Source of the DNA: Gammaproteobacteria bacterium
Lineage (GTDB): Bacteria; Pseudomonadota; Gammaproteobacteria; JACCXJ01
Reading direction: 5' to 3'
Assembly (NCBI GenBank): GCA_050740695.1
Contig: JBOIDR010000001.1
Coordinates: forward strand, 6,762 to 70,761
Length of the DNA: 64,000 nucleotides
Each line of letters begins with the position of its first letter. Position 1 is the stretch's first letter. Both the position numbers and the translations under genes were made by a program. Positions 1-64,000 of this stretch are shown here, piece by piece. A model generated the notes under the pieces. The model had not been told where the DNA came from and did not search any database. It saw only the letters and a list, made by a program, of their open reading frames with translations.

Positions 1-194
1 GAAAATGGCTCCGGCACCTCTTCCCCTGATTGCTGCAAATCGTTCACGGTCTGCGCCACTACCTTTCGGATCCCCTTGAGCGCCGCCTCCGGAGTCGCGG
101 CAAGCCAGTTCAACGAGGGGAACTCCGCGCACAATCCGACATGCTCGCCATCCTCCGCCGACCACGTCACACGATAGGTGTAGTGATCCTTCAT
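1..194 (-). CDS. HicB-family (UPF0150) antitoxin, N-terminal part; CDS continues past the left edge
   Basis: Own minus-strand translation from ATG (194..192): MKDHYTYRVTWSAEDGEHVGLCAEFPSLNWLAATPEAALKGIRKVVAQTVNDLQQSGEEVPEPF..., a typical HicB-type N-terminus. It is open to position 1, so it is absent from the ORF track. Confidence 0.55.
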   Translation of the reverse strand, partial: MKDHYTYRVTWSAEDGEHVGLCAEFPSLNWLAATPEAALKGIRKVVAQTVNDLQQSGEEVPEPF

Positions 195-321
195 CGCTTT
201 CCCGCGTCCGGTGAGCGATCTTCAGACATCGTAGCCTGGGTCGAGCGCAGCGGAACCGTGAGCCCGCGAGGGTGCCCTCGCTGCGCGGAGGCCTTGTTCT
301 TGACCATGGTATACTGCCTCA

Positions 322-564
322 ATGACAAGCGTTACCTTCGATACCCTAAAGTTCGTCGAAAGGCTCAAGGCCGCCGGCGTCCCCGAGGCCCAGGCCAAGG
401 CCATGGCGGAAGCGCAACAAGAGGCGCTTTCCGAATCGGTAGCCACGCAATTGGCAACCAAGTCGGACCTCGCCGAGCTCAAGTTGGACGTGATCAAATG
501 GATGGTTGGGCTTGCCCTCGCGCAAGTGTCCTTGTCAATGGGCATATTGGTCAAGGTACTGTGA
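322..564 (+). CDS. DUF1640-type small coiled-coil protein with a C-terminal hydrophobic helix
   Basis: 80-aa ORF. The pattern FDTLKFVERLKAAG..EAQAKA...ATKSDLAELKLDVIKWMVGL is typical of DUF1640 proteins. Confidence 0.55.
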   Translation: MTSVTFDTLKFVERLKAAGVPEAQAKAMAEAQQEALSESVATQLATKSDLAELKLDVIKWMVGLALAQVSLSMGILVKVL

Positions 565-652
565 TTTCACATCGCAATATCTCGAAAGGCGGGTTACGCG
601 AGGACGCCGCTAACCCGCCCGCGCTACTGGATGCTGCGAAGCGGGATCCTAG

Positions 653-2320
653 CTAGCGCCGTAAGGCGTTCGCCATCATCAGGAGCCCGAAGCCGCCCAG
701 CACCCACACGCCGAACGGGGCCTCGCCGAGCATGGTCTGATCCGGCACGCCGAGACCGAAGAGCAGCGCGGCGCCGACGATGAAGGCCGCGCCCAGAATG
801 GCGTACACGCCGCGCTCGCCGGCCGCGCGAACCTCGCGGCGGATATCGTGGAACGCCTGCGCCTCGACATGAAACCTGAGATCGCCGTGTTTGGCCTGGT
901 CGAGTAGATCGATCACGGCCCCGGGTATTCCGGGGAGGCGCTCGGCCCACATCGGCACGCCGTCCCGACCGGCGCGTACCAGCCTCCGGATCCCCACGCG
1001 CTCGCCCATCCAGCGTTCCAGCGCCGGCCGCGCGATCTGCCAGAGATCGATCTCCGGGTACAACTGGCGGGCCACGCCCTCGATGTTGACCAGCGTCTTC
1101 TGCAGGAGTAGCAACTGGGGGAGGATCACCATGTGGAAACGCTGTGCGGTTTGGAACAGGCGCAACAACAGGTGCCCGAAGGACACGTCGGTGATGGGGC
1201 GCTCGAACATCGGCTCGCACACGCTGCGGATCGCGAACTCGAAGTCGTCGACGCGGGTGCCGGCCGGCACCCAACCGGATTCCACGTGCAGTTCCGCCAC
1301 GCGCCGGTAATCGCGGTTCAGGAACGCGAGGAAGTTGTTGGCGAGATAACGCTGGTCGAACTCGGACAGAGAGCCCATGATCCCGAAATCGACCGGCACG
1401 ATCTTGGGCGGCCCCGAACCCAGCGGCGGGATCACGAAGAGATTGCCGGGGTGCATGTCGGCGTGGAAATAGCGGTCGCGGAACACCGCCGCGAAGAACA
1501 CCTGCACTGCCGCCTCGGCCAGGCGTCTCAGGTCCACCCCGGCCTGACGCAAGGCCTCGATGTTGTCGATGGAGATCCCGGTGACCCGCTCCATGACGAG
1601 CACGGTCTGCTTGGTCAGATCCCATTCGATGCGCGGCACGTAGACTTCTTCGGCGCCCTCGAAATTGCGCCGGAGCTGGGAGCAATTGGCGGCCTCGCGA
1701 ACCAGATCCAGCTCGTCGAAGATGATCTTTTCGTATTCCGCCACGATGCGGGTGGGTTTGAGCCGGCGTCCCTCCGCCCAGTAACGCTCGGCGAGCGAGG
1801 CGAGGATGTACAAGAGGCCGAGGTCTCGCTGGATGACCTTCTTGATCCCGGGCCGCACTACCTTGACCACGACGTCGCGCCCGTCCCGGAGCCGCGCGGC
1901 GTGGACCTGGGCGATGGATGCCGAGGCGAGCGGCGTCTCGTCGAATTCCGCGAATACCTCCGCGGGTGGCCGCCCATAGGCGCGCTCGACGATGGCGTGC
2001 GCCTCCGCGCTTGGAAAGGGCACGACATGGTCCCGAAGCTTGGCGAGCTCGAGCGCGAGGTCGTCGTCGGCGAGGAGATCCTGGCGGGTCGACAGCAGCT
2101 GGCCGAACTTGACGAAGATCGGGCCCAAGTCCTCAAAGGCATGGCGGATGCGCTCCGCGCGCGGCGCGTTAGGGGTCCGTACCCAGTTCCACGGCAGCAG
2201 ATAGAGCACGAAGCGCATGGGCCTCAGGAGGTGGGTCGCGAGGATGATCTCGTCCAGCCGGTGGCGAATGAGCACCCGCTGTATCCCGAGGACGCGCAGC
2301 GCCTGACCGAGGGTGATCAT
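653..2320 (-). CDS. ubiB: Ubiquinone biosynthesis regulatory kinase-like protein UbiB (ABC1/AarF family)
   Basis: The C-terminal 555 aa of the 653..2791 ORF carry ABC1 kinase-like motifs ([32 protein letters not shown]) and two C-terminal TM helices. Start trimmed to ATG 2320 ([11 protein letters not shown]...) because the upstream extension overlaps ubiJ. ubiE-ubiJ-ubiB synteny supports the call. Confidence 0.9.
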
Positions 2321-2336
2321 GAGGGGAGGGAGGAGG

Positions 2337-2960
2337 TCAGTCGCGCCCCAGCGCTCGCGCGATCCGCCGGAGGCGCGCCTCCAGGCGGTCCACATCGCTG
2401 CGCAGGGCATCGACTGCGTCCACGAACTCGGCGATCTCGCGCGTCTCGACCAGGATCGCGGCCTCGTTTCGCAGGTACTCCACGGTGTCCTCTGCGAGCG
2501 TGTGGCGCGCCTCTTCGGCCCAGCCGGATAGATCGCGCACGACGTTCCCGATCTGATGCGCGGCGATGTCGCCGAGATATTGGGACAGCAGCTCTTCCCA
2601 GTCGATGTCGAAAGACGCGAGCATCGACTGCAGGTGGCGGCCGAGCTGAAGATCGCCGATGATCTCGACCTCGCCGCTGAAGCCGCCTGTTTGCTCCCCG
2701 CGCGCCATGCGCAAGAGCGCGAACGGCGTCCCGCGGATGCACACGTGGACCTCGCCCGTATAGGCGTCGAGCAGCTCGAAACGATGCTCACCGGGCAATA
2801 AGTAAACGGTCTGACCGAGACCCAGGAGCTCGACGGCGATGACCTTTCCGGCCATCGCGCGCGCCGCTTCGAGGGTGCGCGGGTCGAGGGAGAGAAGACG
2901 TGCCGACAGCCGCTCGATCACGGACAAGAGCATGGGCACCGGACCGGTGATCGGATCCAC
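2337..2960 (-). CDS. ubiJ: Ubiquinone biosynthesis accessory factor UbiJ (SCP2 domain)
   Basis: 207-aa ORF lying exactly between ubiE and ubiB, as in the conserved ubiE-ubiJ-ubiB operon. It has an N-terminal SCP2-like region and a C-terminal coiled coil. Confidence 0.7.
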   Translation of the reverse strand: MDPITGPVPMLLSVIERLSARLLSLDPRTLEAARAMAGKVIAVELLGLGQTVYLLPGEHRFELLDAYTGEVHVCIRGTPFALLRMARGEQTGGFSGEVEIIGDLQLGRHLQSMLASFDIDWEELLSQYLGDIAAHQIGNVVRDLSGWAEEARHTLAEDTVEYLRNEAAILVETREIAEFVDAVDALRSDVDRLEARLRRIARALGRD

Positions 2961-2971
2961 CCGCTTCCGGA

Positions 2972-3715
2972 TCAGAGCTTGTAGCCCCGGTGTACCGCGG
3001 CGATCCCGCCGCTCAGGTTATGGTAGCCGGCCATCTCGAAGCCGGCCTCTTCCATCATGCTCATGAGCGCCCCCTGGTCGGGGTGGCGGCGGATGGATTC
3101 GACCAGATACCGGTAGCTCGCGCGGTCGCCCGCGACGATCTGGCCGAGGAGCGGGATGACATTGAAGGAATAGAGATCGTAGAGGCGCTGCAGGAGCGGC
3201 ATCACGGCCCGCGAGAACTCCAGGATCACGAGCCGACCCCCGTGGCGAAGCACGCGGTGCATGGATCGCAGCGCCCGGGACTTGTCGCTCACGTTGCGGA
3301 GCCCGAAGGCGATCAGGAGCAGATCGAAGCTGCCATCGGCGAACGGCAGCGCCTCTGCGTCCGCGAAGGCGTAGGCCACGTTGCCGGCGATGCCCCGGTC
3401 GATCAAGCGATCGCGCCCGAGCCTCAGCATGGCGGCGTTGACGTCGGTCAATACCACGTGTCCCCGGGGACGGACCCGGTCCACGAGGCGCGCCGTCATG
3501 TCACCGGTACCGCCGGCGATATCGAGAACCCGCTCACCGCACCTGGGCCGTGCCAGGGCCACGGCGAAGGCCTTCCAGGCGCGATGCACCCCGCCCGACA
3601 TGAGGTCGTTCATGAGATCGTAGCGGAACGCCACCGAGGTGAAGACCTCGCCCACGCGGCGCGCCTTGTCCGCGATCGGGAGGATGCGGAAACCGAAGTC
3701 GGTGGTCTCGCTCAC
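2972..3715 (-). CDS. ubiE: Demethylmenaquinone / 2-methoxy-6-polyprenyl-1,4-benzoquinol methyltransferase UbiE
   Basis: 247 aa with FTSVAFRYDLMNDLMSGGVHRAWK and the SAM motif VLDIAGGTGD. Full-length UbiE-like. Confidence 0.92.
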   Translation of the reverse strand: MSETTDFGFRILPIADKARRVGEVFTSVAFRYDLMNDLMSGGVHRAWKAFAVALARPRCGERVLDIAGGTGDMTARLVDRVRPRGHVVLTDVNAAMLRLGRDRLIDRGIAGNVAYAFADAEALPFADGSFDLLLIAFGLRNVSDKSRALRSMHRVLRHGGRLVILEFSRAVMPLLQRLYDLYSFNVIPLLGQIVAGDRASYRYLVESIRRHPDQGALMSMMEEAGFEMAGYHNLSGGIAAVHRGYKL

Positions 3716-4071
3716 GGGGTGGCAGCGGGGGTGCGCGCATAGCCGAGCTTTTCAAGTGCGGCGAGGTATTCCGCCCAGTAGCGCTCGCGGTGGGCGCCGA
3801 GATCGTGCAGATAATTCCACGCATAGAGGCCGGTGTTATGGCCGTCGTCGAAGGTGAGCCTCACGGCGTACTGTCCCACGGGTTCGATCCTGGTGATGTT
3901 GACAGATTCCTTGCCGGTCGGTACCAGCCACTCGCCGCCGTGGCCTTGCACCTCGGCGGACGGCGAGCGTACCCGCAGGAGCTCGCAGGGCAGCTCGAAA
4001 CGCTGGCCGTCGTGGAACGTGAGCTCCAGGACGCGCGAACTCCGGTGCAGTCGGATCTCGGTCGGGATCAT
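3712..4071 (-). CDS. DUF971 (gamma-butyrobetaine hydroxylase-like N-terminal domain) protein
   Basis: 119 aa with L.L.F.DG..F.L..E.LR..SPSAEV.GHG and FDDGH.TG.Y. It has 4-nt stop/start overlaps with both hslU and ubiE. Confidence 0.75.
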
Positions 4072-5390
4072 AGGATGTAGCGGGCCAGGTCCTGGTCCTC
4101 GGCGAGCGCCGTGAGCTGGGCATCGACATAGGCGGCATCGACCGTGAGCGCCCTGATCTCGCCGCTGCCGGCGGCGAACGACACCGATTCCAGAAGGCGT
4201 TCGAGCACGGTGTGCAGGCGCCGGGCGCCGATGTTCTCGGCGCGCTCGTTGACCTGCCAGGCGACCTCGGCCAGGCGCGCGATCCCCGATTCCGCGAACG
4301 TGAGGCCCACCCCCTCGGTCTCCATGAGCGCCGTGTATTGCTCGGTCAAGGAGGCGTCGGGCTCGGTGAGGATGCGCACGAAGTCGCCGACCGTGAGGGC
4401 ATCGAGCTCGACCCGGATCGGGAGCCGGCCCTGTAGCTCCGGGATCAGGTCCGAGGGCTTGGAGAGATGAAACGCCCCCGAGGCGATGAAGAGGATGTGA
4501 TCGGTCTTGACCATACCGTACTTGGTAGAGACGGTGCCGCCCTCGACCAGCGGCAAGAGATCGCGCTGCACGCCCTCGCGCGAGACATCCGGGCCGCCGT
4601 ATTCGGAACGCCGCGCGACCTTGTCGATCTCGTCCAGGAACACGATGCCGTGCTGCTCGACGCGATCCACCGCCCGGGTCTTGATGTCGTCCTCGTTGAT
4701 GAGCTTCATGGCCTCTTCCTCGGCCAGGAGCTTCTGTGCCTCCTTGACGCGCAGCTTACGCGTGCGGGTGCGACCGCTGCCGAGATTGTGGAACATGGAC
4801 TGGAGCTGCTGGGTCATCTCCTCCATGCCGGGCGGGGCCATGATCTCGACTCCGATCCGGGGCGCGGAGACCTCGGCCTCGATCTCGCGATCGGCGAGCT
4901 TACCGTCCTTGAGCATCTCGCGGAAGCGCTCGCGGGTCGCCGAGCCGCCCTCGTCATGGACGCTGCCCAGGCGTGGGGCCGGGAGCAGGATGTCGAGCAC
5001 GCGCTCCTCGGCGGCCGCCTGGGCCTGGGCGCGCACCCGCGACATGGCCTCCTCGCGGGTCATCTTGACGGCGATGTCGGCGAGATCGCGGATGATGGAC
5101 TCGACGTCGCGGCCCACGTACCCGATCTCGGTGAACTTGGTGGCCTCCACCTTGAGGAAGGGCGCCTCGGCGAGCTTCGCGAGCCGGCGTGCGATCTCGG
5201 TCTTGCCGACCCCGGTCGGGCCGATCATCAATATATTCTTTGGCGTGATCTCGTTGCGAAGATCCGCGCGCACCTGCAATCGGCGCCAGCGGTTGCGGAG
5301 CGCGATGGCGACGGCGCGTTTGGCGGCGTCCTGGCCGATGATGTGTTTGTCGAGCTCGCGGACGATCTCGGCGGGAGTGAGCGCGCGCAT
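4068..5390 (-). CDS. hslU: ATP-dependent protease ATPase subunit HslU
   Basis: 440 aa starting [20 protein letters not shown], with Walker [16 protein letters not shown] and Walker B VFLDEIDK. Confidence 0.96.
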
Positions 5391-5414
5391 GGGATACCTA
5401 GCGGGCCCCTATTT

Positions 5415-5987
5415 TCATTTATTCAGGGAGGCCTCGGCCTCCAACTCCTCGATGGTGAGGTTGGCGTTGGTGTAGATGCAGATGTCCGCGGCGATGCGGA
5501 GCGCCGTTTCCACGATGGCGCGTGCCGGCAATTCCGTGTGCAGGCAGAGCGCCCGCGCCGCCGCCTGCGCGAAGGGGCCGCCCGAGCCGATGGCCAGGAC
5601 CTCACCCTCGGGCTCGATCACGTCCCCGGTGCCGGAGATGATGAGCGAGGCAGCCCGATCGGCGACCGCCAGCAGGGCTTCCAACCGCCTCAAGGCCCGA
5701 TCGGTGCGCCAGTCCTTGGCCAGCTCGACCGCCGAGCGTTTGAGGTTGCCCTGGTGCTTGTCGAGCTTGGCCTCGAAGCGCTCGAATAGCGTGAAGGCAT
5801 CCGCCGTACCGCCCGCGAAGCCGGCCAGGATCTGATCGCCGCGCATGCGCCTGACCTTGCAGGCATTGCCCTTCATGACTGTGTTGCCCAACGACACCTG
5901 CCCGTCCCCGCCCATGACCACCCGGGCGGCGCGCCTCACCGAGAGGATGGTGGTGCCTTCGAAGTGAATGGGAGAGCGCACCGTCAT
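5415..5987 (-). CDS. hslV: ATP-dependent protease peptidase subunit HslV
   Basis: The ORF 5415..6128 contains [24 protein letters not shown]. Start trimmed to ATG 5987 ([15 protein letters not shown]), which leaves a short propeptide before the catalytic Thr. Confidence 0.9.
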
Positions 5988-6248
5988 GGGCGGGAAGTGT
6001 ACACCAGGAACCGACCTCTGGGCCCTCGGCGGTCGCCCGGGTCGGGGCAGCTTCGCGTTCGAAGGTTCTTCGTCCGGCGCGCCTGTTCGATGCCACCCGA
6101 TAGCAATTGGGGTCGTCCATGCGTGCAACGGACGGGACGACCTCGTCTACCGGGCGCACCGCCGCCGTGTGACGGGGAGTCGAGAGTTTACAAAACCTGA
6201 CCCACCAAGTTATACTTTAGTGTAATGTAAGCATCCAGAGGCCTCATC

Positions 6249-6500
6249 ATGCCGATTGCAACTCTTCGCAGTGTGGGCGGTTCGGTTGTCATGGCCATCC
6301 CTAAGCGCATACTGGATTTGGTGCATTTGCGATCCGGTTCGCAAGTGAATATCGATGCCCAGGACGGGAAACTGATCGTTGCGCCCAAGAAAAAACCACG
6401 CTACACCCCCTCACCGAACTGATGGCGCAGTGCGACCTATCGCAGCTTATGAGCACCGAAGAAAGGGAATGGCTTGACACACCTGCCGTCGAATGCCCGG
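6249..6500 (+). pseudogene. PemI/Kis-like (MazE superfamily, AbrB/SpoVT fold) antitoxin, frameshifted
   Basis: Own translation from ATG 6249: MPIATLRSVGGSVVMAIPKRILDLVHLRSGSQVNIDAQDGKLIVAPKKKPRYTPSPN*, stop at 6420..6422. The expected continuation ..LTELMAQCDLSQLMSTEEREWLDTPAV.. lies in another frame (ORF 6422..). The break maps to the C5 run at 6406..6410. From memory, the C-terminus parallels plasmid PemI/Kis (..PQYSLAELLAQCD..EEREWLDAPA..). Confidence 0.65.
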
Positions 6501-6687
6501 CCGGGGCGAGATTTGGCACGTTAATCTCGGGGCCGATCGGTGTTGGCAGTGGAGCGGGCGTAGGGCGCGTCTCCGCGCCGACTCATTCGCTGGAGCAGAC
6601 AGCAGTGCCTCTATCATAAACGGATGGTCATACGAACTGTTCCGATCGCTTCCCGCAGGGCGGACCGTGAGAAACGTTAGGCGCTGA
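6493..6687 (+). pseudogene. PemK/Kid/MazF-like toxin remnant (decayed, frame-broken)
   Basis: MPGRGEIWHVNLG.. matches the ..RGEIW.V.L.P..G.E..G.RP.. N-terminus of PemK/MazF toxins. Downstream similarity is split between two frames and then fades, and the reading frame is too short for an intact toxin. Confidence 0.45.
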
Positions 6688-6751
6688 TCGGTGTAGGCGG
6701 TGGAGAATAAGTGCTACCCGGAACATGGGCGCGACGATCATCAGGCGTGAC
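6555..6751. repeat. Copy A of an imperfect ~200-bp direct repeat flanking the hicBA cassette
   Basis: Aligns by eye with 7299..7513: gcgggcg[t/c]agggcgcgt.tccgcgc.gactcattcgct.gagcagaca...gcctctatcataaacggatggtcata.gaactgt ... gggcgcgacgatcatcaggcgtgac. There are several indels. Confidence 0.7.
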
Positions 6752-6827
6752 AGAATCATACCGCGAATGATAGGCGCGGACACGCGCCCTACGTTTGCTC
6801 TACTCGTCGTACACTTGGAGGCTGGTT

Positions 6828-7037
6828 ATGAGAGTTTATTCTGCGGTAATAGAGCGTTGTCCCTACACGGGACTGTTCGTCGGTTTTGTTCCTGGTTTTG
6901 CGGGCGCGCACTCCCAAGGGGAGACGCTCGATGAGGTCAATCGTAACCTTCAAGAAGTCATAACGATGCTTCTTGAAGATGGAGAGCCTCAGCTTGAGTC
7001 CGAGTTTGTGGGGATTCAGAACGTCGCCATTGCGTAG
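6828..7037 (+). CDS. hicB: HicB-family antitoxin (UPF0150)
   Basis: MRVYSAVIERCPYTGLFVGFVPGFAGAHSQGETLDEVNRNLQEVITMLLEDGEP. Start set at ATG 6828, behind a GGAG at 6817..6820. It lies 2 nt upstream of hicA. Confidence 0.8.
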   Translation: MRVYSAVIERCPYTGLFVGFVPGFAGAHSQGETLDEVNRNLQEVITMLLEDGEPQLESEFVGIQNVAIA

Positions 7038-7039
7038 GC

Positions 7040-7264
7040 ATGGGCAACATACCAACTCTCAAGCCGGCAGAGGTCGTCGCCATTCTTCTGAAGCTCGGTT
7101 TCACGGAGGTCAGGCACCGTGGCTCACACAAGCAGTTTCGTGACGGTACGGGGCGATGCACCACCGTACCGTTTCATCAGGGCCGGGATGTGTCTCCTAT
7201 CTTGCTCAGGCAAATTGCCAAGGACGTAGCACTTACTGTCGATGACTTACTCAAGTACCGTTAG
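7040..7264 (+). CDS. hicA: HicA-family mRNA interferase toxin
   Basis: 74 aa, LKPAEVVAILLKLGFTEVRHRGSHKQFRDGTGRCTTVPFHQGRDVSPILLRQIAKD. This is the YcfA/HicA signature with G-SH. Confidence 0.85.
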   Translation: MGNIPTLKPAEVVAILLKLGFTEVRHRGSHKQFRDGTGRCTTVPFHQGRDVSPILLRQIAKDVALTVDDLLKYR

Positions 7265-7298
7265 CCCAACAAGGTGCTACACCGGACGGCACAAAAAT

Positions 7299-7513
7299 GC
7301 GGGCGCAGGGCGCGTGTCCGCGCTGACTCATTCGCTCGAGCAGACAACAATGCCTCTATCATAAACGGATGGTCATAGGAACTGTCCAAATCGCTTTCCG
7401 CTGGGCAGACCGCATATTGGAGTGCGCGAAAAACAATTGGTGCCAATCGGTGATCGGTGTTGAGGGTGGAGAAATAAGCGCTACCCATGGGCGCGACGAT
7501 CATCAGGCGTGAC
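7299..7513. repeat. Copy B of the ~200-bp direct repeat; its end overlaps the stop codon of the GT4 gene
   Basis: See copy A. Both copies end in ...gatcatcaggcgtgac, and in copy B this includes the stop and last codons of the 7503..8603 gene. Confidence 0.7.
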
Positions 7514-8603
7514 TGATATAGGAGGCGACCAGGGACCGCAGAAAATTACGAGCGCACTCGAAAGACTGGTGCCAGGTGGGGTGACGTGCCGCCCTTCGCC
7601 GAGCGGCGAGCCCCATCCGCAGCAAGAGCTCACGGTCCGCGACCAAGAGCCGGAGGGGGCGGGTAAGGGCATCGGCGTCACCCGGCGCCACCAGGAAGCC
7701 CTCGCGGCCGTGCTCGACGATCTCGTGCGCGCCCCCGGCCGTGGTGGCGATCACGGGCAACCCGAACCGCATCGCTTCGAGGTAGGCGATGCCCAAGGCC
7801 TCGTAATGCGAGGGTACAACCAGTAGGTGGCTGGTCATCAGGTACTCCGGGATCCGGGCGTTCGGCACCGTGCCCACCAGGCGCACGTTGGTCCCGAGAC
7901 CGGCGCGACCGATCAGACCCCGCAGGCGCTCGACATAGGGCCGGTCCATGGTCAAGCTGCCGACGATCTGTAAACGCCAACTGTCGGCGGGCAGGCGGCT
8001 CAGTGCGTCGATCAGGACGTGCAGGCCCTTGCCGGGGAGCACGTTGGCGATGCTGAGGACACAGAGGGGCCCCGTCGCTCGTGCCCGCGCCGCGAGCTCG
8101 GTTTCCGAGCGTTCCACGGCCAGATGGTCACCGCCCGGGTAGGCAACCACCCCGGGAAGCCCGTGCCCGAGGAGCGCTTCGACCGCCAGACGGGTCGTCT
8201 GGGAGTTGTAAAGGGCCGCATCGACAGTGGCCAGATATCGCCGTTCAGTCGCCGAGCACAAGCCACGGAGCCCCCTCGCCGTCTGCTCGCTCGAGCGCAA
8301 GAGGTGAACGATCGTGACGATCGGGTAGCGAGCCCTGGCCCTGAGCCAGCCGTTGAGGAATACCAGGGACGGATGGACGAGCTCATCCTGCAAGAGGACA
8401 TCGAAGCGCTCCCGAGTGAGCCGGCGAAGCAACGAAGGCGAGGCGTTGTCGGCGAGGGCGCGGGGATAGTGGTTGCGACTAGGGACGGAGATCACCTCGG
8501 CCCGATCTCCGCTTGACACGAGATGATCCAGCAACCTGCGGTCGTAGAGATAACCGCCGGTGAGGGTCTCGATGCTCCCGTAGATCACGAGGCCGACTCG
8601 CAT
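7503..8603 (-). CDS. Glycosyltransferase family 4 (Glycos_transf_1 type)
   Basis: Start trimmed to ATG 8603 (MRVGLVIYGSIETLTGGYLYDRRL...). The C-terminal half has the GT4 motif E..G....EAM..G.PVIAT..GG..EIV. It is the last gene of the ribA-led operon. Confidence 0.85.
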   Translation of the reverse strand: MRVGLVIYGSIETLTGGYLYDRRLLDHLVSSGDRAEVISVPSRNHYPRALADNASPSLLRRLTRERFDVLLQDELVHPSLVFLNGWLRARARYPIVTIVHLLRSSEQTARGLRGLCSATERRYLATVDAALYNSQTTRLAVEALLGHGLPGVVAYPGGDHLAVERSETELAARARATGPLCVLSIANVLPGKGLHVLIDALSRLPADSWRLQIVGSLTMDRPYVERLRGLIGRAGLGTNVRLVGTVPNARIPEYLMTSHLLVVPSHYEALGIAYLEAMRFGLPVIATTAGGAHEIVEHGREGFLVAPGDADALTRPLRLLVADRELLLRMGLAARRRAARHPTWHQSFECARNFLRSLVASYISHA

Positions 8604-8608
8604 CACGC

Positions 8609-9613
8609 TCAGTAGGTGAGCATCACCTGCACGGCCTCTTGCGGGCGCCGATCGAGCAGGTCGTAGGCCTCGTCCGCGCGGGACACGGGAAAACGATGGG
8701 TGATGAGGCGGGCGGGATCGATCTCGGCGAGCATCCGCCAGGCCACCTCCCGGCGGCGAGCTTTGCTCCAGCGTCCCGCAAAGCGGGAGGCGATGGTGCT
8801 GACTTGGCTGCTGATGAGGCGCATGCGACTGCGATGAAAGGACCCGCCCAGGCGCAGGTGGGCGGGCCGGTCGCCATACCACGACCCGATCACGACTCGG
8901 CCCTCGAAGCCGGTGACGGCGATGGCCTCGTCGAGAACGGCCGGGCTGCCGGAAAGCTCGTAGGTCAAATCACAAGACGAGCGCAAGCGCTCCAGCTCGC
9001 CGGCCGCTGCCGGGTCCACGACCCGATGCGCACCCAGGTCGAGCGAGCGCTCGCGCCGCAGGGGATGACGGTCCAAGGTCACCAGATCGGAGAGGGGGAT
9101 GCGCGCCAGCAACGCCGTGGTGAGCAGCCCCACCACACCCTGCCCGAACACCGCGACGTGCTCGCCGACGATCGGTTGGCCGTCCATCAGGAGGGTGACT
9201 GCCGTTTCGACGTTGGGCAGGAAGGCCGCGTCCTCGGGCGAGAGCCCGGCGGGAACGAGGACGAGCTCGGCAGGCCTGGTCAGAAAATGGCTCTCGTGCG
9301 GATGAAAGCCCATCACCAACTCTCCGAGCCACTCTCGGCCGACGCCCGCGCCCAAGGTCGTGATCCGACCCACGGCGGCGTAACCGTACTTGAGAGGGAA
9401 GGCGAACGCCTCGGCGAGGGCGGGGATGGACGAGTCGAGGGGCATGTCGGCCGGCACCCGGCCGCGATAGACCAGCATCTCGGTGCCCGGGCTGATCGCG
9501 GATACGACGGTCTCGACCACCACCTCTCCGGCGCCGGGCGGAGATAGTGGCTCTTCCCGCACCGCCACGCGGTGGGCTGCGACGAAGTACAGGGACCGTC
9601 TACAGGTGGTCAT
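8609..9613 (-). CDS. Medium-chain (zinc-type) dehydrogenase/reductase, BchC/threonine-dehydrogenase-like
   Basis: Start trimmed to ATG 9613 (MTTCRRSLYFVAAHRVAVREEPL...). Contains SAISPGTEMLVYRG, a Rossmann segment VAVFGQGVVGLL and a typical MDR length of 334 aa. Confidence 0.78.
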   Translation of the reverse strand: MTTCRRSLYFVAAHRVAVREEPLSPPGAGEVVVETVVSAISPGTEMLVYRGRVPADMPLDSSIPALAEAFAFPLKYGYAAVGRITTLGAGVGREWLGELVMGFHPHESHFLTRPAELVLVPAGLSPEDAAFLPNVETAVTLLMDGQPIVGEHVAVFGQGVVGLLTTALLARIPLSDLVTLDRHPLRRERSLDLGAHRVVDPAAAGELERLRSSCDLTYELSGSPAVLDEAIAVTGFEGRVVIGSWYGDRPAHLRLGGSFHRSRMRLISSQVSTIASRFAGRWSKARRREVAWRMLAEIDPARLITHRFPVSRADEAYDLLDRRPQEAVQVMLTY

Positions 9614-9617
9614 CGAC

Positions 9618-10652
9618 CTACAGGCGGCTATCGATAAACCGCGACAGGACCCGACGGGTCTCGCGTAGTGCGTACTTCCTGACCCACTCGGAAGCGTCGA
9701 TCCGAACGTCGTCGCAGAGCGCCCGGGCCGCGAGATCGACCACGGAGCCTCGCTTGCCGGTGATGTTGCCGTAAACGTTCGGCCGCAGATCCGCCTGCGC
9801 GAAGCCCCGGTAGTCGCCGTTGACGACACAGGTGGTACCGCACGCCATCGCCTCGATCAGCGCCAGGCCGAAGCTCTCCTTCGGCGAGGCCAGGACGCAG
9901 AGCCGTGCCCGGTGGCAGAGCAGGGCGATCTCCCGCGCCGAGCGCCAATTGGAGCTGGCGAGCGGCTGCCCCGGATCGATGCTCGAGACGACGCTGACAC
10001 CGTCGATGAACGGCTCCACCTCGTGGAAATAGTCCGGATCGGCGATACCTCCCGCCAGATAGAGCGGGAGTCCGTACTCTTCGAAGATCCGCTCCCGATA
10101 GCCTTCGCAAAGCTCGAGCTGGTGCTTGTCCGGATGGATCCTCCCCACGCTGAGCACCAACTCCTCGCCGCCTCGATCGGGCCCGGCTCGATCGGGCCCG
10201 GCTCGATCGGGCCCCGCTCGATCGGGATAGAACACCTCATCGTCGTAGGAACCGCCGACGATGAGCAGGTGCGGGTGCGGATCGTCACTGCGGTGGGACA
10301 GGATGCCACGGAAGAGCCCTTGGGGCACATCGGGGTGAGGATAGGTATCGGTGAGACAGAAGGAGGCTCGGGAACGAGCGAGATGTAGCGTGAACTCGGT
10401 CTCTTTGAATCCGATGAAAAGGACGAAAGCGAAATCGTGGGCGAGGAGACCAGAAACTTCCAGGTCGCCGGCCACGGGTTGATTGCCGAAATAGAGCCCC
10501 AGAGGGGCCCAGTCACCCGGACGGGTGAGGAGAAGATAGACCCTATCGGCGGGGAACAGGCGCGTCGAATAGTCGCTCACCAGTCGGGCGCAGCCATTGG
10601 TAACGACGGGGTACGGGCTCGCCGCGGAAACCAGCAAGACCCGCCGGGTCAC
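9618..10652 (-). CDS. Glycosyltransferase (GT4-like) with an internal DRAGP tandem repeat
   Basis: 344 aa. The C-terminal half reads SPKESFGLALIEAMACGTTCVV (GT4 E-x7-E region). The N-terminal half is a divergent Rossmann-like fold. There is a 4-nt overlap with the upstream gene. Confidence 0.7.
   Translation of the reverse strand: MTRRVLLVSAASPYPVVTNGCARLVSDYSTRLFPADRVYLLLTRPGDWAPLGLYFGNQPVAGDLEVSGLLAHDFAFVLFIGFKETEFTLHLARSRASFCLTDTYPHPDVPQGLFRGILSHRSDDPHPHLLIVGGSYDDEVFYPDRAGPDRAGPDRAGPDRGGEELVLSVGRIHPDKHQLELCEGYRERIFEEYGLPLYLAGGIADPDYFHEVEPFIDGVSVVSSIDPGQPLASSNWRSAREIALLCHRARLCVLASPKESFGLALIEAMACGTTCVVNGDYRGFAQADLRPNVYGNITGKRGSVVDLAARALCDDVRIDASEWVRKYALRETRRVLSRFIDSRL
10172..10227. repeat. 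In-frame 15-bp tandem repeat, about 3.7 copies (ctcgatcgggcccgg), encoding (DRAGP)n in the minus-strand GT gene
   Basis: Directly visible: ...cctcgatcgggcccggctcgatcgggcccggctcgatcgggccccgctcgatcggg... The protein shows PDRAGPDRAGPDRAGPDRGG. Confidence 0.9.
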
Positions 10653-11647
10653 GATGCGGCTCTTCCGACGAACAGCATGCCGTCACCGACCGACCGGTAG
10701 ACGTGGCTGTCGAAGCGCACCGACTCGGCGACGGACCGGATCGCCGGCTTTTGGAACGAACTGATCCCGGGGCCGATGATGAGCGGCGAGATGTGGAGTT
10801 GCAAGACATCGATGTTGCTCTCGGCGAGGAAAGCCGAGGTGGTGGTGGCGCCACCCTCGATATACACAGAGAGGATGTCGCGGCGGTAGAGCTCGCGGAG
10901 GATGGCAGTGGTGGCGATGCGCCCGTTGTCGGTCGGCAGCGCGAGGCGTTCGACCTGCGGCGACGCTGGTACCTGGCCCTCGCCGATCAAGAGGATACGA
11001 CCCGGGCCCGCCCGCGCGAGGCAGTCGATGTCGATATCGACGCCGCCGCCGACGACGATCCGGATCGGGTCCGACCCTTCGGCGTGGCGCACCGTCAGCG
11101 CCGGATGGTCCGTGCGCAAGGTGCGGGCGCCTATCAGGATGCCGTCGCAGAGGGCACGCATTCGGTGGGCGTGAACCAGGTTCTCCGCGCAGCCGATCCA
11201 CCGGGAGTCGCCGAGATCCGTGGCGATCCTGCCATCGAGCGATTGGGCGAAGTGACTGACGGTGAACGAACGCCGCATCCGCCGGGCGTGAACGGGCGCC
11301 ATGCAATAGGGCAGGTAGATCTCGAGCAGCGCCGCGGCGGCCGATGGCAGGGTGCCGTCGGTCAGCCTGCGCAGCACGATCAGATCGTCGAGCCGGTAGC
11401 GGCTTTCGCCTGGGCCCGCCGGCGGGCCGTTCGAGGCGGACTCGCCATCGAGCAAGAGAGAGACCCGCCAGCCGTCGCCCGCCGGGGGAGTGAGCGAGTC
11501 CAGGCACACCGCCGGAGCCTCCCCGATGAGCAGCGAGCAGCCACGGATCGGCGCGCCGTGGCCGCGGACCGTTTCTGCCAGGAGGGTCAAGGCGCGCCAA
11601 CAGGCTGCTGCCGCGTGGGTCTCGACGATCCCTTCCCGTGTCGTCAC
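10649..11647 (-). CDS. RibD C-terminal-domain (DHFR-fold) pyrimidine reductase-like protein with an unassigned ~125-aa N-terminal domain and no deaminase domain
   Basis: The C-terminal ~200 aa read FAQSLDGRIAT..SRWI....N..HAHRMRALCDGILIGARTLRTDHPALTVR ... YIEGGATTTSAFL...IDVLQLHISPLIIG, the RibD_C pattern. No [HC]AE..PCxxC deaminase zinc motif is present anywhere. Confidence 0.72.
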   Translation of the reverse strand: MTTREGIVETHAAAACWRALTLLAETVRGHGAPIRGCSLLIGEAPAVCLDSLTPPAGDGWRVSLLLDGESASNGPPAGPGESRYRLDDLIVLRRLTDGTLPSAAAALLEIYLPYCMAPVHARRMRRSFTVSHFAQSLDGRIATDLGDSRWIGCAENLVHAHRMRALCDGILIGARTLRTDHPALTVRHAEGSDPIRIVVGGGVDIDIDCLARAGPGRILLIGEGQVPASPQVERLALPTDNGRIATTAILRELYRRDILSVYIEGGATTTSAFLAESNIDVLQLHISPLIIGPGISSFQKPAIRSVAESVRFDSHVYRSVGDGMLFVGRAAS

Positions 11648-12240
11648 TGCCCGAGGTCCTCGAGGAGATGCCCCAGACGCAAGCGCTTGACCGCCAGGTA
11701 CCCGCGGTTGTGGTCCGTCGGTGGCACCACCAGAGGCACTCTGGCGACCATGCGGATCGACGAGCGCTCGACCGCACGGACTTTCGCCGGGTTATTGGTG
11801 AGCAGTCGTAGCGCGTTGACGCCCAGATCCTCGAGCATGGCGATGGCGGCCGAGTACTCGCGCTGATCGGCCCCGAACCCGAGGTGCAGGTTTGCCTCAA
11901 CGGTATCGAGCCCACCATCCTGCAGGCTGTAGGCGCGGAGCTTGTTGAGCAGACCGATCCCCCGCCCCTCTTGCCGCAGATAGATGAGCACCCCCGATCC
12001 CTCGAGTCCGATGGCCTGCAACGCGACTTCCAACTGGATCCCGCAGTCGCAGCGCTGAGACGAGAAGACGTCACCCGTCAGGCACTCGGAATGGATGCGC
12101 ACCAGCGGGGCGTCGAGACCTTCCACCGCTCCTTTCACCAGAGCGAGATGGAGGTACTGCGATCCGCTGTCCGTATAAGCGCGCAGCAGGAACTCACCGA
12201 AGTCGGTCGGCAGCCGCGTATCCACCGCTCTCGTCAACAT
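11644..12240 (-). CDS. ribA: GTP cyclohydrolase II
   Basis: 198 aa with VRIHSECLTGDVFSSQRCDCGIQL (zinc site), RQEGRGIGLLNKLRAYSLQD and LLTNNPAK. Monofunctional: no RibB domain. Confidence 0.9.
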   Translation of the reverse strand: MLTRAVDTRLPTDFGEFLLRAYTDSGSQYLHLALVKGAVEGLDAPLVRIHSECLTGDVFSSQRCDCGIQLEVALQAIGLEGSGVLIYLRQEGRGIGLLNKLRAYSLQDGGLDTVEANLHLGFGADQREYSAAIAMLEDLGVNALRLLTNNPAKVRAVERSSIRMVARVPLVVPPTDHNRGYLAVKRLRLGHLLEDLGQ

Positions 12241-12690
12241 GCCGGGGTAAATGTTCTTGGGCCACCTAAAGGTGGCGATTCAGCGCCAGAGGTTCAGAGA
12301 TTCAAGTCGCTGGTCCTCTCGCTCCTGGTGACGGATATACTCTCGGATCATCCCCTTATCACGACCCACCGTGGAGACGAAGTATCCCGCGAACCTTCGG
12401 AACACCTTTCCTAAGTGGCGCCGCAACTCCTCATGCAGCGTCTGACGACGGCACTTCGGGATGAACACCACGTGATATTTACACTCTCACTTCGAGTGGC
12501 TTAGGCTTTCATGCTCATCCATCGGGATTCTCCACAGTCGAGTGCTTGGCGGCTCAGGCATGGAGTTTCCCCGATGGACCCCCCTAAATGTCGAACTGCT
12601 ACTGCCTCCCCGGCAGAGCCGGGGGTTTTCCCAGGATAATAAGCAGGAATAGGGCGGTCAGGAACAGCGAACGAAAGATGTGTCGAGAGA
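12241..12690 (-). mobile_element. Remnant of an IS200-type insertion sequence (ends approximate)
   Basis: Contains the decayed tnpA. The hairpin gccacctaaaggtggc lies at about 12261..12276. A stem tccatcggg/cccgatgga overlaps the tnpA start region. The hairpin ccccggc-aga-gccgggg at 12608..12624 resembles IS200 end structures. By eye this patch is less GC-rich than its flanks. Confidence 0.5.
12280..12522 (-). pseudogene. tnpA: IS200/IS605-family Y1 transposase TnpA, with an in-frame stop and an internal deletion
   Basis: Own translation from ATG 12522: MDEHESLSHSK*ECKYHVVFIPKCRRQTLHEELRRHLGKVFRRFAGYFVSTVGRDKGMIREYIRHQEREDQRLESLNLWR. The N-terminal (KYH.VF.PKYRR) and C-terminal (RGYFVSTVG.DE..IR.YI..QE) TnpA blocks are joined directly. 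The central HUH/Tyr-bearing part is missing, and TGA replaces the conserved Trp codon. Confidence 0.75.
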
Positions 12691-13041
12691 ATCGTGTCGC
12701 TTCCATGGGTCGCCTGGCTTGGCAATTATCATCACAGCCCAATTTTATCGATGTATCCGTATGCGAAAAGGTCATCCCCCGTTTCTACGTCGAGGTTTTC
12801 ACCTAGCATTTCGCCTTGAACCACGTTGCTTGCATCAGGTACCCGCGGTACATGGTGACATCGCATATCTGATGCGACGGTCCGTCACCCTCCAACGGTG
12901 CGGGATCTTGCACCGTGCAAGGGCAAGACGCTTCCCCGAGTCCCTTTCGCGACCCTACACGGTTTCCACGGCAGCGTCAACGATTCCTGTTATTGCATCG
13001 CCGCAAGGAAGGCCGGCTGCCGCCGACGGCGGCCAGTCAAG

Positions 13042-13557
13042 TCAACCGCCTCGCTCCTTCCGTTCCAGCGCCTCCAATCGTTCCGTCACCTCTGCCAGCG
13101 CCGCTTGGATCTCGACGAGCTTGCGATAGGCCTTCACGTTGACCTCGTAATCGAGCTCGGCGCGTTGGTCCTGGTAGGTGTTCTGGCGGTTCTGGCTGAT
13201 GAGGACAAAGCTGGTGATCAAGATCGCCTCGATGGCGAGGATGATCCCGAGGAGGCTGTAGGGATAGGCGTCGAAGACGACGCCGGCGACGATGGCTCCG
13301 GAGTTCAGGATCACCCAGGCGAGGAACCAGAGGACATGTACCGTGACGAAGTGCGGGCGGCCTGTGAAGGCCGTGACCTTATCGGCCAGACGTTCCAGGA
13401 AGGTGCTCTGCGCCGCCAGCTCTTCGATCACATAGCGAAACTCGCCGAGCGCCTTGTGGCATTCGCCGTTGCCGCAGAAGACCGCATCGGCGGGATTCTC
13501 GCCGTTGCAGTCGGGGCAGATGATGGGTGCCGGCGCAGCTTGCACGCCCATGTTCAT
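13042..13557 (-). CDS. DUF1003 membrane protein with an N-terminal zinc-ribbon
   Basis: 171 aa with CPDCNGEN....FCGNGECHK, two TM helices and SQNRQ......RAELDYEVN.KA, the DUF1003 signature. Confidence 0.72.
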   Translation of the reverse strand: MNMGVQAAPAPIICPDCNGENPADAVFCGNGECHKALGEFRYVIEELAAQSTFLERLADKVTAFTGRPHFVTVHVLWFLAWVILNSGAIVAGVVFDAYPYSLLGIILAIEAILITSFVLISQNRQNTYQDQRAELDYEVNVKAYRKLVEIQAALAEVTERLEALERKERGG

Positions 13558-14192
13558 TTCTCCGCGATGACCAATCGCATTTCAACCGGCGCATGCCCTG
13601 CGAGCACCGCTCGCAGGGCATCCACAAAACGTAGGTACAGCGACGTAGGCCTTCGGAGGCCTGCGGGGCGCAGTCCCGCAAACAGCGTTGTCCTCAAACC
13701 ATAGCTCAGCTCCAACTGCACGCCGCGACCCGAGACACAGCGGTTGCAGATGTTCGATGGCGAACGCCCCTGGCGGGTCGGGCTCGGGTCGTCGACTGCC
13801 AGGAATCCGGCACTGATCAGGGCCTCGGCGATGCGCTCGCGCAGCACGAAGTCGAGCCCGCCGAGATAAACCGCGGGCTGCCGGCCCTTCGCGCCATGGA
13901 TCGTGATCAAGGCCCGTACCCCGCGCACGAGCCGGAGTGCTTGCGGTTCGTCGAAACGATTGCTGCTCAGGTGCAGGACGTGATTACCGACGGATTTCAA
14001 TCCTTCGAAGGCGTAAAAACCGTGCTCCCGGCCTGCGATACCATCGGCCACCTCCGAGGTGCCGCGCTCGATGCCACCGCCGTGTGGCGCCACGATAGCG
14101 ACACCCGAGCCCCCCATCCGCCAGCGGATGCGGTAGTCGCGGCCTTCGCGCTCACGGCGGCTCAGCTGAGTGAAGTTGGTGTAGAGATCCAT
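13554..14192 (-). CDS. Poly-gamma-glutamate hydrolase family protein (DUF867/UPF0714, YjqB-like, phage-related)
   Basis: Start trimmed to ATG 14192 (MDLYTNFTQL...). Contains VAIVAPHGGGIERGTSEVADGIA, FEGLKSVGNHVLHLSSNRFDEP, LITIHG and VYLGGLD. There is a 4-nt overlap with the DUF1003 gene. Confidence 0.7.
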   Translation of the reverse strand: MDLYTNFTQLSRREREGRDYRIRWRMGGSGVAIVAPHGGGIERGTSEVADGIAGREHGFYAFEGLKSVGNHVLHLSSNRFDEPQALRLVRGVRALITIHGAKGRQPAVYLGGLDFVLRERIAEALISAGFLAVDDPSPTRQGRSPSNICNRCVSGRGVQLELSYGLRTTLFAGLRPAGLRRPTSLYLRFVDALRAVLAGHAPVEMRLVIAEK

Positions 14193-14230
14193 CGTGGGTG
14201 GAAAGAAAATACGACGCAGGGCGCACACCG

Positions 14231-14478
14231 GGTTGGCGGGTTACGGCGCAGACCGCGCGCCTAACCCACCCACATTTAATGACCTTGCTTTCGGCGACAC
14301 GCTACGCGGTCCTCCACACGGCCCAGAGATAGAGCTTGTAGGATGGGTAGAGCACAGCGAAACCCATCATCCGGCCGCGGCTGTGATGAGTTTCGGCTAT
14401 CGCCCTCTACCCATCCTACGTTTAATGACCTTGCTTTCGGCGACACGCTACCGGGTTTCCCACACGGCCCAGAGATAG
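14231..14478. repeat. Composite repeat: degenerate REP, then a 60-bp unit, then an 82-bp REP pair (15-bp perfect inverted ends), then the 60-bp unit again
   Basis: The 60-bp direct repeat lies at 14272..14331 and 14418..14478 (a[c/.]tttaatgaccttgctttcggcgacacgctac..gg...cc.cacggcccagagata). The second copy encodes the C-terminus of the Nramp gene. The inverted arms are gtaggatgggtagag (14338..14352) and ctctacccatcctac (14405..14419). Confidence 0.85.
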
Positions 14479-15878
14479 GCCAGCGCCAGCGCGAAGTAAG
14501 CCAGGAACGAGACGAGCAACAAGATCCCCGACCAGGACCCCGGCCTGGCCCAGACTGGCAACTCGGGGGCAAGCAGGCGGTGGTTCAAGAAATACAGGGC
14601 TACCGGAAAGATCACCGTGCCCCCGAAGCCGATGAGCGCGCTCGTCACGATCAAGGGTCCGGGGGCGTCGAGGAGCATGGTGAACGAAGTAATGACCGTC
14701 AAGAGCGCGAGGAAAAAGAAATACCAGTGGCGTGTTTCAATTCGCCGGGCGCGCGGGAACAGCACCTGGACGATGTCGGCTTGCATGCGGCTCACGGCAT
14801 CCGCGGTCGCGAGCCAGGTGTCCGTGAGGAACGCCGCCGCGACCACCAGGAACAGCACCCGTCCCACCTCGCCCCAGCCGGCCTCGAAGAAGCGGCTCTG
14901 CACCACCGCCAGCTCGTAATCCTCGGGCAGGAGGCCTTTGGGAAACAGGAGGGCATAGGCGAGCAGGCAGGTCATGAGGGTCGTGAGCAGGTTGCCGCCG
15001 ATCCCGATGAGGACATCCGAGCACAGGAACCGGCGCCACCGCCGCCAGCGCCGCGCCGTCTCGGGCTCCGCCTCCGGTAGATAGCCGTCGCTCGTCACGG
15101 GCTCGGGTCGGCCGAAAAGCGGCCCGGTGATGCGCCCGACGTGGGCGGCCATGCCGCTGCCCTTTTCGCGCAACCAATAGGAATAGAACAAGACCCAGAA
15201 TCCCCCGAGACCGGCGAAGGTGATCGCGGTCAAGAGCTTGGCGGCATCGGCCATCTCCCAGGGCCGCGGCAGCGGGCCCACCGGTCCCGCAAGACCGCGC
15301 GCGAATGCCGGGGCCGTCGCCGTCACCTCTGGTTCCAGGCAGGCCCACAGCAAGCCCGCGACCGTCACCACCGCGACCAGTTTCATTAAACTCTCGATCA
15401 AGACATAGACGACCTTGCTGAGCAAGATGGCGATCACGAATACGAAGATGGAGGCATACCCCCAGAAGAGCGTCTGGCCGCGCGCGCTCCATCCGTCCGG
15501 GAAGTGCGTCAAGGCCGCGAGCGCCGTACCCCCGGCCGACGCGAAGGCGCCGAACCATAAGAACGACAGGCTCATGAGCACCCACAAAAACACCCCGAGG
15601 CCGCGGTTCAAGCGGAGGAAGCCGTGGAAGATGCTCTCTCCGGTCAAGAGCGTGTAGCGCCCGATCTCGAAGTTCAAGGGGAACTGCAGGAGGCAGGCGG
15701 GGATGAGGAGGCACAGGAACGTGAGCCCATACTTGGCAATAATATAGGGCCACCAGATCAGCTCACCGCTGCCCTGGGCGAGCGCCATCCAAACGATACC
15801 CGGTCCGAGTGCCGCGATGAAACCGGGAAAGGGCGGCAGGGGCCGGCGCTCCAGACGGAACGCCCCGCCATCCGTCAT
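14448..15878 (-). CDS. Nramp-family divalent metal cation transporter-like membrane protein
   Basis: 476 aa with about 11 hydrophobic segments. The N-terminus GPGIVWMALAQGSGELIWWPY resembles the Nramp DPGN/GSG region. Confidence 0.75.
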   Translation of the reverse strand: MTDGGAFRLERRPLPPFPGFIAALGPGIVWMALAQGSGELIWWPYIIAKYGLTFLCLLIPACLLQFPLNFEIGRYTLLTGESIFHGFLRLNRGLGVFLWVLMSLSFLWFGAFASAGGTALAALTHFPDGWSARGQTLFWGYASIFVFVIAILLSKVVYVLIESLMKLVAVVTVAGLLWACLEPEVTATAPAFARGLAGPVGPLPRPWEMADAAKLLTAITFAGLGGFWVLFYSYWLREKGSGMAAHVGRITGPLFGRPEPVTSDGYLPEAEPETARRWRRWRRFLCSDVLIGIGGNLLTTLMTCLLAYALLFPKGLLPEDYELAVVQSRFFEAGWGEVGRVLFLVVAAAFLTDTWLATADAVSRMQADIVQVLFPRARRIETRHWYFFFLALLTVITSFTMLLDAPGPLIVTSALIGFGGTVIFPVALYFLNHRLLAPELPVWARPGSWSGILLLVSFLAYFALALAYLWAVWETR

Positions 15879-15908
15879 GGCCCTCCGCTCGTCATTGCCC
15901 TCCCTCCA

Positions 15909-16535
15909 TCATTTGCCGTCCGGCGGTGCCGAACGCCGCCAGGGTTCGAGCCTTTCGATCCCAGCGTACCAGCGGCGGATCTCGCCGTAGGGCTCGATGG
16001 GGTAGCCCGCGATCGTCGTGAGGCAGAGGGGCGCACCGACCGAATAGTCGGCCAAGGTCACCCCGTCTCCGCAGAGCCACGCGCGGCCCTCGAGACATCC
16101 GTTCAGGACCTTCGCGAAGCGATGGAAGCGCAGCTCGCCCTTCATGATCTCGGCGGGATCGGCATCGCCCTGCCCGATGGCCTTCTTGACCAGACGCTCG
16201 TAGATAAAGACCCCGCACGCGGCACCAAAATGGGCGAGCCCCCAAGACTGCCAACGGCTGATATCGGCCTGGGCCTTCGGGTCCGCGGGCCAAAGCCGAT
16301 TGCCGGGCCGCTTGGAGCAGAGATACTGCATGATTGCGTTCGACTCCCAGAGCACGAAGTCGCCATCGAGCAAGGTCGGGATCATATGATTGGGGTTGAG
16401 CGCCACGAACTCCGGCCGCATTTGCTCGCCCTGGAAGAGATCGACGGGCACGAGCTCGCAATCGAGATCGAGGTGGTGGATTACCGCGAGGGCCCGGCGG
16501 GAATTGGGAGAGGGCGGGAAGTGGTAGAGCTTCAT
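15909..16535 (-). CDS. Glutathione S-transferase family protein
   Basis: Start trimmed to ATG 16535 (MKLYHFPPSPNSRRA...), behind a GGAGG. It has an N-terminal thioredoxin-like fold (IPTLLDGDFVLWESNAIMQYL) and a C-terminal helical domain. Confidence 0.85.
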   Translation of the reverse strand: MKLYHFPPSPNSRRALAVIHHLDLDCELVPVDLFQGEQMRPEFVALNPNHMIPTLLDGDFVLWESNAIMQYLCSKRPGNRLWPADPKAQADISRWQSWGLAHFGAACGVFIYERLVKKAIGQGDADPAEIMKGELRFHRFAKVLNGCLEGRAWLCGDGVTLADYSVGAPLCLTTIAGYPIEPYGEIRRWYAGIERLEPWRRSAPPDGK

Positions 16536-16611
16536 CGAGACCTCCTTCGTAGGGTAGACCGCGGGATCGGGCCGCATAGATTAGGATTCAAAGGGCCATG
16601 TCCTTCAGGAT

Positions 16612-16768
16612 CGTAGCCTGGGTGAAGCGCAGCGCAACCCAGGGATCGACGATCTGTCGGGCAAAGCCGCGCAGGCAGAGGGGCTTGGGATCGCCGCCGG
16701 TGCAGGGACCCCGCCACGGTAGCTTTGGGGGGCGTTTCCCGGATTTCGCTTCGCTGCATCCTGGCTAC
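16612..16768. repeat. REP-like inverted pair (gtagcctgggtgaagcgcagcgcaacccagg ... ggatttcgcttcgctgcatcctggctac)
   Basis: Two inverted ~30-bp units of the GTAG..TGGGT...AACCCA family in the GST-vapC spacer. Confidence 0.7.
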
Positions 16769-16774
16769 ACCGGC

Positions 16775-17185
16775 TCAATCCACCCAATCTTCCACCCGCA
16801 AGCCTTGGATCCGCTGAAACTCCCGCAAGTTGTGGGTGACGAGCGTGGCGTTTTCGGATAGCGCGTGGCAGGCGATCCACAGGTCGTTGGCGCCGATGGG
16901 GGTGCCCACCTCCTTGAGGCGTACGAATTGAACCGCGTAGTGTTCGCAGAGCGCGCGGCGCGTGTCGTAGAGCACGGGGATTTCTCGGGTCAGGCGGTCG
17001 AGCCGGCGCAGCACCTGCGCTCTGCGCGCGCTGCGCTCGGCGCCTTTGAGCAATTCGGCAAAGGTGAAGAAGGACATGCACAGCACTGCATCGTTCGCCA
17101 GCGCATTGATGCGCTTCGCCACCGACGGCGGTTTGTTCTTGATGAGGTAGATGAGGGTGTTGGTGTCCAGCATGTAGCTGGTCAC
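16775..17185 (-). CDS. vapC: PIN-domain ribonuclease toxin VapC
   Basis: 136 aa with MLDTNTLIYLIKNKP, FAEL and THNLREF. There is a 4-nt overlap with vapB. Confidence 0.9.
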   Translation of the reverse strand: MTSYMLDTNTLIYLIKNKPPSVAKRINALANDAVLCMSFFTFAELLKGAERSARRAQVLRRLDRLTREIPVLYDTRRALCEHYAVQFVRLKEVGTPIGANDLWIACHALSENATLVTHNLREFQRIQGLRVEDWVD

Positions 17186-17436
17186 AGGTCCTCCCGCTCC
17201 TGCAAGGCGGGCTGGCTCGCGCAGTCCTCCTCCAGCAGCGCGGTGAAGTCGTCGTCGAAGGCTGAAAGCGCTTGCAGCAGTGCCGCGCCCCGATCGGTCA
17301 GCAAGGGGTGAATAATGAGATCGCCCTGCTCGTTCCGGGTGATGGCGACACGGCTGGCGTCAAGGTGGAACTCCTGCGGAATCCGCACCGCTTGGCTATT
17401 GCCGTTCTGGAAGGTGCGGCTGATCAATGTCGTCAT
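17182..17436 (-). CDS. vapB: AbrB/SpoVT-type antitoxin VapB
   Basis: Start trimmed to ATG 17436 (MTTLISRTFQNGNSQAVRIPQEF...). Confidence 0.85.
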   Translation of the reverse strand: MTTLISRTFQNGNSQAVRIPQEFHLDASRVAITRNEQGDLIIHPLLTDRGAALLQALSAFDDDFTALLEEDCASQPALQEREDL

Positions 17437-17887
17437 GGCGTCCTCGTGTGTGTACATGGCCGTGTGTATTTTGAAGCATTCTCTGCAGTTTGACAAGGAC
17501 CGGACAGTTCTCGGACCGGCCCCCCATGATCCTGATTCACCGCAACGTCGCCTTGGGTGCGGCCGTCCCCCCGGGCTGACCGGCGCCCGCGAAATACTTC
17601 GTCTATGATCGGATCATGGCCGGCTTTGACCCCGAGGGAAGGCGCCTGCCCATCAAGCTCGATACGACCTCGCGAACGGGGAGCTAGCTCATGCCGCGCC
17701 CGCTCGCGGCCCATGTGACGCCGGCCGCCGGCGGCGCCGCTCGCCGGATACCGTTGATCACCGCGGAAGTCGACACCAAAATCAAGTCGTTCAACGACGT
17801 CAGGGCCGAACGCTGACACTAGCGCGAGTCCCGCGCTACTTCACTTCGGGTACACTGTCGCCGGTCTTTCCACGCGCTCAGCAGGCG

Positions 17888-18631
17888 ATGGCCGGTCACA
17901 GCAAGTGGGCGAATATTCAGCACCGCAAGGGCAAGCAGGACGCCAAGCGGGGCAAGCTATTCACCCGTCTCATCCGCGAGATCACGGTCGCCGCGCGCAT
18001 GGGCGGAGGCGACCCGTCGGCGAATCCACGCCTGCGCGCGGCCATCGACGGCGCGCTCGCCAACAACATGACCAAGGACACCGTGGAGCGCGCCATCAAG
18101 CGCGGCGCCGGCGGCGGGCCGGGCGAGGACTACGAGGAGATCCGTTACGAGGGCTACGGGCCGGGCGGGGTCGCGATCATGGTGGACTGCATGAGCAACA
18201 ACCGCAACCGCACCGTGTCCGAGGTACGGCACGCCTTCGCCAAGGCGGGCGGGAGCATGGGCACCGACGGCTCGGTGGCCTATCTCTTCAAGAAACAAGG
18301 GGTGCTGGGCTATCCCGCGGGTAGCGACGAGGACCACCTGACGTCCGCGGCGCTCGTGGCCGGGGCGGATGATGTGGTGGTCAACGACGACGGCTCCATC
18401 GATGTCCTGGCCACGCCGGAATCGTTCGGACGGGTGAAGGGCGCCATGGCCGCTCTGGGTTGGGATCCGGAGCTGGCCGAGATCACCATGCGGGCGACCA
18501 CGAGCGCGAGGCTCGAATTCGAGGATGCGCAGAAGATGACGCGCCTCCTGGAGGTCTTGGAGGATCTGGACGATGTGCAGCGTGTCTACTCGAACGCCGA
18601 CATCAGCGAAGAGACCCTGGCTCGCCTTTAG
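17888..18631 (+). CDS. yebC: YebC/PmpR-family DNA-binding transcriptional regulator
   Basis: 247 aa starting [32 protein letters not shown]. Confidence 0.95.
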
Positions 18632-18666
18632 GGCTTGAAACGCTTTATCGACTCCTTGGCGGCCCC

Positions 18667-19176
18667 TTGACCCGCATCCTCGGCATCGACCCGGGATCCC
18701 GCGTCACGGGCTTTGGCGTCATCGACAGCGACGGCCAGAGGAGCACGCATGTCGCGCACGGGTGCCTCGACGCCGAGTCCGGAACGCTCGCCGATCGCCT
18801 GCGGCTCATCTTCGAGGGCGTAGGGCGGGTGGTGCGACTCTACCGGCCGGATGAGATGGCGGTCGAGCTCGTGTTCATGTATCGCAACCCCGATTCGGCC
18901 TTGAAACTCGGCCAGGCACGGGGCGTCGCGGTGGTCGCCGGTGCGCTCGCCGATCTCCCGGTGTTCGAGTTCACCCCGGCCGAGGTCAAGCTCGCCATCG
19001 TGGGGCTCGGCCGCGCCGACAAGGCCCAGGTCCAGCACATGGTGAGGGTCTTATTGCGGCTCGATGCGGCACCCCAGTCCGACGCGGCCGACGCGCTCGC
19101 CGTCGCCCTGTGCCATGGACACACCCGAAGCAGCCCCCTCCCCTGCCGGCGCATGCGCGCCAAGCGGTGGGCATGA
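18667..19176 (+). CDS. ruvC: Crossover junction endodeoxyribonuclease RuvC
   Basis: (L/M)TRILGIDPGSRVTGFGVID ... matches the RuvC N-terminus. The only plausible start is TTG at 18667. The longer track ORF (18460..) overlaps yebC. Confidence 0.88.
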   Translation: MTRILGIDPGSRVTGFGVIDSDGQRSTHVAHGCLDAESGTLADRLRLIFEGVGRVVRLYRPDEMAVELVFMYRNPDSALKLGQARGVAVVAGALADLPVFEFTPAEVKLAIVGLGRADKAQVQHMVRVLLRLDAAPQSDAADALAVALCHGHTRSSPLPCRRMRAKRWA

Positions 19177-19189
19177 TTGGGCGCTGGGC

Positions 19190-19792
19190 ATGATCGGCCG
19201 CATCCGCGGGGTGTTGCTGGAGGCGAGCCCGCCGCATCTGCTCCTCGAGGTCGGGGGCGTGGGCTACGAGATCGAAACCCCGCTCAGCACCTTCGAGCGC
19301 CTTCCGAAGCCACAAACCGAGGTGCGACTCTACACCCACCTGGCGGTCCGCGAGGACACCCATTTACTGTTCGGTTTCCTGACCGAGACCGAGCGCCGCC
19401 TGTTCCGGGCCTTGATCAAGGTCAACGGCGTCGGTGCGCGCACCGCGCTCGGGGTCCTGTCGGGAACCAGCCCCGAGGAATTCGCGGTCTGGGTCGAGAC
19501 CAAGGACCTCACCCGGCTCACCCGCCTCCCCGGGATCGGAAAGAAGACCGCCGAGCGCCTGATCGTCGAGCTCTGCGATCGGATCACCGACTGGAGGCCC
19601 GGCGTGCTTCCGGGCGGCGCGGCACCGGCCGGCGATGCGTTCAGCGACGCAAAAGCGGATGCGATCAGCGGCCTCGTGGCGCTCGGCTACAAACCCCAGG
19701 AGGCCAGCCGCCACGTCCAGACCCTCGACACCGAGGGCCTGTCGAGCGAGGCCATTATCCGGGCTGTGCTGCGCGGGCAGTTGCAGGCATAG
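19190..19792 (+). CDS. ruvA: Holliday junction branch migration complex subunit RuvA
   Basis: MIGRIRGVLLEASPPHLLLEVGGVGYEI plus helix-hairpin-helix motifs (LIKVNGVGARTAL, LPGIGKKTAERL). Start at ATG 19190. Confidence 0.92.
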   Translation: MIGRIRGVLLEASPPHLLLEVGGVGYEIETPLSTFERLPKPQTEVRLYTHLAVREDTHLLFGFLTETERRLFRALIKVNGVGARTALGVLSGTSPEEFAVWVETKDLTRLTRLPGIGKKTAERLIVELCDRITDWRPGVLPGGAAPAGDAFSDAKADAISGLVALGYKPQEASRHVQTLDTEGLSSEAIIRAVLRGQLQA

Positions 19793-19840
19793 CCAGGCCT
19801 ATTGGAAATTTCCTGTACCCTTTTTCGTTCTTTATCCACG

Positions 19841-19921
19841 CCCCAAGAGGGCAGGCACGAGGCCTGCCCTACACGGGGCGGCGCAGGTGCCGCGTAGGGG
19901 CGGCCCTTGTGGCCGCCCTAT
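19841..19921. repeat. REP-like hairpins (gggcaggcacgaggcctgccc; gtaggggcggcccttgtggccgccc)
   Basis: Two self-complementary GC-rich units immediately after ruvA. Confidence 0.6.
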
Positions 19922-20026
19922 ATGCGCCGCGGAAATCGGTCGGCGCCGGGTGCCCGCCACGAAGATCGTCTTCTCGCCCGCGGCGGGCTATCTTAGGGCA
20001 TCCCGTAAGACGCTCCGGAGATCCCA

Positions 20027-21061
20027 ATGAAACAAGACCTCGGCCCCTGGTTGGTCATCGCCGCACTCGTCTCATTCCCGGCCGGCCCCGCCGTCGCGGC
20101 GGAGGGGGCGAGCGAGCCGGCCGCTCCGGGCCGCATCGTGCGGCTTGGCACGCGTCTAGACGGGATCGTCGGGGCGGATGCCAAGCTCGAAAAGCTCGCC
20201 GACGGGTATGCCTGGCTCGAAGGTCCCGTGTGGCTGCGCCGGGAAGGCGCCCTCCTCTTCTCCGACGTGCCTAACAACGTGATCCACCGCTATGACTCGG
20301 GATCGGGGGTATCGGTCTTCTTGCAGCCGAGCGGTTACACCGGTACCGCCCCGTTCACGGGCGGTGCGCCCGGCTCGAACGGGCTCGCCATCGATCCGAT
20401 GAGCGGCAGGCTCGTCATCTGCCAGCACGGAGATCGGCGCGTCGTGCGCATCGAGGCCGACGGCAGCATGACGACACTGGCGGAACGTTATGAGGGCAAG
20501 CGCCTGAACAGCCCGAACGACGCGGTGTTCCGCGCCAACGGCGATCTGTACTTCACCGATCCGCCCTTCGGCCTGCCCCAGGGCTTCAAGGACCCCGGCA
20601 AGGAGCTCCCCATGAGCGGCGTCTACCGGCTCCCGCCCGGCGGCGAGCCGGCGCTCATGGTCCAGGATCTCACGGCCCCGAACGGCCTGGCCTTCTCGCC
20701 CGACGGCAAGGGCCTGTACCTGAGCGACTCCGATCCGGATCGCCCGGCCTGGTACCGCTACGAAGTGCGCGAAGACGACGGCGTGCTCGAAAACCGACGT
20801 CTCTTCGCGGATGCCCGCCCCTTTACCACGGGCCGAAAGGGGGCCCCCGACGGCATCAAGGTCGACCGCGAAGGGAACGTGTTCGCGGCCGGCCCCGGCG
20901 GGGTCTATATCTTCGCACCGGATGGCGAGCACCTCGGCACCATCGAGACCGGCGCACCCACCGCCAACCTGGCCTTCGGAGACGACGGCTCGATGCTCTA
21001 CATCACCGCCGAGACTACCCTATACCGCATCTCGCTGCTCGCGGTCGGTGGCGGGTTTTGA
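20027..21061 (+). CDS. SMP-30/gluconolactonase/LRE-family protein, exported
   Basis: 344 aa. It has a signal peptide (LVIAALVSFPAGPAVAAEG), LEGPVW, NSPNDAV, YFTDP and PNGLAFSPDG. Confidence 0.85.
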   Translation: MKQDLGPWLVIAALVSFPAGPAVAAEGASEPAAPGRIVRLGTRLDGIVGADAKLEKLADGYAWLEGPVWLRREGALLFSDVPNNVIHRYDSGSGVSVFLQPSGYTGTAPFTGGAPGSNGLAIDPMSGRLVICQHGDRRVVRIEADGSMTTLAERYEGKRLNSPNDAVFRANGDLYFTDPPFGLPQGFKDPGKELPMSGVYRLPPGGEPALMVQDLTAPNGLAFSPDGKGLYLSDSDPDRPAWYRYEVREDDGVLENRRLFADARPFTTGRKGAPDGIKVDREGNVFAAGPGGVYIFAPDGEHLGTIETGAPTANLAFGDDGSMLYITAETTLYRISLLAVGGGF

Positions 21062-21149
21062 TGCCGATGGAGTGCGGTCTCCATTGGCGCTCGCGTAACT
21101 ACCCACGCCGAAGTCGGATCCTCTATCACTAAGACGGGTTCTTCTATCG

Positions 21150-21277
21150 GATCGCCCACCCCCTCGCCCCCCTCCCCGTGGGGAGGGGGAATAACTCATT
21201 GGCCCCCTCCGAATAAATCATTGGCCCGCCGACATTTCTTCCCCTCCCCACGGGAGGGGATTGAGGGGTGGGCGATC
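21150..21277. repeat. ~128-bp palindromic element built from two CCCCTCCCC-N4-GGGGAGGGG hairpins
   Basis: gatcgcccaccccctcgcccccctccccgtggggaggggg ... cccctccccacgggaggggattgaggggtgggcgatc. The outer arms are mutually inverted. Confidence 0.8.
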
Positions 21278-21294
21278 GAAAATCATCGTCTCCT

Positions 21295-22107
21295 TCAAAA
21301 GAGCGCGCCGAAAGCCTGATCGTAACGCGTATACCACTCCGGCCGCCGGTCGGACAGCACGTCGTTCCAGGGTGTGATGCGCTTGTTGCGGGCCTCGGCC
21401 ACGTCGATCTCGGTAATGAAAAGCTCATCGCGCTGGGAAGGCGCGCGGTGGATCAAGCGCCCGCCGGGTGCGACGACCTGGCTCTTGCCCGTGAAGCGCA
21501 GCTCGCCGTGGGGTCGTTTGTCGCTGCCGAAACGGTTGGCGGTGATGGCGTAAACCCGGTTCTCGAGGCACCGGGTCCGCATGGCCTCTTGGCAGTATCC
21601 CAGGACCAGGTTGGAGGGGTGGCAGAGTATCTCGGCACCTTGGATCGCGAGGTTTCTCGCGACCTCCGGGAAGGCCCAGTCGAAGCACACCATGATACCG
21701 ATCCGCGCGCCTCGCACCTCCTGGACCGAAAGCGGAACGTCCCCGGGATCGAAGCAGCGCTTTTCCTTGGCGAAGAGGTGGAGCTTGCGGTATACATGCT
21801 CGACGCCCCGGGGTCCGATCAGGAGCGCGCTGTTGTAGACGCGCTCGCCGGACCGCTCGCAGAACCCCGTGACCATGTGAAGGTCCCGCCTTGCGCAGAG
21901 CGCGGTCAGCGACTCGACAGTCTCCGAATTCGCGGGGTCGGCGAATGCCAGGACCTCTTCGCGATCCCGGAAGTGATACCCGCTGAACGCCAGCTCGGGG
22001 AGCACGAGGAGATCGGCCGTTGTGTGGGCGAGGGCGGCGAGGACCTTGGCGACGTTGCGCCTGGGCTGGCCGAACAGGGGCCGGAACTGGTAGTAACCGA
22101 CGCGCAT
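21295..22107 (-). CDS. Carbon-nitrogen hydrolase (nitrilase superfamily) protein
   Basis: Start trimmed to ATG 22107 (MRVGYYQFRPLFG...). The E-K-C triad context is LVLPELAFSGY, YRKLHLF, MVCFDWAFPE. The rest of the 668-aa track ORF is an artefact overlapping glmU. Confidence 0.85.
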   Translation of the reverse strand: MRVGYYQFRPLFGQPRRNVAKVLAALAHTTADLLVLPELAFSGYHFRDREEVLAFADPANSETVESLTALCARRDLHMVTGFCERSGERVYNSALLIGPRGVEHVYRKLHLFAKEKRCFDPGDVPLSVQEVRGARIGIMVCFDWAFPEVARNLAIQGAEILCHPSNLVLGYCQEAMRTRCLENRVYAITANRFGSDKRPHGELRFTGKSQVVAPGGRLIHRAPSQRDELFITEIDVAEARNKRITPWNDVLSDRRPEWYTRYDQAFGALF

Positions 22108-22142
22108 CGTCGTGGGTGCTGCCGAGACGACTCGGCGGCGTG

Positions 22143-23507
22143 CTACTTTTTCTTCTTCGGCCGCTCCCAACCGGCGATCGTCGTCTGGCGTGCGCGGCCG
22201 AGTGTGAGCTGTCCGGGCGGTGCGTCCTGGGTCAGGGTCGTGCCGGCGCCGATCGTGGCCCCGTCCCCGACCTTGACCGGGGCGATGAGCTGGGTATCGG
22301 AGCCTATGAAGACCCGATCGCCGATGACGGTCTTGTGCTTGTTCGCGCCGTCGTAGTTGCAGGCGATGGTGCCGGCCCCGATGTTGGTATCGCGGCCCAC
22401 CTCGGTGTCCCCAATATAGCTCAGGTGGTTGATCTTGGTGCCGGACATGACAGCGGACTTCTTGACCTCGACGAAGTTGCCGATGTGGACTTCCTCGGCG
22501 AGCCGGGTCTCGGGTCGGAGGCGCGAAAACGGACCGACGCGCGCGCCCCGGCCGATCTCGGCGCCCTCGATCACGCAGTCCGGGAGGATCGACGCGTCGT
22601 CGCCGATATCGGCGTCCCGGATCCAGTTGTTGGCGCCGATGGTCACGCGATCGCCCAGGCGCACGCGGCCCTCCAACACCACGTTGACATCGATGACCAC
22701 ATCCTGCCCCGTTTGCAGCTCTCCGCGAAGATCGAAGCGAGCGGGGTCGAGGAGCGTGACTCCCTGCCGCATCAACTGCTCGGCCTGGCATCGCTGATAG
22801 CGACGCTCCAGCTCGGCGAGCTGGACCCGATCGTTGACACCCATGACCTCGAAAACAGAGGCCGGACTCACGGGCTCGACCGCGACCCCGTCCGCGACCG
22901 CCATCGCGATCACGTCGGTCAGGTAATACTCCCCCTGCGCGTTCTGGTTCTCGAGACGCGCCACCCATCGTTTCAGGTGCGAGGCCGACACGGCCATCAT
23001 GCCGGTATTGACCTCGCCGATCGCGCGCTCCACCGGGCTCGCGTCCCGATCTTCGACGATCCGTTGCACATGGCCGGCCGCATCCCGGACGATGCGCCCG
23101 TAGCCCGAGGGATCGGGAAGCTTGACCGTGAGCAGCGCCAGGCGCCCTCCCCCGGATGCCATGAGCAGGCGGCCGAGGGTTTCCGGAGTCATGAGCGGGA
23201 CGTCGCCGTAGAGAACGAGGACCATGTCGCCCGCCTCGATCAAAGGCAGCACCTGGGCCACGGCATGGCCGGTCCCGAGCTGGCGGTCCTGCTCGACCCA
23301 ACGGACCTCGAGGTGGGCGAGGGCTTCCCGAACCTGTCCGCCGCCGTGGCCGTAGACGACGTAGATCGACCCCGGATGCAGCCCGCGAGCGGCGGCGCAG
23401 ACATGCTCCAGGAGCCGCTTGCCGCCCACGCGATGCAGCACCTTCGGCAGGGTCGAGCGCATGCGCTTGCCCTGCCCGGCCGCCAGGATCACGACGCTCA
23501 AGCGCAT
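22143..23507 (-). CDS. glmU: Bifunctional UDP-N-acetylglucosamine diphosphorylase / glucosamine-1-phosphate N-acetyltransferase
   Basis: 454 aa with [19 protein letters not shown] and left-handed beta-helix hexapeptide repeats in the C-terminal half. Confidence 0.96.
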
Positions 23508-23623
23508 CGGAGAATCGCTACGCCAAAAAAATAAAAATAGCTCAAGCCGCTATCAACGCGTGCGGGCGCGGCGCTAACGGGGGGTCTCGGGGGACAGAGC
23601 ACTTCTTCCAATAGTCCATCTCA

Positions 23624-24244
23624 TCACCATACCTCGACCAACTCCAACACAAACCCTGCCAAAACGGGATCGCCAGAAATCGAATCCACGCCCTCCAGAC
23701 AATCGACCGCAGTCTCTGGACGATACACGTAGAGCCGTTTCGCCCCCGGCTCGATCAACCAACCCAGTTGCGCCCCGTTGTCCCGGTATTCCAGCATCTT
23801 GGCCTGGAGAACCGCGAGCTGATCGCTCGGCGAGTGCAGCTCTAGGACAAAATCGGGGCATAATGGCAGAAATCTATTCATCTGCTCCGCCGTCAATTCA
23901 TCCAGGCGAGACCGCTTGACCCAGGAGGCATCGGGTGAGCGCACGGCGCCGTTGGACAGGATAAATCCGGTAGACGAATCGAAGCTCAGGCCTGTACCGT
24001 CGCGCTTGGCCCAATTCCCAAGTTGAATCGTGATCTCGGCATTCCGCCGTCCGCTGCCTCCTCCCGTCGGTGGCATCAGCAGTATCTCCCCCTGGATATT
24101 GCGTTCGATACGCAGGTCCCTATTTATCTGGCAGAACTGAAAAAACTCGTCGTCCTTTAGCTGAATGACGGGCCAGAACTCGACCTTGAGCGGCAAGCCT
24201 TGTTGCAGTGTCTGCTGATCCAACTGGCGAGCCGTCGTCGCCAT
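23624..24244 (-). CDS. Uma2-family (DUF820) putative restriction endonuclease-like protein
   Basis: Start trimmed to ATG 24244. Contains EILLMPPTGGGSGRRN, PDASWV and PDFVLELHSPSD, the PD-(D/E)xK-like Uma2 signature. By eye it is less GC-rich than its neighbours. Confidence 0.82.
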   Translation of the reverse strand: MATTARQLDQQTLQQGLPLKVEFWPVIQLKDDEFFQFCQINRDLRIERNIQGEILLMPPTGGGSGRRNAEITIQLGNWAKRDGTGLSFDSSTGFILSNGAVRSPDASWVKRSRLDELTAEQMNRFLPLCPDFVLELHSPSDQLAVLQAKMLEYRDNGAQLGWLIEPGAKRLYVYRPETAVDCLEGVDSISGDPVLAGFVLELVEVW

Positions 24245-24489
24245 CGTGTTCTTCACATGATTCGCTTTGATACTAGCCAAAGATGTTTGAAGGTTCGCGT
24301 ACCTCGACAAGTTGCCATTCCCCTCGGGAGAGGCACGCCCTAGGGAGGCCACGTTCTGGTCTGGCTGCCGTCAGGTCCCGGATGATGGCCCGATCGGGCC
24401 GGGTGCGCACCGAGACGAAATAACTCGTGCATCTCACGCGACAGCAACATACTCCCCGTGGCTGTCTACGACAAGGGGCCTCGAACCGG

Positions 24490-24918
24490 CTACGAGCGTC
24501 CCGCCTGCCGGCGCAGGCGCTGGATCGCCTGGAGCTGGGCGGCGGCCTCGGCGTACTCGGCCAGCGCCTTGGCGTAGTCGATCTGCCCGCTCTTGTCGGA
24601 GAGCATCTGCTCGGCGCGGACCCTGACCTCGAGCGCGGAGGCCTCGTCGATGTCGTGGGCACGTACCGCGGTGTCGGAGAGGACCGTCACCATGCGCGGC
24701 TGGACCTCCAGGATCCCGCCCGAGACGTAGAATGCCTCCTCCTCGCCGCTCGAGAGTTTGAGTCGGACCTCGCCCGGCTTGAGCCGGGTCAAAAGCGGGG
24801 TATGGCCCGCGGCGATGCCGACCTCGCCCATCTCTGCGGGCGCGAACACCATCTCCGCCTGCCCCGAATAAATCGATGCCTCGGCGCTCACGATGTCGAT
24901 GTGGATGGTCATGGCCAT
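24490..24918 (-). CDS. atpC: F1 ATP synthase epsilon subunit
   Basis: 142 aa starting [47 protein letters not shown]. Confidence 0.92.
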
Positions 24919-24956
24919 GGGGTGGTCGGGTATCAGTATAGCCGGCTTATAGCCGG

Positions 24957-26731
<1,775 letters not shown>

Positions 26732-27592
26732 TCACACCGCGGCGGCGCCGGCCACGATCTCCGAGAGCTCGCGGGTGATCGAGGCCTGGCGCGCCTTGTT
26801 GTAAACCAGCCGCAATTCGTCGATGAGCTTGCCGGCATTGTCCGAAGCGCTCTTCATCGCCACCATGCGTGCCGCCTGCTCGCAGGCGATGTTCTCGACC
26901 ACGCCCTGATACACCAACGACTCGATGAAGCGTTGGAGCAAATGGTCCAGGACCTCCTTGGCCTCGGGCTCGTAGAGATAATCCCAGTGGTGTTTCAGCT
27001 CTACCCCGGGGTCCGGCTCGAGCGGGACGAGCCGTTCGAAACGCGGGCGCTGGGTCATCGAGTTAATAAAGGTGTTGGTTACCAGGAAGACCTGGTCGAT
27101 GCGCCCCTCGCTGTAGCCGTCGAGCATCACCTTGACGGTCCCGATCAGGTCCTCCAACTTCGGCGCATCCCCGAGATGGCTCGCCTGGGCGACGATCCTG
27201 GCACCGATGCGGCCGAAGAACCCGATGGCCTTGTTCCCGATCGGACATACCTCGATCCCGAGCCCTTGACTTTCCCACTCCTTCAACTTTTGAATCATGG
27301 CCCGGAAGAGGTTGGCGTTGAGCCCGCCGCACAGGCCGCGATCGGTCGACACCACGATGACGCCCACCCGCCGCGCCTCGCGCGGGATGAGGTAGGGGTG
27401 GTGGTACTCGCTGTGGGCATGCGCGAGGTGCGCGATCACCATGCGGATCTTCTCGGCATAGGGACGCGCCGCGCGCATGCGGTCCTGGGCCTTTCGCATC
27501 TTGCTGGCCGCGACCATCTCCATGGCCTTGGTGATCTTCTGCGTGCCCTGCACACTCTTGATCTTGGTTCGGATCTCCTTGCCGGCGGCCAT
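26732..27592 (-). CDS. atpG: F1 ATP synthase gamma subunit
   Basis: 286 aa starting [36 protein letters not shown]. Confidence 0.95.
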
Positions 27593-27606
27593 GTCAGCGT
27601 AGCGTC

Positions 27607-29148
<1,542 letters not shown>

Positions 29149-29563
29149 CGGTCTCTCTCAATCAAATGTAATCCAATGTAACCTAATGTAGGGTGGGTTA
29201 GGCGCGGCGCCGTAACCCACCAACCCGGCGCGCGGCGCGCCGCCTTAATTCTATCCAAACATATTTGACATATATGTCGTCCCTTCCCCCTGGAAGGGGG
29301 AAGGATAGGATGGGGGTCGAGCGCATCCGGTCGCACGGACGCAGCCCGCGGCGCTCGACCCCCACCTGAACTTCCCCGCCAAGCCCTTCAGCCACTGGCC
29401 AAGCCTCGTCTCCACCTGACGCGCCTCGCCCCCACCCTAACCCTCCCCCGCTCCGCAGGGGAGGGAACCCTCGCGCTTGGACGTTATTTGACTTTCGATA
29501 CGAATCAGAACTTGTTCGAGCGGTCTTGTTGAAAATTTGTGACGCAAGAATCTATTAATCACA
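29149..29563. repeat. 415-bp atpH-atpA spacer packed with short tandem and REP-like repeats
   Basis: Contains aatgtaa-type triple (29164..29195), gtagggtgggttaggcgcggcgccgtaacccac (~29189..29221), cccttccccctggaagggggaagg (~29281..29304), a 15-bp stem ggggtcgagcgc...gcgctcgacccc (~29312..29363) and ccctcccccgctccgcaggggaggg (29441..29465). Confidence 0.8.
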
Positions 29564-30097
29564 TTACGCAAACTGGCTGGCGAGCTGTTGCAACCGCCCG
29601 CGCACCGAGGCATCGATCACCAGATCGCCCATGCGGATCACCGCCCCGCCTATGAGCGCCGGATCGATGCGGTGCTGCACCTCGATCTCCTTGCCGGCCT
29701 GCCGCCTCACCGCACGCTCGATCGCCAACCGCTGACCCTCTTCCAGCGCGAAGGCCGAGACCACCTCGACCTCGGCCACGCCCGCGGCCTCGGCAACGAG
29801 TGCCGCGTACAGGCGCGCGATCTCCGGAAGGATCAGGATCCGATCGGCATCCAGGAGCACGCGGACGAAGTTACGCAGATCCGGGGGGAGGCGTTCCCCG
29901 GCGAGGTCGAAGATCAACTGGGTCAGACGCGGGCGACCGATCCGTGGGTCATGCACGAGCGCGCGCAGGGTCGGATCCGAGAACAAAGCGGCGAGGAGGG
30001 CCAGTCCTTCGGACCAGGGCGACACCTGGCCGCTGCCGCGGGCATGCTCGAAGGCGGCCTGGGCATAGGGACGCGCGAGGGTCGCCGTTTCCAGCAT
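29564..30097 (-). CDS. atpH: F1 ATP synthase delta (OSCP) subunit
   Basis: 177 aa with TLARPYAQAAFEHA. Confidence 0.9.
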   Translation of the reverse strand: MLETATLARPYAQAAFEHARGSGQVSPWSEGLALLAALFSDPTLRALVHDPRIGRPRLTQLIFDLAGERLPPDLRNFVRVLLDADRILILPEIARLYAALVAEAAGVAEVEVVSAFALEEGQRLAIERAVRRQAGKEIEVQHRIDPALIGGAVIRMGDLVIDASVRGRLQQLASQFA

Positions 30098-30099
30098 GG

Positions 30100-30570
30100 T
30101 CAGAGCCGTGCCGCGAGCTTGTCGAGGAAGGCCTTGTGGGCCACGGCATCGACCTCGCGCAACAGAACCTGCTCGGCCCCGACCAGTGCCAGGCGCGCGA
30201 CCTCACGCTGTAGCGACTCCCGCGCCTGCTGGATCTCCTGGGCGATCTGATCCTGGGCGGCGGCGATGATGCGCTCGGCCTCGACCCTGGCAGCGGCCTT
30301 GGCCTCCTCGACCATCTCGTCGGCCCGTTTCTGCGCATAGGCGACCGCCTCCTGGGCCTTCTGGTGGCCTTCGCGCAGGACCGCCTTGGCACGGTTCTCG
30401 GCCAGCTCCAGATCATGCCGGCCCTTCTCCGCGGCGGCCAAGCCGTCGGCGATCTTCTTGGCGCGTTCTGCCATGGCCCGGGTGAGCGGCGGCCATACGA
30501 AACGCATGGTGAACCACACGAGGATCGCGAAGGTGATGGCCTGGCCTAAAAGAGTGGCGTTGATATCCAT
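30100..30570 (-). CDS. atpF: Fo ATP synthase subunit b
   Basis: 156 aa with one N-terminal TM helix followed by a long charged helix. Confidence 0.9.
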   Translation of the reverse strand: MDINATLLGQAITFAILVWFTMRFVWPPLTRAMAERAKKIADGLAAAEKGRHDLELAENRAKAVLREGHQKAQEAVAYAQKRADEMVEEAKAAARVEAERIIAAAQDQIAQEIQQARESLQREVARLALVGAEQVLLREVDAVAHKAFLDKLAARL

Positions 30571-30615
30571 GGCGATATCCCAACTATATTCCTACTGGGG
30601 GGCACGATCCCCGGG

Positions 30616-30918
<303 letters not shown>

Positions 30919-30936
30919 CTAGCGGTGTGCCTGCAA

Positions 30937-31749
<813 letters not shown>

Positions 31750-32196
31750 CTATTGCTTCCCCAACATCGCCAGGCCATAGGCCCCGAGCGTCGCGGCATA
31801 GGCGATAAAAAGCGGCCCCACCGCCACGGCCTCGTACTCGAGGAACGTCACGACGAAAAGACCGAGGGTAACCCCGAACTTGACCAGCTCCGCCAGGACT
31901 TGCGCGCCGAGCAGCCCGCCCGGCGACAGCCCTTTTGTTCGCGCGACACACAAGGCCGCGGCCGCGGTCGCCGCGATCCCGATGCCGCCACCGCAGAGCG
32001 CCGAGAGCGCAAAGCGGAGCTGGTAGATCACACAAACCAGCGCCACCGCCGCCGTCACGCCGATCTGGAGGACGAGGAGTCTCTGTATGTCCCTGTCCAA
32101 CCTACCCCGCGATGCGGCAGCGCGCCATGCTAGTGTAAGTGCCGATACCGAGTCAACTCGCTTCCCGCCGAGCCGAGACTGCCGGCCCGCCTTCAC
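31750..32196 (-). CDS. atpI: ATP synthase protein I (start uncertain)
   Basis: Small polytopic membrane protein directly upstream of atpB. The track ORF starts at TTG 32244, but that would overlap the preceding gene by 20 nt. An in-frame GTG at 32196 is used here. A later TTG is also possible. Confidence 0.55.
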   Translation of the reverse strand: MKAGRQSRLGGKRVDSVSALTLAWRAAASRGRLDRDIQRLLVLQIGVTAAVALVCVIYQLRFALSALCGGGIGIAATAAAALCVARTKGLSPGGLLGAQVLAELVKFGVTLGLFVVTFLEYEAVAVGPLFIAYAATLGAYGLAMLGKQ

Positions 32197-32224
32197 TAAC
32201 CACTGCCGAGGGCTCGGGTGCGCG

Positions 32225-32734
32225 TCAGGTGAACCAGAACGCAAGCTGAACGGCCAGCCACACCACGGTGGCGGCGACGAAACCGGTGGCAGCGCGCCGC
32301 GTCCACAGGTACTTCTTCTGCACGATCTTGGCGTTGACGTGCACCTGGGTCAAAACCTGGTCGAGCGCGTCCTCGACCGAGAGGCCCATGAACGCCCGCA
32401 CATAATCGGCCGGCTCCATCCCGTGTATGTCGCCAAAATAAAAGAGTGAGCGCTTGGCGACCGGGTGATGCGTGAGGCGCGGACGAAGTGCGAGGACCGC
32501 CGAGATCAAGGAGAATGCGAGCGTAGCCAGGAGCACCCAATAGGCGATCGAGGGGATCAGGTGCTCTTCCGACTTGAGCTGGGAAAACGCCTGCTGTCCG
32601 GTCAAGGTCAGCGCGGCGACAAAGATCGCGGAGCCCGCGAAGAGCGCGCGGATCTTCTCGTCCGTGGCGCGGATCTGGGCGTGCAGGTTATCCAGGATCT
32701 GGACGGCGAGCCGCAACGCCTCGGCATTCGACAT
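32225..32734 (-). CDS. DUF5706 / Pycsar-effector-like three-TM membrane protein (assignment from memory of the family pattern)
   Basis: Start at ATG 32734 (MSNAEALRLAVQILDNLHAQIRATDEKIRALFAGSAIFVAAL...); an alternative ATG is at 32761. The layout is an amphipathic N-helix with a ..H..I...D.K motif, two TM helices, LRPR......S.F.FG.I....EY, then ..Q......I...KY......A plus a third TM helix. Confidence 0.45.
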   Translation of the reverse strand: MSNAEALRLAVQILDNLHAQIRATDEKIRALFAGSAIFVAALTLTGQQAFSQLKSEEHLIPSIAYWVLLATLAFSLISAVLALRPRLTHHPVAKRSLFYFGDIHGMEPADYVRAFMGLSVEDALDQVLTQVHVNAKIVQKKYLWTRRAATGFVAATVVWLAVQLAFWFT

Positions 32735-32841
32735 TGTCCCGGTCCGCTGCCCGGGCTCCATGACGGAAACCGGGTGCGGGGCCGAGGTGTCCTTGCGAGC
32801 ACCCCGTCCGGCCGGCGAGGCGCGCATGCCGGTACGCCTGG

Positions 32842-35112
32842 TCAAGGGGCCGGTAACTCGATTACCGGGGGGGCGATTACCGGGCGGGCGGGCACCGGGC
32901 GGCGGCCGGGGATCCGCCTTATCGCCGACATTTCGGTCCCCGCGGAGGGATCCGTAAGCTGATCGACCGTTGGGGGATCGACCGCTGTGGGATCGGCCGC
33001 CGGGGCGTCTACACTGGTTCGCGCGACGGGTGCGACCGGGCGGACGCGGACTGCCCCATCGGCGCCTGCCGAGGCCAATCGCAAGCCATCGGGGCTCACG
33101 GCCACGTCGTAGACCGCCCCACCCTCGCCCTCGAACCGAGCGACGGCCCGGCAAGTGGCTAGGTCCCACACCCGCACGCTGCCATCCGCGCTGCCCGAGT
33201 AGAGCGAGACACTATCCGGGCTCACGGCTACATCGTAGACCGCGCCACTGTGCCCGGTACATGCCGTCCCTTTGCGACCCGACACGGGATCGGGAGTGGC
33301 GAGATCCCAGATCCGGACCGTGCCATCCCAGCTCGCGGTCGCGAGGCGTGCGCCGTCGGGGCTGAAGGCGACTTTGTAGACCCGGCCCGCATGAGCGGTG
33401 AGGGTGGTGAGCCGCTTGCCGGTGGCGGTCTCCCAGACGCGCACGGTCCCGTCCCGCCCGGCCGTGGCGAGCCGCGATCCATCGGGGCTGAAAGCGAGGC
33501 CATAGACCCGTCCGGGATGGCCTTCCCGGCTCCACAGCGCCTGGCCCGTCACGGTATCCCAGCGCCTGACGGTGCCGTCCGCCCCCGCGGTCGCGAGCCA
33601 CGAGCCGTCGGGCGCGAACACGACGCCGTACACCGCGCCCGCATGGCCCTCGCCCCCATGGCCATCGATGGCGAGCACGGCCTTGCCGGAGGCGCCGTCG
33701 AATACGCGTGTCTTGCCATCCGACCCCACCGTTGCGAGGCGTGAGCCGTCGGAGCTCATGGCCACGCCGAAGCGGGGTGTGCCGCCATCCTCCAGGACCG
33801 CGAGCGCCTGCCCGGAAGCGCGCTCCCACAGCGTCGTCGTGCCGTCCCAGCCGCTCGTGACGAGCCTCGCACCGTCGGGGCTCATGGCCACGCCGTAGAC
33901 CGCGGCGCCATGGCCCCTGAGCTTGGCGAGCGCGGCCCCGGTACCCGCCTCCCATAGCCGCACCATGCGGTCCTCCCCGCCCGTGGCCACGACTGTCCCG
34001 GCCGGATCCATCGCGACGCCGAAGACCGCGGCCGTATGGCCCTTGGCCTTCCACAGCGCTTTCCCTGAGTCCGGTGCCCACATCCGCACCGTGCGGTCGC
34101 CACCGGTAGTGCAGAGCGATCCGTCCCGGGCAAACGCGACGCCGTAGACCGCGGCGTCGTGGCCTTTCAGCGTACCAAGCGCCTGGCCGGATGCGGCGTC
34201 GAACAGTCGCACCGTACCATCCTCGCCGGCGGTTGCGAGGCGTGACCCATCCCGACTGTAGGCGATACCGAAAACACGGCCCTCCTGCCCTGCGCGCACA
34301 AAGAGCGGAGTGCCCGACGCCACTTCCCATACCCGCACGCTGCCGTCCTCGCCGGCGGACGCGAGCCGCTGCCCATCCGGGCTCACGACGATGCCATAGA
34401 CGCGGCCGCTGTGGCCCTCGATACGCAGCAGGGGAACACCCGAGACGGCGTCCCACAACCGTACGCCGCCGTCACCGGCCGTGGCCAAGTGCCGTCCATC
34501 CGGGCTGTAGGCGATGCCGAAGAGGGGTGCGTCCGGGCCGTCGAGCGTCAGGATCTCGCTCCCCGTCGCGACGTCGTAGATCCGCGCCGTGCCGTCCTCA
34601 CCCGCGACGGCGAACCGTGAGCGATCGGGATGGAAAGCGACCCCGTAGAGCGCCCCGCCGGGAAGGGCGATCTTCAGGGACTCCCGGCCCGTCCCCGCTT
34701 CCCACACCCGTGCGGTCCCATCGAGAGCGGCAGTCGCGAGCCGCTGTCCATCGCCGCTGTAGGCAAGCCCCCAGACCCCATCCGTGTGACCACGGAAAGT
34801 CAGCGGCGGTGGCGCGATACCGAGACTGTCCATTTCCTGGTCCGCGGGCGCGGCTGAGGTCGGATCTGCCGCGGCAGCGGCGTCGCGCCGACTGTCCGCC
34901 CGGTCGACCGCCACAGGGCCGACGCGCGACGGGCGGGTCGCTGCGATCAAGGCCGGCGAGCCCGAAAGCTCTTGCGCCGGTTCCCCGATCGGACCTTGTG
35001 CCGCCAGACCATTGCCGTGGGCGAGCAGGGCGATGAGCGACACGAGCAGGGACGCACACGCGCAACCGAAGAGCTTGAAACGCAAAGACATTGCAAGGCA
35101 CGAGGACATCAC
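32842..35112 (-). CDS. Exported WD40-repeat protein, 14 repeats (two predicted 7-bladed propellers)
   Basis: 756 aa. N-terminal hydrophobic signal/anchor (LFGCACASLLVSLIALLAHG). I counted 14 units of the type GH.G.VYGVAFSPDG.RLATAG.DGTVRVW(D/E)..TG. The tail is Pro/Ala-rich. Confidence 0.85.
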   Translation of the reverse strand: MMSSCLAMSLRFKLFGCACASLLVSLIALLAHGNGLAAQGPIGEPAQELSGSPALIAATRPSRVGPVAVDRADSRRDAAAAADPTSAAPADQEMDSLGIAPPPLTFRGHTDGVWGLAYSGDGQRLATAALDGTARVWEAGTGRESLKIALPGGALYGVAFHPDRSRFAVAGEDGTARIYDVATGSEILTLDGPDAPLFGIAYSPDGRHLATAGDGGVRLWDAVSGVPLLRIEGHSGRVYGIVVSPDGQRLASAGEDGSVRVWEVASGTPLFVRAGQEGRVFGIAYSRDGSRLATAGEDGTVRLFDAASGQALGTLKGHDAAVYGVAFARDGSLCTTGGDRTVRMWAPDSGKALWKAKGHTAAVFGVAMDPAGTVVATGGEDRMVRLWEAGTGAALAKLRGHGAAVYGVAMSPDGARLVTSGWDGTTTLWERASGQALAVLEDGGTPRFGVAMSSDGSRLATVGSDGKTRVFDGASGKAVLAIDGHGGEGHAGAVYGVVFAPDGSWLATAGADGTVRRWDTVTGQALWSREGHPGRVYGLAFSPDGSRLATAGRDGTVRVWETATGKRLTTLTAHAGRVYKVAFSPDGARLATASWDGTVRIWDLATPDPVSGRKGTACTGHSGAVYDVAVSPDSVSLYSGSADGSVRVWDLATCRAVARFEGEGGAVYDVAVSPDGLRLASAGADGAVRVRPVAPVARTSVDAPAADPTAVDPPTVDQLTDPSAGTEMSAIRRIPGRRPVPARPVIAPPVIELPAP

Positions 35113-35178
35113 GGAGGGCGCCTGATCCTGATTCTGACCGGAGTACTGTCGATCACGGTCCCGGGCGTATTCCGGATC

Positions 35179-35655
35179 TCAGCCACACCTCGTGGTGAAG
35201 TCGAAGGTGGTACGGACGTTCGATCCCACGAGTTCGGTGTCGGCGGTCACCGTGAGATCGGCTAAGGTGGAGGTGCTCCGGACGATGTCACCGCCGAGGT
35301 TAACCGGAGAGCCGAAACCTCCAGCCGAGCCGTTGCTCAGGACCCATGTGTCGCCATTGGGGAAGACGACGAGCGGGTCGACAGACCAGGTTGCCTCTTC
35401 GGCCGCGGCGATATCGGTGTAGCGAAAGTACCCGTTGAAGGGGACCAGGCCGTTGTTCGCCTCTCCGCCGTTGACCTCTACCGAAGTCGTCGGATCCGAC
35501 AGGATCACCGGGCTCGCCGGCACGAGACCCGGGCTGAGACACATGCAGAACGCTACTCCGATCCAGCGGAGCGAGGGTGGCCTCGGCTGCCGAGGAGGGC
35601 GGGGTACGGCCCTCTGGTGACGGTGCGGTTCGGCTTCAAAGCTCTTGCTCCTCAT
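35179..35655 (-). CDS. Hypothetical small exported protein (beta-rich, Gly/Asn/Thr-rich)
   Basis: Start trimmed to ATG 35655 (MRSKSFEAEPHRH...). It has a basic N-region plus the hydrophobic segment WIGVAFCMCLSPGLVPASP. No recognisable family. Co-directional with, and 66 nt upstream of, the WD40 gene. Confidence 0.45.
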   Translation of the reverse strand: MRSKSFEAEPHRHQRAVPRPPRQPRPPSLRWIGVAFCMCLSPGLVPASPVILSDPTTSVEVNGGEANNGLVPFNGYFRYTDIAAAEEATWSVDPLVVFPNGDTWVLSNGSAGGFGSPVNLGGDIVRSTSTLADLTVTADTELVGSNVRTTFDFTTRCG

Positions 35656-35875
35656 GGTTCCGTCCGTCCTCCACTTAAAGGTTCCTGTTAGGGAGTGTAA
35701 AGGGTACGCCCGCACGGGGTAAAGTCGCTGCGGATGCGCCTGGCCCCCACCCTACCCCTCCCCCGCTAGGCGCAGGGGAGGGAACCCAGGGAACCCCGGC
35801 GCCCCCGTCCCAGCGCCAATCGAGCATCCGGCCGGCCAGGTTGCAAGACCACGAGATACTTCCTATCCTTCAGCC

Positions 35876-36322
35876 ATGCAAGTAGCCAAGAAAACCTACG
35901 AGCAAGACTTTCAGGCCTGGGCGCTAGAGAACGCGGTGCTCTTGCGCCAAGGAAGACTGGCCGACATCGACGCGCTCCATATCGCCGAGGAGCTCGAAAG
36001 CATGGGCGCGAGTGAACGCCGTGAGCTGCAAAGCCGCTTACGGGTGCTGGCGCTCCATCTGCTCAAATATCAGTACCAGCCGGAGTGCCGCGGGAAGAGC
36101 TGGCTCCTGACCATAGGCCATCAAAGAGACGCCATCGATAGCCTGTTGAAACAGTCCCCGAGTTTGCGTCCGCTCCTGGATGACGCGGAGGAAATGGCGG
36201 ACATCTACGCCAAGGCGCTCCGGGATGCGGTGATCGAGACCGAGCTGGACCGCCACCTCTTCCCGGTGAGATGCCCATACGCCATCGACCAGCTCCTCGA
36301 TGGCGATTTTCTTCCGGATTGA
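35876..36322 (+). CDS. DUF29 domain-containing protein
   Basis: 148 aa with YEQDFQAWALENAVLLRQGRLADIDALHIAEELESMGASERRELQSRL, the canonical DUF29 opening. Confidence 0.85.
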   Translation: MQVAKKTYEQDFQAWALENAVLLRQGRLADIDALHIAEELESMGASERRELQSRLRVLALHLLKYQYQPECRGKSWLLTIGHQRDAIDSLLKQSPSLRPLLDDAEEMADIYAKALRDAVIETELDRHLFPVRCPYAIDQLLDGDFLPD

Positions 36323-36345
36323 GTCCCTGGCCAAAATACCCGCAG

Positions 36346-36410
36346 CCCGGATGTAGCGCAGCGGGATCCGGGGAGGCCGTCCCGGTGCACTTCGTTTCAT
36401 CCGGGCTACG
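36346..36410. repeat. REP-like inverted pair (cccggatgtagcgcagcgggatccggg ... catccgggctacg)
   Basis: Same GTAGC..GG family as 16612..16768. Confidence 0.6.
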
Positions 36411-36418
36411 GCAGCCGG

Positions 36419-36733
<315 letters not shown>

Positions 36734-36745
<12 letters not shown>

Positions 36746-37549
36746 ATGGGCGGCGACGGTACGCAGGCGCGCGAGCTCGTGCGGGGTCAGCGGGCGGCGC
36801 TCGGCGTCCCGCACCTCCCCGCCCAGCGCCTCGGCGAGCCGGCAGGCGCCATGCAGCAGGAGCTCGAACGCCAACCGCCCCTCGACCGGCACGGGCAGGC
36901 GCATGATCAAGAGCACCCCCTCGGTGCGGGCGCTCGCGAGGGTGTTGAGGTCGAAGCTCCCGGGCTCCAGCATGTTCACGAGGCAGTACAGGCCCGTGGG
37001 GGACGCCAGCCGGCCCACCCCATGGTAATGAAAGACCTTCATCTCCCCGAAGCGCATCCCGAGATCTTCGGCCGCGTCGCGGATCGCGCTGCCGGTGAAA
37101 TCCCGGCCGGGAGGCGCGATGACATACAGGATGATGGCCTCCGGGCCTGATTTTTCCGACCCGCCCTTCCCGGCCATGGCGCCAGCTTTGCGCTTGACCA
37201 AGCGGCCTTTCATCGCCCACGTCTGGAACCAGCCCCACGACTCGGGGACTTTGCGGATGCCCGCCAGGGCATCTCGGATCCGACTCGGACGGATCGGCGC
37301 GTGGCCGGACTCGACCACGAGGTTGCTCAGATCGCTCAGGGTGCGGGTGTAATCGACCGGTGCCTCGGTGTCTTGGCTCGGCGGCCGGGCGGCCTTCGGC
37401 AACGGGACCGCGGGCTCGCCGGGGCGAGACGGTCTGCGGCCCCCGATCCTTTTTCGGCGTTTGTTTCCCCGGCCCCGCATTCCCCAGAAATAAACGCCCG
37501 CCACCACCATGAGCCCGATCAAGAGAAGCGCGACCCGCAATTCGTTCAT
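36734..37549 (-). CDS. zipA: Cell division protein ZipA
   Basis: 271 aa with an N-terminal TM anchor (LRVALLLIGLMVVAGVYFWG), a basic/Pro-rich linker and a C-terminal FtsZ-binding-type domain. Confidence 0.85.
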
Positions 37550-37603
37550 AGATAAGGGCCCACTCGGAAACCAGCCTCCGACATAACGATGCGCGGGTCC
37601 GTG

Positions 37604-40600
37604 CTAGCCGGTCGCGGCCAGGCGCACCGCCTCGTCCACATCCACGGCGACGAGGCGCGACACCCCGGGTTCCTGCATGGTCACGCCCACCAAACGGTGG
37701 GCGATCTCCATGGTGATCTTATTGTGGGTGATGAACAGGAACTGGACGTCTTCGGACATCGATCCGAGGAACCGGCACAGGTGCGCGGCGTTGGCGTCGT
37801 CGAGCGGCGCGTCGACCTCGTCGAGCAGGCAGAACGGCGCGGGGTGGAGCTTGAATAGCGCGAACACCAGCGCCAGGGCCGTGAGCGCCTTCTCGCCCCC
37901 GGAGAGCAGATGGATGCTGTTGTTGCGCTTGCCGGGTGGGCGGGCCATAACGGTGACGCCCGTCTCCAGGAGGTCCTTGCCGCAGAGCTCCAGGTGGGCC
38001 TCGCCACCGCCGAAAAGGCCCGGGAAGAGGACGCCGAGATGGGCATCCAGCTGTTCGAAGGTTTCCTTGAACCGGCCGCGGGTGTCCCCGTCGATGCGCC
38101 GGATGGCATCCCCCAGGGTCGCCAGCGCCGCGGTGAGATCGGCGTGCTGGCCGTCGAGATAGGTCTTGCGCTCCCCGAGCGCCTCGAATTCCTCCATGGC
38201 CGCGAGGTTCACGGCCCCGAGCCGCGCCAGCCGCTCGCCGATACGCGTGAGCCGCTCCTCGAACGCGGCCGGCAGGGCGTCCTCGGGCAGTGCGGCGAGC
38301 AATTCGTCGAGCACGAGCCCCTGTCCCGCGAGCCGCTCCCGGCAAGCCTCGAGACGCACCCGCAGGTTCTCGCGTGCCAGCCGCGCCTCCTCCAGGCGCT
38401 CGCGGTACGCATGGGCCTCGCGCTCGCGGAGGAGGCGCCGCTCCGCCGCCTCCCGCAGGGCCGCATCCCGGCGCTCCAATGCGGCACGCGCCTCGCTGAG
38501 CTCGGCCTCCACCGACAGCTGCACCTCCAGCGCCCCGGGCAGGGCCTGTTCCAGGGCAGTCAAGGGCCCCAGACCCTCGGCCAGGGCCGAGCGCAGCTCA
38601 CGGCAGCGCGCCTCGAGCTGCTCCACGGCCTCGGACTCCCGCAGTTCGCCCTCGCAGAGGACCCCGTAGCGGGTCCTCAGGGACTCGATCCTGAGCGACA
38701 ACGCGTGGCTCTCTTCGCGCGCCACCCGCCAGGCCTCGCGGGCGGTCGACAGGGCCGGACCCAGCGCCCCTCTGCGGGCCTTCAAGGCCAGGCGTTGTGT
38801 CCCGGTCTCCGCGACCGCCGCACGAAGGGTCAGCAGCCGTACCGTGCTCATGGCCTCGTCGTCCGCGTCGCGCATCCCTTGGGCCTCCAGCGCCGCGATC
38901 TCCTGCGTCAGCGCGGCCAACCGCAGCGCACGCTGTGCCTTCGCGGCCTCCGCCGCGGCCAGCTCGGAGCGCACACCGGCCACGACCTCCTGGGCGCGGG
39001 CGATGGCCGCCTGAAGCTCGCATTCTTCGGTCTCCAGGCGCGTGCCGGTCTCACGCGCGTCCCGTGCCTCGTGCAGGGAACCCTCGATGGCCGCCTCCAG
39101 CCCCGCGCGCTGCGCCTCCAGGGCCTGGATCTCCTGCTGCCTTTCGATAACCCCCGCCCGGCCCGGGACGCGCCCGGTCCGTCGCAGCCAGTCCGGCCCG
39201 ATCTGGACCCCGTCGCGGGTCACCAGGGACTCGGCGGCATGGAGACCGGTGCGCAGCGCCAGCGCCTCATCCAGCCCTTCGGCGGCGTACACGCCGCCGA
39301 GCACGCCGTCGAGCCCAATCGGACTTTGGATCTTTTCTGTCAACAAGGCCGCCGCGGCCCCGGACGGACGGAGCGGCGCCGGGCCCGCTCCTGCCTCGAT
39401 CAGACCCACGCCATGCTCGCCCAGATCGGGCAGTACACGGGCCACCTCGGCCAGCGACCCCACCGAGAAGGCGCCCAGCCAATCCCCCAGCACCGACTCG
39501 ACCGCGGGTTCCCACCCGGCCTCGACTCGAATGTGCTCGAAGAGGGGCACGGGCGCGGCCGTTCCGGCCAGGGCGAGCCACTCCCGCACCGCCCCGTCGT
39601 GGCCATCCACCGCCGCTTCCTGCAGCGTAGCCAGTGAGGACAGACGCCCGAGCGCGGTCGCGAGCACCTCGCGCAACTCGCCCAGGTGGCGGTTCAGCGC
39701 GTCGCGCCGCGCGCGCCCTTCGCGCAGGGCCTCGCGATTGTCCGCGCACTCGGACTCGAGCCGGTGGAGGACTGCTCCTGCCTCGCTCAGGCGGCTTTCG
39801 AACACCGCGATCTCATCGCTACCAGCAAGCGCCTCCAGGCGCCCGCGCTCGTCGTGCATCGTCCCGAGACGCGCTTGCCGCTCGGCCCGCCGTTCCGCCA
39901 GGTGGACCGCATGCGCGGCCAGCGCAGACTCCTCGCTACTCCGCTGCGCGCCCTCCGCGTTCGCCGTGTCCCACTCGGATTGCCAGCCTTCCATGGCCTC
40001 TTCGCAAAGGCAGAGGCCCTCGAAGGCCGATCCCTCGACCAGGCGGGCCTCCCGCGAACGCGGCTCCAAAAGCGCGATCTCTTCGCTCGTGCGCGCGATG
40101 GCCGCGCGCGCCTCCGCGCGCCGGGCCTCGCCCTCTTCGAGCGCGCGGCCGGCGCGTTCGAGCTCGGCCATGAGCCCTTCGCGTCGCTCCCGGGCATGGC
40201 CGATCGCCTGTTCGAGCCGGGCGATCTCCGCCCCGGCCCGGTAATACCGACCCTGTACCTCGTCGAAGCCCTCGCGCGCCTGCCATTCGTCGGCGCGCCC
40301 TGCCTCGAGCTCGGCCTCCACCGAGCGCAAGGCCGCGAGGGCCGCCTCGACCTCGGTCTCGCACTCGACGGTCAGCCGTTCCTGTACCTCCGATCCCTGC
40401 GACAGAGTCCGGACGGACAGCGCCAGGAGCTGGCCTTTGACCAGGCGCTCGTCGTCGCTGAGCCGCTTGTACCGGGCCGCCGCCCTGGCCTGTTGCTGTA
40501 GGCGTTCGAGCTGCCGGTCGAGCTCCGCGCGCAGATCGTCGAGCCGCGCCAGGTTTTCGCGGGCGTGCCGGATGCGGATCTCGGTCTCGTGGCGGCGCTC

Positions 40601-41122
40601 CTTGTACTTGGAGATCCCGGCCGCCTCCTCCAGGAACACCCGCAGGTCCTCGGGCTTGGCCTCGACCATGCGCGAGATCATCCCCTGCTCGATCACGGCG
40701 TAGCTGCGCGCACCGAGCCCCGTACCGAGGAACAGGCCGACGATGTCGCGGCGCCGGCAGCGCACCCCGTTCAGGAAATAGCTGGAGGCCCCGTCCCGGC
40801 TCACCTGCCGCTTCACGGACACCTCGGCATAGCTCGCGTACTGCCCGCCGAAGCCACCGTCGGCGTTCTCGAAGACGATCTCGACCGTGGCCTGTCCTAC
40901 GGGCTTGCGATTGCCCGAGCCGTTGAAGATCACATCGGCCATCGAGCCCCCGCGCAGGTGCTTGGCCGAGGTTTCCCCCAGGACCCACAGGACGGCATCG
41001 ATGAGGTTCGACTTGCCGCAGCCATTCGGTCCCACGACGCCGGTCAGGTTGCCCGACAGATCCAGGGTGATCGGGTCCACAAAGGACTTGAACCCCGCGA
41101 GCCTGATCTTCGATAGCCTCAT
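37604..41122 (-). CDS. smc: Chromosome segregation protein SMC
   Basis: 1172 aa with MRLSKIRLAGFKSFVDP..GPNGCGKSN (Walker A), long coiled coils, a hinge, LSGGEKALTALAL and FCLLDEVDAPLD. Confidence 0.96.
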   Translation of the reverse strand: MRLSKIRLAGFKSFVDPITLDLSGNLTGVVGPNGCGKSNLIDAVLWVLGETSAKHLRGGSMADVIFNGSGNRKPVGQATVEIVFENADGGFGGQYASYAEVSVKRQVSRDGASSYFLNGVRCRRRDIVGLFLGTGLGARSYAVIEQGMISRMVEAKPEDLRVFLEEAAGISKYKERRHETEIRIRHARENLARLDDLRAELDRQLERLQQQARAAARYKRLSDDERLVKGQLLALSVRTLSQGSEVQERLTVECETEVEAALAALRSVEAELEAGRADEWQAREGFDEVQGRYYRAGAEIARLEQAIGHARERREGLMAELERAGRALEEGEARRAEARAAIARTSEEIALLEPRSREARLVEGSAFEGLCLCEEAMEGWQSEWDTANAEGAQRSSEESALAAHAVHLAERRAERQARLGTMHDERGRLEALAGSDEIAVFESRLSEAGAVLHRLESECADNREALREGRARRDALNRHLGELREVLATALGRLSSLATLQEAAVDGHDGAVREWLALAGTAAPVPLFEHIRVEAGWEPAVESVLGDWLGAFSVGSLAEVARVLPDLGEHGVGLIEAGAGPAPLRPSGAAAALLTEKIQSPIGLDGVLGGVYAAEGLDEALALRTGLHAAESLVTRDGVQIGPDWLRRTGRVPGRAGVIERQQEIQALEAQRAGLEAAIEGSLHEARDARETGTRLETEECELQAAIARAQEVVAGVRSELAAAEAAKAQRALRLAALTQEIAALEAQGMRDADDEAMSTVRLLTLRAAVAETGTQRLALKARRGALGPALSTAREAWRVAREESHALSLRIESLRTRYGVLCEGELRESEAVEQLEARCRELRSALAEGLGPLTALEQALPGALEVQLSVEAELSEARAALERRDAALREAAERRLLREREAHAYRERLEEARLARENLRVRLEACRERLAGQGLVLDELLAALPEDALPAAFEERLTRIGERLARLGAVNLAAMEEFEALGERKTYLDGQHADLTAALATLGDAIRRIDGDTRGRFKETFEQLDAHLGVLFPGLFGGGEAHLELCGKDLLETGVTVMARPPGKRNNSIHLLSGGEKALTALALVFALFKLHPAPFCLLDEVDAPLDDANAAHLCRFLGSMSEDVQFLFITHNKITMEIAHRLVGVTMQEPGVSRLVAVDVDEAVRLAATG

Positions 41123-41295
41123 CGCGCGCTAAGATACAAGATACGGTAGCGAGCGTACAGGGATCCCCAAGTCCAGGCTCGGGCCGATGCAAATCCGGTA
41201 ATTGATTGAATGGTAACGATAACATGAGTCCTCTTCCAGACCTTTCGAGACCCGTGGCGGGTGCTAAGACCCTAGGCGGCGAGGTGCCGGAGGCG

Positions 41296-41955
41296 ATGCT
41301 CGACTGGGCTTCGGTGGAGACGGTGTTGCTGGACCTCGACGGCACGCTCCTCGATCTCCACTTCGACACCCATTTCTGGACCGAGCACCTGCCGCTCCGC
41401 TATGCCGAGCGGTCCGGTATCGGCCTTTTGGCCGCCAAGGCCGAGCTGGCGCCGAGGCTCAAGGCGCGGGAGGGATCATTGGCCTGGTATTGCGTCGATC
41501 ATTGGACGCGAGAGCTAGGCATCGAGATCGCCGAGATCAAACGCGAGGTCGCGCATCTGATCGCGCCGCACCCGCGGGTACCCGAGTTCCTCGCCGCGCT
41601 CTCCGCACTCGGCAAGCGCGTGATGCTCGCCACCAACGCCCACCCCAAGAGCCTCGCGATCAAGCTCCCGAGAGTCGGGCTTACCGGACACTTCGACGCG
41701 ATCCTGTGTGCGCACGATTTCGGCGCCCCCAAGGAACACCCCCGGTTCTGGGAATTGGCGCGGACGCACGAGCCCTTCGACGGCCGGCGCACGCTCCTCA
41801 TCGACGATAACCTCGCTTGTCTTCGCGCCGCAAAGGCCGCCGGGGTACGCTTCCTCTACGGCGTGCTCCGGCCGGACAGCCGCGCGCCGCCTAATCCACC
41901 TTCCGAGTTCCCGGCCATCACCGGCTTCGGGGACATCATGCCGCCCTGCCGGTGA
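41296..41955 (+). CDS. HAD-superfamily hydrolase, YrfG-like GMP/IMP nucleotidase
   Basis: MLDWASVETVLLDLDGTLLDLHFDTHFW .. WYCVDHW .. ATNAHP .. LIDD. From memory this is colinear with E. coli YrfG. The start is uncertain: ATG 41224 and TTG 41206 are upstream in frame. Confidence 0.78.
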   Translation: MLDWASVETVLLDLDGTLLDLHFDTHFWTEHLPLRYAERSGIGLLAAKAELAPRLKAREGSLAWYCVDHWTRELGIEIAEIKREVAHLIAPHPRVPEFLAALSALGKRVMLATNAHPKSLAIKLPRVGLTGHFDAILCAHDFGAPKEHPRFWELARTHEPFDGRRTLLIDDNLACLRAAKAAGVRFLYGVLRPDSRAPPNPPSEFPAITGFGDIMPPCR

Positions 41956-42002
41956 CGACCGAGCGGACGTCGCCGTCGCCACCCGTCAGGCCGACGTGGC
42001 GG

Positions 42003-43340
42003 TCAGCGGTCGGGGAGAAACGAGAGCTTGTCGAGGGCGTTCGCCAACTCCCCGGCGTCCTGATAGCGGTCTTCGGGGGCCTTGGCCAGGAGGCGCTCGA
42101 GCAGCGGTTGATAGGCCGCGACGGCGCTCGGTAGATGCGGGATAGGTGCACCGATATGCTGGGCCATGACCTCGACGGCCGTCTTGCCCGTATAGGGCTT
42201 CGCTCCGGTCAGCATCTCGTAGAGGAGGGTCCCCGCGCTGTATAGATCGCAGCGGGGATCCCCGGGCAGGCCCTCGGATTGTTCCGGGCTCATGTAGTAG
42301 GGCGTGCCGAACGCCGGTGCCCGCCCCTCCGCTTCCGGATCGGCCGCGACGTCGTGGTGCCGGGCGATGCCGAAATCGATGAGCGCGAGACTATCGTCCT
42401 CGCGGAACATGAGGTTCTGTGGTTTGAGGTCGCGATGCACGATCCCGTGGGAATGGATGACCTCGAGCGCGCGCAGCACCTGACAGAAGATGCGCAGTGC
42501 CGTGGCCGGCCGCAATGCCCCGTAACGCAGGCGGTCTTTCAGATCGCCCTGGGAAAAGTACTCCATGGCGATGTAGACGTGCGTATCTGTGAACCCCTGT
42601 TCGTAGATACGGACGACATGGGGGCTATTGATATCCGTGATGAGGTTGTACTCCCGCATGAACAGGTCCAGGAAGCGCTCGTCTTCGATGAGCTTGCTGT
42701 CCAGGATCTTGAGTGCCATCGGGATCCCCTTGGCCAGATGCTGCGCGAGGAAGATCGTCGACATGCCGCCGGAACCGATCTTGCCGAGCATCAGGAAACC
42801 GTTCAGTCGCACCGCCTCGGGCCGGCTGCCGACGTTTCGGCGCAGCAGGAAGACATCGGACGCGGCGTCCTCCAGGGGCTCGGTATCCCCATAGGCACCG
42901 ATCGGTACCGTATCGGCGGACTGCCAGGGCACATCGCTGCTGCCCGAGCCACTCGCGAGCGCGGTGCGCACCACAGCACCTAAGGCCGCGGGCGAGAGGT
43001 CTGATTTGTGGAGCGATAGCGCGGCGTTTCCATGCGACCCAGGTGTCGCACCGTCCAGAAGCCGTACGATGGGCGGGTGCCCGGGGTGCGCCGCGAGGCC
43101 CTCCGGGAATAATACCCCAGCGCCTTCGAGCGCGTCATCGACGAGCACCACGTCGGCGTCGGCGCGCCCCGCCGCAGCGGCCGCGCGCTCCGGCACGCAT
43201 TGGTCCCACTCGTGGATCTCGGCGTCGGGCCATTCCATCGCGCAGAGCTGCGCAAGCAAGAGGCGCAGGTCCTCGCTCTCGCTGACGATGAGGATGTGCC
43301 GTGTCCCGGCGGGCTTGGAAGCGTGTATGGACAACTCCAT
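42003..43340 (-). CDS. Ser/Thr protein kinase with an N-terminal receiver-like domain
   Basis: Start trimmed to ATG 43340 (MELSIHASKPAGTRHILIVSESEDLRLLL..DVVLVDD). The Hanks kinase motifs are GSGGMSTIF, ALK, HRDLKPQN, DFG and SPE. Confidence 0.85.
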   Translation of the reverse strand: MELSIHASKPAGTRHILIVSESEDLRLLLAQLCAMEWPDAEIHEWDQCVPERAAAAAGRADADVVLVDDALEGAGVLFPEGLAAHPGHPPIVRLLDGATPGSHGNAALSLHKSDLSPAALGAVVRTALASGSGSSDVPWQSADTVPIGAYGDTEPLEDAASDVFLLRRNVGSRPEAVRLNGFLMLGKIGSGGMSTIFLAQHLAKGIPMALKILDSKLIEDERFLDLFMREYNLITDINSPHVVRIYEQGFTDTHVYIAMEYFSQGDLKDRLRYGALRPATALRIFCQVLRALEVIHSHGIVHRDLKPQNLMFREDDSLALIDFGIARHHDVAADPEAEGRAPAFGTPYYMSPEQSEGLPGDPRCDLYSAGTLLYEMLTGAKPYTGKTAVEVMAQHIGAPIPHLPSAVAAYQPLLERLLAKAPEDRYQDAGELANALDKLSFLPDR

Positions 43341-43587
43341 TCCGTGGCGTGCGACCGAGGTAGGGAGTGCGATCGAAAGTCCGCGTGCCGAGGAGGTGTC
43401 CGATCGCGAATTGAGCAGAGCTACGTTTACGCGATCCCCCGATCCCTGCCTCGCGTGCAGACCGCTTTGCGGTGCCTCCCTGCGGAGGCTGTTTCGGCAT
43501 CGAATAGGGTGACCTTGAGAAATACGGCCACGAGCGCGAGCGGTGTCGTCTAACAAGCAGCCCGCTGACTATGTGCACCGTTACCCC

Positions 43588-44601
43588 CTATGCAACTGGC
43601 ACAGCAATACGCTCCTCTGCGGCTACCTGGTAACGGCCCGACTCATAAGACCAGTCGAGATTGCCGCGTATCCAAGCTCCCATTCCGACAACAAAGCGCC
43701 GAACGATGCCATCGACTTCGGGGCCAAACGATGGCAAATCGTTTTGCAACACCATGAAATCCTTAACCTCCCGTTCGATGAGTCTCGCCGCGCGATCCAC
43801 CGCCGCCTGGAGGGTGATGTGCCCCTCGTGCTGAAGGATCAGCGCGAGATTATGGATATCGCCGTGCGCGCGCTCCTTTCGTAAGGAGATGAGATCATTG
43901 CACCAACAAACGACATTGCACGTGATCAGCATAAGCCGGCGATAGCACGGGTGCTCGCGCACCACGAGCGGCAGCGTGTGCGCCTCGGTCATATCGATTA
44001 GGTTGATAACGGTGTACACAGCCCCCGTGTAAGGGCGCATCCGAGAGTAGGTGACCGAGTCTGGCCATGCCCCGCGTTCGCGGTTTTCGCTCTCCCAAAC
44101 CGATGCCTCGAAGTACTCGGACACGCTCACTGCGAAGCGGTCCATCCAGGCCCTGGGCATGAGGTTCTGCATTCGTCCGCGTAGCTCATCGAGGGCCAAG
44201 ATCAAGGGCACGTCTGGTCGGCCGGGCCGTGGTCGTGACCGGTTGGACACGTGTTCGGGTGCCTGGCCGGAAAGCACCTCTAGGCACTGCGCATGCAGCG
44301 CCTTCAGGCGCTCCGGCCGCTTCCCGATCCCGGTCTCATCGCACTCGTCATCAATAGAAAAGAGCCAGGTGTTCCAGTCCGACCCGATGGCCAGTTCATC
44401 GAGAGAAGCGCTCGTGTACGTGCGCGCGGCCAGCTTCGCGGGCTTCGTTTTCCGGAGACGTTCGTAACCGGACTCGTCCTTAGCGAGCGAAAAGCGCCGG
44501 GCCCACGCGAGCGTGTGTTCCTCAACGGTTTCGACGTGCGGGTTTACCTCCGGCCGGAACGGACAGTACAATTGCGGTATCACGAAATCTTCCTGGTTCA
44601 T
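43588..44601 (-). CDS. Class I terpene synthase (bacterial sesquiterpene-cyclase type, single alpha domain)
   Basis: Start trimmed to ATG 44601 (MNQEDFVIPQLYCPF). It has the Asp-rich motif FSIDDECDE, the NSE triad NDLISLRKE and a C-terminal ..SGRY. 337 aa. Confidence 0.8.
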   Translation of the reverse strand: MNQEDFVIPQLYCPFRPEVNPHVETVEEHTLAWARRFSLAKDESGYERLRKTKPAKLAARTYTSASLDELAIGSDWNTWLFSIDDECDETGIGKRPERLKALHAQCLEVLSGQAPEHVSNRSRPRPGRPDVPLILALDELRGRMQNLMPRAWMDRFAVSVSEYFEASVWESENRERGAWPDSVTYSRMRPYTGAVYTVINLIDMTEAHTLPLVVREHPCYRRLMLITCNVVCWCNDLISLRKERAHGDIHNLALILQHEGHITLQAAVDRAARLIEREVKDFMVLQNDLPSFGPEVDGIVRRFVVGMGAWIRGNLDWSYESGRYQVAAEERIAVPVA

Positions 44602-44623
44602 CACATGATTTGCCCCTGGTTTT

Positions 44624-47503
44624 CTAGCCCTGGTCGCACCCGACTTGCGATTGCCGCGAACCCGCCCTCGCAAGCTCGGCCAAATGAAACCCTTGTACCA
44701 ACGTCACCCCCATCTCCTCGAGCAGCGTCAAGGTCGCAGCGTCCTCCACGCCTTCGGCGATGACGGTCCTGCCGTAACAGCGGATCATGGTGGTGATGGC
44801 GCGGACGAAGCCGCGATCTCGCGGGTCTGTGGCAAGCCCCTTCACCAGCGATTGGTCGATCTTGACGAAGCTCGCGGGGAGCTCTTTCAGGTAATAGAGC
44901 GAGCTGAAACCGGAGCCGAAATCATCCAAGGCAAAGCGGACCCCGAGCGCCACGAGCTCGTCCATGATTCGCCGCGCCAGGGCCATGTCGCCGATCATGT
45001 CCGTCTCGGTGATCTCGAAGATGACGCGCATGGGATCCAGGCCCCTCTTAGCCACGGCTGTCTTGACATGCTCCGCCCAGCGTCCGTCCGCGAGCGCTGC
45101 GGTCGAGAGATTCACGGACAGAGACTGCGCAGCGCCCGACGCGAGGACCTCTATGGCCAGGCGCGCCGCGTAGCAGTCGATCTCATAGCCCAGACCCGCC
45201 CGCTGGGCCGCGGGGAGGAATTCGCCGGGAGAGACGATCCGGCCGTCCTCGAGTCGGAGCCGCAGGAGCGCCTCGTGGAATGCCACCCTCCCGCTCCCGA
45301 CCTCGATTACCGGCTCGTACTCGAAAAATAGATGCCCGTCGACGAGCGCGCGAGATAAAAGGTCCTTCCAATGGATCCCGCCCGCCAGCGCCCCGGCGTC
45401 TTCGTGTTCGTGTGCGAACATCCGGAAGCAGGAGCGCCCGGCGCGCTTGGCCTCGTACATGGCGAGGTCCGCGTGCGCGAGCAGCTCCTCGGAATCGCTG
45501 CCGTGCTGGGGCAAGAGCGCGATCCCGATGCTGGCACCGGTGCGATAACGGCGCTCGCCATAGACGAACGGCACCTGGGCCAGGCGCTCGATGATCTGGC
45601 GCGCGAAGGCGGCGGCCCCGTAGGCATCGGTACTCGGCATGAGCATCACGAACTCGTCCCCGCCCAGTCGCGCGACGATATCGGACTTACGCGCCCGGGC
45701 ACGCAATTCCTCGGCGACCCAGCGCAGCAGCGCGTCGCCCGCGGGATGACCGCTCCTGTCGTTGATCTCCTTGAAGTGGTCGAGGTCGAAGAGCAAGACG
45801 GCGGACACCATGCCGCCGCGAGCCACCTGGTCATAGGTGCGCTTCAGTTCCTCGAGGAAACGGTGGCGGTTGACGAGCCCGGTCAAGCCGTCGTGGTTGG
45901 CGAGCCAGCGCATGCGCGATTCCGCCTCCACCCGATCGGTGACATCGAGGCCGACCGAGAGCACGGCGGTGCCGTCGCTGTGCTCCTCGCGGAGCGGTGT
46001 GTGTACCCACACGATCTGCCGTGACTCACCGTCCCGCCGGGACAGTGGATACTCTTGCTCTAGACGCCGCCCGCCGGTCTGGGTCAGGGCCTCGAGCCCC
46101 GCCAGGACCTCCACGTGAGCCTCCACATCCCCAATCAGGTCCACGAAGCGCCGTCCCTTGAGCTCGGAGGGGGAGAATCCAGTGAGCTGTGCCGCGAGCT
46201 CGTTGGCCGCCTGGATCACACCGTAACGCGTCTGCGTCACCACCAGCACCTGCGCGGAATCGAGGAGGCCGCGGACGAAGTCGCGCTCGACGGCGAGCTC
46301 CTGGTTCTTGGCCGAAATGGCGCGTGCATTCTCTTCGAGCTGGTCGGAGAGCGTCGCCGCCGTCTCGTACAGGACATCGACCTCGTCGCGAAACTGCGAG
46401 GCGGGCTTGGATGCTGAGAGGTCGGCCCGTGCCCGGTCATAGGCACCCTCGGCCAGCAAGGGCAACGTCCCTGCCAGGCGCCGCAGGCGCCGCACCGGGA
46501 GGGTCACGAGGTACAAGAGGATTAGCTCGGCCACGCCGAGCGCCCCCGCCGTCGCGACAAACCCTTGGCGCGCGGCGGCGCGGATGGCAGCCAGGCGCGC
46601 GCTAACGTCGGCGATGAGGACTACAAATCCGGTCTCGGCTGGGATGAACTCGGCGAGCGGCACGCGATGGACCTCGTAGCTCGCGCCCCCCCATTCGACG
46701 AGCCGGCCGTCATTCAAGGCCGCGGGATCGGGGATGTCGCCGCTCAGATCCTCGAGCAAGGGCATGATCCGGCTACTCTCCGTGAGCGCCGGCACCACCG
46801 TCCCCCACGCAGGCAGGTGCGCGCCACCGTTCCCGCCGGCCGGTACCACAATGGCGAGATCGGCGCCGGTCAAGGCCCGGAACTCGATGACGAGGTCGGC
46901 GATGGACTGGCCGACCGCCAGAACCGCGACGTTTTCGGCCCCCGCGAGCACCGGCACGAAGGCGTTCAAGAGACAAAGCGGCTGGCAGGCGAGAAGTGTC
47001 ACCGGGGCCTCCTCACTCCGCACCTCGGCGAGCGCAGCCCGCAAGCGCGGCTCGGGCAGGTCCTCGGCCTCGGTCTGCGTCCAACGCCACACCCGCTCCT
47101 CGCCTTTCTCGCCGGCCAGGAAGAGCTCGATGCGCTGGACTTCGAGCTCATAGCCCAGGCTCGCGTAGCGGGCTGCGGCGGTGACGGCCGCCAGCCGCTC
47201 GCGATTGCCGGACTTGATGGCGTCCCCGAGGTCCCCCATGGACACGATGGCGCTCGCGAGCCGCACCAGGCGATCCGAGGTGCCTTTGAACAGACCCCCG
47301 ATCTGCTTGCGGTACGACGCCACCTCAGCGGCCCGCTGCGCCCGGAACTGCTCGGTTAGGTGATACTGGCTGAGGGTGTAGAAGGCGGCGGAGAGAAACA
47401 GCAGGAGGCCACTCAGCCACAGGAATGCTTTCCAGTGAAGACCGAGGAAGCGCCGGCGCTGATCTCCCGGAATCGGGGTCGCGTCTCCCCCGCGTCGTCG
47501 CAT
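44624..47503 (-). CDS. Sensor diguanylate cyclase/phosphodiesterase (periplasmic sensor - TM - PAS - GGDEF - EAL)
   Basis: Start trimmed to ATG 47503, which has a 4-nt ATGA overlap with the upstream gene. Contains RLGGDEFVML and HEALLRL plus the downstream EAL-domain motif DDFGSG. Confidence 0.9.
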   Translation of the reverse strand: MRRRGGDATPIPGDQRRRFLGLHWKAFLWLSGLLLFLSAAFYTLSQYHLTEQFRAQRAAEVASYRKQIGGLFKGTSDRLVRLASAIVSMGDLGDAIKSGNRERLAAVTAAARYASLGYELEVQRIELFLAGEKGEERVWRWTQTEAEDLPEPRLRAALAEVRSEEAPVTLLACQPLCLLNAFVPVLAGAENVAVLAVGQSIADLVIEFRALTGADLAIVVPAGGNGGAHLPAWGTVVPALTESSRIMPLLEDLSGDIPDPAALNDGRLVEWGGASYEVHRVPLAEFIPAETGFVVLIADVSARLAAIRAAARQGFVATAGALGVAELILLYLVTLPVRRLRRLAGTLPLLAEGAYDRARADLSASKPASQFRDEVDVLYETAATLSDQLEENARAISAKNQELAVERDFVRGLLDSAQVLVVTQTRYGVIQAANELAAQLTGFSPSELKGRRFVDLIGDVEAHVEVLAGLEALTQTGGRRLEQEYPLSRRDGESRQIVWVHTPLREEHSDGTAVLSVGLDVTDRVEAESRMRWLANHDGLTGLVNRHRFLEELKRTYDQVARGGMVSAVLLFDLDHFKEINDRSGHPAGDALLRWVAEELRARARKSDIVARLGGDEFVMLMPSTDAYGAAAFARQIIERLAQVPFVYGERRYRTGASIGIALLPQHGSDSEELLAHADLAMYEAKRAGRSCFRMFAHEHEDAGALAGGIHWKDLLSRALVDGHLFFEYEPVIEVGSGRVAFHEALLRLRLEDGRIVSPGEFLPAAQRAGLGYEIDCYAARLAIEVLASGAAQSLSVNLSTAALADGRWAEHVKTAVAKRGLDPMRVIFEITETDMIGDMALARRIMDELVALGVRFALDDFGSGFSSLYYLKELPASFVKIDQSLVKGLATDPRDRGFVRAITTMIRCYGRTVIAEGVEDAATLTLLEEMGVTLVQGFHLAELARAGSRQSQVGCDQG

Positions 47504-48756
47504 CAGAATCGATAGGAGAACATCAACGCAAACAGGTCCCAGTGGCCATCGCTCACCTCGCGCGCCCGCGTGGGGTCGTTGATGCCCGGATTGTCGATGG
47601 GTGACAGCCAACCGGTGCCGTCGACGTTGTGATATTCCGCCGCGACCAGCCAGTCGTCCAGGAATTCCCAACGCAGGCCGAAGGTCAGGTCCTTGGCATA
47701 GAAACGGTGCCGGGGGAGCCCGAAGCCACGCCCCGTTGCGCTACCATCGTGGTCATCGGCATTGGCGAAGAAGGCGTCGTAGCGCGCGACGGCCGACCAA
47801 CGCGGCGCGAACCGATATTCAGCCTGGAGATAGTAGCTCTCGGAGGTGTTGTCCACCAAAAACTCGCGGGCCGTACGGTCGGGCGGAAGCATCGGGAAGA
47901 TCCCGGTCCGATCACTGTTGATCCGAAAATACTCGGCCGTAAAGCTCCATTCCTCCAGATTGACCTGGGCGGACACGAGCGGCGCGAAGACATTGACGGT
48001 TCCGGGCAACGCACCGAGCGAATCGGCTTCGAAATCCAGGTCCAAGTCCACGGCAGTGAAGCGCAGGCGGAAACGCCCTTCCTGCCATTCGTAGCCTGCG
48101 CGGCCTACGAAAACCCGCCCACCCAGAGTCCCCTGCACCCGTGGGATCCCAGTGAGAAAGTCGATGGCGCTGTCGGTGATCGGGTCTCCGACCAGAAGCT
48201 CGGTAGTGAAGGCGTGATCGCCGAAACGGTAACGACCATAGGCGATACCGCCATCCGAAGCAAGCTCCCCTGTGCGCAGCTGTAAGGAATCAAAATAGAT
48301 AGATTGAGGCAGGAGCACGCTGGGCCGGGTCCAAACGGCGTCACGGGCCTCGTTGTAGAGGCCGAAGGGGTTCTTCACGCGCCCCCCCCGGATACCAAAG
48401 GTCAAGTCATCGCGAACCGGCAGGCTGAGATCGAGGTTGGCGTAATCGAGTCGGAAACCGAGATCGTCCGACCCCCCCGCGTCGCGATAAATACCCTGCA
48501 CGGCAAACAGGAGGTTCGACAGAGGGTGCCCCAGGACGTTGAGCCCGAGCTCGGTGAACTCCAGGCTCCCATCGCCCTGGCTGTTGCCGAAGAAGTCGTT
48601 GGCAGAGGTATAGGTATAGCCCTGGCTTGCGAACCCATGCATCTGGAAGTCGCGGAACCCGAGGTCGATGGCATGAGCCGGTGTCGCTAGACCGACGAGT
48701 AGCCCCATGACCCCTCGCAAGACCGGTGCGATGCCTCGCGGTGATGTCCTCAGCAT
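47503..48756 (-). CDS. Putative outer-membrane beta-barrel (porin-like) protein
   Basis: 417 aa with a signal peptide ending AHA, alternating beta-strand pattern throughout, and a C-terminal aromatic beta-signal ...LMFSYRF. Confidence 0.6.
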   Translation of the reverse strand: MLRTSPRGIAPVLRGVMGLLVGLATPAHAIDLGFRDFQMHGFASQGYTYTSANDFFGNSQGDGSLEFTELGLNVLGHPLSNLLFAVQGIYRDAGGSDDLGFRLDYANLDLSLPVRDDLTFGIRGGRVKNPFGLYNEARDAVWTRPSVLLPQSIYFDSLQLRTGELASDGGIAYGRYRFGDHAFTTELLVGDPITDSAIDFLTGIPRVQGTLGGRVFVGRAGYEWQEGRFRLRFTAVDLDLDFEADSLGALPGTVNVFAPLVSAQVNLEEWSFTAEYFRINSDRTGIFPMLPPDRTAREFLVDNTSESYYLQAEYRFAPRWSAVARYDAFFANADDHDGSATGRGFGLPRHRFYAKDLTFGLRWEFLDDWLVAAEYHNVDGTGWLSPIDNPGINDPTRAREVSDGHWDLFALMFSYRF

Positions 48757-48774
48757 GATCCCCTCCTGCTACTC

Positions 48775-49233
48775 TTACTCTTCCGCATAGCCGATGGCAC
48801 CCGGCGTTTCATCGACGCGCTCGCGGACCTCCTGCGGGGTGTTCACGACCGTGGGCGGTACGCCGGTCCCCGAATACAGGATCCGGTCCCAGGTCGAGCG
48901 CAACTGATAGGGATAGACCCCCAGGACCTCCTTACTGAAACGCACATGGAGAGGATGCCGATCCGGGAGCACGAAGACCCGGATCGGATCGCCTTTCGGC
49001 CATTTGGTCTGGCGGGCAAAAAAAATGTCGCGCAGCTCGGTGCGCGTCAGAGATGTGACGCTATCCCGCGAACCGGCGTAGGGCACGACGCGCGAGTCTG
49101 CGGCGCTAGCCCCGAGGCACCAGAGGCCCAGGACTGCGCAGCAAACGCGCAACGGCAATGACCCAAGCCGGCGGCCACGTTTAGCCGCACCCAAGCGGCC
49201 TCCCTCGGTGGAACGCAGGCGCATTTCCCCCAA
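48775..49233 (-). CDS. Small periplasmic substrate-binding-domain (PstS/PBP-like) protein
   Basis: 152 aa with a signal peptide. LTRTELRDIFFARQTKWPKGDPIRVFVLPD...GAIGY resembles PBP-like type-2 domains. Confidence 0.5.
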   Translation of the reverse strand: MGEMRLRSTEGGRLGAAKRGRRLGSLPLRVCCAVLGLWCLGASAADSRVVPYAGSRDSVTSLTRTELRDIFFARQTKWPKGDPIRVFVLPDRHPLHVRFSKEVLGVYPYQLRSTWDRILYSGTGVPPTVVNTPQEVRERVDETPGAIGYAEE

Positions 49234-49323
49234 GCCCCCCTTCCCAACGCTTTAAGCTTAGCAGACTACGGGCCGAGAGGCATGCTTGCACAAGTTGTTG
49301 CGCAGGAGCCTTGAAACTCGCAG

Positions 49324-50943
49324 CTATACATACCCCCGCTGCCGTAAATACAACTCGATGTCCTCGCGGGAAAAGCCCAAGCGCTTAGCGATCCGATCGG
49401 CGTGGCTCACGGTCGAGATCCCGTCGATGAGCCGATAGGTCGGCGCCTCACCGGCGAACTCCACCTGCCGGCAGGCCGCAGATCGCCGGCGGCGAAAGCG
49501 CTCGACCAGCTCGTGGTTATGCGTGATGAGGATCGTGCTGCTGCCGATGCGGCCGAAGCCCGACAGGATGGCCTCGGAGATCGCGATCTTCTCCTCGTAA
49601 GTCGTGCCCTCCGCCATCTCGTCCAGGATCACGAGCGACTTGGGCGAGGCGCCGAGGAAGATCGATTTGGTGCGCACCAGCTCGGTCCCGAAACGGCCCT
49701 CGGCGTCGGTGAGCGATCCCGCCTCCGGGGTCTGGTAGAAGATGCGATCCGAGATCGCCACCTCGGCTTCCGAGGCCGGGACATAGCCGCCGATCTGGGC
49801 CAGCAGTTGCACCTGGGCGATGGTCTTGCAAAGCGCCGTCTTGCCGCCGCTGTTGGGACCGGTGATGAGGGTGAGCCGCGTGTCCTTTAGGTCGATGTCG
49901 TTCGGGACGTAATCGTGGTTCCCGGATCCCAGGATCGGATTACGCGCGCCGCGGAGCCTCAGGAAGTGTCTCGGCGAGTCCACCACCCTGGGGAGGACCG
50001 TCGCGGAACCGAAGGACCGCGCATAGCGGTGCAGGGCCAAGAGCTCGTCGATCCGCCCGAGGGCCGCGAGCACGCGGCGCACCTCGTCCGCCGCCCGAAA
50101 GCAATCGCGCAAGGGATAGACGAACTGGTCGCGGTCGAATCCACCCACGGCCGGGACATACAAGAGAGCCACCGGCAGCAACAGCACGAACGAGATCCCG
50201 GCGAGCGGGGACACGGGCAACCCGGCCGGAAACGGGTTCAACTGGCCGAGGAGCACCACGCACAAAGCCAAACCGAAGAGGAGCCCCGGCTTGAACAAGG
50301 ATGGCCGAAACCGAAACGCCGGCCACCACTTGGGTTTCTCGCCCGGGAGGCGGATCCCGCGCTCGGTGAGGTACACCGGACCACGCATCAGCGCACAGGC
50401 GCGCGCCTCGGCGAACCCGGCGAGGGTCTCGATCAGCTCGTTGAGGTAAGCGCTTTCGGGATGCGGGAGGTCACGCGCCATCGCAGTGATCTCCAACAGG
50501 AAGCGTGTGCCGTGGCGGTACTGTGCATAGCCGTAGCCGTCGAACTCGAGCTTCCCGGCGGCCGTGCCCAGCATACCCGTGAAGGCCCCGAAGAGAAGGT
50601 GGTAGAGGATCGATTCGCCTTTCTGCGCCCAGGCCACCAGGGACTCGAGTCGCTCACGCAGATCGTCGCGCGCATCGAGCTCCCGCAGGGCTTGTTGGCG
50701 CGCTTCGATGGCGGGAAGGCCATCACACGGCCGGCACAGGGAGGAATACAGGCTCGCCTGGCCGATGGTGGTGCGACAGGTATTCAGGGTGTCGAAGAGC
50801 CTCTGCACCTCGATGGCGCGGAAGGTATCGGGATCGAGGATGCCCGGGGCGCGATCGAAATCGATGCCCACGGCGCGCACCGCCGCACGCGGGTCGCGAG
50901 CCACTGCCAGCGCTTCGAAAAATCGGCCCACGGTATCGGGCAT
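49324..50943 (-). CDS. MutS-related ATPase (MutS domain V only) with a helical N-domain and two TM helices
   Basis: Start trimmed to ATG 50943. Contains LITGPNSGGKTALCKTIAQVQLLAQIGGYVPA (Walker A), LVILDEMAEGT (Walker B) and ILITHNHEL. The TM pair is LLFGLALCVVLLGQL and ISFVLLLPVALLYVPAV. No mismatch-binding, clamp or Smr domain is seen. Confidence 0.72.
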   Translation of the reverse strand: MPDTVGRFFEALAVARDPRAAVRAVGIDFDRAPGILDPDTFRAIEVQRLFDTLNTCRTTIGQASLYSSLCRPCDGLPAIEARQQALRELDARDDLRERLESLVAWAQKGESILYHLLFGAFTGMLGTAAGKLEFDGYGYAQYRHGTRFLLEITAMARDLPHPESAYLNELIETLAGFAEARACALMRGPVYLTERGIRLPGEKPKWWPAFRFRPSLFKPGLLFGLALCVVLLGQLNPFPAGLPVSPLAGISFVLLLPVALLYVPAVGGFDRDQFVYPLRDCFRAADEVRRVLAALGRIDELLALHRYARSFGSATVLPRVVDSPRHFLRLRGARNPILGSGNHDYVPNDIDLKDTRLTLITGPNSGGKTALCKTIAQVQLLAQIGGYVPASEAEVAISDRIFYQTPEAGSLTDAEGRFGTELVRTKSIFLGASPKSLVILDEMAEGTTYEEKIAISEAILSGFGRIGSSTILITHNHELVERFRRRRSAACRQVEFAGEAPTYRLIDGISTVSHADRIAKRLGFSREDIELYLRQRGYV

Positions 50944-51010
50944 GGGTACGGCCCCTCGGTCGCCGCAAGCGGTTTGCAATCGTGAAGGAGAAGGGAATAA
51001 TAACGCGCCC

Positions 51011-51970
51011 ATGACGGCGCACACACTGATCGAGGCCCGCGACCTGTATCGATACTATGGCGGCCTCTGCGCGGTGCAGGCCGTCAGCCTCGCCCTACGG
51101 CGGAGCGAGGTCCTGGGCTTCCTCGGGCCGAACGGCGCCGGCAAGACCACCACCATGCGGATGCTGTGCGGGACGCTCGCCCCGAGCGCCGGGGACATCA
51201 GGGTCAACGGCCTGGACCTCTTAGCAGAGCCCAAGAAGGCCAAGGCCCATCTCGGCTACCTCCCCGAGCACCCCCCGCTGTACCACGAGCTCACGGTGGA
51301 CGAATTTCTCCTCTACTGTGCCCGCATCCATCGCGTCCCACGCGCCGGGCTCGGCCAGGCGCTCCTGTGGACCAAACGCCGCTCCGGGCTCGAAACGGTG
51401 GGCGGCCGCCTGATCGGCAACCTCTCCAAGGGCTATCAGCAGCGCGTCGGGATCGCCCAGGCGATCCTCCATCGCCCGGCCGTGGTGGTCTTGGATGAAC
51501 CCACCATCGGCCTGGACCCCATCCAGATCCGCGAGATCCGCGACCTGATCGGCGACCTGCGCGCCGAGCACGGTGTCATCCTCTCGACCCACATCCTGAC
51601 CGAGGTCCAGGCGGTGTGCGACCGCGTGCTGATCATCCACGAAGGCCGGGTGGTGCTTGACGACACGGTGGCACACCTGACCCGCGAGCACCATCTCGCG
51701 GGCCTGCGCATCGCCCTGCGCCGGCCGCCCGGGATCGCATATCTGCACGCCCTCCCTGGCGTCACCGAGGTGCGGCGGATCGGTGACGAGCGTTTTTTGA
51801 TCCGCTCGCAGCCCGACCGGGACCCCGCTGAATCGCTGGTCGAACAGGCCGCGGAGGGGCGCTGGGGCCTCTATGAGATGGTGCCGGAGGCGCGCTCGCT
51901 CGAGGAGACCTTCGTGCAGATCACCTGTGGCGAGGGACCTGCCCCTGCGGTCACCGAGGCGGCCTCGTGA
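51011..51970 (+). CDS. ABC transporter ATP-binding protein (GldA-like)
   Basis: Start trimmed to ATG 51011. Contains GPNGAGKTT, LSKGYQQRV and VVVLDEP. Confidence 0.9.
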   Translation: MTAHTLIEARDLYRYYGGLCAVQAVSLALRRSEVLGFLGPNGAGKTTTMRMLCGTLAPSAGDIRVNGLDLLAEPKKAKAHLGYLPEHPPLYHELTVDEFLLYCARIHRVPRAGLGQALLWTKRRSGLETVGGRLIGNLSKGYQQRVGIAQAILHRPAVVVLDEPTIGLDPIQIREIRDLIGDLRAEHGVILSTHILTEVQAVCDRVLIIHEGRVVLDDTVAHLTREHHLAGLRIALRRPPGIAYLHALPGVTEVRRIGDERFLIRSQPDRDPAESLVEQAAEGRWGLYEMVPEARSLEETFVQITCGEGPAPAVTEAAS

Positions 51971-52716
51971 TCGGCGTCATCGCGCGCCGCGAGTTGCAGA
52001 GCCTGTTCGCGTCACCACTGGCCTGGGCGGTGCTCTGCGTGATCCAGATCATCCTGGCCTACATCTTCTTGAGTCGCATCGAGCTGTTCGTGCAATTCCA
52101 GCCGCGCCTCCTGGGCCTCGAAGGTGCTCCCGGTCTCACCGATCTCGTGGTCGCGCCGCTCTTCGGCACCACCGCGATCACGCTCTTGCTGGTCGCGCCG
52201 CTCCTCACCATGCGCACCTTCGCCGAAGAACGCCGCAACGGGACCTTGAACCTATTGCTCGCGGCCCCGCTCTCGATGACCGAGATCACGCTGGGTAAAT
52301 ACCTGGGTCTCTTCGGGTTTTTCATGCTCATGCTATCGCTCGTCGGCCTGATGCCGCTCGCCTTGCTCCTCGGCGGGCAACTGGACTTCGGCCAACTCGG
52401 CGCCGGGTTTCTGGGCCTCGGCCTGCTCATCGCCGCCTTCGTGGCGATCGGGTTGTTCCTCTCGGTGCTGACCGATCACCCGACCGTGGCCGGGGTGAGT
52501 ACCTTCGGCGCTCTCTTGCTCCTCTGGATCGTCGATTGGGCCGGGGAATCGGGGGAGGCGAGCGGAGTCCTCCATTATCTATCGCTCCTGAGCCACTACG
52601 AGCCCTTGCTCAAGGGGATGTTCGACTCCGCGGACCTCGTCTACTACGCGCTCCTGACGGCGCTGTTCCTGATCTTGACCGTGTGGCGCCTGGACGCCGA
52701 GCGGCTGCCGCGCTAG
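51967..52716 (+). CDS. ABC-2 type transporter permease (GldF-like)
   Basis: 249 aa with six hydrophobic segments. There is a 4-nt overlap with the ATPase gene. Confidence 0.85.
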   Translation: MIGVIARRELQSLFASPLAWAVLCVIQIILAYIFLSRIELFVQFQPRLLGLEGAPGLTDLVVAPLFGTTAITLLLVAPLLTMRTFAEERRNGTLNLLLAAPLSMTEITLGKYLGLFGFFMLMLSLVGLMPLALLLGGQLDFGQLGAGFLGLGLLIAAFVAIGLFLSVLTDHPTVAGVSTFGALLLLWIVDWAGESGEASGVLHYLSLLSHYEPLLKGMFDSADLVYYALLTALFLILTVWRLDAERLPR

Positions 52717-52729
52717 CAAGCCGCCCCCG

Positions 52730-54142
52730 ATGATGGTCCCGCACCGACGGCGGTTACGCCTACACAGCGCCCTGTCGGGGATCCTCCTCATCACCATCTG
52801 CGGTCTCCTCGCCTGGCTCAGCACGCGCTATCACCACACCGCGGACTGGACCAGCGGTGGACGCCATACCCTGTCGGAGGCGAGCACCGCGTTGCTAGCA
52901 CGGTTGCAGGGCCCGGTCGAGATCATCGGTTACGCGCGTCCCGATGCCGAGTTGCGCGGTGTCATCGAGGATCTGATCGAGCGCTTCCGGCGGATCAAGC
53001 CCGACATCGGCCTGCGCTTCGTGGACCCCGACAAGGCCCCCGACGAGGTCCGCGATCTGCGCATCCAGACCGACGGGGAACTGGTCATCCGCTATGCGGC
53101 GCAGAGCGAGCACGTCGAAGAGCACACCGAGGAGGCGCTGACCAACGCCCTGCAGCGCGTCTTGCGGGGCGGGGAGCGTTTCGTCGTGTTCCTGGAAGGG
53201 CACGGGGAACGCAACCCGCTGGGCCATGCCAACCATGACCTCGACCAGTTCGCGGAGGAGCTCGGCAAGCGTGGGATCAAGGTCCAGGGACTGAACCTGG
53301 CGGGCAATCCCGTGATCCCCGACAACACCTCGGTGCTCGTGATCGCGAGCCCCGAGGTCGACTACCTGCCGCGCGAGGTGGAGATCGTCTCCGCCTACCT
53401 GAAGCGGGGTGGCAACCTCCTGTGGCTCGCGGACCCCGGACCACTGCGCGGGCTCGATGGCCTCGCCAGAGACCTCGGGCTCAAGCTGTCCCCGGGCACC
53501 CTGGTCGATCCGGCGACCGCGGTCTTTGGCATAGACCATCCGGCGATGGTGCCGGTGACCGGTTATCCATCGACGCCACCGGTCGCCGGATTCCGCTACC
53601 TCACGGTCTTCCCCTACGCACGCGAGGTCGAGGCCGAGGCCCGGGACGAATGGCAGGCGGCACCCTTGCTCTCCTCGGGGGCAGATGCCTGGATCGAGAC
53701 CGGCAAGCTCGAGGGCGAGCTGCGCTACGACGAGGGCAGCGACCACCATGGCCCGCTCGACATCGCTCTGCGACTGACACGTAATCGAACGACCGCGGCC
53801 GACTCTTCAAGGCAAGAACCGGAGTCAACACCCGACGACGAAAAGTCGCAGAAATCGCCAAGCCCACCGCCCGAACAAAGGGTCGTGGTGTTCGGGGATG
53901 GCGATTTCTTGTCGAACCGCTACCTCGGCAACAGTGGCAACCTGGACCTCGGGCTCAAGACCTTCAACTGGCTGGCCAGCGACGAGGCCTTGATCGAGGT
54001 CCCAGCCGGCATGGCCATCGACCGGCGGCTCGACCTCTCCGACACCCAGGCCGCGCTGATCAGCATAGGGTTCCTGATGCTGCTACCTGCGGTGCTCGGC
54101 GGGATGGGGTTCTTCGTTTGGCTGAGACGGCGCCGCGCGTGA
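52730..54142 (+). CDS. GldG-like ABC-transport auxiliary component
   Basis: 470 aa with N- and C-terminal TM anchors and a large periplasmic domain (FLEGHGE, DGDFLSN), as in GldG-type proteins. Confidence 0.78.
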   Translation: MMVPHRRRLRLHSALSGILLITICGLLAWLSTRYHHTADWTSGGRHTLSEASTALLARLQGPVEIIGYARPDAELRGVIEDLIERFRRIKPDIGLRFVDPDKAPDEVRDLRIQTDGELVIRYAAQSEHVEEHTEEALTNALQRVLRGGERFVVFLEGHGERNPLGHANHDLDQFAEELGKRGIKVQGLNLAGNPVIPDNTSVLVIASPEVDYLPREVEIVSAYLKRGGNLLWLADPGPLRGLDGLARDLGLKLSPGTLVDPATAVFGIDHPAMVPVTGYPSTPPVAGFRYLTVFPYAREVEAEARDEWQAAPLLSSGADAWIETGKLEGELRYDEGSDHHGPLDIALRLTRNRTTAADSSRQEPESTPDDEKSQKSPSPPPEQRVVVFGDGDFLSNRYLGNSGNLDLGLKTFNWLASDEALIEVPAGMAIDRRLDLSDTQAALISIGFLMLLPAVLGGMGFFVWLRRRRA

Positions 54143-54152
54143 GGCAGACGCA

Positions 54153-55112
54153 GTGAACGCGCGCCTGGCGCTCAACCTCGGCCTCATCGGGCTCGTCGGG
54201 ATCCTGGTGTTGCTGGCCGTCTACGAGCCTGGTCTCGATGCGCCGAAAAAGCGTCCCAGATTGACCGCGATCGAGGGACAGGCGGTCAAGGCCATCACGG
54301 TTACACGCAAGGATGGCGGGACCATCGTGCTCGCGAAGGAAGAGGGGCGCTGGATGATGCGGGCGCCCTATTCGGTGCCCGCGAACCCCGGTCCGATCCA
54401 GTCGATCCTGGGCTTTCTGGAAGGCACGAGCCAGGCGTCGTTCCCCGCAGAGGGGCATGAGCTCAAGCGCTTCGGCCTCGCCGAACCCAAGGTCCGGATG
54501 GAGGTGGACGGCGATGGGTTCGCGTTTGGTGATACCAGCGCCATGAACGGTCAGCGTTATGTGCTCTACAAAGACGAGGTGCACCTCACGATGGACGCTT
54601 TGTACGACCCGTTGCTCGCAGACCCCGGGGATTTCGTGAGCCCGCGGCTCGTCGAAGAGGGCGGGGAGTTGACCGCGATCCAGTTGCCCGGGGCGACCGT
54701 GGAACACCGCGGGAGCGGCTGGGCGCTGCGCCCGGAGGACGCCTCGGTAGCAGAGGAAGCCTTGGCGAGACTCGCGGAGGACTGGCTGTCCGCCCAGGCG
54801 CTCGCGGTCCGCAAGCGCGGCGGCGTGGCATCCCTAGACACGATCACCCTGGAACTGAAGGACGCCCCGCCGTTGCGCTTCGAGGTCCTGGCGCGCGAGC
54901 CTGAGTTGGTCCTCGCGCGGCCGGAGCGAGGACTCGAGTACCGATTGGGCAGCGGGATGGCGGAGCGGCTGCTCCGGCCCACGCGCACTGAAAAGAAAGA
55001 CCCGAGCGCCGGGCAGGAGGCGAGGGGCGACATGGCCCAAGACCCGCCGCCCAGCGAGCCGGCGGCCGAGCCCCTAGACAGCGCCGCCGGACCAGAAAGC
55101 CAAAAGAGATAA
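54153..55112 (+). CDS. DUF4340-like protein
   Basis: 319 aa with a GTG start and an N-terminal TM anchor. It is the usual fourth gene after gldA/F/G-like genes. Confidence 0.6.
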   Translation: MNARLALNLGLIGLVGILVLLAVYEPGLDAPKKRPRLTAIEGQAVKAITVTRKDGGTIVLAKEEGRWMMRAPYSVPANPGPIQSILGFLEGTSQASFPAEGHELKRFGLAEPKVRMEVDGDGFAFGDTSAMNGQRYVLYKDEVHLTMDALYDPLLADPGDFVSPRLVEEGGELTAIQLPGATVEHRGSGWALRPEDASVAEEALARLAEDWLSAQALAVRKRGGVASLDTITLELKDAPPLRFEVLAREPELVLARPERGLEYRLGSGMAERLLRPTRTEKKDPSAGQEARGDMAQDPPPSEPAAEPLDSAAGPESQKR

Positions 55113-55127
55113 TAAGGATAAAAGAGG

Positions 55128-55943
55128 GTGCCCGAGCTGCCGGAAGTCGAGACCACCCGCCGCGGGATCACCCCCCACCTGCTCGGCAGGTGCGTTACGG
55201 CGGTCGTGGTCCGGGAGCCACGCCTGCGCTGGCCCGTTCCCATCGCGTTGGCGCAAGAGCTACCGGGCCAACGCATAGCCGCCGTGCGCCGGCGCGGCAA
55301 GTACCTTTTCCTCGAGGCCCGGACCGGAACGGTGATCCTGCATCTCGGGATGTCAGGGAGCCTGCGCCTGGTGTCGCACTCCACGGCACCGGGCCCCCAT
55401 GAGCATCTCGACCTCGTGATCGGTGAGGAGACCTGTCTGCGATTGCGAGACCCGCGTCGCTTCGGGGTCGTCTTGTGGACGCACGAGCCGCCCGAGCACC
55501 ACCCTCTCTTGGCCGCACTCGGCCCGGAGCCCTGGGATGCGGGCTTCACGGGGGCCTATCTGCATGGCCGGGCGCATGGCAGGCGAGTGCCCGTGAAGAA
55601 CTTCATCATGGACAGCCACACCGTCGCCGGTGTCGGTAACATCTATGCCAACGAGGCCCTATACGCCGCCGGGATCCGTCCGACCCGGCCGGCACGCCGG
55701 ATCTCGCCGAGCCGCTACCAGCGCCTCGGCGAGGCCATCCGCAAGGTCCTGGAACGGGCCATCCGGGACGGTGGGACGACGCTGCGGGACTTCACCGATA
55801 CGAGTGGGAGACCGGGCTACTTCGCGCAGCACCTCCGGGTCTATGGCCGCGCCGGCAGGGCTTGCTGGCGCTGTGGCGCCCCGGTACGCCAAGTGCGCCT
55901 CGGCCAGCGCTCCGCCTACTTCTGTCCGGGCTGTCAGCGCTGA
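55128..55943 (+). CDS. mutM: Formamidopyrimidine-DNA glycosylase
   Basis: MPELPEVETTRRGI and the C-terminal zinc finger CWRCG....GQRSAYFCPGCQ. Confidence 0.96.
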   Translation: MPELPEVETTRRGITPHLLGRCVTAVVVREPRLRWPVPIALAQELPGQRIAAVRRRGKYLFLEARTGTVILHLGMSGSLRLVSHSTAPGPHEHLDLVIGEETCLRLRDPRRFGVVLWTHEPPEHHPLLAALGPEPWDAGFTGAYLHGRAHGRRVPVKNFIMDSHTVAGVGNIYANEALYAAGIRPTRPARRISPSRYQRLGEAIRKVLERAIRDGGTTLRDFTDTSGRPGYFAQHLRVYGRAGRACWRCGAPVRQVRLGQRSAYFCPGCQR

Positions 55944-55980
55944 TGGAAGAAGCGGAACCTCAGGGTCTTGTCACGCACCC

Positions 55981-56967
55981 TCAGCCCCACCACACCCCCG
56001 GCGAAAGGAATCGCTCCAGTCCACGCCGCTTTCGAATGTAGGTCAGCTCGTACAGATCGGCCGCGGCACTGGCGTCCCTCAGGTAGTCGTCGCTCGTGCG
56101 TACCGCGTCGACGAGCTTGAGGTCCAGGGCTTGAAGGCCGTACCAGTGCTCGCCTGTCGAGACCTTTTCGATGTCCACATCCGGACGGTGGGACCTGACG
56201 AAGTCCTTGAACAAGGCATGGGTGATCTCGATGTCTTCGCGGAACTTCTCCCGCCCCTTCTCGGTGTTCTCACCGAACAGGGTGAGCGTGCGTTTGTGCT
56301 CGCCGGCCGTGATCAGCTCGTAGTCCACATCATGGCTCTTGAGTAGCCGGTTGAAATTCGGCATCTGGCCCACCACGCCAATTGAGCCGAGGATCGCGAA
56401 CGGGGCCGCGATGATGCGCTGGGCGACACAGGCCATGAGATAGCCACCGCTGGCCGCCACCTTATCGACCGCCACTGTCAGTGAGATACCGTGGTCTTTG
56501 AAGCGCTGTAGCTGGGACGCGGCCAAGCCATAGCCGTGGACCACCCCGCCCGGGCTCTCCAGGATCACGACGACCTCATCGTTCGGGGTTGCAACCGCTA
56601 GGACCGCGCTCACCTCCTCGCGTAGCGCCGCCACCGCTGAAGCGCGAATATCACCCTGGAAGCGCAGGACGAACACCCGCTTCCTGGCGCCCGACCCGTC
56701 CCCGCCGATGTCCTTTGCCCGGGCCTTACGCTCGGCCTTGAACGCCTTGTGCGCCTTCCTGAACGCCCGCCTGGGCCCCATCGCCGCTCGCAGCGCCAGC
56801 GCCATGGCGTCGTACTTGTCATTCAGGCGCTTCACCTCCAAGCGCTCTTCCTGTCCCGCCCTGCCACGCTTGCGAATGAGCACCAGACCAAACGTCAGCG
56901 CCAACAGAAACACCAACACGGTCGCTAGCTTGGCGACGAACAGACCATAATCGGTGATAAAGTCCAT
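55981..56967 (-). CDS. sohB: Protease SohB (peptidase S49)
   Basis: 328 aa. From memory it is colinear with E. coli SohB (VDKVAASGGYLMACVA, GSIGVVGQMPNFNRLLK, ATGEHWYG). Confidence 0.9.
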   Translation of the reverse strand: MDFITDYGLFVAKLATVLVFLLALTFGLVLIRKRGRAGQEERLEVKRLNDKYDAMALALRAAMGPRRAFRKAHKAFKAERKARAKDIGGDGSGARKRVFVLRFQGDIRASAVAALREEVSAVLAVATPNDEVVVILESPGGVVHGYGLAASQLQRFKDHGISLTVAVDKVAASGGYLMACVAQRIIAAPFAILGSIGVVGQMPNFNRLLKSHDVDYELITAGEHKRTLTLFGENTEKGREKFREDIEITHALFKDFVRSHRPDVDIEKVSTGEHWYGLQALDLKLVDAVRTSDDYLRDASAAADLYELTYIRKRRGLERFLSPGVWWG

Positions 56968-56974
56968 CCTGTTC

Positions 56975-57538
56975 CTAAACGGTCTCCGTGCGACCCTGCC
57001 GCAGTCTCAGGACAAGAAAGATCACCGCCCCGATGACAACGATCCCTAGCCCGATCATGACGTAGCTGCTTGTACCCCCCTTTGGGACGACCTGAATGGG
57101 CGCTTTCAGCACCAGCGGCCGGGCGTCGCTCATGGTCAGGACGGCCATGTAGCGCTTTCCGGCCTCGAACGCCGACTCCAATAGCACGGTCCCCTGGGGA
57201 TAGACCTTGGTGGGGACTTCGGCAACCGTCTTGATCGGCCCCCCGACCGCGATCTTCCCATCTTCACCCATCTCGACGACCCGGAGCTCGACGGGTTTGC
57301 TCCGCATCTCCGTGTCCGTGAAATCGAAAACCAGGTTGGTTTGTCCCGGCGCCGGGAGATCCCAGCAATGTTCCTCACCGCCCGTGGCCTGCTGATAGGC
57401 CGTGAAGTGCATCCGGTACTTCCCGAACTCCACAACACACGTATCGAACTCGATCGACGCACCGCCATGGGCGTGTGCGAGTGAACTGCCCAACAGCGCT
57501 GCCCCAGCCGCCACCCACATGATTATCTTGTATCTCAT
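56975..57538 (-). CDS. Candidate PmoD/AmoD-like periplasmic protein (signal peptide, beta-rich domain with a Cys/Met/His cluster, C-terminal TM anchor)
   Basis: Start set at ATG 57538 (MRYKIIMWVAAGAALLGSSLAHAHG), behind a GAGG. Contains FDTCVVEFGKYRMHFTAY and the C-terminal helix YVMIGLGIVVIGAVIFLVL. It lies directly downstream of pmoB. The family assignment rests on architecture and position only. Confidence 0.4.
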   Translation of the reverse strand: MRYKIIMWVAAGAALLGSSLAHAHGGASIEFDTCVVEFGKYRMHFTAYQQATGGEEHCWDLPAPGQTNLVFDFTDTEMRSKPVELRVVEMGEDGKIAVGGPIKTVAEVPTKVYPQGTVLLESAFEAGKRYMAVLTMSDARPLVLKAPIQVVPKGGTSSYVMIGLGIVVIGAVIFLVLRLRQGRTETV

Positions 57539-57606
57539 TACGTACCTCGCTTGCTCTGGCTCGCGCTCGCCCAACTGCGGCCCGCGCCGTCTATTGGCTG
57601 TCTTCC

Positions 57607-57637
57607 AAAAAAAAACCGCCCCCAATAGTGGGGGCGG
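57607..57637 (-). terminator. Rho-independent terminator after pmoB
   Basis: Minus strand reads ccgccccca-ctat-tgggggcgg followed by a run of nine T (A9 at 57607..57615 on the plus strand). Confidence 0.75.
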
Positions 57638-57714
57638 TGGATCTTCGCGCGGGCAACCAGCCCCTGGTTGTCGTTATCGGGCTCCGCGTCAGGTCATGAA
57701 ACCTGCCCTTCCGT

Positions 57715-58974
57715 TTAAGTGAAGCGCGGAAGCAGCGGGCCGCCGATCGCCACGACGTGCCGGAAGCCGCTGGTATCTGCGAAGAAGAACAAGCCACCGA
57801 ACCGGGCGTCCGGGTCATAGATGGCGTCGGCCAAGCGCTCGTTCTCCCAAGCGGCATCCGTGCAGGTGACCGTTATGATTCTCGAGTGACCCGGGAGGAT
57901 CGGGCTATTGTCATCCACGGTGAGCCCTTCCGGCGCCAGGAGCTGGGGCGGATAGTTGGTGTCATCCTTGTACACCGTCGGGTTCAGGAACCGAATGCCG
58001 GCCGTCTCGAACTCGGCTACCTGCACCGGGTTGACACCGCGGTTCGTCACACGGATCTTGATGTTGACGGAACGGCCCGGCACCCGGTAGGTCGCCTGCT
58101 CCAACCCCACCTCAACGGCCGGTTGGCCTGCCGGGATCGGGTCCATGAGGCCAATCACGCCGGCTTGCAACGGGATCGTGACGGGGTACGTGGCATTGGC
58201 GCTCCAGTAGCTGAGCGCAACGATGGCGATCGCGCCGAACATGAAGGCGAGACCCACCTTTAGGTCCCCTGGGGAGACCAGGTCTTCCTCAGGAACGCCT
58301 TCCTTGACGGCCAGGTAACGCGGGATGAACAAGGGCTTCGCCGCCCAGTAGCCGATCCAGGCGCAACCGAGCAGGAACCAGAACCAGCTCCAGCCCCAGA
58401 TCCCGGCCGTTCCGATCCGCTCGACGTCTTCCGTGCGGCCGGTCAAGGTCTGGACCTCGCTCTTATAATCCGCCATCGTCCCCTCGATCTGCACCCACTT
58501 GCCTGGGCCGATGATGGGACCCGCCGCTTCGACGTTCATCATCGTATGCACGTGCCAGCGACCGGGCCTGCGCGCCTGCAGGACCACCTTGAACGTGTAG
58601 TTCTCGCCCAGCGTCAGGTTGACAGAACGCGGCACGAACTGACCGCCGATGTAGGACTCCTGCCGGGTGAACACCGGACCGGGAATACCGATGTTCAGGA
58701 ACGCCGGGGAATATTGGGGGTTGGCCGTCGTTTCCGGCCAACCCTTGAACACGTGGAACTTACCGCTGACGGTCATCTTGTCGTTGACCTTGAGCTTGTC
58801 GGTCGACCACCGGAGATCGTACCAGTGGATGGTGCGCATCCGGAGGAACGCCTGCTGCGACTTCTCGCCATGGGCCGATGCCTCCGGGGCATACAGGCCC
58901 GTGGCGCCGACCACCATCGCGAGACCCGCGGCGGCCCAGCGCCCTACTCTCTTTATCATTGCTGTCTTACTCAT
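57715..58974 (-). CDS. pmoB: Copper membrane monooxygenase subunit B (PmoB/AmoB)
   Basis: 419 aa. After signal peptide cleavage the N-terminus is HGEKSQQAFLRMRT. It has the H.H site (RWHVHTMMN), two central TM helices and a second cupredoxin-like domain. Confidence 0.93.
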   Translation of the reverse strand: MSKTAMIKRVGRWAAAGLAMVVGATGLYAPEASAHGEKSQQAFLRMRTIHWYDLRWSTDKLKVNDKMTVSGKFHVFKGWPETTANPQYSPAFLNIGIPGPVFTRQESYIGGQFVPRSVNLTLGENYTFKVVLQARRPGRWHVHTMMNVEAAGPIIGPGKWVQIEGTMADYKSEVQTLTGRTEDVERIGTAGIWGWSWFWFLLGCAWIGYWAAKPLFIPRYLAVKEGVPEEDLVSPGDLKVGLAFMFGAIAIVALSYWSANATYPVTIPLQAGVIGLMDPIPAGQPAVEVGLEQATYRVPGRSVNIKIRVTNRGVNPVQVAEFETAGIRFLNPTVYKDDTNYPPQLLAPEGLTVDDNSPILPGHSRIITVTCTDAAWENERLADAIYDPDARFGGLFFFADTSGFRHVVAIGGPLLPRFT

Positions 58975-59021
58975 GTCTTAGCCTCATCGTGTTATTAGGT
59001 TCGGGTTTCTCGGACTGCGGC

Positions 59022-59765
59022 CTAGTACTCGGTCAAGTACTTCGTGGTGCAGAACCAACGCCCGAAGAAGTGCCAGATGAAGTAGACGAGAACGCAGATG
59101 AACCCGGAGAAGAAGGCCGAAACCGGCACCACGTCTTTACCGAAGGTCCTCAAGCTGCCCTTCTCGACGAAGCGGATGTACTCGGGCGTACCCGTCCGCA
59201 CGTAGTGGTAGCCCGCGATGTCGGCGATGGTCATGGACATCCCGTGGTACTCGACCGGCTGGTGCAGAGGCGCCAGCATGACCCAGTTACCGGGATAGAA
59301 GATGAGGCCAAATCCAAGACCGCCCACCACGGCCGTGACCAGGAAACTCTTGGACCACAGCAGGATGACGTCGAGGATGATGGCGCCCGGGACCAAGGTC
59401 GCGGCCCACACGAAGTTGATGGGGAAGTAGGTCCAGCCCCAGAAGTTGAAGTAACGGTTGACCCACTCGCCGAACAACAACCCCAGGATGCATATCGTCG
59501 CCCCGAAGGGGAGGCGCAGCTTGCCCCAAAGGTAGTATTGTGCCGCCGCAGGGAAGGTGATGCACATGATCGGCGTCACCGTGACCCACAGGCGGCGATC
59601 CTTCCAGTCCGACCAGAAGTCCCAGTCGCCCATCGTCAGCATGGCGTGGACGTGGAACCCGCCCGTGAACACCAGGAACGTCAAGGCTAGGATCAGCCAG
59701 TCGGCCGTCCTGGAAGCCTGAACGATCTCGGCTTTCGTAAATACCGCAGGTGAATAGGAACTCAT
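59022..59765 (-). CDS. pmoA: Copper membrane monooxygenase subunit A (PmoA/AmoA)
   Basis: 247 aa with HAMLTMGDWDFWSDWKDRRLWVTVTPI, NRYFNFWGWTYFPINFV and YVRTGTPEYIR.VEKG.LRTFGKDV. From memory this is very close to gammaproteobacterial PmoA. Confidence 0.95.
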   Translation of the reverse strand: MSSYSPAVFTKAEIVQASRTADWLILALTFLVFTGGFHVHAMLTMGDWDFWSDWKDRRLWVTVTPIMCITFPAAAQYYLWGKLRLPFGATICILGLLFGEWVNRYFNFWGWTYFPINFVWAATLVPGAIILDVILLWSKSFLVTAVVGGLGFGLIFYPGNWVMLAPLHQPVEYHGMSMTIADIAGYHYVRTGTPEYIRFVEKGSLRTFGKDVVPVSAFFSGFICVLVYFIWHFFGRWFCTTKYLTEY

Positions 59766-59868
59766 TGATAGATGCCTCCTCGTTTTATCGATTTATGGTA
59801 GCGCGGCAGCGAGAGAGCCTCTGCGCCGGGCACCAGCAACCGTCCCCTTTCTTTGGGGGTCGGTAGAA

Positions 59869-59903
59869 CCGGCCGTTGATTGATGTCATCGCACAACGGC
59901 CGG
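59869..59903 (-). other. 10-bp-stem hairpin in the pmoC-pmoA spacer
   Basis: ccggccgttg (59869..59878) pairs with caacggccgg (59894..59903) around a 15-nt loop, inside the 228-bp untranslated spacer. Confidence 0.5.
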
Positions 59904-59993
59904 TATATCCAGCTCCCGTCTCCTTGCTCAGAGCCTGTCTGGGCTCAGAGCTTCCCTCGTTCCGTGCTTACCGCGCTTTATAGCCTGGTTCGC

Positions 59994-60761
59994 TTAGTCT
60001 GCTTGCTTTAAGCTCGGCCCGACAAGACCTCCGATATTATCGAAGATCTGGCAGAGCAGGCCGCAAAGGCCCAGGGCCATCCAGCCGAAGAACACGAAGC
60101 CGTAGTGCAACGGGGCTACGAACAGCTCTTCCATCCACCAGAAGGTGTGACCCCACTCATTGAGGCCGACGTTCGGGAGGATCATGAAGGGCCCTACGAC
60201 CACGACCAGGTACGGCAGGGATACCCCCTTTGAGAAGCAGGGGATCCGGGTCCGAGCATACATGAAGGCGCCCCAACCCGTCAGGATGTAGATCGGGTAG
60301 CTCATGTAGAACTCGATGATGTGGCTGGGCGTGAAGTCCGTGTCACGGATGACGGTTTGGTGCCACGTACCATCCTGCTCGGTGTAGAAGCTGGCGCCCC
60401 AGTAGATAGCGATGCCGTAGGCGACCAACCACACCAAGTGATGGAAATGGTTCGTCAGAACCTCACTCGACGTCAGGGCATCCATATCCCGGACTCGGGT
60501 CTTCCACAGGTATGCGCCGATGGCGGCGAACAACGGGATATATAGCGCCGTTTCGATGTACAACCAGTTCATCCAATAGGTCTTGAACTCCGGCGCGAAC
60601 GCGTCCAACCCTGCGGACCAGCCGTAGACTTCTTCATACCAACGCACAAAGAAGTTGAAGAAGGTGAAGCCACCGACCATGAGCCACAGGTTCGTCGAGT
60701 TGAGGTAGCTGTGGGCCTTTTCGGCCGTGACTTGACTCGCAACAGCTTGTGATGCTGCCAT
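59994..60761 (-). CDS. pmoC: Copper membrane monooxygenase subunit C (PmoC/AmoC)
   Basis: 255 aa with YWGASFYTEQDGTWHQTVIRDTDFTPSHIIEFY (Asp/His metal site region) and NEWGHTFWWMEELFVAPLHYGFV. Confidence 0.93.
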   Translation of the reverse strand: MAASQAVASQVTAEKAHSYLNSTNLWLMVGGFTFFNFFVRWYEEVYGWSAGLDAFAPEFKTYWMNWLYIETALYIPLFAAIGAYLWKTRVRDMDALTSSEVLTNHFHHLVWLVAYGIAIYWGASFYTEQDGTWHQTVIRDTDFTPSHIIEFYMSYPIYILTGWGAFMYARTRIPCFSKGVSLPYLVVVVGPFMILPNVGLNEWGHTFWWMEELFVAPLHYGFVFFGWMALGLCGLLCQIFDNIGGLVGPSLKQAD

Positions 60762-60881
60762 TTTCTTTGCCTCCTATTTTGGTAGATCAACCACTCCATC
60801 CCGGCGCTGCTCCGGGAATGAAGTCCGTCTCACAGACCCACCCCCTCGCCCTTCTCTTCAGGGGAAACGGTGTGGATCCGT

Positions 60882-60909
60882 AGATGGTCTAAGTCTATCA
60901 AGTGAAGAC
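60882..60909 (-). promoter_or_regulatory. Candidate sigma70-type promoter upstream of pmoC
   Basis: Minus strand reads TTGACA (60909..60904), then 16 nt, then TAGACT (60887..60882), about 120 nt upstream of the pmoC ATG. Motif match only. Confidence 0.3.
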
Positions 60910-61155
60910 GGCATGTCAAGTCACCCGGACGGTCTAGTGCCCGCTGCCACGTCGGACCCCGCGCCGGCCGCCGTCCGTGGTATCCTGCCCGATCGATATT
61001 CTACAGTTTTCAAATAGATACGATCCGTGCGCGCACACAACCACGGTCTGAGCATGCCCGGTGAGGTTGCCAGAGATCCGGCGCCCCGGGCAAGGATACG
61101 GCAATTGACCTCGCACGGGGGCACGAGCGGCCATCGACGCTACTATGCCGGGGCC

Positions 61156-61590
61156 CTAGCTCATGGAAATGTAGTCGCGCAACGCGCTGGTCTCGGCCTC
61201 GATCTCCTCCATCCTCGCCTTGACCGCGTCTCCGATGCTGACGATCCCGCACAAGCGCCCATCGCCATCGGTCACGGGCACATGCCGCATCCGCCGATCG
61301 GTCATCAAGGCCATCAGCTTCAACAGCGAATCCAATGGGTTGCAGGCGATGATCTCGGCCCGCATGAGGGCCTGGATGGGCATCCCCAGGACCTCTCTCC
61401 CATGGCTCGCGAGCCCGTGCACGATATCCCTTTCGGAGAGCACCCCCCGCGGCCGGCCATCCCCGTCGCACACGACCACGGCCCCGATGCGTTGTTCCCT
61501 CATACGCTTCGCCGCGACCGCAATGCTCTCGTCGGCCGGCAGGGTGAAAACCCCGGCGCCCTTGACCCTAACGATGTCTTCTACCTTCAT
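61156..61590 (-). CDS. CBS-pair domain protein
   Basis: Start trimmed to ATG 61590 (MKVEDIVRVKG...). It has two CBS motifs (IGAVVVCDGDGRPRGVLSERDIV and RHVPVTDGDGRLCGIVSIGDAV). Confidence 0.85.
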   Translation of the reverse strand: MKVEDIVRVKGAGVFTLPADESIAVAAKRMREQRIGAVVVCDGDGRPRGVLSERDIVHGLASHGREVLGMPIQALMRAEIIACNPLDSLLKLMALMTDRRMRHVPVTDGDGRLCGIVSIGDAVKARMEEIEAETSALRDYISMS

Positions 61591-61603
61591 GACACGCACC
61601 TCC

Positions 61604-62860
61604 CTAGGGCAGAGGATTACGGGTGGGTGGCTTGGCCCGAACGGCGTTCCCGCCACCGGCTGGAACGATGGCACGGACATCCGAAAGGCCCGGCCCTTCC
61701 GAACAGAGCTCTTCATAGACCCTCACGAGCTCGACCACGACTCGGCCCGCCTCGAAGGATCTTACAACCTCTCGGGCACCACGGCCCAAGGCACCCCGCA
61801 AGGTGTCATCCGTGAAGAGCTTGCGCATGGCCCGGGCGAGGGCCTCGGGGTCGTCGGGCGCCACGACGCAACCGCTCCTCCCATCACTCACCAACTCGGG
61901 CACCCCGCCCGCCCGCACACCGATGGCGGGAAGCCCGAGCGCCATGGCCTCCAGGAACACCAGCGGTTGGACCTCGGTCGTGGAGGCGGATACGAAGACA
62001 TCGCACGCCGCGAGCCGCTCGACCAAGGGCGCCCCATGCAGCATGCCCGTCCAGGCGACCCGGTCGGAGATCCCCAGGCTCCTGGCCAGGCCCTCGAGCC
62101 TCGGCCGCTCGCGCCCGTCCCCGATGATCATGAGGGCCGCATCGCATCCCCCCGCACGCAGCCGGGCGAACCCTTCGAGCACGACATCGACGCGCTTCTG
62201 CTCCACGAGCCTCCCGACGTGGACGGCGGTCGGCCTGTCCATCCCGAACCGTGCACGCAGCGCGGCCTCGTGCGCAGTGGTAGAGAAACGCCCGAGGTCG
62301 ATCGGGTTGGATAAGACGTGGACCGGGCGCCTGAGCCCGTGCTCCAAGAGCTCGCGTTGCAGCGCGCGAGCGGGGGTGATCACCACCGAACAGCGGTTGT
62401 AGAAGAATGCCAGATAGCGCCGGATCAGGCGTTTGATCACCGCGTAATCGAGCCGAAAGTTGCTGAGATATTCGGCCAGGAAACCGTGGTGGCTGCCCAC
62501 CAGGGGGCAGCCCAGGAGCTTGGCGCAGGCCACGGCCTCCCAACCGACCGTGAAGATGGTGTGCAGGTGGATGACATCCGGGCGAAAACGCCGCAGCCTC
62601 GCGAGCGGGCGCGCGATCGTCGGGAAGCGCGCCTGGATGTGCCGGAAGCCGGGCAAGGTGAACGATGGGAACGGGAATACGAGGACGCGTGGGTCCAACT
62701 CGCCCCGTGGCCCACCCTCGCCCTCGATCCTGCTCACGTCCATGGTGAATACGGCGACCGCATGCCCGCGGCGCACCAACTCGTTGGCGGTCGTCACGAC
62801 CGAGCGCACGACACCGTTGACTTGCGGGAGGAAAGTATCGGTGAAGACGGCGATGCGCAT
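61604..62860 (-). CDS. Glycosyltransferase family 4
   Basis: Start trimmed to ATG 62860 (MRIAVFTDTFLPQVNGVVRSV). Contains EVQPLVFLEAMALGLPAIGVRAGGVPELV. Confidence 0.85.
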   Translation of the reverse strand: MRIAVFTDTFLPQVNGVVRSVVTTANELVRRGHAVAVFTMDVSRIEGEGGPRGELDPRVLVFPFPSFTLPGFRHIQARFPTIARPLARLRRFRPDVIHLHTIFTVGWEAVACAKLLGCPLVGSHHGFLAEYLSNFRLDYAVIKRLIRRYLAFFYNRCSVVITPARALQRELLEHGLRRPVHVLSNPIDLGRFSTTAHEAALRARFGMDRPTAVHVGRLVEQKRVDVVLEGFARLRAGGCDAALMIIGDGRERPRLEGLARSLGISDRVAWTGMLHGAPLVERLAACDVFVSASTTEVQPLVFLEAMALGLPAIGVRAGGVPELVSDGRSGCVVAPDDPEALARAMRKLFTDDTLRGALGRGAREVVRSFEAGRVVVELVRVYEELCSEGPGLSDVRAIVPAGGGNAVRAKPPTRNPLP

Positions 62861-62880
62861 ATCTCGATCGCGCCGATGGA

Positions 62881-64000
62881 TCAAGCGGTGCCCGCCTCCA
62901 GACCCGCATGCAGCGCCTGGCAGGCGTGGTAAAGCCCCAGGACCTCGGGCACCACGGCGAAGGAGGCGATGACCTTCTCGAACTCACAGCCCGGTTTCAG
63001 GATCTGCGGTAACTCCTGCGACAACTCGAACACATGTACGCCGTGCTTGCGGGCGACGACGAGATAATACAGGTAATGCAGCGCGCGGATCGCGAGCTTG
63101 GGATCGTGATAAGCATCGAGAATTGGGACCAGGAAGGCGAGCTGTAAGGATCGAGAGCGCGCATCGACCACCGCCGTTCCGTCGGAAACCATGCAGATCA
63201 TGGGCAATGCGTTGGCGGTCTCGGCGTCCGAAAAGCCGATGCGAGGCCATGGGACCTCGGGTTTCGGCAGGCCGAACAGCCCCGCGAAGGCCTTCTGGTA
63301 GCACCATGCGAGGCTGCAAGCCACCGGGTCCCTGACCGGGGTCGTATCCGGGTTCGAGAACAGCCGGAGCTTAGGAAACAGGGCGCGTCGCAAGTCGCCC
63401 AGAGATCGGTCGGTCGGGCTGTTGAGCAGCACCCGGTACCCCAGACCGGCGATCGCGACCACCCGCGACAAGGGCTCGAAGTGGGCAAGCTCTTCGAGAA
63501 GGAGCTGGATGGCGATCGGGTCCACGGCGGTCTCGGTCCAGGCCAGGAACGCGATCACATTACCACTGATATAGGTGTTCTTGGAGCGCCTCCAGGCCTC
63601 CAATACCGACCGCACCTGCCCCTCGCCGATGGTGACGTCCCGAAATCCCTCGCCCGCCATGCGGTAGATGTGAGAATTGAAGGCCGTGACCCCGAAGTCG
63701 GCCACGCACCCCCACTTGAGGCACAGGGCGAAATATCTGGCGAGCAGGAAGTCCTGCCAGCTCCGATGGATGAAGCGGACCTTGTCCGGGCCGGTCGCGA
63801 CGAATACCGTGCGCTGCGCGATCGCCGCGCAGGTGGCGCGGAGCCCGCAGAGACCGAAGCCAAACAAGACATCGCTGCCGCCACCCGCGAGCGCCGGGTC
63901 GGACGTAAGACCCGCGCGCCAACGTTCCACCACCGTCCGCGCCTCGGCGAGCAGGGTTTCGATCTCGATCTCGCCACGGTGTTTATAGAAGAACAGCCAG
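62881..64000 (-). CDS. C-terminal part of a STAND/NACHT-like NTPase (CDS continues past the right edge)
   Basis: The frame is open to position 64000 (WLFFYKHRGEIEIETLLAEARTVVERWRAG...). KVRFIHRSWQDFLLARYF resembles the end of NACHT modules and is followed by a ~280-aa helical region. The NTPase core itself is not in the window. Confidence 0.4.
   Translation of the reverse strand, partial: WLFFYKHRGEIEIETLLAEARTVVERWRAGLTSDPALAGGGSDVLFGFGLCGLRATCAAIAQRTVFVATGPDKVRFIHRSWQDFLLARYFALCLKWGCVADFGVTAFNSHIYRMAGEGFRDVTIGEGQVRSVLEAWRRSKNTYISGNVIAFLAWTETAVDPIAIQLLLEELAHFEPLSRVVAIAGLGYRVLLNSPTDRSLGDLRRALFPKLRLFSNPDTTPVRDPVACSLAWCYQKAFAGLFGLPKPEVPWPRIGFSDAETANALPMICMVSDGTAVVDARSRSLQLAFLVPILDAYHDPKLAIRALHYLYYLVVARKHGVHVFELSQELPQILKPGCEFEKVIASFAVVPEVLGLYHACQALHAGLEAGTA

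Follow-up and report, generated by a model that had tools for sequence, protein, structure and literature searches.

The 64-kb window analysed here (the whole stretch of DNA, 64,000 nt) contains a compact operon that joins a GTP cyclohydrolase II (GCH II) and a stand-alone RibD_C-type reductase to an MDR dehydrogenase and two glycosyltransferases. Judging from sequence comparisons, and with a chemistry that we infer, we consider it on balance probable that the five genes of this operon are the working core of an uncharacterised but widely distributed pathway, one that makes a GTP-derived specialised metabolite and not riboflavin. The first-pass annotation had proposed a dedicated, non-housekeeping module built on GCH II and a deaminase-less reductase, a view that is supported by conservation of these genes as a unit across phyla. 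A literature search found no characterised pathway for the gene set and no paper describing one, consistent with the initial impression. The source bacterium is probably methane-oxidising.

Organization of the operon

All five ORFs lie on the minus strand within 7503-12240, as originally described, and are intact and translationally coupled (Table 1). GTGA stop/start overlaps connect the ribA-like gene to the RibD_C-like gene (11647-11644) and the latter to the gene for GTx, a divergent glycosyltransferase (10652-10649); 4 nt separate GTx from MDR (9614-9617) and 5 nt separate MDR from GT4 (8604-8608). Across all five genes, dN/dS measured against two gammaproteobacterial relatives (L006 and L007) amounts to 0.08-0.34, with the ribA-like gene at 0.08-0.15, and each of them is under purifying selection. 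With a GC content of 0.63-0.69, the operon is at the genome level, and only the flanks are GC-poor. The five-gene arrangement far exceeds chance, its gene order being found again in other lineages (see below).

Table 1. Positions of the operon genes and adjoining elements in the window
Feature	Coordinates	Strand	Evidence
GTP cyclohydrolase II (RibA-type, ribA-like), 198 aa	11644..12240	-	PF00925, TIGR00505
RibD_C-like stand-alone pyrimidine reductase, 332 aa	10649..11647	-	PF01872
Orphan N-domain of reductase, aa 1-125	11273..11647	-	AlphaFold2 fold, no assigned family
GTx, divergent GT-B glycosyltransferase, 344 aa	9618..10652	-	PF00534, PF13692
In-frame 15-nt tandem repeat within GTx	10168..10226	n/a	repeat search, family D2
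MDR dehydrogenase, zinc-less, BchC-like, 334 aa	8609..9613	-	PF00107
GT4 glycosyltransferase, retaining-type, 366 aa	7503..8603	-	PF00534, PF13439
IS200/IS605 transposase remnant and terminal hairpin	12261..12471	-	Y1_Tnp match
Copy 2 of ~215-nt repeated element	7299..7516	n/a	repeat families D1, D3

Enzymes encoded by the operon

HMM searches matched GTP_cyclohydro2, RibD_C, Glycos_transf_1 and ADH_zinc_N, all of them among the domain families expected from the first reading. The ribA-like protein matches GTP_cyclohydro2 (PF00925) with E 3.4e-63 and scores 248.9 bits against the ribA model TIGR00505, above the cutoff of 205.85. Both active-site features pointed out earlier are present: the zinc cysteines C53, C64 and C66 sit in HSECLTGDVFSSQRCDCG, and the tyrosine of RAYSLQD, Tyr104, is found in the window protein and in 56/56 cluster-linked homologues. 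Because the equivalog-level score and the zinc cysteines are combined with the Tyr that specifies full deformylation, this enzyme would be expected to convert GTP to 2,5-diamino-6-ribosylamino-4(3H)-pyrimidinone 5'-phosphate (DARPP).

In the reductase, RibD_C (PF01872) spans aa 130-321 (E 1.7e-33), and Pfam and NCBIfam profile searches detected no deaminase domain, with aa 1-125 left without any assignment, as had been noticed. Its scores fall under the NCBIfam cutoffs for RibD (104 vs 156 bits) and the RibD C-terminal model (118 vs 150), as well as that for the archaeal reductase (75 bits, cutoff 186). By sequence, the nearest PDB entries are 2azn, the DARPP reductase of M. jannaschii, and the RibD of T. 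maritima (E 1e-30). The window reductase stands equally close to the DARPP reductases of archaea and to the RibD of bacteria. The motifs SHFAQ[ST]LDG and HAHRMRALC are invariant across the family, and the best 120 of 913 scored homologues have the 310-350 aa architecture, besides shorter fragments.

The N-domain, for which structural analysis had been suggested, was modelled by AlphaFold2 with a mean pLDDT of 91 and the topology alpha, five beta strands, two alpha helices; its invariant residues are W17, C37 and Y111-x-P113-Y114-C115. A Foldseek search of the PDB returned nothing better than E 0.45, and among 1.84 billion representative proteins searched with a profile there were just 61 matches, nearly all of them fusions of the N-domain with RibD_C, or fragments. 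The domain thus has an orphan fold, predicted with confidence, that is not recognisable as a deaminase in either search.

The first-pass annotation had called a GT4 and a GT4-like gene. The call holds for the GT4 of Table 1 (PF00534, E 2.5e-37; PF13439, E 8e-7), whose nearest NCBIfam models, EpsE, BshA and MshA, each score below cutoff; GTx is a divergent GT-B protein, recognisable only in its C-terminal half (PF00534, E 4.9e-10 over aa 238-285; PF13692, E 1e-8), with weak PDB relatives of the BshA type. It occurs in 12 of the 80 loci surveyed below, only in a subfamily from Gammaproteobacteria, Actinobacteria and Holophagae and in each case flanked by the reductase and MDR genes, and includes a tandemly repeated PDRAG pentapeptide (about 4 units), which is present in about 1 to 4 copies in gammaproteobacterial relatives and 0 to 1 in Actinobacteria.

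The MDR protein scores 33.4 bits against ADH_zinc_N (PF00107; cutoff 31.8), and its top NCBIfam model is BchC, at 81.6 bits, far under the cutoff of that model. In the PDB it is related to dehydrogenases of polyols and secondary alcohols (butanediol, sorbitol, xylitol, arabinitol, idonate). Motif comparison across the family of this protein revealed invariant SxxSxGTE, YGY, HPH and GxGxxG motifs and no Cys/His zinc ligands, the catalytic ones being replaced, and an acidic residue after beta-2 (TLD / VVE) predicts an NAD-type cofactor site.

Distribution and neighbourhoods of the reductase family

The reductase family has a sporadic distribution: 169 of about 185,000 GTDB species representatives have a member, and these come from at least 8 phyla (Gammaproteobacteria, Actinobacteria, Acidobacteriota, Entotheonella, Bacteroidota, Aminicenantes, Fidelibacterota, Planctomycetota). 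The co-occurrence survey outlined in the first-pass annotation was carried out over 80 reductase loci, among which the MDR gene adjoins the reductase in 75, GCH II lies upstream in 56, a PTPS-like gene (PTPS-IV, SCO6650-type) is present in 55 and a CMAS-type methyltransferase in 21; GT4 was detected in 25/80 by tblastn and 49/80 by de novo clustering. Glycosyltransferases, methyltransferases, YdjC and sulfotransferases vary between lineages, and GCH II, the RibD_C-like reductase, MDR and PTPS-IV (SCO6650-type) make up what these neighbourhoods indicate is the deep core of the family. The window operon is a trimmed five-gene core of this larger family, without PTPS-IV and the tailoring genes.

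The gene order of the window operon recurs in Gammaproteobacteria, Solirubrobacterales and Holophagae. All five genes are contiguous in the gammaproteobacterial genome L006, in a different context, and four of the five are present in six further loci (L007-L012). In L005, a 91%-identical relative, the GT and MDR genes are split or truncated next to an IS66 element, and, unless these are assembly frameshifts, the cluster therefore appears to be dispensable. The window proteins share 60-78% amino-acid identity with those of Solirubrobacteraceae, and the window copy looks horizontally acquired.

The signature FGPAQ or FGPA, described for PTPS-IV (PMC5445326), is present in 45 of the 55 PTPS-like partners. 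These proteins match the SCO6650 structure 3d7j (E 3e-37), and their T-fold anchoring Glu is invariant. Such an anchor fits a substrate with a 2-amino-4-oxo ring better than one with a uracil ring. No PTPS-IV gene lies within reach of the operon in the window or its closest relatives, and what the window operon makes may therefore be incomplete, or not the same compound as in the wider family.

A predicted route from GTP to a glycosylated product

Starting from DARPP, the RibD_C enzyme would use NADPH to reduce the ribosyl to a ribityl chain without prior deamination, so that the 2-amino group stays; we favour this order because the cluster has no deaminase and a separate reductase would be needed only for a non-deaminated substrate. 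The MDR enzyme, with NAD+, would then oxidise a secondary alcohol on the ribityl chain. If this is C2', the reductase and MDR together would be the redox equivalent of an Amadori rearrangement, and the C2' ketone would close on the 5-amino group to yield 7,8-dihydroneopterin 3'-phosphate. Alternatively, the MDR could have a sugar as its substrate, or work in the reductive direction. Finally, the two GT-B glycosyltransferases would attach one or two sugars. The product would be a glycosylated 2-amino-pyrimidine, and most plausibly a neopterin-type pterin glycoside, in which case the operon may represent a GCH-I-independent route to such compounds. In other phyla, the core is joined by the PTPS-IV T-fold protein and by tailoring enzymes, namely methyltransferases, a YdjC deacetylase, sulfotransferases or a CDP-alcohol transferase.

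A different, and in our view unlikely, outcome is a glycosylated lumazine, flavin or deazaflavin-like compound made in the archaeal/fungal order through deaminated 5-amino-6-ribitylamino-uracil phosphate, with PTPS-IV as the deaminase where present and host RibD in the window genome. GCH II and RibD_C do belong to the riboflavin pathway, the reductase is equally near archaeal and bacterial enzymes of that pathway, and a luciferase-like monooxygenase adjoins the cluster in Entotheonella-type loci. In addition, PTPS-IV has been tied to archaeal F420 synthesis in a remark on unpublished data (PMC5041015), a link that would favour the deaminated, flavin-like branch over a pterin. However, lumazine synthase, riboflavin synthase, RibB and CofG/H-like families do not recur among the 80 neighbourhoods, the invariant PTPS-like Glu argues against a uracil ring, and PTPS-IV is absent from the window. 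Moreover, the 3d7j paper is said to describe SCO6650 as having no metal site, which would make it no obvious hydrolytic deaminase.

Mobile DNA at the operon boundaries

The IS200 remnant originally noted next to ribA is real: a 63-aa ORF (12280-12471) matches Y1_Tnp at its C-terminal end only (E 5.7e-5), and the hairpin GCCACCTTTAGGTGGC at its terminus occupies 12261-12276. In an alignment with five relatives, homology begins about 6 nt upstream of the ribA ATG, and the purine-rich GGGGGCGA that these relatives carry upstream is missing before the window ribA. The IS200 end has taken the place of the native ribosome-binding region, and expression in the window genome is therefore uncertain. 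Downstream, copy 1 (6548-6754) and copy 2 of the repeated element, 89-97% identical, bracket a hicB/hicA pair (6795-7264). Copy 2 covers the GT4 stop plus the final 4-5 codons, the C-terminal tail of GT4 departs from its homologues exactly at the copy 2 boundary, and blastn homology to L006 stops at 7526. Homology to relatives is limited to 7526-12248, that is, to the operon ends, and the flanks differ in every relative. The toxin-antitoxin debris described earlier includes this hicB/hicA pair, in which both ORFs are complete, with HicB-like Pfam matches just under the curated cutoffs.

Two absences reported at the outset were borne out: a scan of the 64-kb window found neither an FMN riboswitch nor any other Rfam family at gathering score, and among about 48 window ORFs scanned there are no rib, fol or PTPS genes besides the operon. 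We found no sigma-70-like promoter within 7000-13200, and no homologues in the window of the extended-cluster methyltransferase, YdjC, APH-type kinase, PTPS, sulfotransferase, HAD or multicopper oxidase. A HAD-family gene at 41206-41955 is unrelated to the extended-cluster HAD. Horizontal transfer would have brought no more than the leading five genes of a cluster of actinobacterial type, after which mobile DNA would have trimmed both ends.

The same observations could be read as signs of an expression-dead remnant of a bigger actinobacterial-type cluster that has lost its tailoring genes, PTPS and ribosome-binding region and would yield nothing of use: homology is confined to the operon, an IS200 end and hairpin lie 6 nt from the ATG, GGGGGCGA is missing, the GT4 tail is overwritten, a promoter and the tailoring genes were not found, and the cluster has decayed in L005. 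We regard this as quite improbable, since the five ORFs are intact and coupled, dN/dS is low, the five-gene form exists in another context in L006, and the reduction of the transposase to 63 aa next to an intact operon suggests that selection went on after the insertion. Least credible by far is that ribA and ribD_C are housekeeping riboflavin genes with envelope glycosyltransferase genes as chance neighbours: the RibA homologue exceeds the ribA equivalog-domain cutoff and a window of 64 kb without other rib genes cannot alone show redundancy, but the reductase scores under both RibD cutoffs and has no deaminase, its pairing with MDR and GT genes persists from phylum to phylum and includes stop codons that overlap the next start, the family is sporadic, its genomic position differs between relatives, one of which shows decay, and there is no FMN riboswitch.

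Comparison with known systems

Clustering of GCH II (PF00925) and RibD_C (PF01872) with a PTPS-IV T-fold homologue of undescribed function has been recorded previously (PMC5445326). The loci from other phyla, with PTPS-like genes by the reductase that match SCO6650, resemble this PTPS-IV neighbourhood (COG0720 subfamily IV; Streptomyces coelicolor SCO6650-6655). SCO6655, as reportedly found by Spoonamore and Bandarian (2008), has Met at the Tyr position and forms a formamidopyrimidine, whereas the window cluster is without PTPS-IV and its enzyme keeps the Tyr, as would be expected of a true GCH II. We know of no earlier description of the two glycosyltransferases or of the orphan N-domain that the reductase carries.

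The archaeal/fungal enzymes (MjaRED/ArfC, Rib7) and plant PyrR are likewise stand-alone RibD_C reductases acting on a non-deaminated diaminopyrimidine, and the PDB relatives 2azn, 6p8c and 4ha7 match the window reductase at E 1e-30 to 1e-12; the latter differs in scoring under the archaeal cutoff, in its N-domain and in that riboflavin genes do not follow it. Toxoflavin-type clusters (toxABCDE) and those for related GTP-derived azapteridines also divert the riboflavin pathway with a dedicated GCH II and RibD homologue. There, ToxE keeps its deaminase domain and is accompanied by the ToxA methyltransferase, ToxC and ToxD, and no GT or MDR is known from these clusters; the tox genes are absent from the window cluster, the five products of which are assigned to other families.

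Pterin glycosides (biopterin glucoside, cyanopterin, tepidopterin, solfapterin) arise when GT-B glycosyltransferases decorate a GTP-derived pterin, as we propose for the window operon, and a PTPS-family protein with GT4 and a deacetylase in the extended clusters would suit a glucosaminyl-neopterin-like product. These routes begin at GCH I and canonical PTPS, and we know of no pterin glycoside pathway that uses GCH II, a RibD_C reductase or an MDR. In Chlamydia, RibA and TrpF make dihydroneopterin monophosphate from DARPP by an Amadori step, bypassing FolE and FolQ without GCH I (PMC4161248). The proposed reductase and MDR pair would similarly start from DARPP and shift the carbonyl to C2', but where Chlamydia employs one promiscuous isomerase to feed folate synthesis (folBKP), the window operon would employ a two-enzyme relay, NADPH then NAD+, followed by glycosyltransferases.

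A trimmed operon with a probable role in GTP-derived specialized metabolism

The operon at 7503-12240 is a conserved variant of GTP-derived specialized metabolism in a trimmed, five-gene form. The first-pass annotation had described it as joining GTP cyclohydrolase II (GCH II) and a deaminase-less reductase to two glycosyltransferases and an MDR dehydrogenase. Five intact ORFs do lie on the minus strand in the order then given; the ribA-like gene and GTx each share a GTGA stop/start overlap with the reductase gene, and gaps of 4 and 5 nt separate the remaining genes. Profile searches against Pfam and TIGRFAM/NCBIfam upheld every domain call.

Features of the window and of related loci
Feature	Position	Strand	Details
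ribA-like (GCH II)	12240..11644	minus	198 aa, intact ORF
RibD_C-like reductase	11647..10649	minus	332 aa, intact ORF
GTx	10652..9618	minus	344 aa, intact ORF
MDR dehydrogenase	9613..8609	minus	334 aa, intact ORF
GT4	8603..7503	minus	366 aa, intact ORF
PDRAG tandem repeat in GTx	10168-10226		in-frame, 15-nt units
~215-nt element, first copy	6548-6754		32-nt inverted-repeat arms, 6548-6579 / 6773-6804
~215-nt element, second copy	7299-7516		direct copy, 89-97% identity
hicB/hicA	6795-7264		toxin-antitoxin pair, complete ORFs
IS200 terminal hairpin	12261-12276
AbrB/MazE-like ORF	6249-6422		by eye
PIN-domain protein	16775-17359		Pfam
Copper membrane monooxygenase operon	57715-60773	minus	C-A-B order, complete; Pfam E 1e-107 to 1e-158
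AmoC-family subunit	59994-60773	minus
AmoA-family subunit	59022-59792	minus
Monooxygenase subunit B	57715-58977	minus
Second full-length GT4	61604-62983	minus	Glyco_transf_4 + Glycos_transf_1, E 1e-32 to 1e-36; adjoins CBS-domain gene
Multicopper oxidase, related loci	L001 4463-6415; L005 7068-9006; L007 755-1006; L011, L012, L014, L016, L018-L024

The ribA-like product matches PF00925 (GTP_cyclohydro2; E = 3.4e-63) and passes TIGR00505 (248.9 bits, cutoff 205.85). In E. coli RibA, the zinc cysteines are C54/C65/C67, and Y105 is the tyrosine that separates full deformylation from formamidopyrimidine formation. The zinc site and the tyrosine claimed for the homologue are present as C53/C64/C66 and Tyr104, the latter invariant in all 56 cluster-linked GCH II sequences.

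Both GT4-type halves are recognizable in the product of the last gene (PF00534, 128.5 bits, E = 2.5e-37; PF13439, 29.7 bits). In GTx, a divergent GT-B glycosyltransferase, the Glycos_transf_1 match is confined to the C-terminal half (39.7 bits, E = 5e-10) and the N-terminal half has no family match; an E-x7-E motif is visible by eye. The inter-domain region of GTx contains a tandem repeat of PDRAG units, with ~4 copies in the window and in the related locus L011; L007 and L012 have 3, L006 has fewer, and Actinobacteria have 0-1.

The MDR protein barely passes PF00107 (ADH_zinc_N; 33.4 bits, cutoff 31.8), and its relatives by PDB sequence are dehydrogenases acting on secondary alcohols and polyols. 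Across 70 aligned sequences, the SxxSxGTE, YGY, HPH, and GxGxxG motifs are invariant and an acidic residue follows beta-2, with none of the catalytic zinc ligands (Cys of the GxCxSD type, His/Glu of GHE), whose sites are taken by S38-x-x-S41-x-G-T-E45 and Y76-G-Y78. We read it from these motifs as a putative zinc-less, NAD+-type secondary-alcohol dehydrogenase. BchC is the nearest named relative and no more, as TIGR01202 scores 81.6 bits against a cutoff of 291.25.

A pyrimidine reductase with an orphan N-terminal domain

The RibD_C domain is limited to residues 130-321 of the reductase (PF01872, 116.5 bits, cutoff 24.1, E = 2e-33), where the GxxTxxxDxPxLTVR and EGG motifs are kept and T176, D180, P182, R187, and E264-G265-G266 are invariant among 36 family members. 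Also invariant is His132, at the position that we take, from structures of RibD, to be equivalent to RibD Lys151/152. The protein scores below the equivalog cutoffs of TIGR00227 (118 versus 150 bits) and TIGR01508 (75 versus 186 bits). In PDB sequence searches, this half is nearest to M. jannaschii 2azn and T. maritima RibD (E ~1e-30) and much more distant from the DHFR-like Rv2671 (E = 2e-5); by sequence, then, it is closest to genuine pyrimidine reductases. The reported absence of a CMP/dCMP-type zinc deaminase was borne out, with zero deaminase matches in Pfam or NCBIfam and TIGR00326 at 104.3 bits against 156.35. Accordingly, we rejected an identity as bifunctional RibD, which carries an N-terminal zinc deaminase domain.

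Structure modeling, proposed in the same annotation for the 125-aa N-domain, yielded a confident fold without a recognizable deaminase: modeled alone, it reaches pLDDT 91 and comprises a long helix, five strands, and two helices. The full-length reductase model aligns with bifunctional RibD over ~380 columns. For the domain alone, however, no PDB structural match was better than E = 0.45, and this, together with the misfit in strand/helix order, led us to reject a decayed cytidine-deaminase fold of the kind found in plant PyrR. Searching 1.84 billion representatives with a profile of the domain recovered just 61 proteins, almost all of them N-domain plus RibD_C or fragments thereof, with Trp17, Cys37, and a YxPYC motif invariant. 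The N-domain is thus an orphan domain private to this reductase family.

The core module recurs across phyla

A homology search with the reductase gave 913 scored homologues; an architecture of 310-350 aa is common to the best 120, shorter fragments aside, and many sources label these proteins "diaminohydroxyphosphoribosylaminopyrimidine deaminase". Scanning one genome per GTDB species placed the family in at least 169 species of at least 8 phyla, including gammaproteobacterial MAGs, Solirubrobacterales and other Actinobacteria, Thermoanaerobaculia, Holophagae, Candidatus Entotheonella, Aminicenantes, Fidelibacterota, Planctomycetota, and many Bacteroidota (Cyclobacteriaceae, Saprospiraceae, Flammeovirgaceae, and the cultured Phaeodactylibacter xiamenensis). 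The settings include sponge symbionts, soil Actinobacteria, marine Bacteroidota, and a probable methanotroph.

A survey of the best 80 reductase loci, following up a suggested test of co-occurrence, showed that GCH II, reductase, and MDR recur together across phyla. The MDR gene is immediately downstream of the reductase in 75 of the 80 loci, GCH II is immediately upstream in 56, and a PTPS-family gene lies nearby in 55. A GT4 gene is near the reductase in 25 loci by tblastn and 49 by de novo clustering, a CMAS-type methyltransferase in 21, and GTx in 12; GTx is restricted to a subfamily of Gammaproteobacteria, Actinobacteria, and Holophagae, and always stands between reductase and MDR. Tailoring genes are lineage-specific. 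Solirubrobacterales add a methyltransferase, YdjC, a PTPS-like protein, sulfotransferases, and a HAD hydrolase, often with APS kinase and a multicopper oxidase. In Bacteroidota, the extra genes encode two methyltransferases (one of FkbM type), DUF2797, a CDP-alcohol phosphatidyltransferase, and a sulfatase-fold membrane protein. These counts and the lineage-specific tailoring indicate a deep core of GCH II, reductase, MDR, and PTPS-like protein, around which glycosylation and other decorations vary.

Two further associations were observed. A multicopper oxidase adjoins the cluster in most subfamily members of >60% identity (Gammaproteobacteria, Acidobacteriota, Actinobacteria), as a rule immediately upstream of GCH II, and might act on the product, e.g., by oxidative coupling; none is present in the window, where an IS200 remnant sits in its place. 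In loci of Bacteroidota and Fidelibacterota (L032 13395-16440, L037, L030, L072), DUF2797 and the FkbM methyltransferase precede the core, and the CDP-alcohol phosphatidyltransferase and an LtaS/EptA-like sulfatase-fold membrane protein follow it, hinting that in these lineages the product may be attached to lipid or envelope.

The PTPS-like protein of other phyla matches the S. coelicolor SCO6650 structure 3d7j (E = 3e-37). An FGPAQ or FGPA signature is found in 45 of 55 cluster PTPS-like proteins; the HGH zinc motif is absent from them, and the Glu at the T-fold anchoring position is invariant. FGPAQ is the published signature of PTPS-IV (PMC5445326). In the Actinobacteria/Holophagae subfamily, the one nearest to the window, the PTPS-like type has diverged further and lacks FGPAQ.

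A proposed route from GTP

We infer from the enzyme families and their key residues a route of four steps. GCH II would make 2,5-diamino-6-ribosylamino-4(3H)-pyrimidinone 5'-phosphate (DARPP) from GTP; the stand-alone reductase would reduce DARPP without deaminating it; MDR would use NAD+ to re-oxidize a secondary alcohol on the ribityl chain; and the glycosyltransferases would glycosylate the product. We consider this route, as opposed to riboflavin synthesis, somewhat probable. The bifunctional RibD of the host already handles the deaminated substrate, for which a separate reductase would be redundant; reduction without deamination is therefore preferred. We regard a deaminated, flavin- or lumazine-like branch as unlikely.

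A more specific version of the undeaminated route, the most appealing one, can be proposed tentatively, and we hold it to be possible and rather doubtful. Here, MDR would oxidize C2', such that NADPH-dependent reduction followed by NAD+-dependent oxidation would shift the carbonyl from C1' to C2', and the resulting Amadori-type ketone would close to 7,8-dihydroneopterin 3'-phosphate. GCH II, reductase, and MDR would together constitute a route from GTP to 7,8-dihydroneopterin phosphate independent of GTP cyclohydrolase I (GCH I), from which the glycosyltransferases would make a new pterin glycoside. A Glu-anchored T-fold partner and GT4, with a YdjC deacetylase in Actinobacteria, would fit such a product.

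The window copy is compact, probably transferred between phyla, and under selection

Six gammaproteobacterial relatives show nucleotide homology to the window from ~7526 to 12248, exactly the operon, and the homology ends at both sides. Within the 64 kb, tblastn with all accessory proteins of three extended clusters (methyltransferase, YdjC, APH, PTPS, sulfotransferase, HAD, APS kinase, multicopper oxidase) matched the five core genes only. This five-gene form is the smallest natural version of the module. Flanks vary among relatives: L006, which has the same five genes, has tpiA-secG there, and in L005 and L007-L012 the cluster lies between an upstream multicopper oxidase and a downstream PAS-GGDEF-EAL gene. 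The operon shares 60-78% amino-acid identity with Solirubrobacteraceae at a dS of only about 1, which points to a putative transfer between phyla that carried the first five genes from a cluster of actinobacterial type. Its GC content (0.63-0.69) is the same as that of the genome, with low GC in the flanks only.

At the downstream end, the ~215-nt copies bracket hicB/hicA, and together they look like a small mobile or cassette-type element; the second copy overlaps the last GT4 codons, where the C-terminal tail of GT4 departs from its homologues. More toxin-antitoxin-type genes (AbrB/MazE-like, PIN) occur near the cluster. At the upstream end, as had been noticed, an IS200 remnant (a transposase remnant of 63 aa plus hairpin) abuts ribA, reaching 6 nt before its ATG.

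An expression-dead remnant in the host genome is a still less likely explanation than the deaminated branch. The IS200 remnant and hairpin replace the purine-rich GGGGGCGA motif found upstream of ribA in relatives; simple promoter and terminator scans say little either way, with zero promoters and one terminator-like site, intragenic and below shuffle expectation. Against a dead remnant, dN/dS is 0.08-0.34 for all five genes within the gammaproteobacterial lineage, arguing that the short form is maintained by selection. Separately, in L005, a 91%-identical relative, GTx and MDR are split or truncated beside RNase H-like and IS66 genes (10997-13027), a pattern suggestive of cluster decay there, provided that the breaks are not long-read frameshift errors.

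Housekeeping riboflavin synthesis would account for GCH II and the RibD_C domain and is very improbable: we rejected a rib operon identity given that, as first annotated, there is no FMN riboswitch (zero Rfam matches at gathering score in the whole window) and no ribB/ribH/ribE among scanned window ORFs, nor any such partner among recurrent neighbor families of the 80 loci. No rib, fol, or PTPS genes beyond the operon were seen among those ORFs either. The chromosomal surroundings are otherwise ordinary (ubiB, ubiE, hslUV, ruvA, glmU, atp operon, zipA), and ~31750-36700 has no ORFs with genome-typical codon GC. The A subunit of the copper membrane monooxygenase scores higher against Methylococcus capsulatus PmoA (414 bits) than against AmoA (266 bits), so the host is probably a high-GC gammaproteobacterial methanotroph. 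The second GT4 of the window shares about 30% identity with the GT4 family of the cluster and probably has no connection with the operon.

Relationship to known systems

Flavins, folate, biopterin, queuosine, and toxins such as toxoflavin all derive from pyrimidines and pterins made from GTP. The present module begins like riboflavin synthesis, but its further partners are a dehydrogenase, glycosyltransferases, and a T-fold protein, and it has no assigned product. Its elucidation would reveal what the PTPS-IV/SCO6650 family, a new orphan domain, and a zinc-less MDR clade do, and would correct the "deaminase" annotation widespread among the reductases. If true, the GCH-I-independent pterin reading would offer a possible second way to the pterin ring and would also identify the substrate of the PTPS-IV/SCO6650 family, long an orphan. 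Three enzymes and GTP suffice for a direct test, and the smallest natural form is a handy construct for heterologous expression.

In agreement with the earlier claim, no characterized pathway with this five-gene set was found in the literature searched; a toxoflavin cluster was rejected by the family membership of the genes. The proposed relay of reductase and MDR resembles the polyol pathway, in which aldose reductase and sorbitol dehydrogenase make a C1'-to-C2'-type move of the carbonyl. In Chlamydia, DARPP is converted via an Amadori step to dihydroneopterin phosphate by RibA and TrpF (PMC4161248). The closest described system is the PTPS-IV/SCO6650 neighborhood, in which PF00925 and PF01872 have previously been recorded (PMC5445326); it is itself without a known product, and neither the 3d7j deposit nor the literature searched assigns the family a function. 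The window operon differs from it in missing its defining feature, as tblastn with three PTPS-like queries found no PTPS-like gene in the 64 kb, and we therefore file the operon as a PTPS-less derivative of this system, not as a member.

What the first reader, a model, noticed from the sequence alone, without database searches (positions are those of the whole stretch)
32842..35655. Exported 14-repeat WD40 protein with a small exported partner, inserted upstream of the ATP synthase operon
The 756-aa protein has an N-terminal signal/anchor sequence and 14 very regular WD40 units, enough for two 7-bladed propellers. It ends in a Pro/Ala-rich tail. It is preceded, 66 nt upstream on the same strand, by a 158-aa beta-rich protein that has a signal-like N-terminus and no recognisable family. 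Both genes point into the DUF5706-like gene and atpI. WD40 proteins with this repeat regularity are common in cyanobacteria, actinobacteria and eukaryotes. An exported one is unusual for a gammaproteobacterial-type genome. Its position between the conserved smc-zipA-ligA block and atpI suggests acquired DNA. The function is unknown; periplasmic scaffold, receptor or conflict-system component are only guesses.
Basis: partly seen in the sequence, partly recalled or inferred. Interest (0 to 1): 0.6.

Follow-up and report, generated by a model that had tools for sequence, protein, structure and literature searches.

The report
Exported WD40 propeller with PycTM-type membrane partner

Summary
The 756-aa gene (32842-35112, minus strand) is real. 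It has a conserved Sec-type signal peptide, a disordered linker, 14 WD40 repeats modelled as two seven-bladed propellers, and a Pro/Ala tail ending in a conserved RRIPGRxPV motif.

The 158-aa upstream "partner" is not a partner. It is the N-terminal 40% of a ~275-aa secreted family, some of whose members carry a PEP-CTERM anchor. It is truncated at a rearrangement junction and absent from 40 related genomes.

The conserved neighbour is the downstream PycTM/DUF5706 three-helix membrane protein, whose likely start lies 14 nt after the WD40 stop. WD40-PycTM lies directly before the atp promoter in eight of the ten genomes or contigs of this clade. It is absent from sister genera. No cyclase is adjacent, so this is not a canonical Pycsar system.

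An unrelated metagenomic lineage repeats the pairing: PycTM at 38% identity is coupled to an exported lipoprotein-type WD40 protein. Other PycTM subfamilies are fused or adjacent to exported DUF3616/phytase-like or DUF11/CARDB domains.

Best reading: a cyclase-independent envelope module with an extracytoplasmic propeller and a PycTM membrane part. Its function is untested, and PycTM is broken in three clade members while WD40 stays intact.

The parts
32842..35112 (-). Exported WD40 protein, 756 aa. Signal peptide is aa 1-38 (34999-35112). Disordered linker is aa 39-103 (34804-34998). The 14 WD40 repeats, two 7-bladed propellers, are aa 104-692 (33037-34803). The Pro/Ala tail with RRIPGRRPV...ELPAP is aa 693-756 (32845-33036).
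   Evidence: ORF; Pfam WD40 436.7 bits; AF2 model; fold match 2YMU. Nine orthologues are intact, with dN/dS 0.27-0.47. Signal-peptide features are conserved. The tail motif is conserved and unique in the genome.
32225..32827 (-). PycTM/DUF5706-family membrane protein with three long helices. The long form is 200 aa, from an ATG 14 nt after the WD40 stop. The short form is 169 aa, from the ATG at 32734.
   Evidence: Pfam PF18967 72.4 bits against a cut-off of 27.2. PADLOC PycTM 88.9 bits over the full profile. Translation of the long form. The region after the WD40 stop is conserved in frame, with GGAGG 9 nt before the ATG in G002 and an ATGA overlap in L036. AF2 model pLDDT 75.6; dN/dS 0.15-0.25.
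32127..32156 (-). Sigma-70-like promoter of the atp operon (TTGACT-18-TAGCAT), between the PycTM stop and the atpI start (TTG at 32100).
   Evidence: It is the only promoter-like site in 31600-36500. The sequence is conserved in every genus member that still has the atp operon downstream, and in L037.
31750..32100 (-). atpI, first gene of the F-type ATP synthase operon. It is context, not part of the module.
   Evidence: Pfam ATP-synt_I. Homologues of 115-117 aa start at the equivalent position.
35179..35655 (-). Truncated remnant of a ~275-aa secreted family, some of whose members carry a PEP-CTERM anchor. Only the N-terminal ~110 residues of the mature domain remain, and the C-terminal half is missing.
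   Evidence: Homologues P0003-P0011. The alignment shows truncation after TTFDFT. The missing half is not elsewhere in the genome. Absent from 40 relatives. Homology among relatives upstream of WD40 ends about 25-30 nt before the start codon in the window.
35876..36322 (+). DUF29 gene. It belongs to the conserved zipA-ligA-DUF29 block, not to the WD40 unit.
   Evidence: Pfam DUF29 154 bits. It is 85-92% identical and follows ligA in G002 and G003; in G004 only a 32-residue remnant (88% identical) follows ligA.
36419..36745 (-). Internally deleted ligA remnant: about 25 N-terminal codons joined to the BRCT domain.
   Evidence: Sequence reading; BRCT hit. Syntenic ligA is full length in G002, G003 and G004. 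A second ligA lies on contig C65.

Best explanation
The locus is a two-gene envelope unit.

Gene 1 encodes a Sec-exported protein with a cleavable signal peptide, probably cut after LAA. A flexible linker follows, then two seven-bladed WD40 propellers, then a disordered Pro/Ala tail with a conserved RRIPGRxPV motif.

Gene 2 probably starts 14 nt after the stop of gene 1. It encodes a PycTM/DUF5706-family inner-membrane protein. By the positive-inside rule the N-terminus and the large loop are cytoplasmic, the first loop is short and periplasmic, and the C-terminus is periplasmic.

The unit entered the lineage once, at or before the base of the genus, directly upstream of the atp promoter.

Inferred mechanism: the propeller is the extracytoplasmic binding or sensing part, and PycTM is the membrane part. 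In Pycsar a cytoplasmic cyclic nucleotide triggers PycTM. Here the trigger would be replaced by an extracytoplasmic protein-protein input, which ends in a change of membrane permeability or in membrane docking. No cyclase takes part.

The 158-aa upstream ORF is a gene fragment left by a rearrangement. That rearrangement joined the smc-zipA-(deleted ligA)-DUF29 block to this unit.

Shown: anatomy, export signals, conservation, adjacency, and recurrence of the pairing.
Inferred: physical interaction, direction of signalling, and physiological role.
For: Conservation of the pair:
- WD40 and PycTM are adjacent in all five genomes of the genus. They are also adjacent on five metagenome contigs, L036-L039 and L132, with WD40 identity down to 63%.
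- L038 keeps the pair without the atp operon.
- Spacing is tight: 14 nt to the conserved ATG, GGAGG in G002, an ATGA overlap in L036, and no terminator-like site between the genes.
- Both genes are under purifying selection.

Export signal:
- Its features are kept in nine of nine orthologues although the sequence itself drifts.

Independent recurrence:
- In L127 and L128 a PycTM of 38% identity is followed 1 nt after its stop by a 696-aa protein. That protein has a lipoprotein-type signal (LLAC), a Pro/Thr linker and WD40 propellers that are only 28-33% identical to this one.

Other PycTM subfamilies carry extracytoplasmic beta-rich domains:
- A DUF3616/phytase-like domain is fused after the last TM helix in G139 and G176. 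The same domain is a separate signal-peptide protein next to PycTM in G327, and lies nearby in G577 and G723.
- A same-genus paralogue is a YHS-PycTM-DUF11/CARDB fusion.

No cyclase:
- None lies on the window's contig; the seven Guanylate_cyc matches in the genome are on other contigs.
- Only 3 of 37 PycTM loci sampled in the class and phylum have an adjacent cyclase.
Against: - PycTM is frameshifted in G003 and L039, cut off by foreign DNA in L038, and lacks 57 codons in G001. WD40 is intact in nine of nine. WD40 therefore works, or at least persists, without PycTM.
- PycTM exposes only about 12 loop residues and its C-terminal end to the periplasm, which is a small surface for a 600-residue propeller.
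- None of the best 150 of 474 representative homologues is a WD40 fusion.
- Only one lineage outside the clade shows the WD40 pairing, among roughly 55 loci inspected.
- The WD40 shows no hypervariable surface positions of the kind seen in immune sensors.
- Signal-peptide assignment rests on simple rules, not on SignalP.
Confidence: 0.5

Rival explanations
1. The two genes are neighbours by descent only. The exported WD40 double propeller is a self-sufficient periplasmic scaffold, a functional analogue of TolB or BamB. The PycTM gene is an orphan, slowly decaying effector that happens to lie between it and the atp promoter.
For: PycTM is disrupted or truncated in 4 of 10 clade members while WD40 is always intact. 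Sister genus G005 keeps PycTM (69% identity) alone among Uma2 and PIN genes. Most PycTM-family genes in the class are orphans beside housekeeping genes. All clade members are closely related (dS 0.13-0.79), so synteny could be inertia.
Against: The same pairing, translationally coupled and in inverted order, occurs in an unrelated lineage. Spacing in the clade is 14 nt or an overlap. The pair stays together in L038 after separation from atp.
Confidence: 0.3
2. A split Pycsar system. The PycTM protein is a normal cyclic-nucleotide-activated abortive-infection pore, driven in trans by one of the class III cyclases encoded elsewhere in the genome. WD40 is unrelated, or only modulates it.
For: PADLOC PycTM models match over their full length. 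The genome has seven Guanylate_cyc-domain genes. The close relative P0168 (42% identity) is coupled to a cyclase-AAA_16-TPR protein. By phmmer the window PycTM matches PycTMs of two cyclase-adjacent loci (L107, L109).
Against: No cyclase lies on the window's contig. Known Pycsar systems are two-gene operons (PMC11224242, PMC13069673). None of the ten clade loci has a cyclase next to the pair.
Confidence: 0.1
3. The N-terminal hydrophobic segment is an uncleaved signal-anchor. The propeller is then tethered to the inner membrane by its own helix and meets PycTM within the bilayer.
For: In the window protein the hydrophobic stretch is 18 residues long, with a 19-residue Kyte-Doolittle mean of 2.19. 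AF2 draws a helix at residues 19-31. The distant analogue in L127 is also membrane-tethered, by a lipid anchor.
Against: In most orthologues the core is only 11-13 residues long, with a 19-residue mean of 1.2-1.9. It is followed by a conserved small-residue LAA/AAA site typical of signal peptidase I.
Confidence: 0.15
4. The pair serves the ATP synthase, for example as an assembly or regulatory factor, because it sits immediately before atpI and may read into it.
For: Its position directly upstream of atpI is constant in eight clade members. No terminator-like hairpin with a T-run lies between PycTM and atpI.
Against: A conserved promoter-like element lies between PycTM and atpI. Sister genera with 80-85% identical AtpB lack both genes. 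L038 and L127 carry the pair away from any atp genes. L036 has another gene inserted before atpI.
Confidence: 0.04

Closest known systems
Pycsar (PycC cyclase + PycTM effector; Tal et al. 2021, as summarised in PMC11224242)
   Same: The downstream gene is a sequence member of the PycTM family (PF18967 72 bits; PADLOC PycTM 89 bits, full length). It is a small multi-helix membrane protein. In Pycsar, PycTM is proposed to disrupt the membrane by forming a membrane-spanning pore.
   Different: No adjacent cyclase. The conserved partner is a Sec-exported WD40 protein, so any input would come from outside the cytoplasm. PycTM is dispensable in several clade members.
Npun_R6612-type 14-repeat WD40 proteins (PDB 2YMU), and the WD40 arrays of bacterial Ser/Thr kinases and nSTAND/NB-ARC NTPases
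   Same: Fourteen regular 42-residue WD40 repeats forming two 7-bladed propellers. Identity is 36% to 2YMU and 40-47% to kinase- or STAND-linked arrays.
   Different: Those arrays sit at the C-terminus of kinase or NTPase domains, which have no export signal. This protein has no enzymatic domain and instead carries a signal peptide.
Periplasmic beta-propeller scaffolds TolB and BamB
   Same: Sec-exported propellers that act by binding partner proteins or short peptides in the envelope.
   Different: Different repeat families. NCBIfam scores are far below the cut-offs (TolB 27.6 against 343; BamB 20 against 285). This protein has two propellers, not one.
PycTM-DUF3616/phytase-like fusions and pairs, and YHS-PycTM-DUF11/CARDB fusions (found here; I found no description of them)
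   Same: A PycTM-family membrane module combined with an extracytoplasmic beta-rich domain and no cyclase. The separate DUF3616-type proteins carry Sec signal peptides.
   Different: The extracytoplasmic domain is not WD40. The DUF3616-linked PycTMs form another subfamily in the tree.
Exported WD40 proteins with small membrane-protein partners noted earlier in this scan (e1-1089551, e1-1261441)
   Same: Signal-peptide WD40 propellers encoded beside small membrane proteins in accessory islands.
   Different: Those membrane partners belong to no known family or accompany a caspase. None was reported as PycTM. Not checked here.

Membership tests
WD40 repeat proteins (PF00400) | Multiple ~40-residue WD repeats scoring above the Pfam gathering threshold | tested here: met
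   436.7 bits against a cut-off of 27, in 13 stretches. Fourteen repeats delimited.
WD40 repeat proteins (PF00400) | Beta-propeller fold | tested here: met
   AF2 residues 100-695 at pLDDT 83-93, all beta. Foldseek match to 2YMU at E 3e-32, and to two-propeller proteins such as 1NR0 and Apaf-1.
Sec-exported proteins (signal peptidase I type) | Positively charged n-region, hydrophobic h-region of 7-15 residues, and small residues at -3/-1 | tested here: met
   Found in nine of nine orthologues by rule-based script and alignment. SignalP and DeepTMHMM were not available.
Sec-exported proteins (signal peptidase I type) | Actual translocation and cleavage | not testable with these tools
   Needs reporter fusions or N-terminal sequencing.
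Pycsar anti-phage system | Effector of the PycTM family | tested here: met
   PF18967 at 72.4 bits. PADLOC PDLC02363 at 88.9 bits, covering positions 5-149 of 154.
Pycsar anti-phage system | Adjacent PycC class III nucleotide cyclase | tested here: not met
   All seven Guanylate_cyc matches in the genome lie on other contigs. No cyclase lies beside the pair in any clade locus.
Pycsar anti-phage system | Activation by cCMP/cUMP and protection against phage | not testable with these tools
   Experimental.
TolB / BamB periplasmic propellers | NCBIfam equivalog score above cut-off | tested here: not met
   TolB 27.6 against 343.15; BamB 20 against 285.2.
PEP-CTERM secreted proteins (for the 158-aa ORF) | Homology of the N-terminal domain to family members | tested here: met
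   46-58% identity over about 110 residues to P0003-P0006 and P0011.
PEP-CTERM secreted proteins (for the 158-aa ORF) | C-terminal PEP-CTERM sorting motif (PF07589) | tested here: not met
   The ORF stops about 140 residues before the anchor. No Pfam hit. The missing half is not found in the genome.

The most novel reading that the evidence does not exclude
PycTM/DUF5706 proteins are not only cyclic-nucleotide-gated Pycsar effectors. A sizeable part of the family forms cyclase-independent envelope modules. In these, an extracytoplasmic beta-rich domain, encoded next door or fused after the last helix, senses something outside the cytoplasm and gates or positions the membrane module. The domain can be a WD40 double propeller, a DUF3616/phytase-like domain or DUF11/CARDB. 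What is sensed could be a phage part, an envelope defect or a neighbouring cell. The WD40-PycTM pair would then be a periplasm-sensing abortive-infection or envelope-stress device.
Probability: 0.2. Interest if true: 0.7.

Novelty: new variant of a known kind. Interest (0 to 1): 0.5.

Why it matters
PycTM is currently understood only as the membrane effector of Pycsar, switched on by cyclic pyrimidines made in the cytoplasm.

In my sample of Pseudomonadota genomes most family members have no cyclase next to them. A recurrent minority is joined to exported or extracytoplasmic beta-rich domains instead. The WD40 pair seen here has now been found in two unrelated lineages.

If the pairing is functional, two things follow. 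First, it would show how a known defence effector fold is reused with an input from outside the cell. Second, it would give exported bacterial WD40 propellers, for which I know of no assigned role, a first testable partner.

The work also corrects three annotation traps:
- The "small partner" is a pseudogene fragment.
- The label "Pycsar effector" does not imply a Pycsar system.
- The apparent insertion is a genus-level feature, joined in this genome to a rearrangement.

Tried and rejected
- Small ORF as partner: rejected. It is truncated, unique to this genome, and its homologues have no WD40 neighbour.
- Recent insertion in this genome: rejected.
- GC content as a sign of foreign origin: uninformative.
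- Lipoprotein or Tat signal on the window WD40: there is no conserved lipobox and no twin-arginine motif.
- Shared C-terminal sorting tag: the RRIPGR/ELPAP motif occurs in no other real ORF of the genome.
- Diversifying sensor surface: no hypervariable repeat positions.
- Amyloid-motif pairing as in BASS/Bell systems (preprint 10.1101/2020.01.06.895854): I saw no motif shared between the WD40 tail and PycTM by eye.
- PDB fold relatives of PycTM: none (best E 0.039, TM 0.36).
- PDB sequence relatives of the DUF3616-type domain: none.
- WD40-PycTM fusion proteins: none among the best 150 representatives.
- Rfam families in 30000-38000: none.
- The homology search with the full WD40 returned only long kinase- or STAND-linked arrays and no orthologues. 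It was useful only for the alignment.
- An alignment of 16 PycTM sequences was too diverse for the metagenome scan. A 5-sequence alignment worked.
Full report
**What is there.** The window region 32100-36800 holds these genes on the minus strand, in transcription order:
- an internally deleted ligA remnant (36419-36745);
- a 158-aa ORF (35179-35655);
- the 756-aa WD40 ORF (32842-35112);
- a PycTM/DUF5706 gene (32225-32734, or to 32827 from an upstream ATG);
- atpI and the rest of the atp operon.

A DUF29 gene lies on the plus strand at 35876-36322. The source is a 265-contig, 89.5%-complete genome assembled from a metagenome. It belongs to an uncultured gammaproteobacterial lineage.

**The WD40 protein.**
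- Pfam WD40 scores 436.7 bits, and I delimit 14 repeats of about 42 residues.
- The repeats are 60-79% identical at DNA level with a 126-nt period. They are regular but not recently homogenised.
- An AlphaFold2 model built from 29 sequences gives pLDDT 83-93 for residues 100-695, all beta. Residues 1-98 and 697-756 have low confidence.
- The best solved-structure match is 2YMU, a Nostoc protein with two seven-bladed WD40 propellers (E 3e-32, 36% identity). Other two-propeller proteins follow.
- Its closest sequence relatives outside the clade are the WD40 arrays of planctomycete Ser/Thr kinases and actinobacterial nSTAND/NB-ARC NTPases, at 40-47% identity.

**Export.** Nine orthologues extend through the start. 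In all of them:
- the start codon sits at the same position (GTG, or ATG in L036);
- the n-region carries +2 to +7 net charge;
- an 11-residue hydrophobic core has a Kyte-Doolittle mean of 1.95-2.73;
- a conserved G-x-x-L-A-A-(E/Q/D) stretch follows.

The 19-residue hydropathy is mostly below 2, and L037 has a core of only about 13 residues. This fits a cleavable Sec signal better than an anchor. The linker after it varies freely and is nearly absent in L037. There is no lipobox, no Tat motif and no further TM-like segment. These are rule-based judgements, because SignalP was not available.

**The small "partner".** It matches residues ~16-134 of ~275-aa proteins that have a signal peptide. 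Two of these carry the PEP-CTERM motif.
- It stops just after TTFDFT, about 140 residues short, and the missing half is nowhere in the genome.
- None of 40 relatives, including four of the same genus, has it.
- Full-length homologues on two long contigs have no WD40 neighbour.
- Upstream of the WD40 start, homology between the window and its relatives ends about 25-30 nt before the start codon.

The fragment therefore sits at a rearrangement junction.

**What is conserved.**
- WD40-PycTM-atpI-atpB-atpE is shared by all five genomes of the genus.
- It is also on contigs L036, L037, L039 and L132, with WD40 identity down to 63%.
- L038 keeps WD40-PycTM without atp, among transposases.
- The sequence upstream of WD40 differs in every genome.
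- Sister genera have other genes before atpI, and no WD40 or PycTM there.
- In G002 and G003 zipA is followed by a full-length ligA and DUF29, on other contigs than WD40. G004 has the full-length ligA and only a short DUF29 remnant.

So the unit was acquired at or before the base of the genus. In this genome two conserved blocks were later joined, with a gene fragment between them.

**Operon structure.**
- A conserved ATG lies 14 nt after the WD40 stop and opens a 200-aa form of PycTM.
- G002 has GGAGG 9 nt before that ATG. L036 has an ATGA overlap. The stretch stays in frame across the clade.
- The only sigma-70-like site in 31600-36500 is TTGACT-18-TAGCAT at 32156-32127, between PycTM and atpI. 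It is conserved in every genus member that still has the atp operon downstream, and in L037.

WD40-PycTM is thus probably one transcript, and atp has its own promoter.

**Selection and decay.**
- Pairwise dN/dS against the window copy is 0.27-0.47 for WD40, 0.15-0.25 for PycTM and 0.11-0.15 for atpB.
- WD40 is intact in nine of nine orthologues.
- PycTM carries two 1-nt deletions in G003 and a -5/+2 pair in L039.
- It is cut off by foreign DNA in L038 and lacks 57 codons in G001.
- WD40 shows no hypervariable repeat positions.

**Is it Pycsar?** By sequence the membrane protein is a PycTM-family member. No cyclase is on this contig, and the seven Guanylate_cyc genes are elsewhere. I inspected 37 PF18967 loci sampled from 800 genomes of the class and phylum:
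- 3 have an adjacent cyclase;
- 5 have a DUF3616/phytase-like domain, fused in two, adjacent with its own signal peptide in one, and nearby in two;
- none has a WD40.

The family label therefore does not imply a Pycsar system.

**Recurrence of the pairing.** A search of 1.84 billion representatives found 474 homologues. The best 150 are almost all stand-alone proteins, and none is a WD40 fusion. Their contexts vary:
- P0168 is coupled to a cyclase-AAA_16-TPR protein.
- P0167 sits next to an HD-domain gene.
- P0169 (38% identity) is followed 1 nt after its stop by a 696-aa protein. That protein has a lipoprotein-type signal peptide, a Pro/Thr linker and WD40 propellers only 28-33% identical to the window protein.

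A same-genus paralogue is a YHS-PycTM-DUF11/CARDB fusion. In the tree, the window clade, P0167, P0168 and P0169 share one supported subfamily, while the DUF3616-linked proteins form another. By the positive-inside rule the C-terminus of PycTM faces outward, which fits the position of all fused domains.

**Reading.** The best-supported account is a cyclase-independent envelope module: an extracytoplasmic WD40 double propeller plus a PycTM-type membrane protein. The interaction and the biological role are inferred, not shown. The main counter-evidence is that WD40 persists where PycTM is broken. The chief rival is that the two genes are neighbours by descent only.

Noticed in passing
window 36419-36745; G000:C65 (L084:4812-6848): The ligA that follows zipA is reduced to about 25 N-terminal codons plus the BRCT domain. 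The syntenic ligA is full length in G002, G003 and G004, and is also internally deleted in G001. A second, only ~50% identical, 678-aa ligA lies on contig C65 and presumably took over.
   Followed up: partly
L127:5001-7605 and L128:389-2258: An unrelated metagenomic lineage has PycTM (38% identity) translationally coupled to a 696-aa lipoprotein-type exported WD40 protein. The gene order is inverted relative to the window.
   Followed up: yes
L072:5975-7615, L068:7029-8522, L063:3692-5275, L102, L104: PycTM-family proteins are fused to, or encoded next to, a ~300-aa DUF3616/phytase-like domain. When encoded separately that domain has its own Sec signal peptide. I found no description of this architecture.
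   Followed up: partly
L133:143-1762, L134:1422-2984, L035 (G003:C107): A same-genus paralogue of PycTM (87-88% identity) is a 539-aa fusion of YHS, PycTM and DUF11/CARDB. The copy in G003 is frameshifted.
   Followed up: partly
L124:218-4938: PycTM (42% identity) overlaps the start of a 1378-aa protein with Guanylate_cyc, AAA_16 and TPR domains. This looks like a Pycsar-like system whose cyclase is fused to a STAND-type NTPase with a repeat sensor.
   Followed up: no
window 33649-33663 (WD40 aa 484-488): Blade 10 of the window protein has a 5-residue tandem insertion (GHGGE before GHAG). It is absent from the four orthologues aligned and from G002 and G004 by eye.
   Followed up: no
window 33152-33259 (WD40 Cys618 and Cys654): Two cysteines in blades 12-13 are invariant in the five orthologues aligned.
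   Followed up: no
window 35716-35875: The spacer between the truncated fragment and DUF29 is G-rich and contains a CCCCACCCTACCCCTC-type element. A similar copy lies inside the WD40 gene (repeat family D8).
   Followed up: no
L034 (G005:C419): In the sister genus the PycTM orthologue (69% identity) lies alone between three Uma2-like endonuclease genes and a PIN-domain gene, named by eye from their sequences. This looks like an accessory or toxin-antitoxin-type neighbourhood.
   Followed up: no
L036:8580-8894: One clade member has an extra 104-aa gene of unknown family inserted between PycTM and atpI.
   Followed up: no

What the first reader, a model, noticed from the sequence alone, without database searches (positions are those of the whole stretch)
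56975..60909. pmoCAB/amoCAB-type copper monooxygenase operon with terminator, candidate pmoD/amoD-like gene and an unusual host context
All three subunits are intact and in C-A-B order. The metal-site residues are visible: HGE.. N-terminus and H.H in subunit B, and the D...H region in subunit C. From memory, the PmoA sequence is closer to gammaproteobacterial PmoA (HAMLTMGDWDFWSDWKDRRLW) than to Nitrosococcus AmoA. Substrate (methane, ammonia or short alkanes/alkenes) cannot be read from sequence alone. A strong terminator follows pmoB. After it comes a gene with the PmoD/AmoD architecture: signal peptide, beta domain with C-x8-MH, and a C-terminal TM anchor. In gammaproteobacterial ammonia oxidisers amoD follows amoCAB, and in alphaproteobacterial methanotrophs pmoD follows pmoCAB, so this position is informative. 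The candidate is separated from sohB by only 7 nt. By eye the operon is less GC-rich than the surrounding chromosome. No methanol dehydrogenase, hydroxylamine oxidoreductase or formaldehyde-assimilation genes occur in the window.
Basis: partly seen in the sequence, partly recalled or inferred. Interest (0 to 1): 0.6.

Follow-up and report, generated by a model that had tools for sequence, protein, structure and literature searches.

The report
USC-gamma methane monooxygenase operon with PmoD
This is the single, intact methane monooxygenase operon of an uncultured "USC-gamma" bacterium, the soil and cave group that consumes atmospheric methane; it is followed, after a conserved terminator, by a known type of copper-protein gene (PmoD/AmoD) that the USC-gamma genome papers I could search do not mention.

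Summary
pmoC (60761-59994), pmoA (59765-59022) and pmoB (58974-57715) are intact on the minus strand and keep every known copper ligand. A strong terminator follows at 57638-57606. Next comes a 187-aa gene (57538-56975), and sohB starts 7 nt after it.

The fourth gene is a real PmoD/AmoD homologue. It matches PDB 6CPD by sequence (E 2e-10) and by predicted fold (Foldseek E 4e-8, TM 0.72). It has the AmoD-type motif Cx8MHxnC, not the CuA-forming motif Cx7MxHxnC.

The host context is not unusual. PmoA groups (support 99) with cave MAGs, one of which is a published USC-gamma MAG. The 4.3-Mb MAG also encodes a XoxF-type methanol dehydrogenase and Fae. It has no match to hps, RuBisCO or HAO, which is the published USC-gamma pattern.

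The lower GC comes from codon positions 1 and 2. GC3 is normal for the genome, so nothing points to recent transfer.

What is new is modest. All 15 genomes of the family have pmoB, then the conserved terminator hairpin, then pmoD. Only 1 of 66 informative Methylococcales-type loci has a same-strand pmoD just after pmoB.

The parts
60892..60919 (-). Sigma-70-type promoter: TTGACA, 16 nt, TG-n-TAGACT (extended -10)
   Evidence: It was the only promoter-like site in 5.4 kb. Both hexamers and the TG are invariant in L008, L009 and L012, although the surrounding sequence has diverged. Function is inferred.
60762..60885 (-). Predicted 5' UTR of about 124 nt, with a conserved hairpin CCCGG-AGCAGCG-CCGGG (60816-60800) and AGGAGG (60775-60770)
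   Evidence: Conserved blocks in the four-genome alignment and the sequence itself. The transcription start site is inferred from the -10 position.
59994..60761 (-). pmoC, 255 aa
   Evidence: PF04896 E 4e-107 and NF041641. Best PDB match is M. capsulatus PmoC at 355 bits. The CuC motif (D-x3-H-x12-H) and CuD motif (N-x3-H-x13-H) are identical to Bath.
59022..59765 (-). pmoA, 247 aa; the only copy in the genome
   Evidence: PF02461 E 7.5e-120. It is the only copy in the genome. It is 94% identical to SD8035 and 87% identical to the published USC-gamma MAG SD8020_metabat2.bin.3; the clade has SH-aLRT support of 99.
57715..58974 (-). pmoB, 419 aa; signal peptide, mature N terminus H35-G-E
   Evidence: PF04744 E 4.5e-158. 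Best PDB match is M. capsulatus PmoB at 547 bits. The equivalents of H33, H137 and H139, and of H48 and H72, are conserved.
57659..57683 (-). First hairpin after pmoB (GCCC(C)...GGGGC)
   Evidence: Present in the MFE and centroid folds. The core pairs are kept in 14-15 of 15 family genomes.
57606..57638 (-). Intrinsic terminator: 10-bp GC-rich stem, 4-nt loop, run of nine T
   Evidence: The stem is conserved in 15 of 15 family genomes while the loop varies. The outer pair switches between G-C and A-U (8 versus 6 sequences). The genus-g2 copy lacks a clean T-run.
56975..57538 (-). pmoD (AmoD-type), 187 aa: signal peptide 1-23, mature H24-G-G, C34-x8-M43-H44-x13-C58, beta domain, transmembrane helix 158-186
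   Evidence: - phmmer against PDB 6CPD PmoD gives E 2.1e-10.
- The AF2 model has pLDDT 76, and Foldseek's top hit is 6CPD at E 4e-8, TM 0.72.
- Orthologues at 61-92% identity lie directly after pmoB in 15 of 15 family genomes.
- dN/dS is 0.11-0.29.
- There is no Pfam or NCBIfam model for this family.
55981..56967 (-). sohB (S49 peptidase), a neighbour 7 nt downstream and not part of the system
   Evidence: NF008745 E 9e-137. It directly follows pmoD only in the window's own genus (5 of 5). In genus g3 an opposite-strand hydrolase gene lies between them, and in g2 sohB is absent from the locus.

Best explanation
The region is the single particulate methane monooxygenase operon (pmoCAB) of an uncultured gammaproteobacterium of the USC-gamma lineage ('Ca. 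Methyloligotrophales'), the group held responsible for atmospheric methane uptake in alkaline soils and caves.

Transcription most likely starts at a conserved sigma-70 promoter about 125 nt upstream of pmoC. Most of it probably ends at a conserved intrinsic terminator about 80-110 nt after pmoB.

The next gene, pmoD, encodes a periplasmic cupredoxin-like copper protein tethered to the membrane. It belongs to the PmoD/AmoD family, in the AmoD-type class with motif Cx8MHxnC. It is most likely expressed at a lower level by read-through of that terminator. It probably serves the enzyme as a copper-handling or electron-transfer accessory, as shown genetically for PmoD in Methylosinus.

Methanol from the reaction would be oxidised by the XoxF-type dehydrogenase, and formaldehyde through the Fae/H4MPT route; both are encoded elsewhere in the genome.

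Shown here: gene identities, ligand conservation, PmoD homology by sequence and fold, clade placement, family-wide synteny, terminator conservation and normal GC3. Inferred: methane as the substrate (from the literature on USC-gamma), promoter use, terminator read-through, and the role and copper-site chemistry of PmoD.
For: - Pfam and NCBIfam scores for all three subunits are far above the cut-offs.
- The copper ligands are identical to those of M. capsulatus pMMO.
- Bit scores rank gammaproteobacterial pMMO above alphaproteobacterial pMMO above betaproteobacterial AMO for all three subunits.
- PmoA sits in a clade with support 99 that includes SD8020_metabat2.bin.3. PMC13333085 lists that MAG as a USC-gamma MAG.
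- Genome GC of 64.2% matches the high-GC USC-gamma subclade.
- Genome content: XoxF (best PDB match 6DAM at 917 bits, DYDG motif); Fae at 237 bits; no hps, RuBisCO or HAO-family match. This is the published USC-gamma pattern (PMC13333085, PMC12638822).
- 13CH4 labelling and metatranscriptomes in PMC12871462 tie this lineage to methane oxidation, with pmoCAB the most highly expressed genes.
- PmoD. Its motif class is defined in PMC6189053.
- Synteny holds in 15 of 15 family genomes.
- The terminator is conserved, with one compensatory pair.
- No promoter-like site lies between the terminator and pmoD.
- pmoD is under purifying selection.
Against: - Read-through versus an unrecognised pmoD promoter is therefore open.
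- In Nitrosococcus oceani, amoD is regulated very differently from amoCAB: it is induced 22-fold by ammonium, against about 1.2-fold for amoCAB (PMC3772326). That would also fit a separate promoter.
- Substrate cannot be read from sequence, and USC-gamma has no isolate.
- No Nitrosococcus AmoA could be put in the tree, and by pmoA phylogeny USC-gamma is grouped with Nitrosococcus amoA as 'type Id' (PMC4678205).
- The HAO search had no positive control, and the MAG is 89.5% complete.
- The Cx8MHxnC class of PmoD was not among those tested in vitro in PMC6189053, so its copper chemistry is unknown.
Confidence: 0.8

Rival explanations
1. pmoD is an independent transcription unit, with sohB in this genus, driven by its own non-consensus promoter. 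On this view its position after pmoB is a conserved neighbourhood and not part of an operon.
For: A strong, conserved terminator separates pmoB from pmoD. The 7-nt gap to sohB suggests that pmoD and sohB are co-transcribed in genus g1. In N. oceani, amoD responds to ammonium far more strongly than amoCAB, and the cluster is described as overlapping operons (PMC3772326).
Against: No sigma-70-like site was found in the 67 nt between the T-run and the ATG, and that stretch is not conserved between genera. The adjacency to sohB is lost in genera g2 and g3, while the adjacency to pmoB is kept in 15 of 15 genomes.
Confidence: 0.2
2. The enzyme is an ammonia monooxygenase, or a short-chain alkane or alkene monooxygenase, and not a methane monooxygenase.
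For: NCBIfam's best models are named AmoA/B/C_BACT, but they cover both enzymes. The C-A-B-D arrangement with an AmoD-type motif is that of Nitrosococcus (PMC6189053, PMC13058606). USC-gamma pmoA is grouped with Nitrosococcus amoA as 'type Id' (PMC4678205).
Against: - There is no HAO-family match.
- XoxF and Fae are present.
- All three subunits score far higher against solved pMMOs than against solved AMOs.
- 13CH4 labelling links this lineage to methane (PMC12871462).
- The divergent CuMMO with a PmoD-like gene found in G025 is only 42% identical in subunit A.
Confidence: 0.07
3. The operon is a recently acquired genomic island, as its lower GC might suggest.
For: GC dips to 56-63% over pmoCAB, against 65-70% in the flanks.
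Against: - GC3 is 0.79, 0.875 and 0.84, within the genome's distribution (29th to 86th percentile). The deficit lies in codon positions 1 and 2, as expected for aromatic-rich and hydrophobic membrane proteins.
- The operon, promoter, terminator and pmoD are conserved across three genera of the family.
- sohB is adjacent in all five genomes of the genus.
- No mobile-element features were seen in the flanks.
Confidence: 0.04

Closest known systems
pmoCAB of published USC-gamma MAGs (USCg-Taylor, wb1-P19 Lehman/Frasassi, SD8020_metabat2.bin.3, USC_AKS; order JACCXJ01 / 'Ca. Methyloligotrophales')
   Same: PmoA is 247 aa from a 744-bp gene. It is 87% identical to SD8020_metabat2.bin.3 and falls in the same clade (support 99). 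The genome has XoxF and Fae, has no hps or RuBisCO, and is high in GC (PMC13333085).
   Different: It is a different species or genus-level lineage; the best match is 94% to SD8035_maxbin2.bin.2. None of the USC-gamma papers listed contains the word pmoD. The fourth gene and the conserved terminator are therefore additions to the published description.
amoCABD cluster of Nitrosococcus oceani (gammaproteobacterial ammonia oxidiser)
   Same: The gene order is C-A-B and then a single D gene. D has the AmoD-type Cx8MHxnC motif, and stem-loop terminators lie inside the cluster (PMC6189053, PMC3772326, PMC13058606).
   Different: There is no amoR and no HAO. The downstream genes differ: sohB here, Noc2499 and Noc2498 there. 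The enzyme here is assigned to methane.
PmoD of Methylocystis sp. Rockwell (PDB 6CPD; Fisher et al. 2018)
   Same: Signal peptide, cupredoxin-like beta domain, two conserved cysteines, C-terminal membrane helix and a position after pmoB. Sequence match E 2e-10; fold match TM 0.72.
   Different: About 25-31% identity. Met and His are adjacent (Cx8MH) instead of Cx7MxH. In that study only the latter class formed the CuA site, so a CuA centre cannot be assumed here. The mature N terminus is a conserved His-Gly-Gly.
pmoCAB of Methylococcales (for example Methylococcus capsulatus Bath)
   Same: PmoA is 66-72% identical, PmoB 51-57% and PmoC 59-74%. The metal-binding segments of PmoC are identical.
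   Different: In Methylococcales, pmoD is usually not after pmoB. Of 66 informative loci, 58 have none within about 8 kb, 1 has a same-strand copy within 1 kb, and 3 have an opposite-strand copy. This agrees with PMC6189053.

Membership tests
Copper membrane monooxygenase (pMMO/AMO, CuMMO) | Three subunits C, A and B matching PF04896, PF02461 and PF04744, in C-A-B order | tested here: met
   All three score 358-527 bits against cut-offs of 23-28 bits. The order is C-A-B on one strand.
Copper membrane monooxygenase (pMMO/AMO, CuMMO) | Copper ligands: PmoB N-terminal His plus HxH (CuB); PmoC D/H/H (CuC) and N/H/H (CuD) | tested here: met
   All align to the M. capsulatus Bath residues.
USC-gamma pMMO clade | PmoA groups with sequences of recognised USC-gamma genomes, apart from Methylococcales | tested here: met
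   The clade has SH-aLRT support of 99 and contains SD8020_metabat2.bin.3, which PMC13333085 names as USC-gamma. Identity to the defining clone AJ579667 was not tested. Nitrosococcus is missing from the tree.
Aerobic methanotroph (function) | Methane oxidation by the cells or the enzyme | not testable with these tools
   Literature on the lineage only (13CH4 labelling and kinetics in PMC12871462).
Aerobic methanotroph (function) | Downstream C1 oxidation modules present, hydroxylamine oxidoreductase absent | tested here: met
   XoxF is present and so is Fae. PF13447 gave no hit, but the control genomes were silent as well. The MAG is 89.5% complete.
Aerobic methanotroph (function) | A complete known C1 assimilation route (RuMP, serine cycle or CBB) | tested here: not met
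   There is no hps and no RuBisCO. The serine cycle was not tested here. The same gap is reported for all USC-gamma MAGs (PMC13333085, PMC12638822).
PmoD/AmoD family | [quoted passage not shown] | tested here: met
   C34 and C58 are invariant across the alignments. The AF2 model shows an N-terminal helix, a beta domain and helix 158-186. Signal-peptide cleavage was judged by eye from the AxA rule.
PmoD/AmoD family | Homology to characterised PmoD by sequence and fold | tested here: met
   phmmer against 6CPD gives E 2.1e-10. Foldseek gives E 4e-8 with TM 0.72, and the next hits are unrelated Ig-like folds at E above 1e-3.
PmoD/AmoD family | Found only in genomes that carry a CuMMO | tested here: met
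   Among the 31 genomes searched, PmoD hits occur only in the 15 family genomes and in G025, and in each of them a hit lies next to a pmoB homologue.
CuA-forming PmoD subclass (Cx7MxHxnC; alpha-methanotroph PmoD, AmoE) | Cys-x7-Met-x-His ligand spacing | tested here: not met
   The spacing is C34-x8-M43-H44. In the alignment to 6CPD, R42 aligns with the ligand Met49. The protein belongs to the AmoD-type Cx8MHxnC class (PMC6189053).
Intrinsic (rho-independent) terminator | GC-rich hairpin followed by a U-tract, conserved in relatives | tested here: met
   Termination efficiency in vivo is not testable here.

The most novel reading that the evidence does not exclude
The operon-linked, AmoD-type PmoD is a dedicated partner of the high-affinity pMMO of atmospheric methane oxidisers. 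It has an invariant mature N-terminal His-Gly-Gly next to the Cx8MH motif and sits behind a conserved attenuating terminator. On this reading it builds a copper site different from the known CuA, for example one that uses the N-terminal amine and imidazole. Its retention in USC-gamma, in a related cave lineage and in Nitrosococcus, and its loss from the operon in Methylococcales, would mark a functional split among gammaproteobacterial CuMMOs.
Probability: 0.12. Interest if true: 0.7.

Novelty: new member of a known kind. Interest (0 to 1): 0.35.

Why it matters
USC-gamma bacteria are a major biological sink for atmospheric methane, and none has been cultured. Every conserved component next to their enzyme is therefore a candidate for explaining activity at 2 ppm methane or for reconstituting the enzyme.

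This analysis adds a fourth conserved gene and two conserved regulatory elements to the USC-gamma operon. It also shows that the operon layout matches that of the ammonia oxidiser Nitrosococcus, not that of conventional gammaproteobacterial methanotrophs.

The fourth gene belongs to the one PmoD motif class linked to pmo/amo operons whose copper chemistry was not examined in the 2018 study. A soluble-domain expression experiment would therefore be informative. The operon itself and the family are already known, so the advance is small.

Tried and rejected
- Nitrosococcus AmoA and AmoD for the trees: the genome-contig scan kept only the 80 best PmoA loci, all with 66% identity or more. The listing of cluster members on 10 PmoD relatives returned only 'hypothetical protein' or no name. 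A profile search returned no Nitrosococcus name. El Sheikh et al. 2008 (PMC2223232) is not held.
- MAG names in the supplements of PMC12638822: none are held.
- HAO absence: PF13447 found nothing, but no control genome matched either, so the negative is weak.
- Horizontal transfer: rejected on GC3 and synteny.
- A functional pmoD-sohB link: rejected, because the adjacency exists only in one genus.
- Known RNA family in the leader or terminator region: only sub-threshold chance hits.
- Copper genes next to the two pmoD paralogues (C169, C83): none seen by eye. The neighbours look like an RNA methyltransferase, GTPase-like membrane proteins, an ABC transporter and an outer-membrane protein; these were not searched against families.
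- The AF2 model is unreliable for residues 21-31 (pLDDT below 50), so the position of H24 relative to C34, M43 and H44 could not be judged.

Full report
**Observation.** The minus strand of 55981-60919 carries four genes in a row, then sohB.
- pmoC (60761-59994), pmoA (59765-59022) and pmoB (58974-57715) are followed by a 187-aa gene (57538-56975) and sohB (56967-55981).
- The three monooxygenase subunits match their Pfam and NCBIfam models at E 1e-104 to 1e-162.
- Aligned to solved M. capsulatus Bath pMMO, the ligands are all in place. PmoB keeps the mature N-terminal His (H35-G-E), 'RWHVHTMM' and the Bath H48/H72 equivalents. PmoC keeps DGTWH...PSH and NEWGH-x13-H.
- A 10-bp GC-rich hairpin with a run of nine T lies at 57638-57606. 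The region folds at -50 kcal/mol, z -2.9.
- The mechanical ORF of the fourth gene starts at a TTG inside the terminator. The plausible start is the ATG at 57538, behind GAGG.
- The gap to sohB is exactly 7 nt.

**Identity of the host and of the enzyme.**
- The window lies on contig C1 of a 4.31-Mb MAG with 265 contigs, 89.5% completeness and 64.2% GC. The MAG has one copy each of pmoC, pmoA and pmoB.
- A scan of one genome per prokaryotic species returned five cave MAGs as the closest PmoA loci, at 79-94% identity. After those came about 75 Methylococcales-type loci at 66-72%.
- In a maximum-likelihood tree of 86 PmoA sequences rooted on alphaproteobacterial sequences, the window and these five MAGs form a clade with SH-aLRT support of 99, separate from the Methylococcales.
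- One of the five, SD8020_metabat2.bin.3 (87% identical), is listed by name as a USC-gamma MAG in PMC13333085. The genome's GC matches that paper's high-GC USC-gamma subclade.
- Against solved structures, each subunit scores highest with gammaproteobacterial pMMO, lower with alphaproteobacterial pMMO, and much lower with betaproteobacterial AMO. For PmoA the scores are 414, about 330 and about 260 bits.
- No Nitrosococcus sequence could be obtained, which is a limit. By pmoA phylogeny USC-gamma is classed with Nitrosococcus amoA as 'type Id' (PMC4678205).

**Rest of the genome.**
- A 610-aa PQQ dehydrogenase on C106 scores 700 bits on TIGR03075. It matches the lanthanide enzyme XoxF (6DAM, 917 bits) well above the MxaF structures (about 600 bits). 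It carries the DYDG sequence; from established knowledge, that extra Asp marks lanthanide-dependent enzymes.
- Formaldehyde-activating enzyme is present on C13 (237 bits against a cut-off of 118).
- There is no match to 3-hexulose-6-phosphate synthase, the RuBisCO large subunit or the HAO multihaem family. The HAO search had no positive control.
- This is the pattern published for USC-gamma MAGs: pmoCAB, xoxF5 and formaldehyde and formate oxidation, with no hps/phi, no RuBisCO and an unresolved assimilation route (PMC13333085, PMC12638822, bioRxiv 10.1101/2024.08.23.608578).
- Methane as the substrate rests on that literature, including 13CH4 labelling and metatranscriptomes of cave USC-gamma (PMC12871462). 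It does not rest on anything I could compute.

**GC content.** The dip is real (56.9, 59.7 and 63.3% for pmoC, pmoA and pmoB), but third-position GC is 0.79, 0.875 and 0.84. Among 1,497 long ORFs of the genome the median GC3 is 0.83, and the three genes fall at the 29th, 86th and 55th percentiles. The deficit lies in codon positions 1 and 2, so it reflects amino-acid composition. Together with the synteny below, this argues against recent transfer.

**The fourth gene is a PmoD/AmoD homologue.**
- No Pfam or NCBIfam model matches it. phmmer against PDB sequences finds the PmoD soluble domain of Methylocystis sp. Rockwell (6CPD) at E 2.1e-10 over residues 33-137.
- An AlphaFold model built on 22 homologues has mean pLDDT 76. 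It shows an N-terminal helix, a beta domain and a C-terminal helix at 158-186.
- Foldseek ranks 6CPD first (E 4e-8, target-normalised TM 0.72). The next hits are unrelated Ig-like domains at E above 1e-3.
- C34 and C58 are invariant. M43 and H44 give C-x8-M-H-x13-C.
- Fisher et al. (PMC6189053) define this Cx8MHxnC class as the AmoD type. It makes up 13.4% of family members and is mostly linked to pmo/amo operons. Only the Cx7MxHxnC class formed the CuA site in their hands, and the Cx8MHxnC class was not among the classes they tested in vitro. The copper chemistry of this protein is therefore open.
- The predicted cleavage AHA|HGG would leave His24 as the first residue. An HG[GNSAD] motif 9-10 residues before the first Cys occurs in 48 of 54 Cx8MH representatives and in 43 of 61 other Cx9H representatives of the wider family. 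This is a family-wide trait, not a peculiarity of this gene.
- pmoD is under purifying selection (dN/dS 0.11-0.29).
- The genome holds two more paralogues (33-36% identity, Cx8VH, no HGG) on C169 and C83.

**Conservation of the arrangement.**
- All 15 genomes of the window's family (three genera) have an orthologue at 61-92% identity, and in every one it follows pmoB on the same strand.
- The hairpin CCGCCCCC-loop-GGGGGCGG is present in all 15, with different loops. The outer pair switches between G-C and A-U, and the T-run is clean in 14.
- The promoter-like element TTGACA-16-TG-n-TAGACT at 60919-60892 is invariant in three diverged relatives whose flanking sequence is not conserved.
- sohB directly follows pmoD only in the window's genus. 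In genus g3 an opposite-strand hydrolase gene intervenes, and in g2 sohB is absent from the locus. I therefore treat sohB as a neighbour only.
- A profile HMM of the PmoD family was searched against all ORFs of the 80 PmoA loci. Of 66 non-USC-gamma loci with at least 1 kb after pmoB, 58 have no PmoD gene within about 8 kb. One (Methylocucumis oryzae) has a same-strand copy 488 nt after pmoB, three have an opposite-strand copy within 1.5 kb, and four have one 4-7.5 kb away.
- This agrees with the published statement that in Methylococcus-type methanotrophs pmoD is not in the pmo operon, whereas Nitrosococcus has amoCABD (PMC6189053, PMC13058606).
- Two other lineages also place a PmoD-like gene right after subunit B. 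One is a cave MAG on a long PmoA branch (L060). The other is a 45%-GC gammaproteobacterium with a divergent CuMMO (G025).

**Mechanism.**
- Shown: the components and their conservation.
- Inferred: transcription from the conserved promoter, efficient but incomplete termination after pmoB, and low-level read-through expression of pmoD. In this genus that read-through would include sohB.
- The read-through idea rests on two points. The scan found no promoter-like site in the 67 nt before pmoD. That spacer is also not conserved between genera.
- The alternative is a separate, unrecognised promoter, and it stays live. In N. oceani, amoD is induced 22-fold by ammonium while amoCAB barely changes, and the cluster is drawn as overlapping operons with weak terminators (PMC3772326).
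- The role of PmoD (copper loading, site stabilisation or electron delivery to pMMO) is taken from the Methylosinus knockout phenotype in PMC6189053. It has not been tested for the AmoD class.

**Comparison and novelty.** The pmoCAB operon of USC-gamma is already described in several MAG papers. None of the USC-gamma papers listed contains the word pmoD. The family-wide pmoB-terminator-pmoD unit, its AmoD-type motif and the contrast with Methylococcales are thus small additions to a known system. I rate the finding as a new member of a known kind, with moderate-to-low interest.

**Earlier notes of this scan.** They called this genome a probable atmospheric-methane-oxidising cave bacterium. In other genomes they found that the gene after pmoCAB is a PmoD homologue whose N-terminal His is family-wide and untested. 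My own analyses agree with them.

**Not done.**
- Trees that include Nitrosococcus.
- A positive control for the HAO search.
- The serine-cycle genes.

Noticed in passing
L060:1655-3698 (MAG M3-S_metawrap_bin.32, JBOIEE010000295.1): A cave MAG whose PmoA (67% identical) sits on a long separate branch also has a PmoD gene (31% identical, HGG N terminus, Cx8MH) 191 nt after pmoB on the same strand. It may belong to the newly named 'Ca. Methylocavales', but this was not verified.
   Followed up: partly
L109:467-8603 (G025, contig C8): A 45%-GC gammaproteobacterium has a divergent C-A-B monooxygenase (subunit A 42% identical). It is followed by a terminator-like hairpin, a PmoD-like gene (HGG, Cx8AH), a multicopper oxidase (5188-6867) and two ORFs with no Pfam match.
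   Followed up: partly
own genome, contig C39:349-1759 (L003/L004): A second PQQ alcohol or methanol dehydrogenase homologue is split over two overlapping reading frames (TIGR03075 positions 30-246 and 242-483). It is either a frameshifted pseudogene or an assembly error.
   Followed up: no
own genome, C169:1804-2388 and C83:17866-18588: Two further PmoD paralogues (33-36% identical) have Cx8VH in place of Cx8MH and lack the HGG N terminus. By eye their neighbours are not copper genes: an RNA methyltransferase and GTPase-like membrane proteins on C169, and an ABC transporter and an outer-membrane protein on C83.
   Followed up: partly
window 60800-60816 (minus strand): A small hairpin, CCCGG-AGCAGCG-CCGGG, in the predicted pmoC leader is conserved in three diverged USC-gamma genomes. 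No Rfam family matches it.
   Followed up: partly
PmoD family representatives P0147-P0295: A predicted mature N-terminal His (A-H-G-G), 9-10 residues before the first conserved Cys, occurs in 91 of 115 classifiable family representatives. All members looked up are annotated 'hypothetical protein' or carry no name, and neither Pfam nor NCBIfam matched the two members scanned.
   Followed up: partly
L050:1776-3768 (Methylocucumis oryzae); L048 and L087: These are exceptions among Methylococcales. Methylocucumis oryzae has a same-strand PmoD gene (Cx8MH, lipoprotein-like N terminus) 488 nt after pmoB. Two MAGs have a PmoD gene immediately after pmoB on the opposite strand.
   Followed up: no
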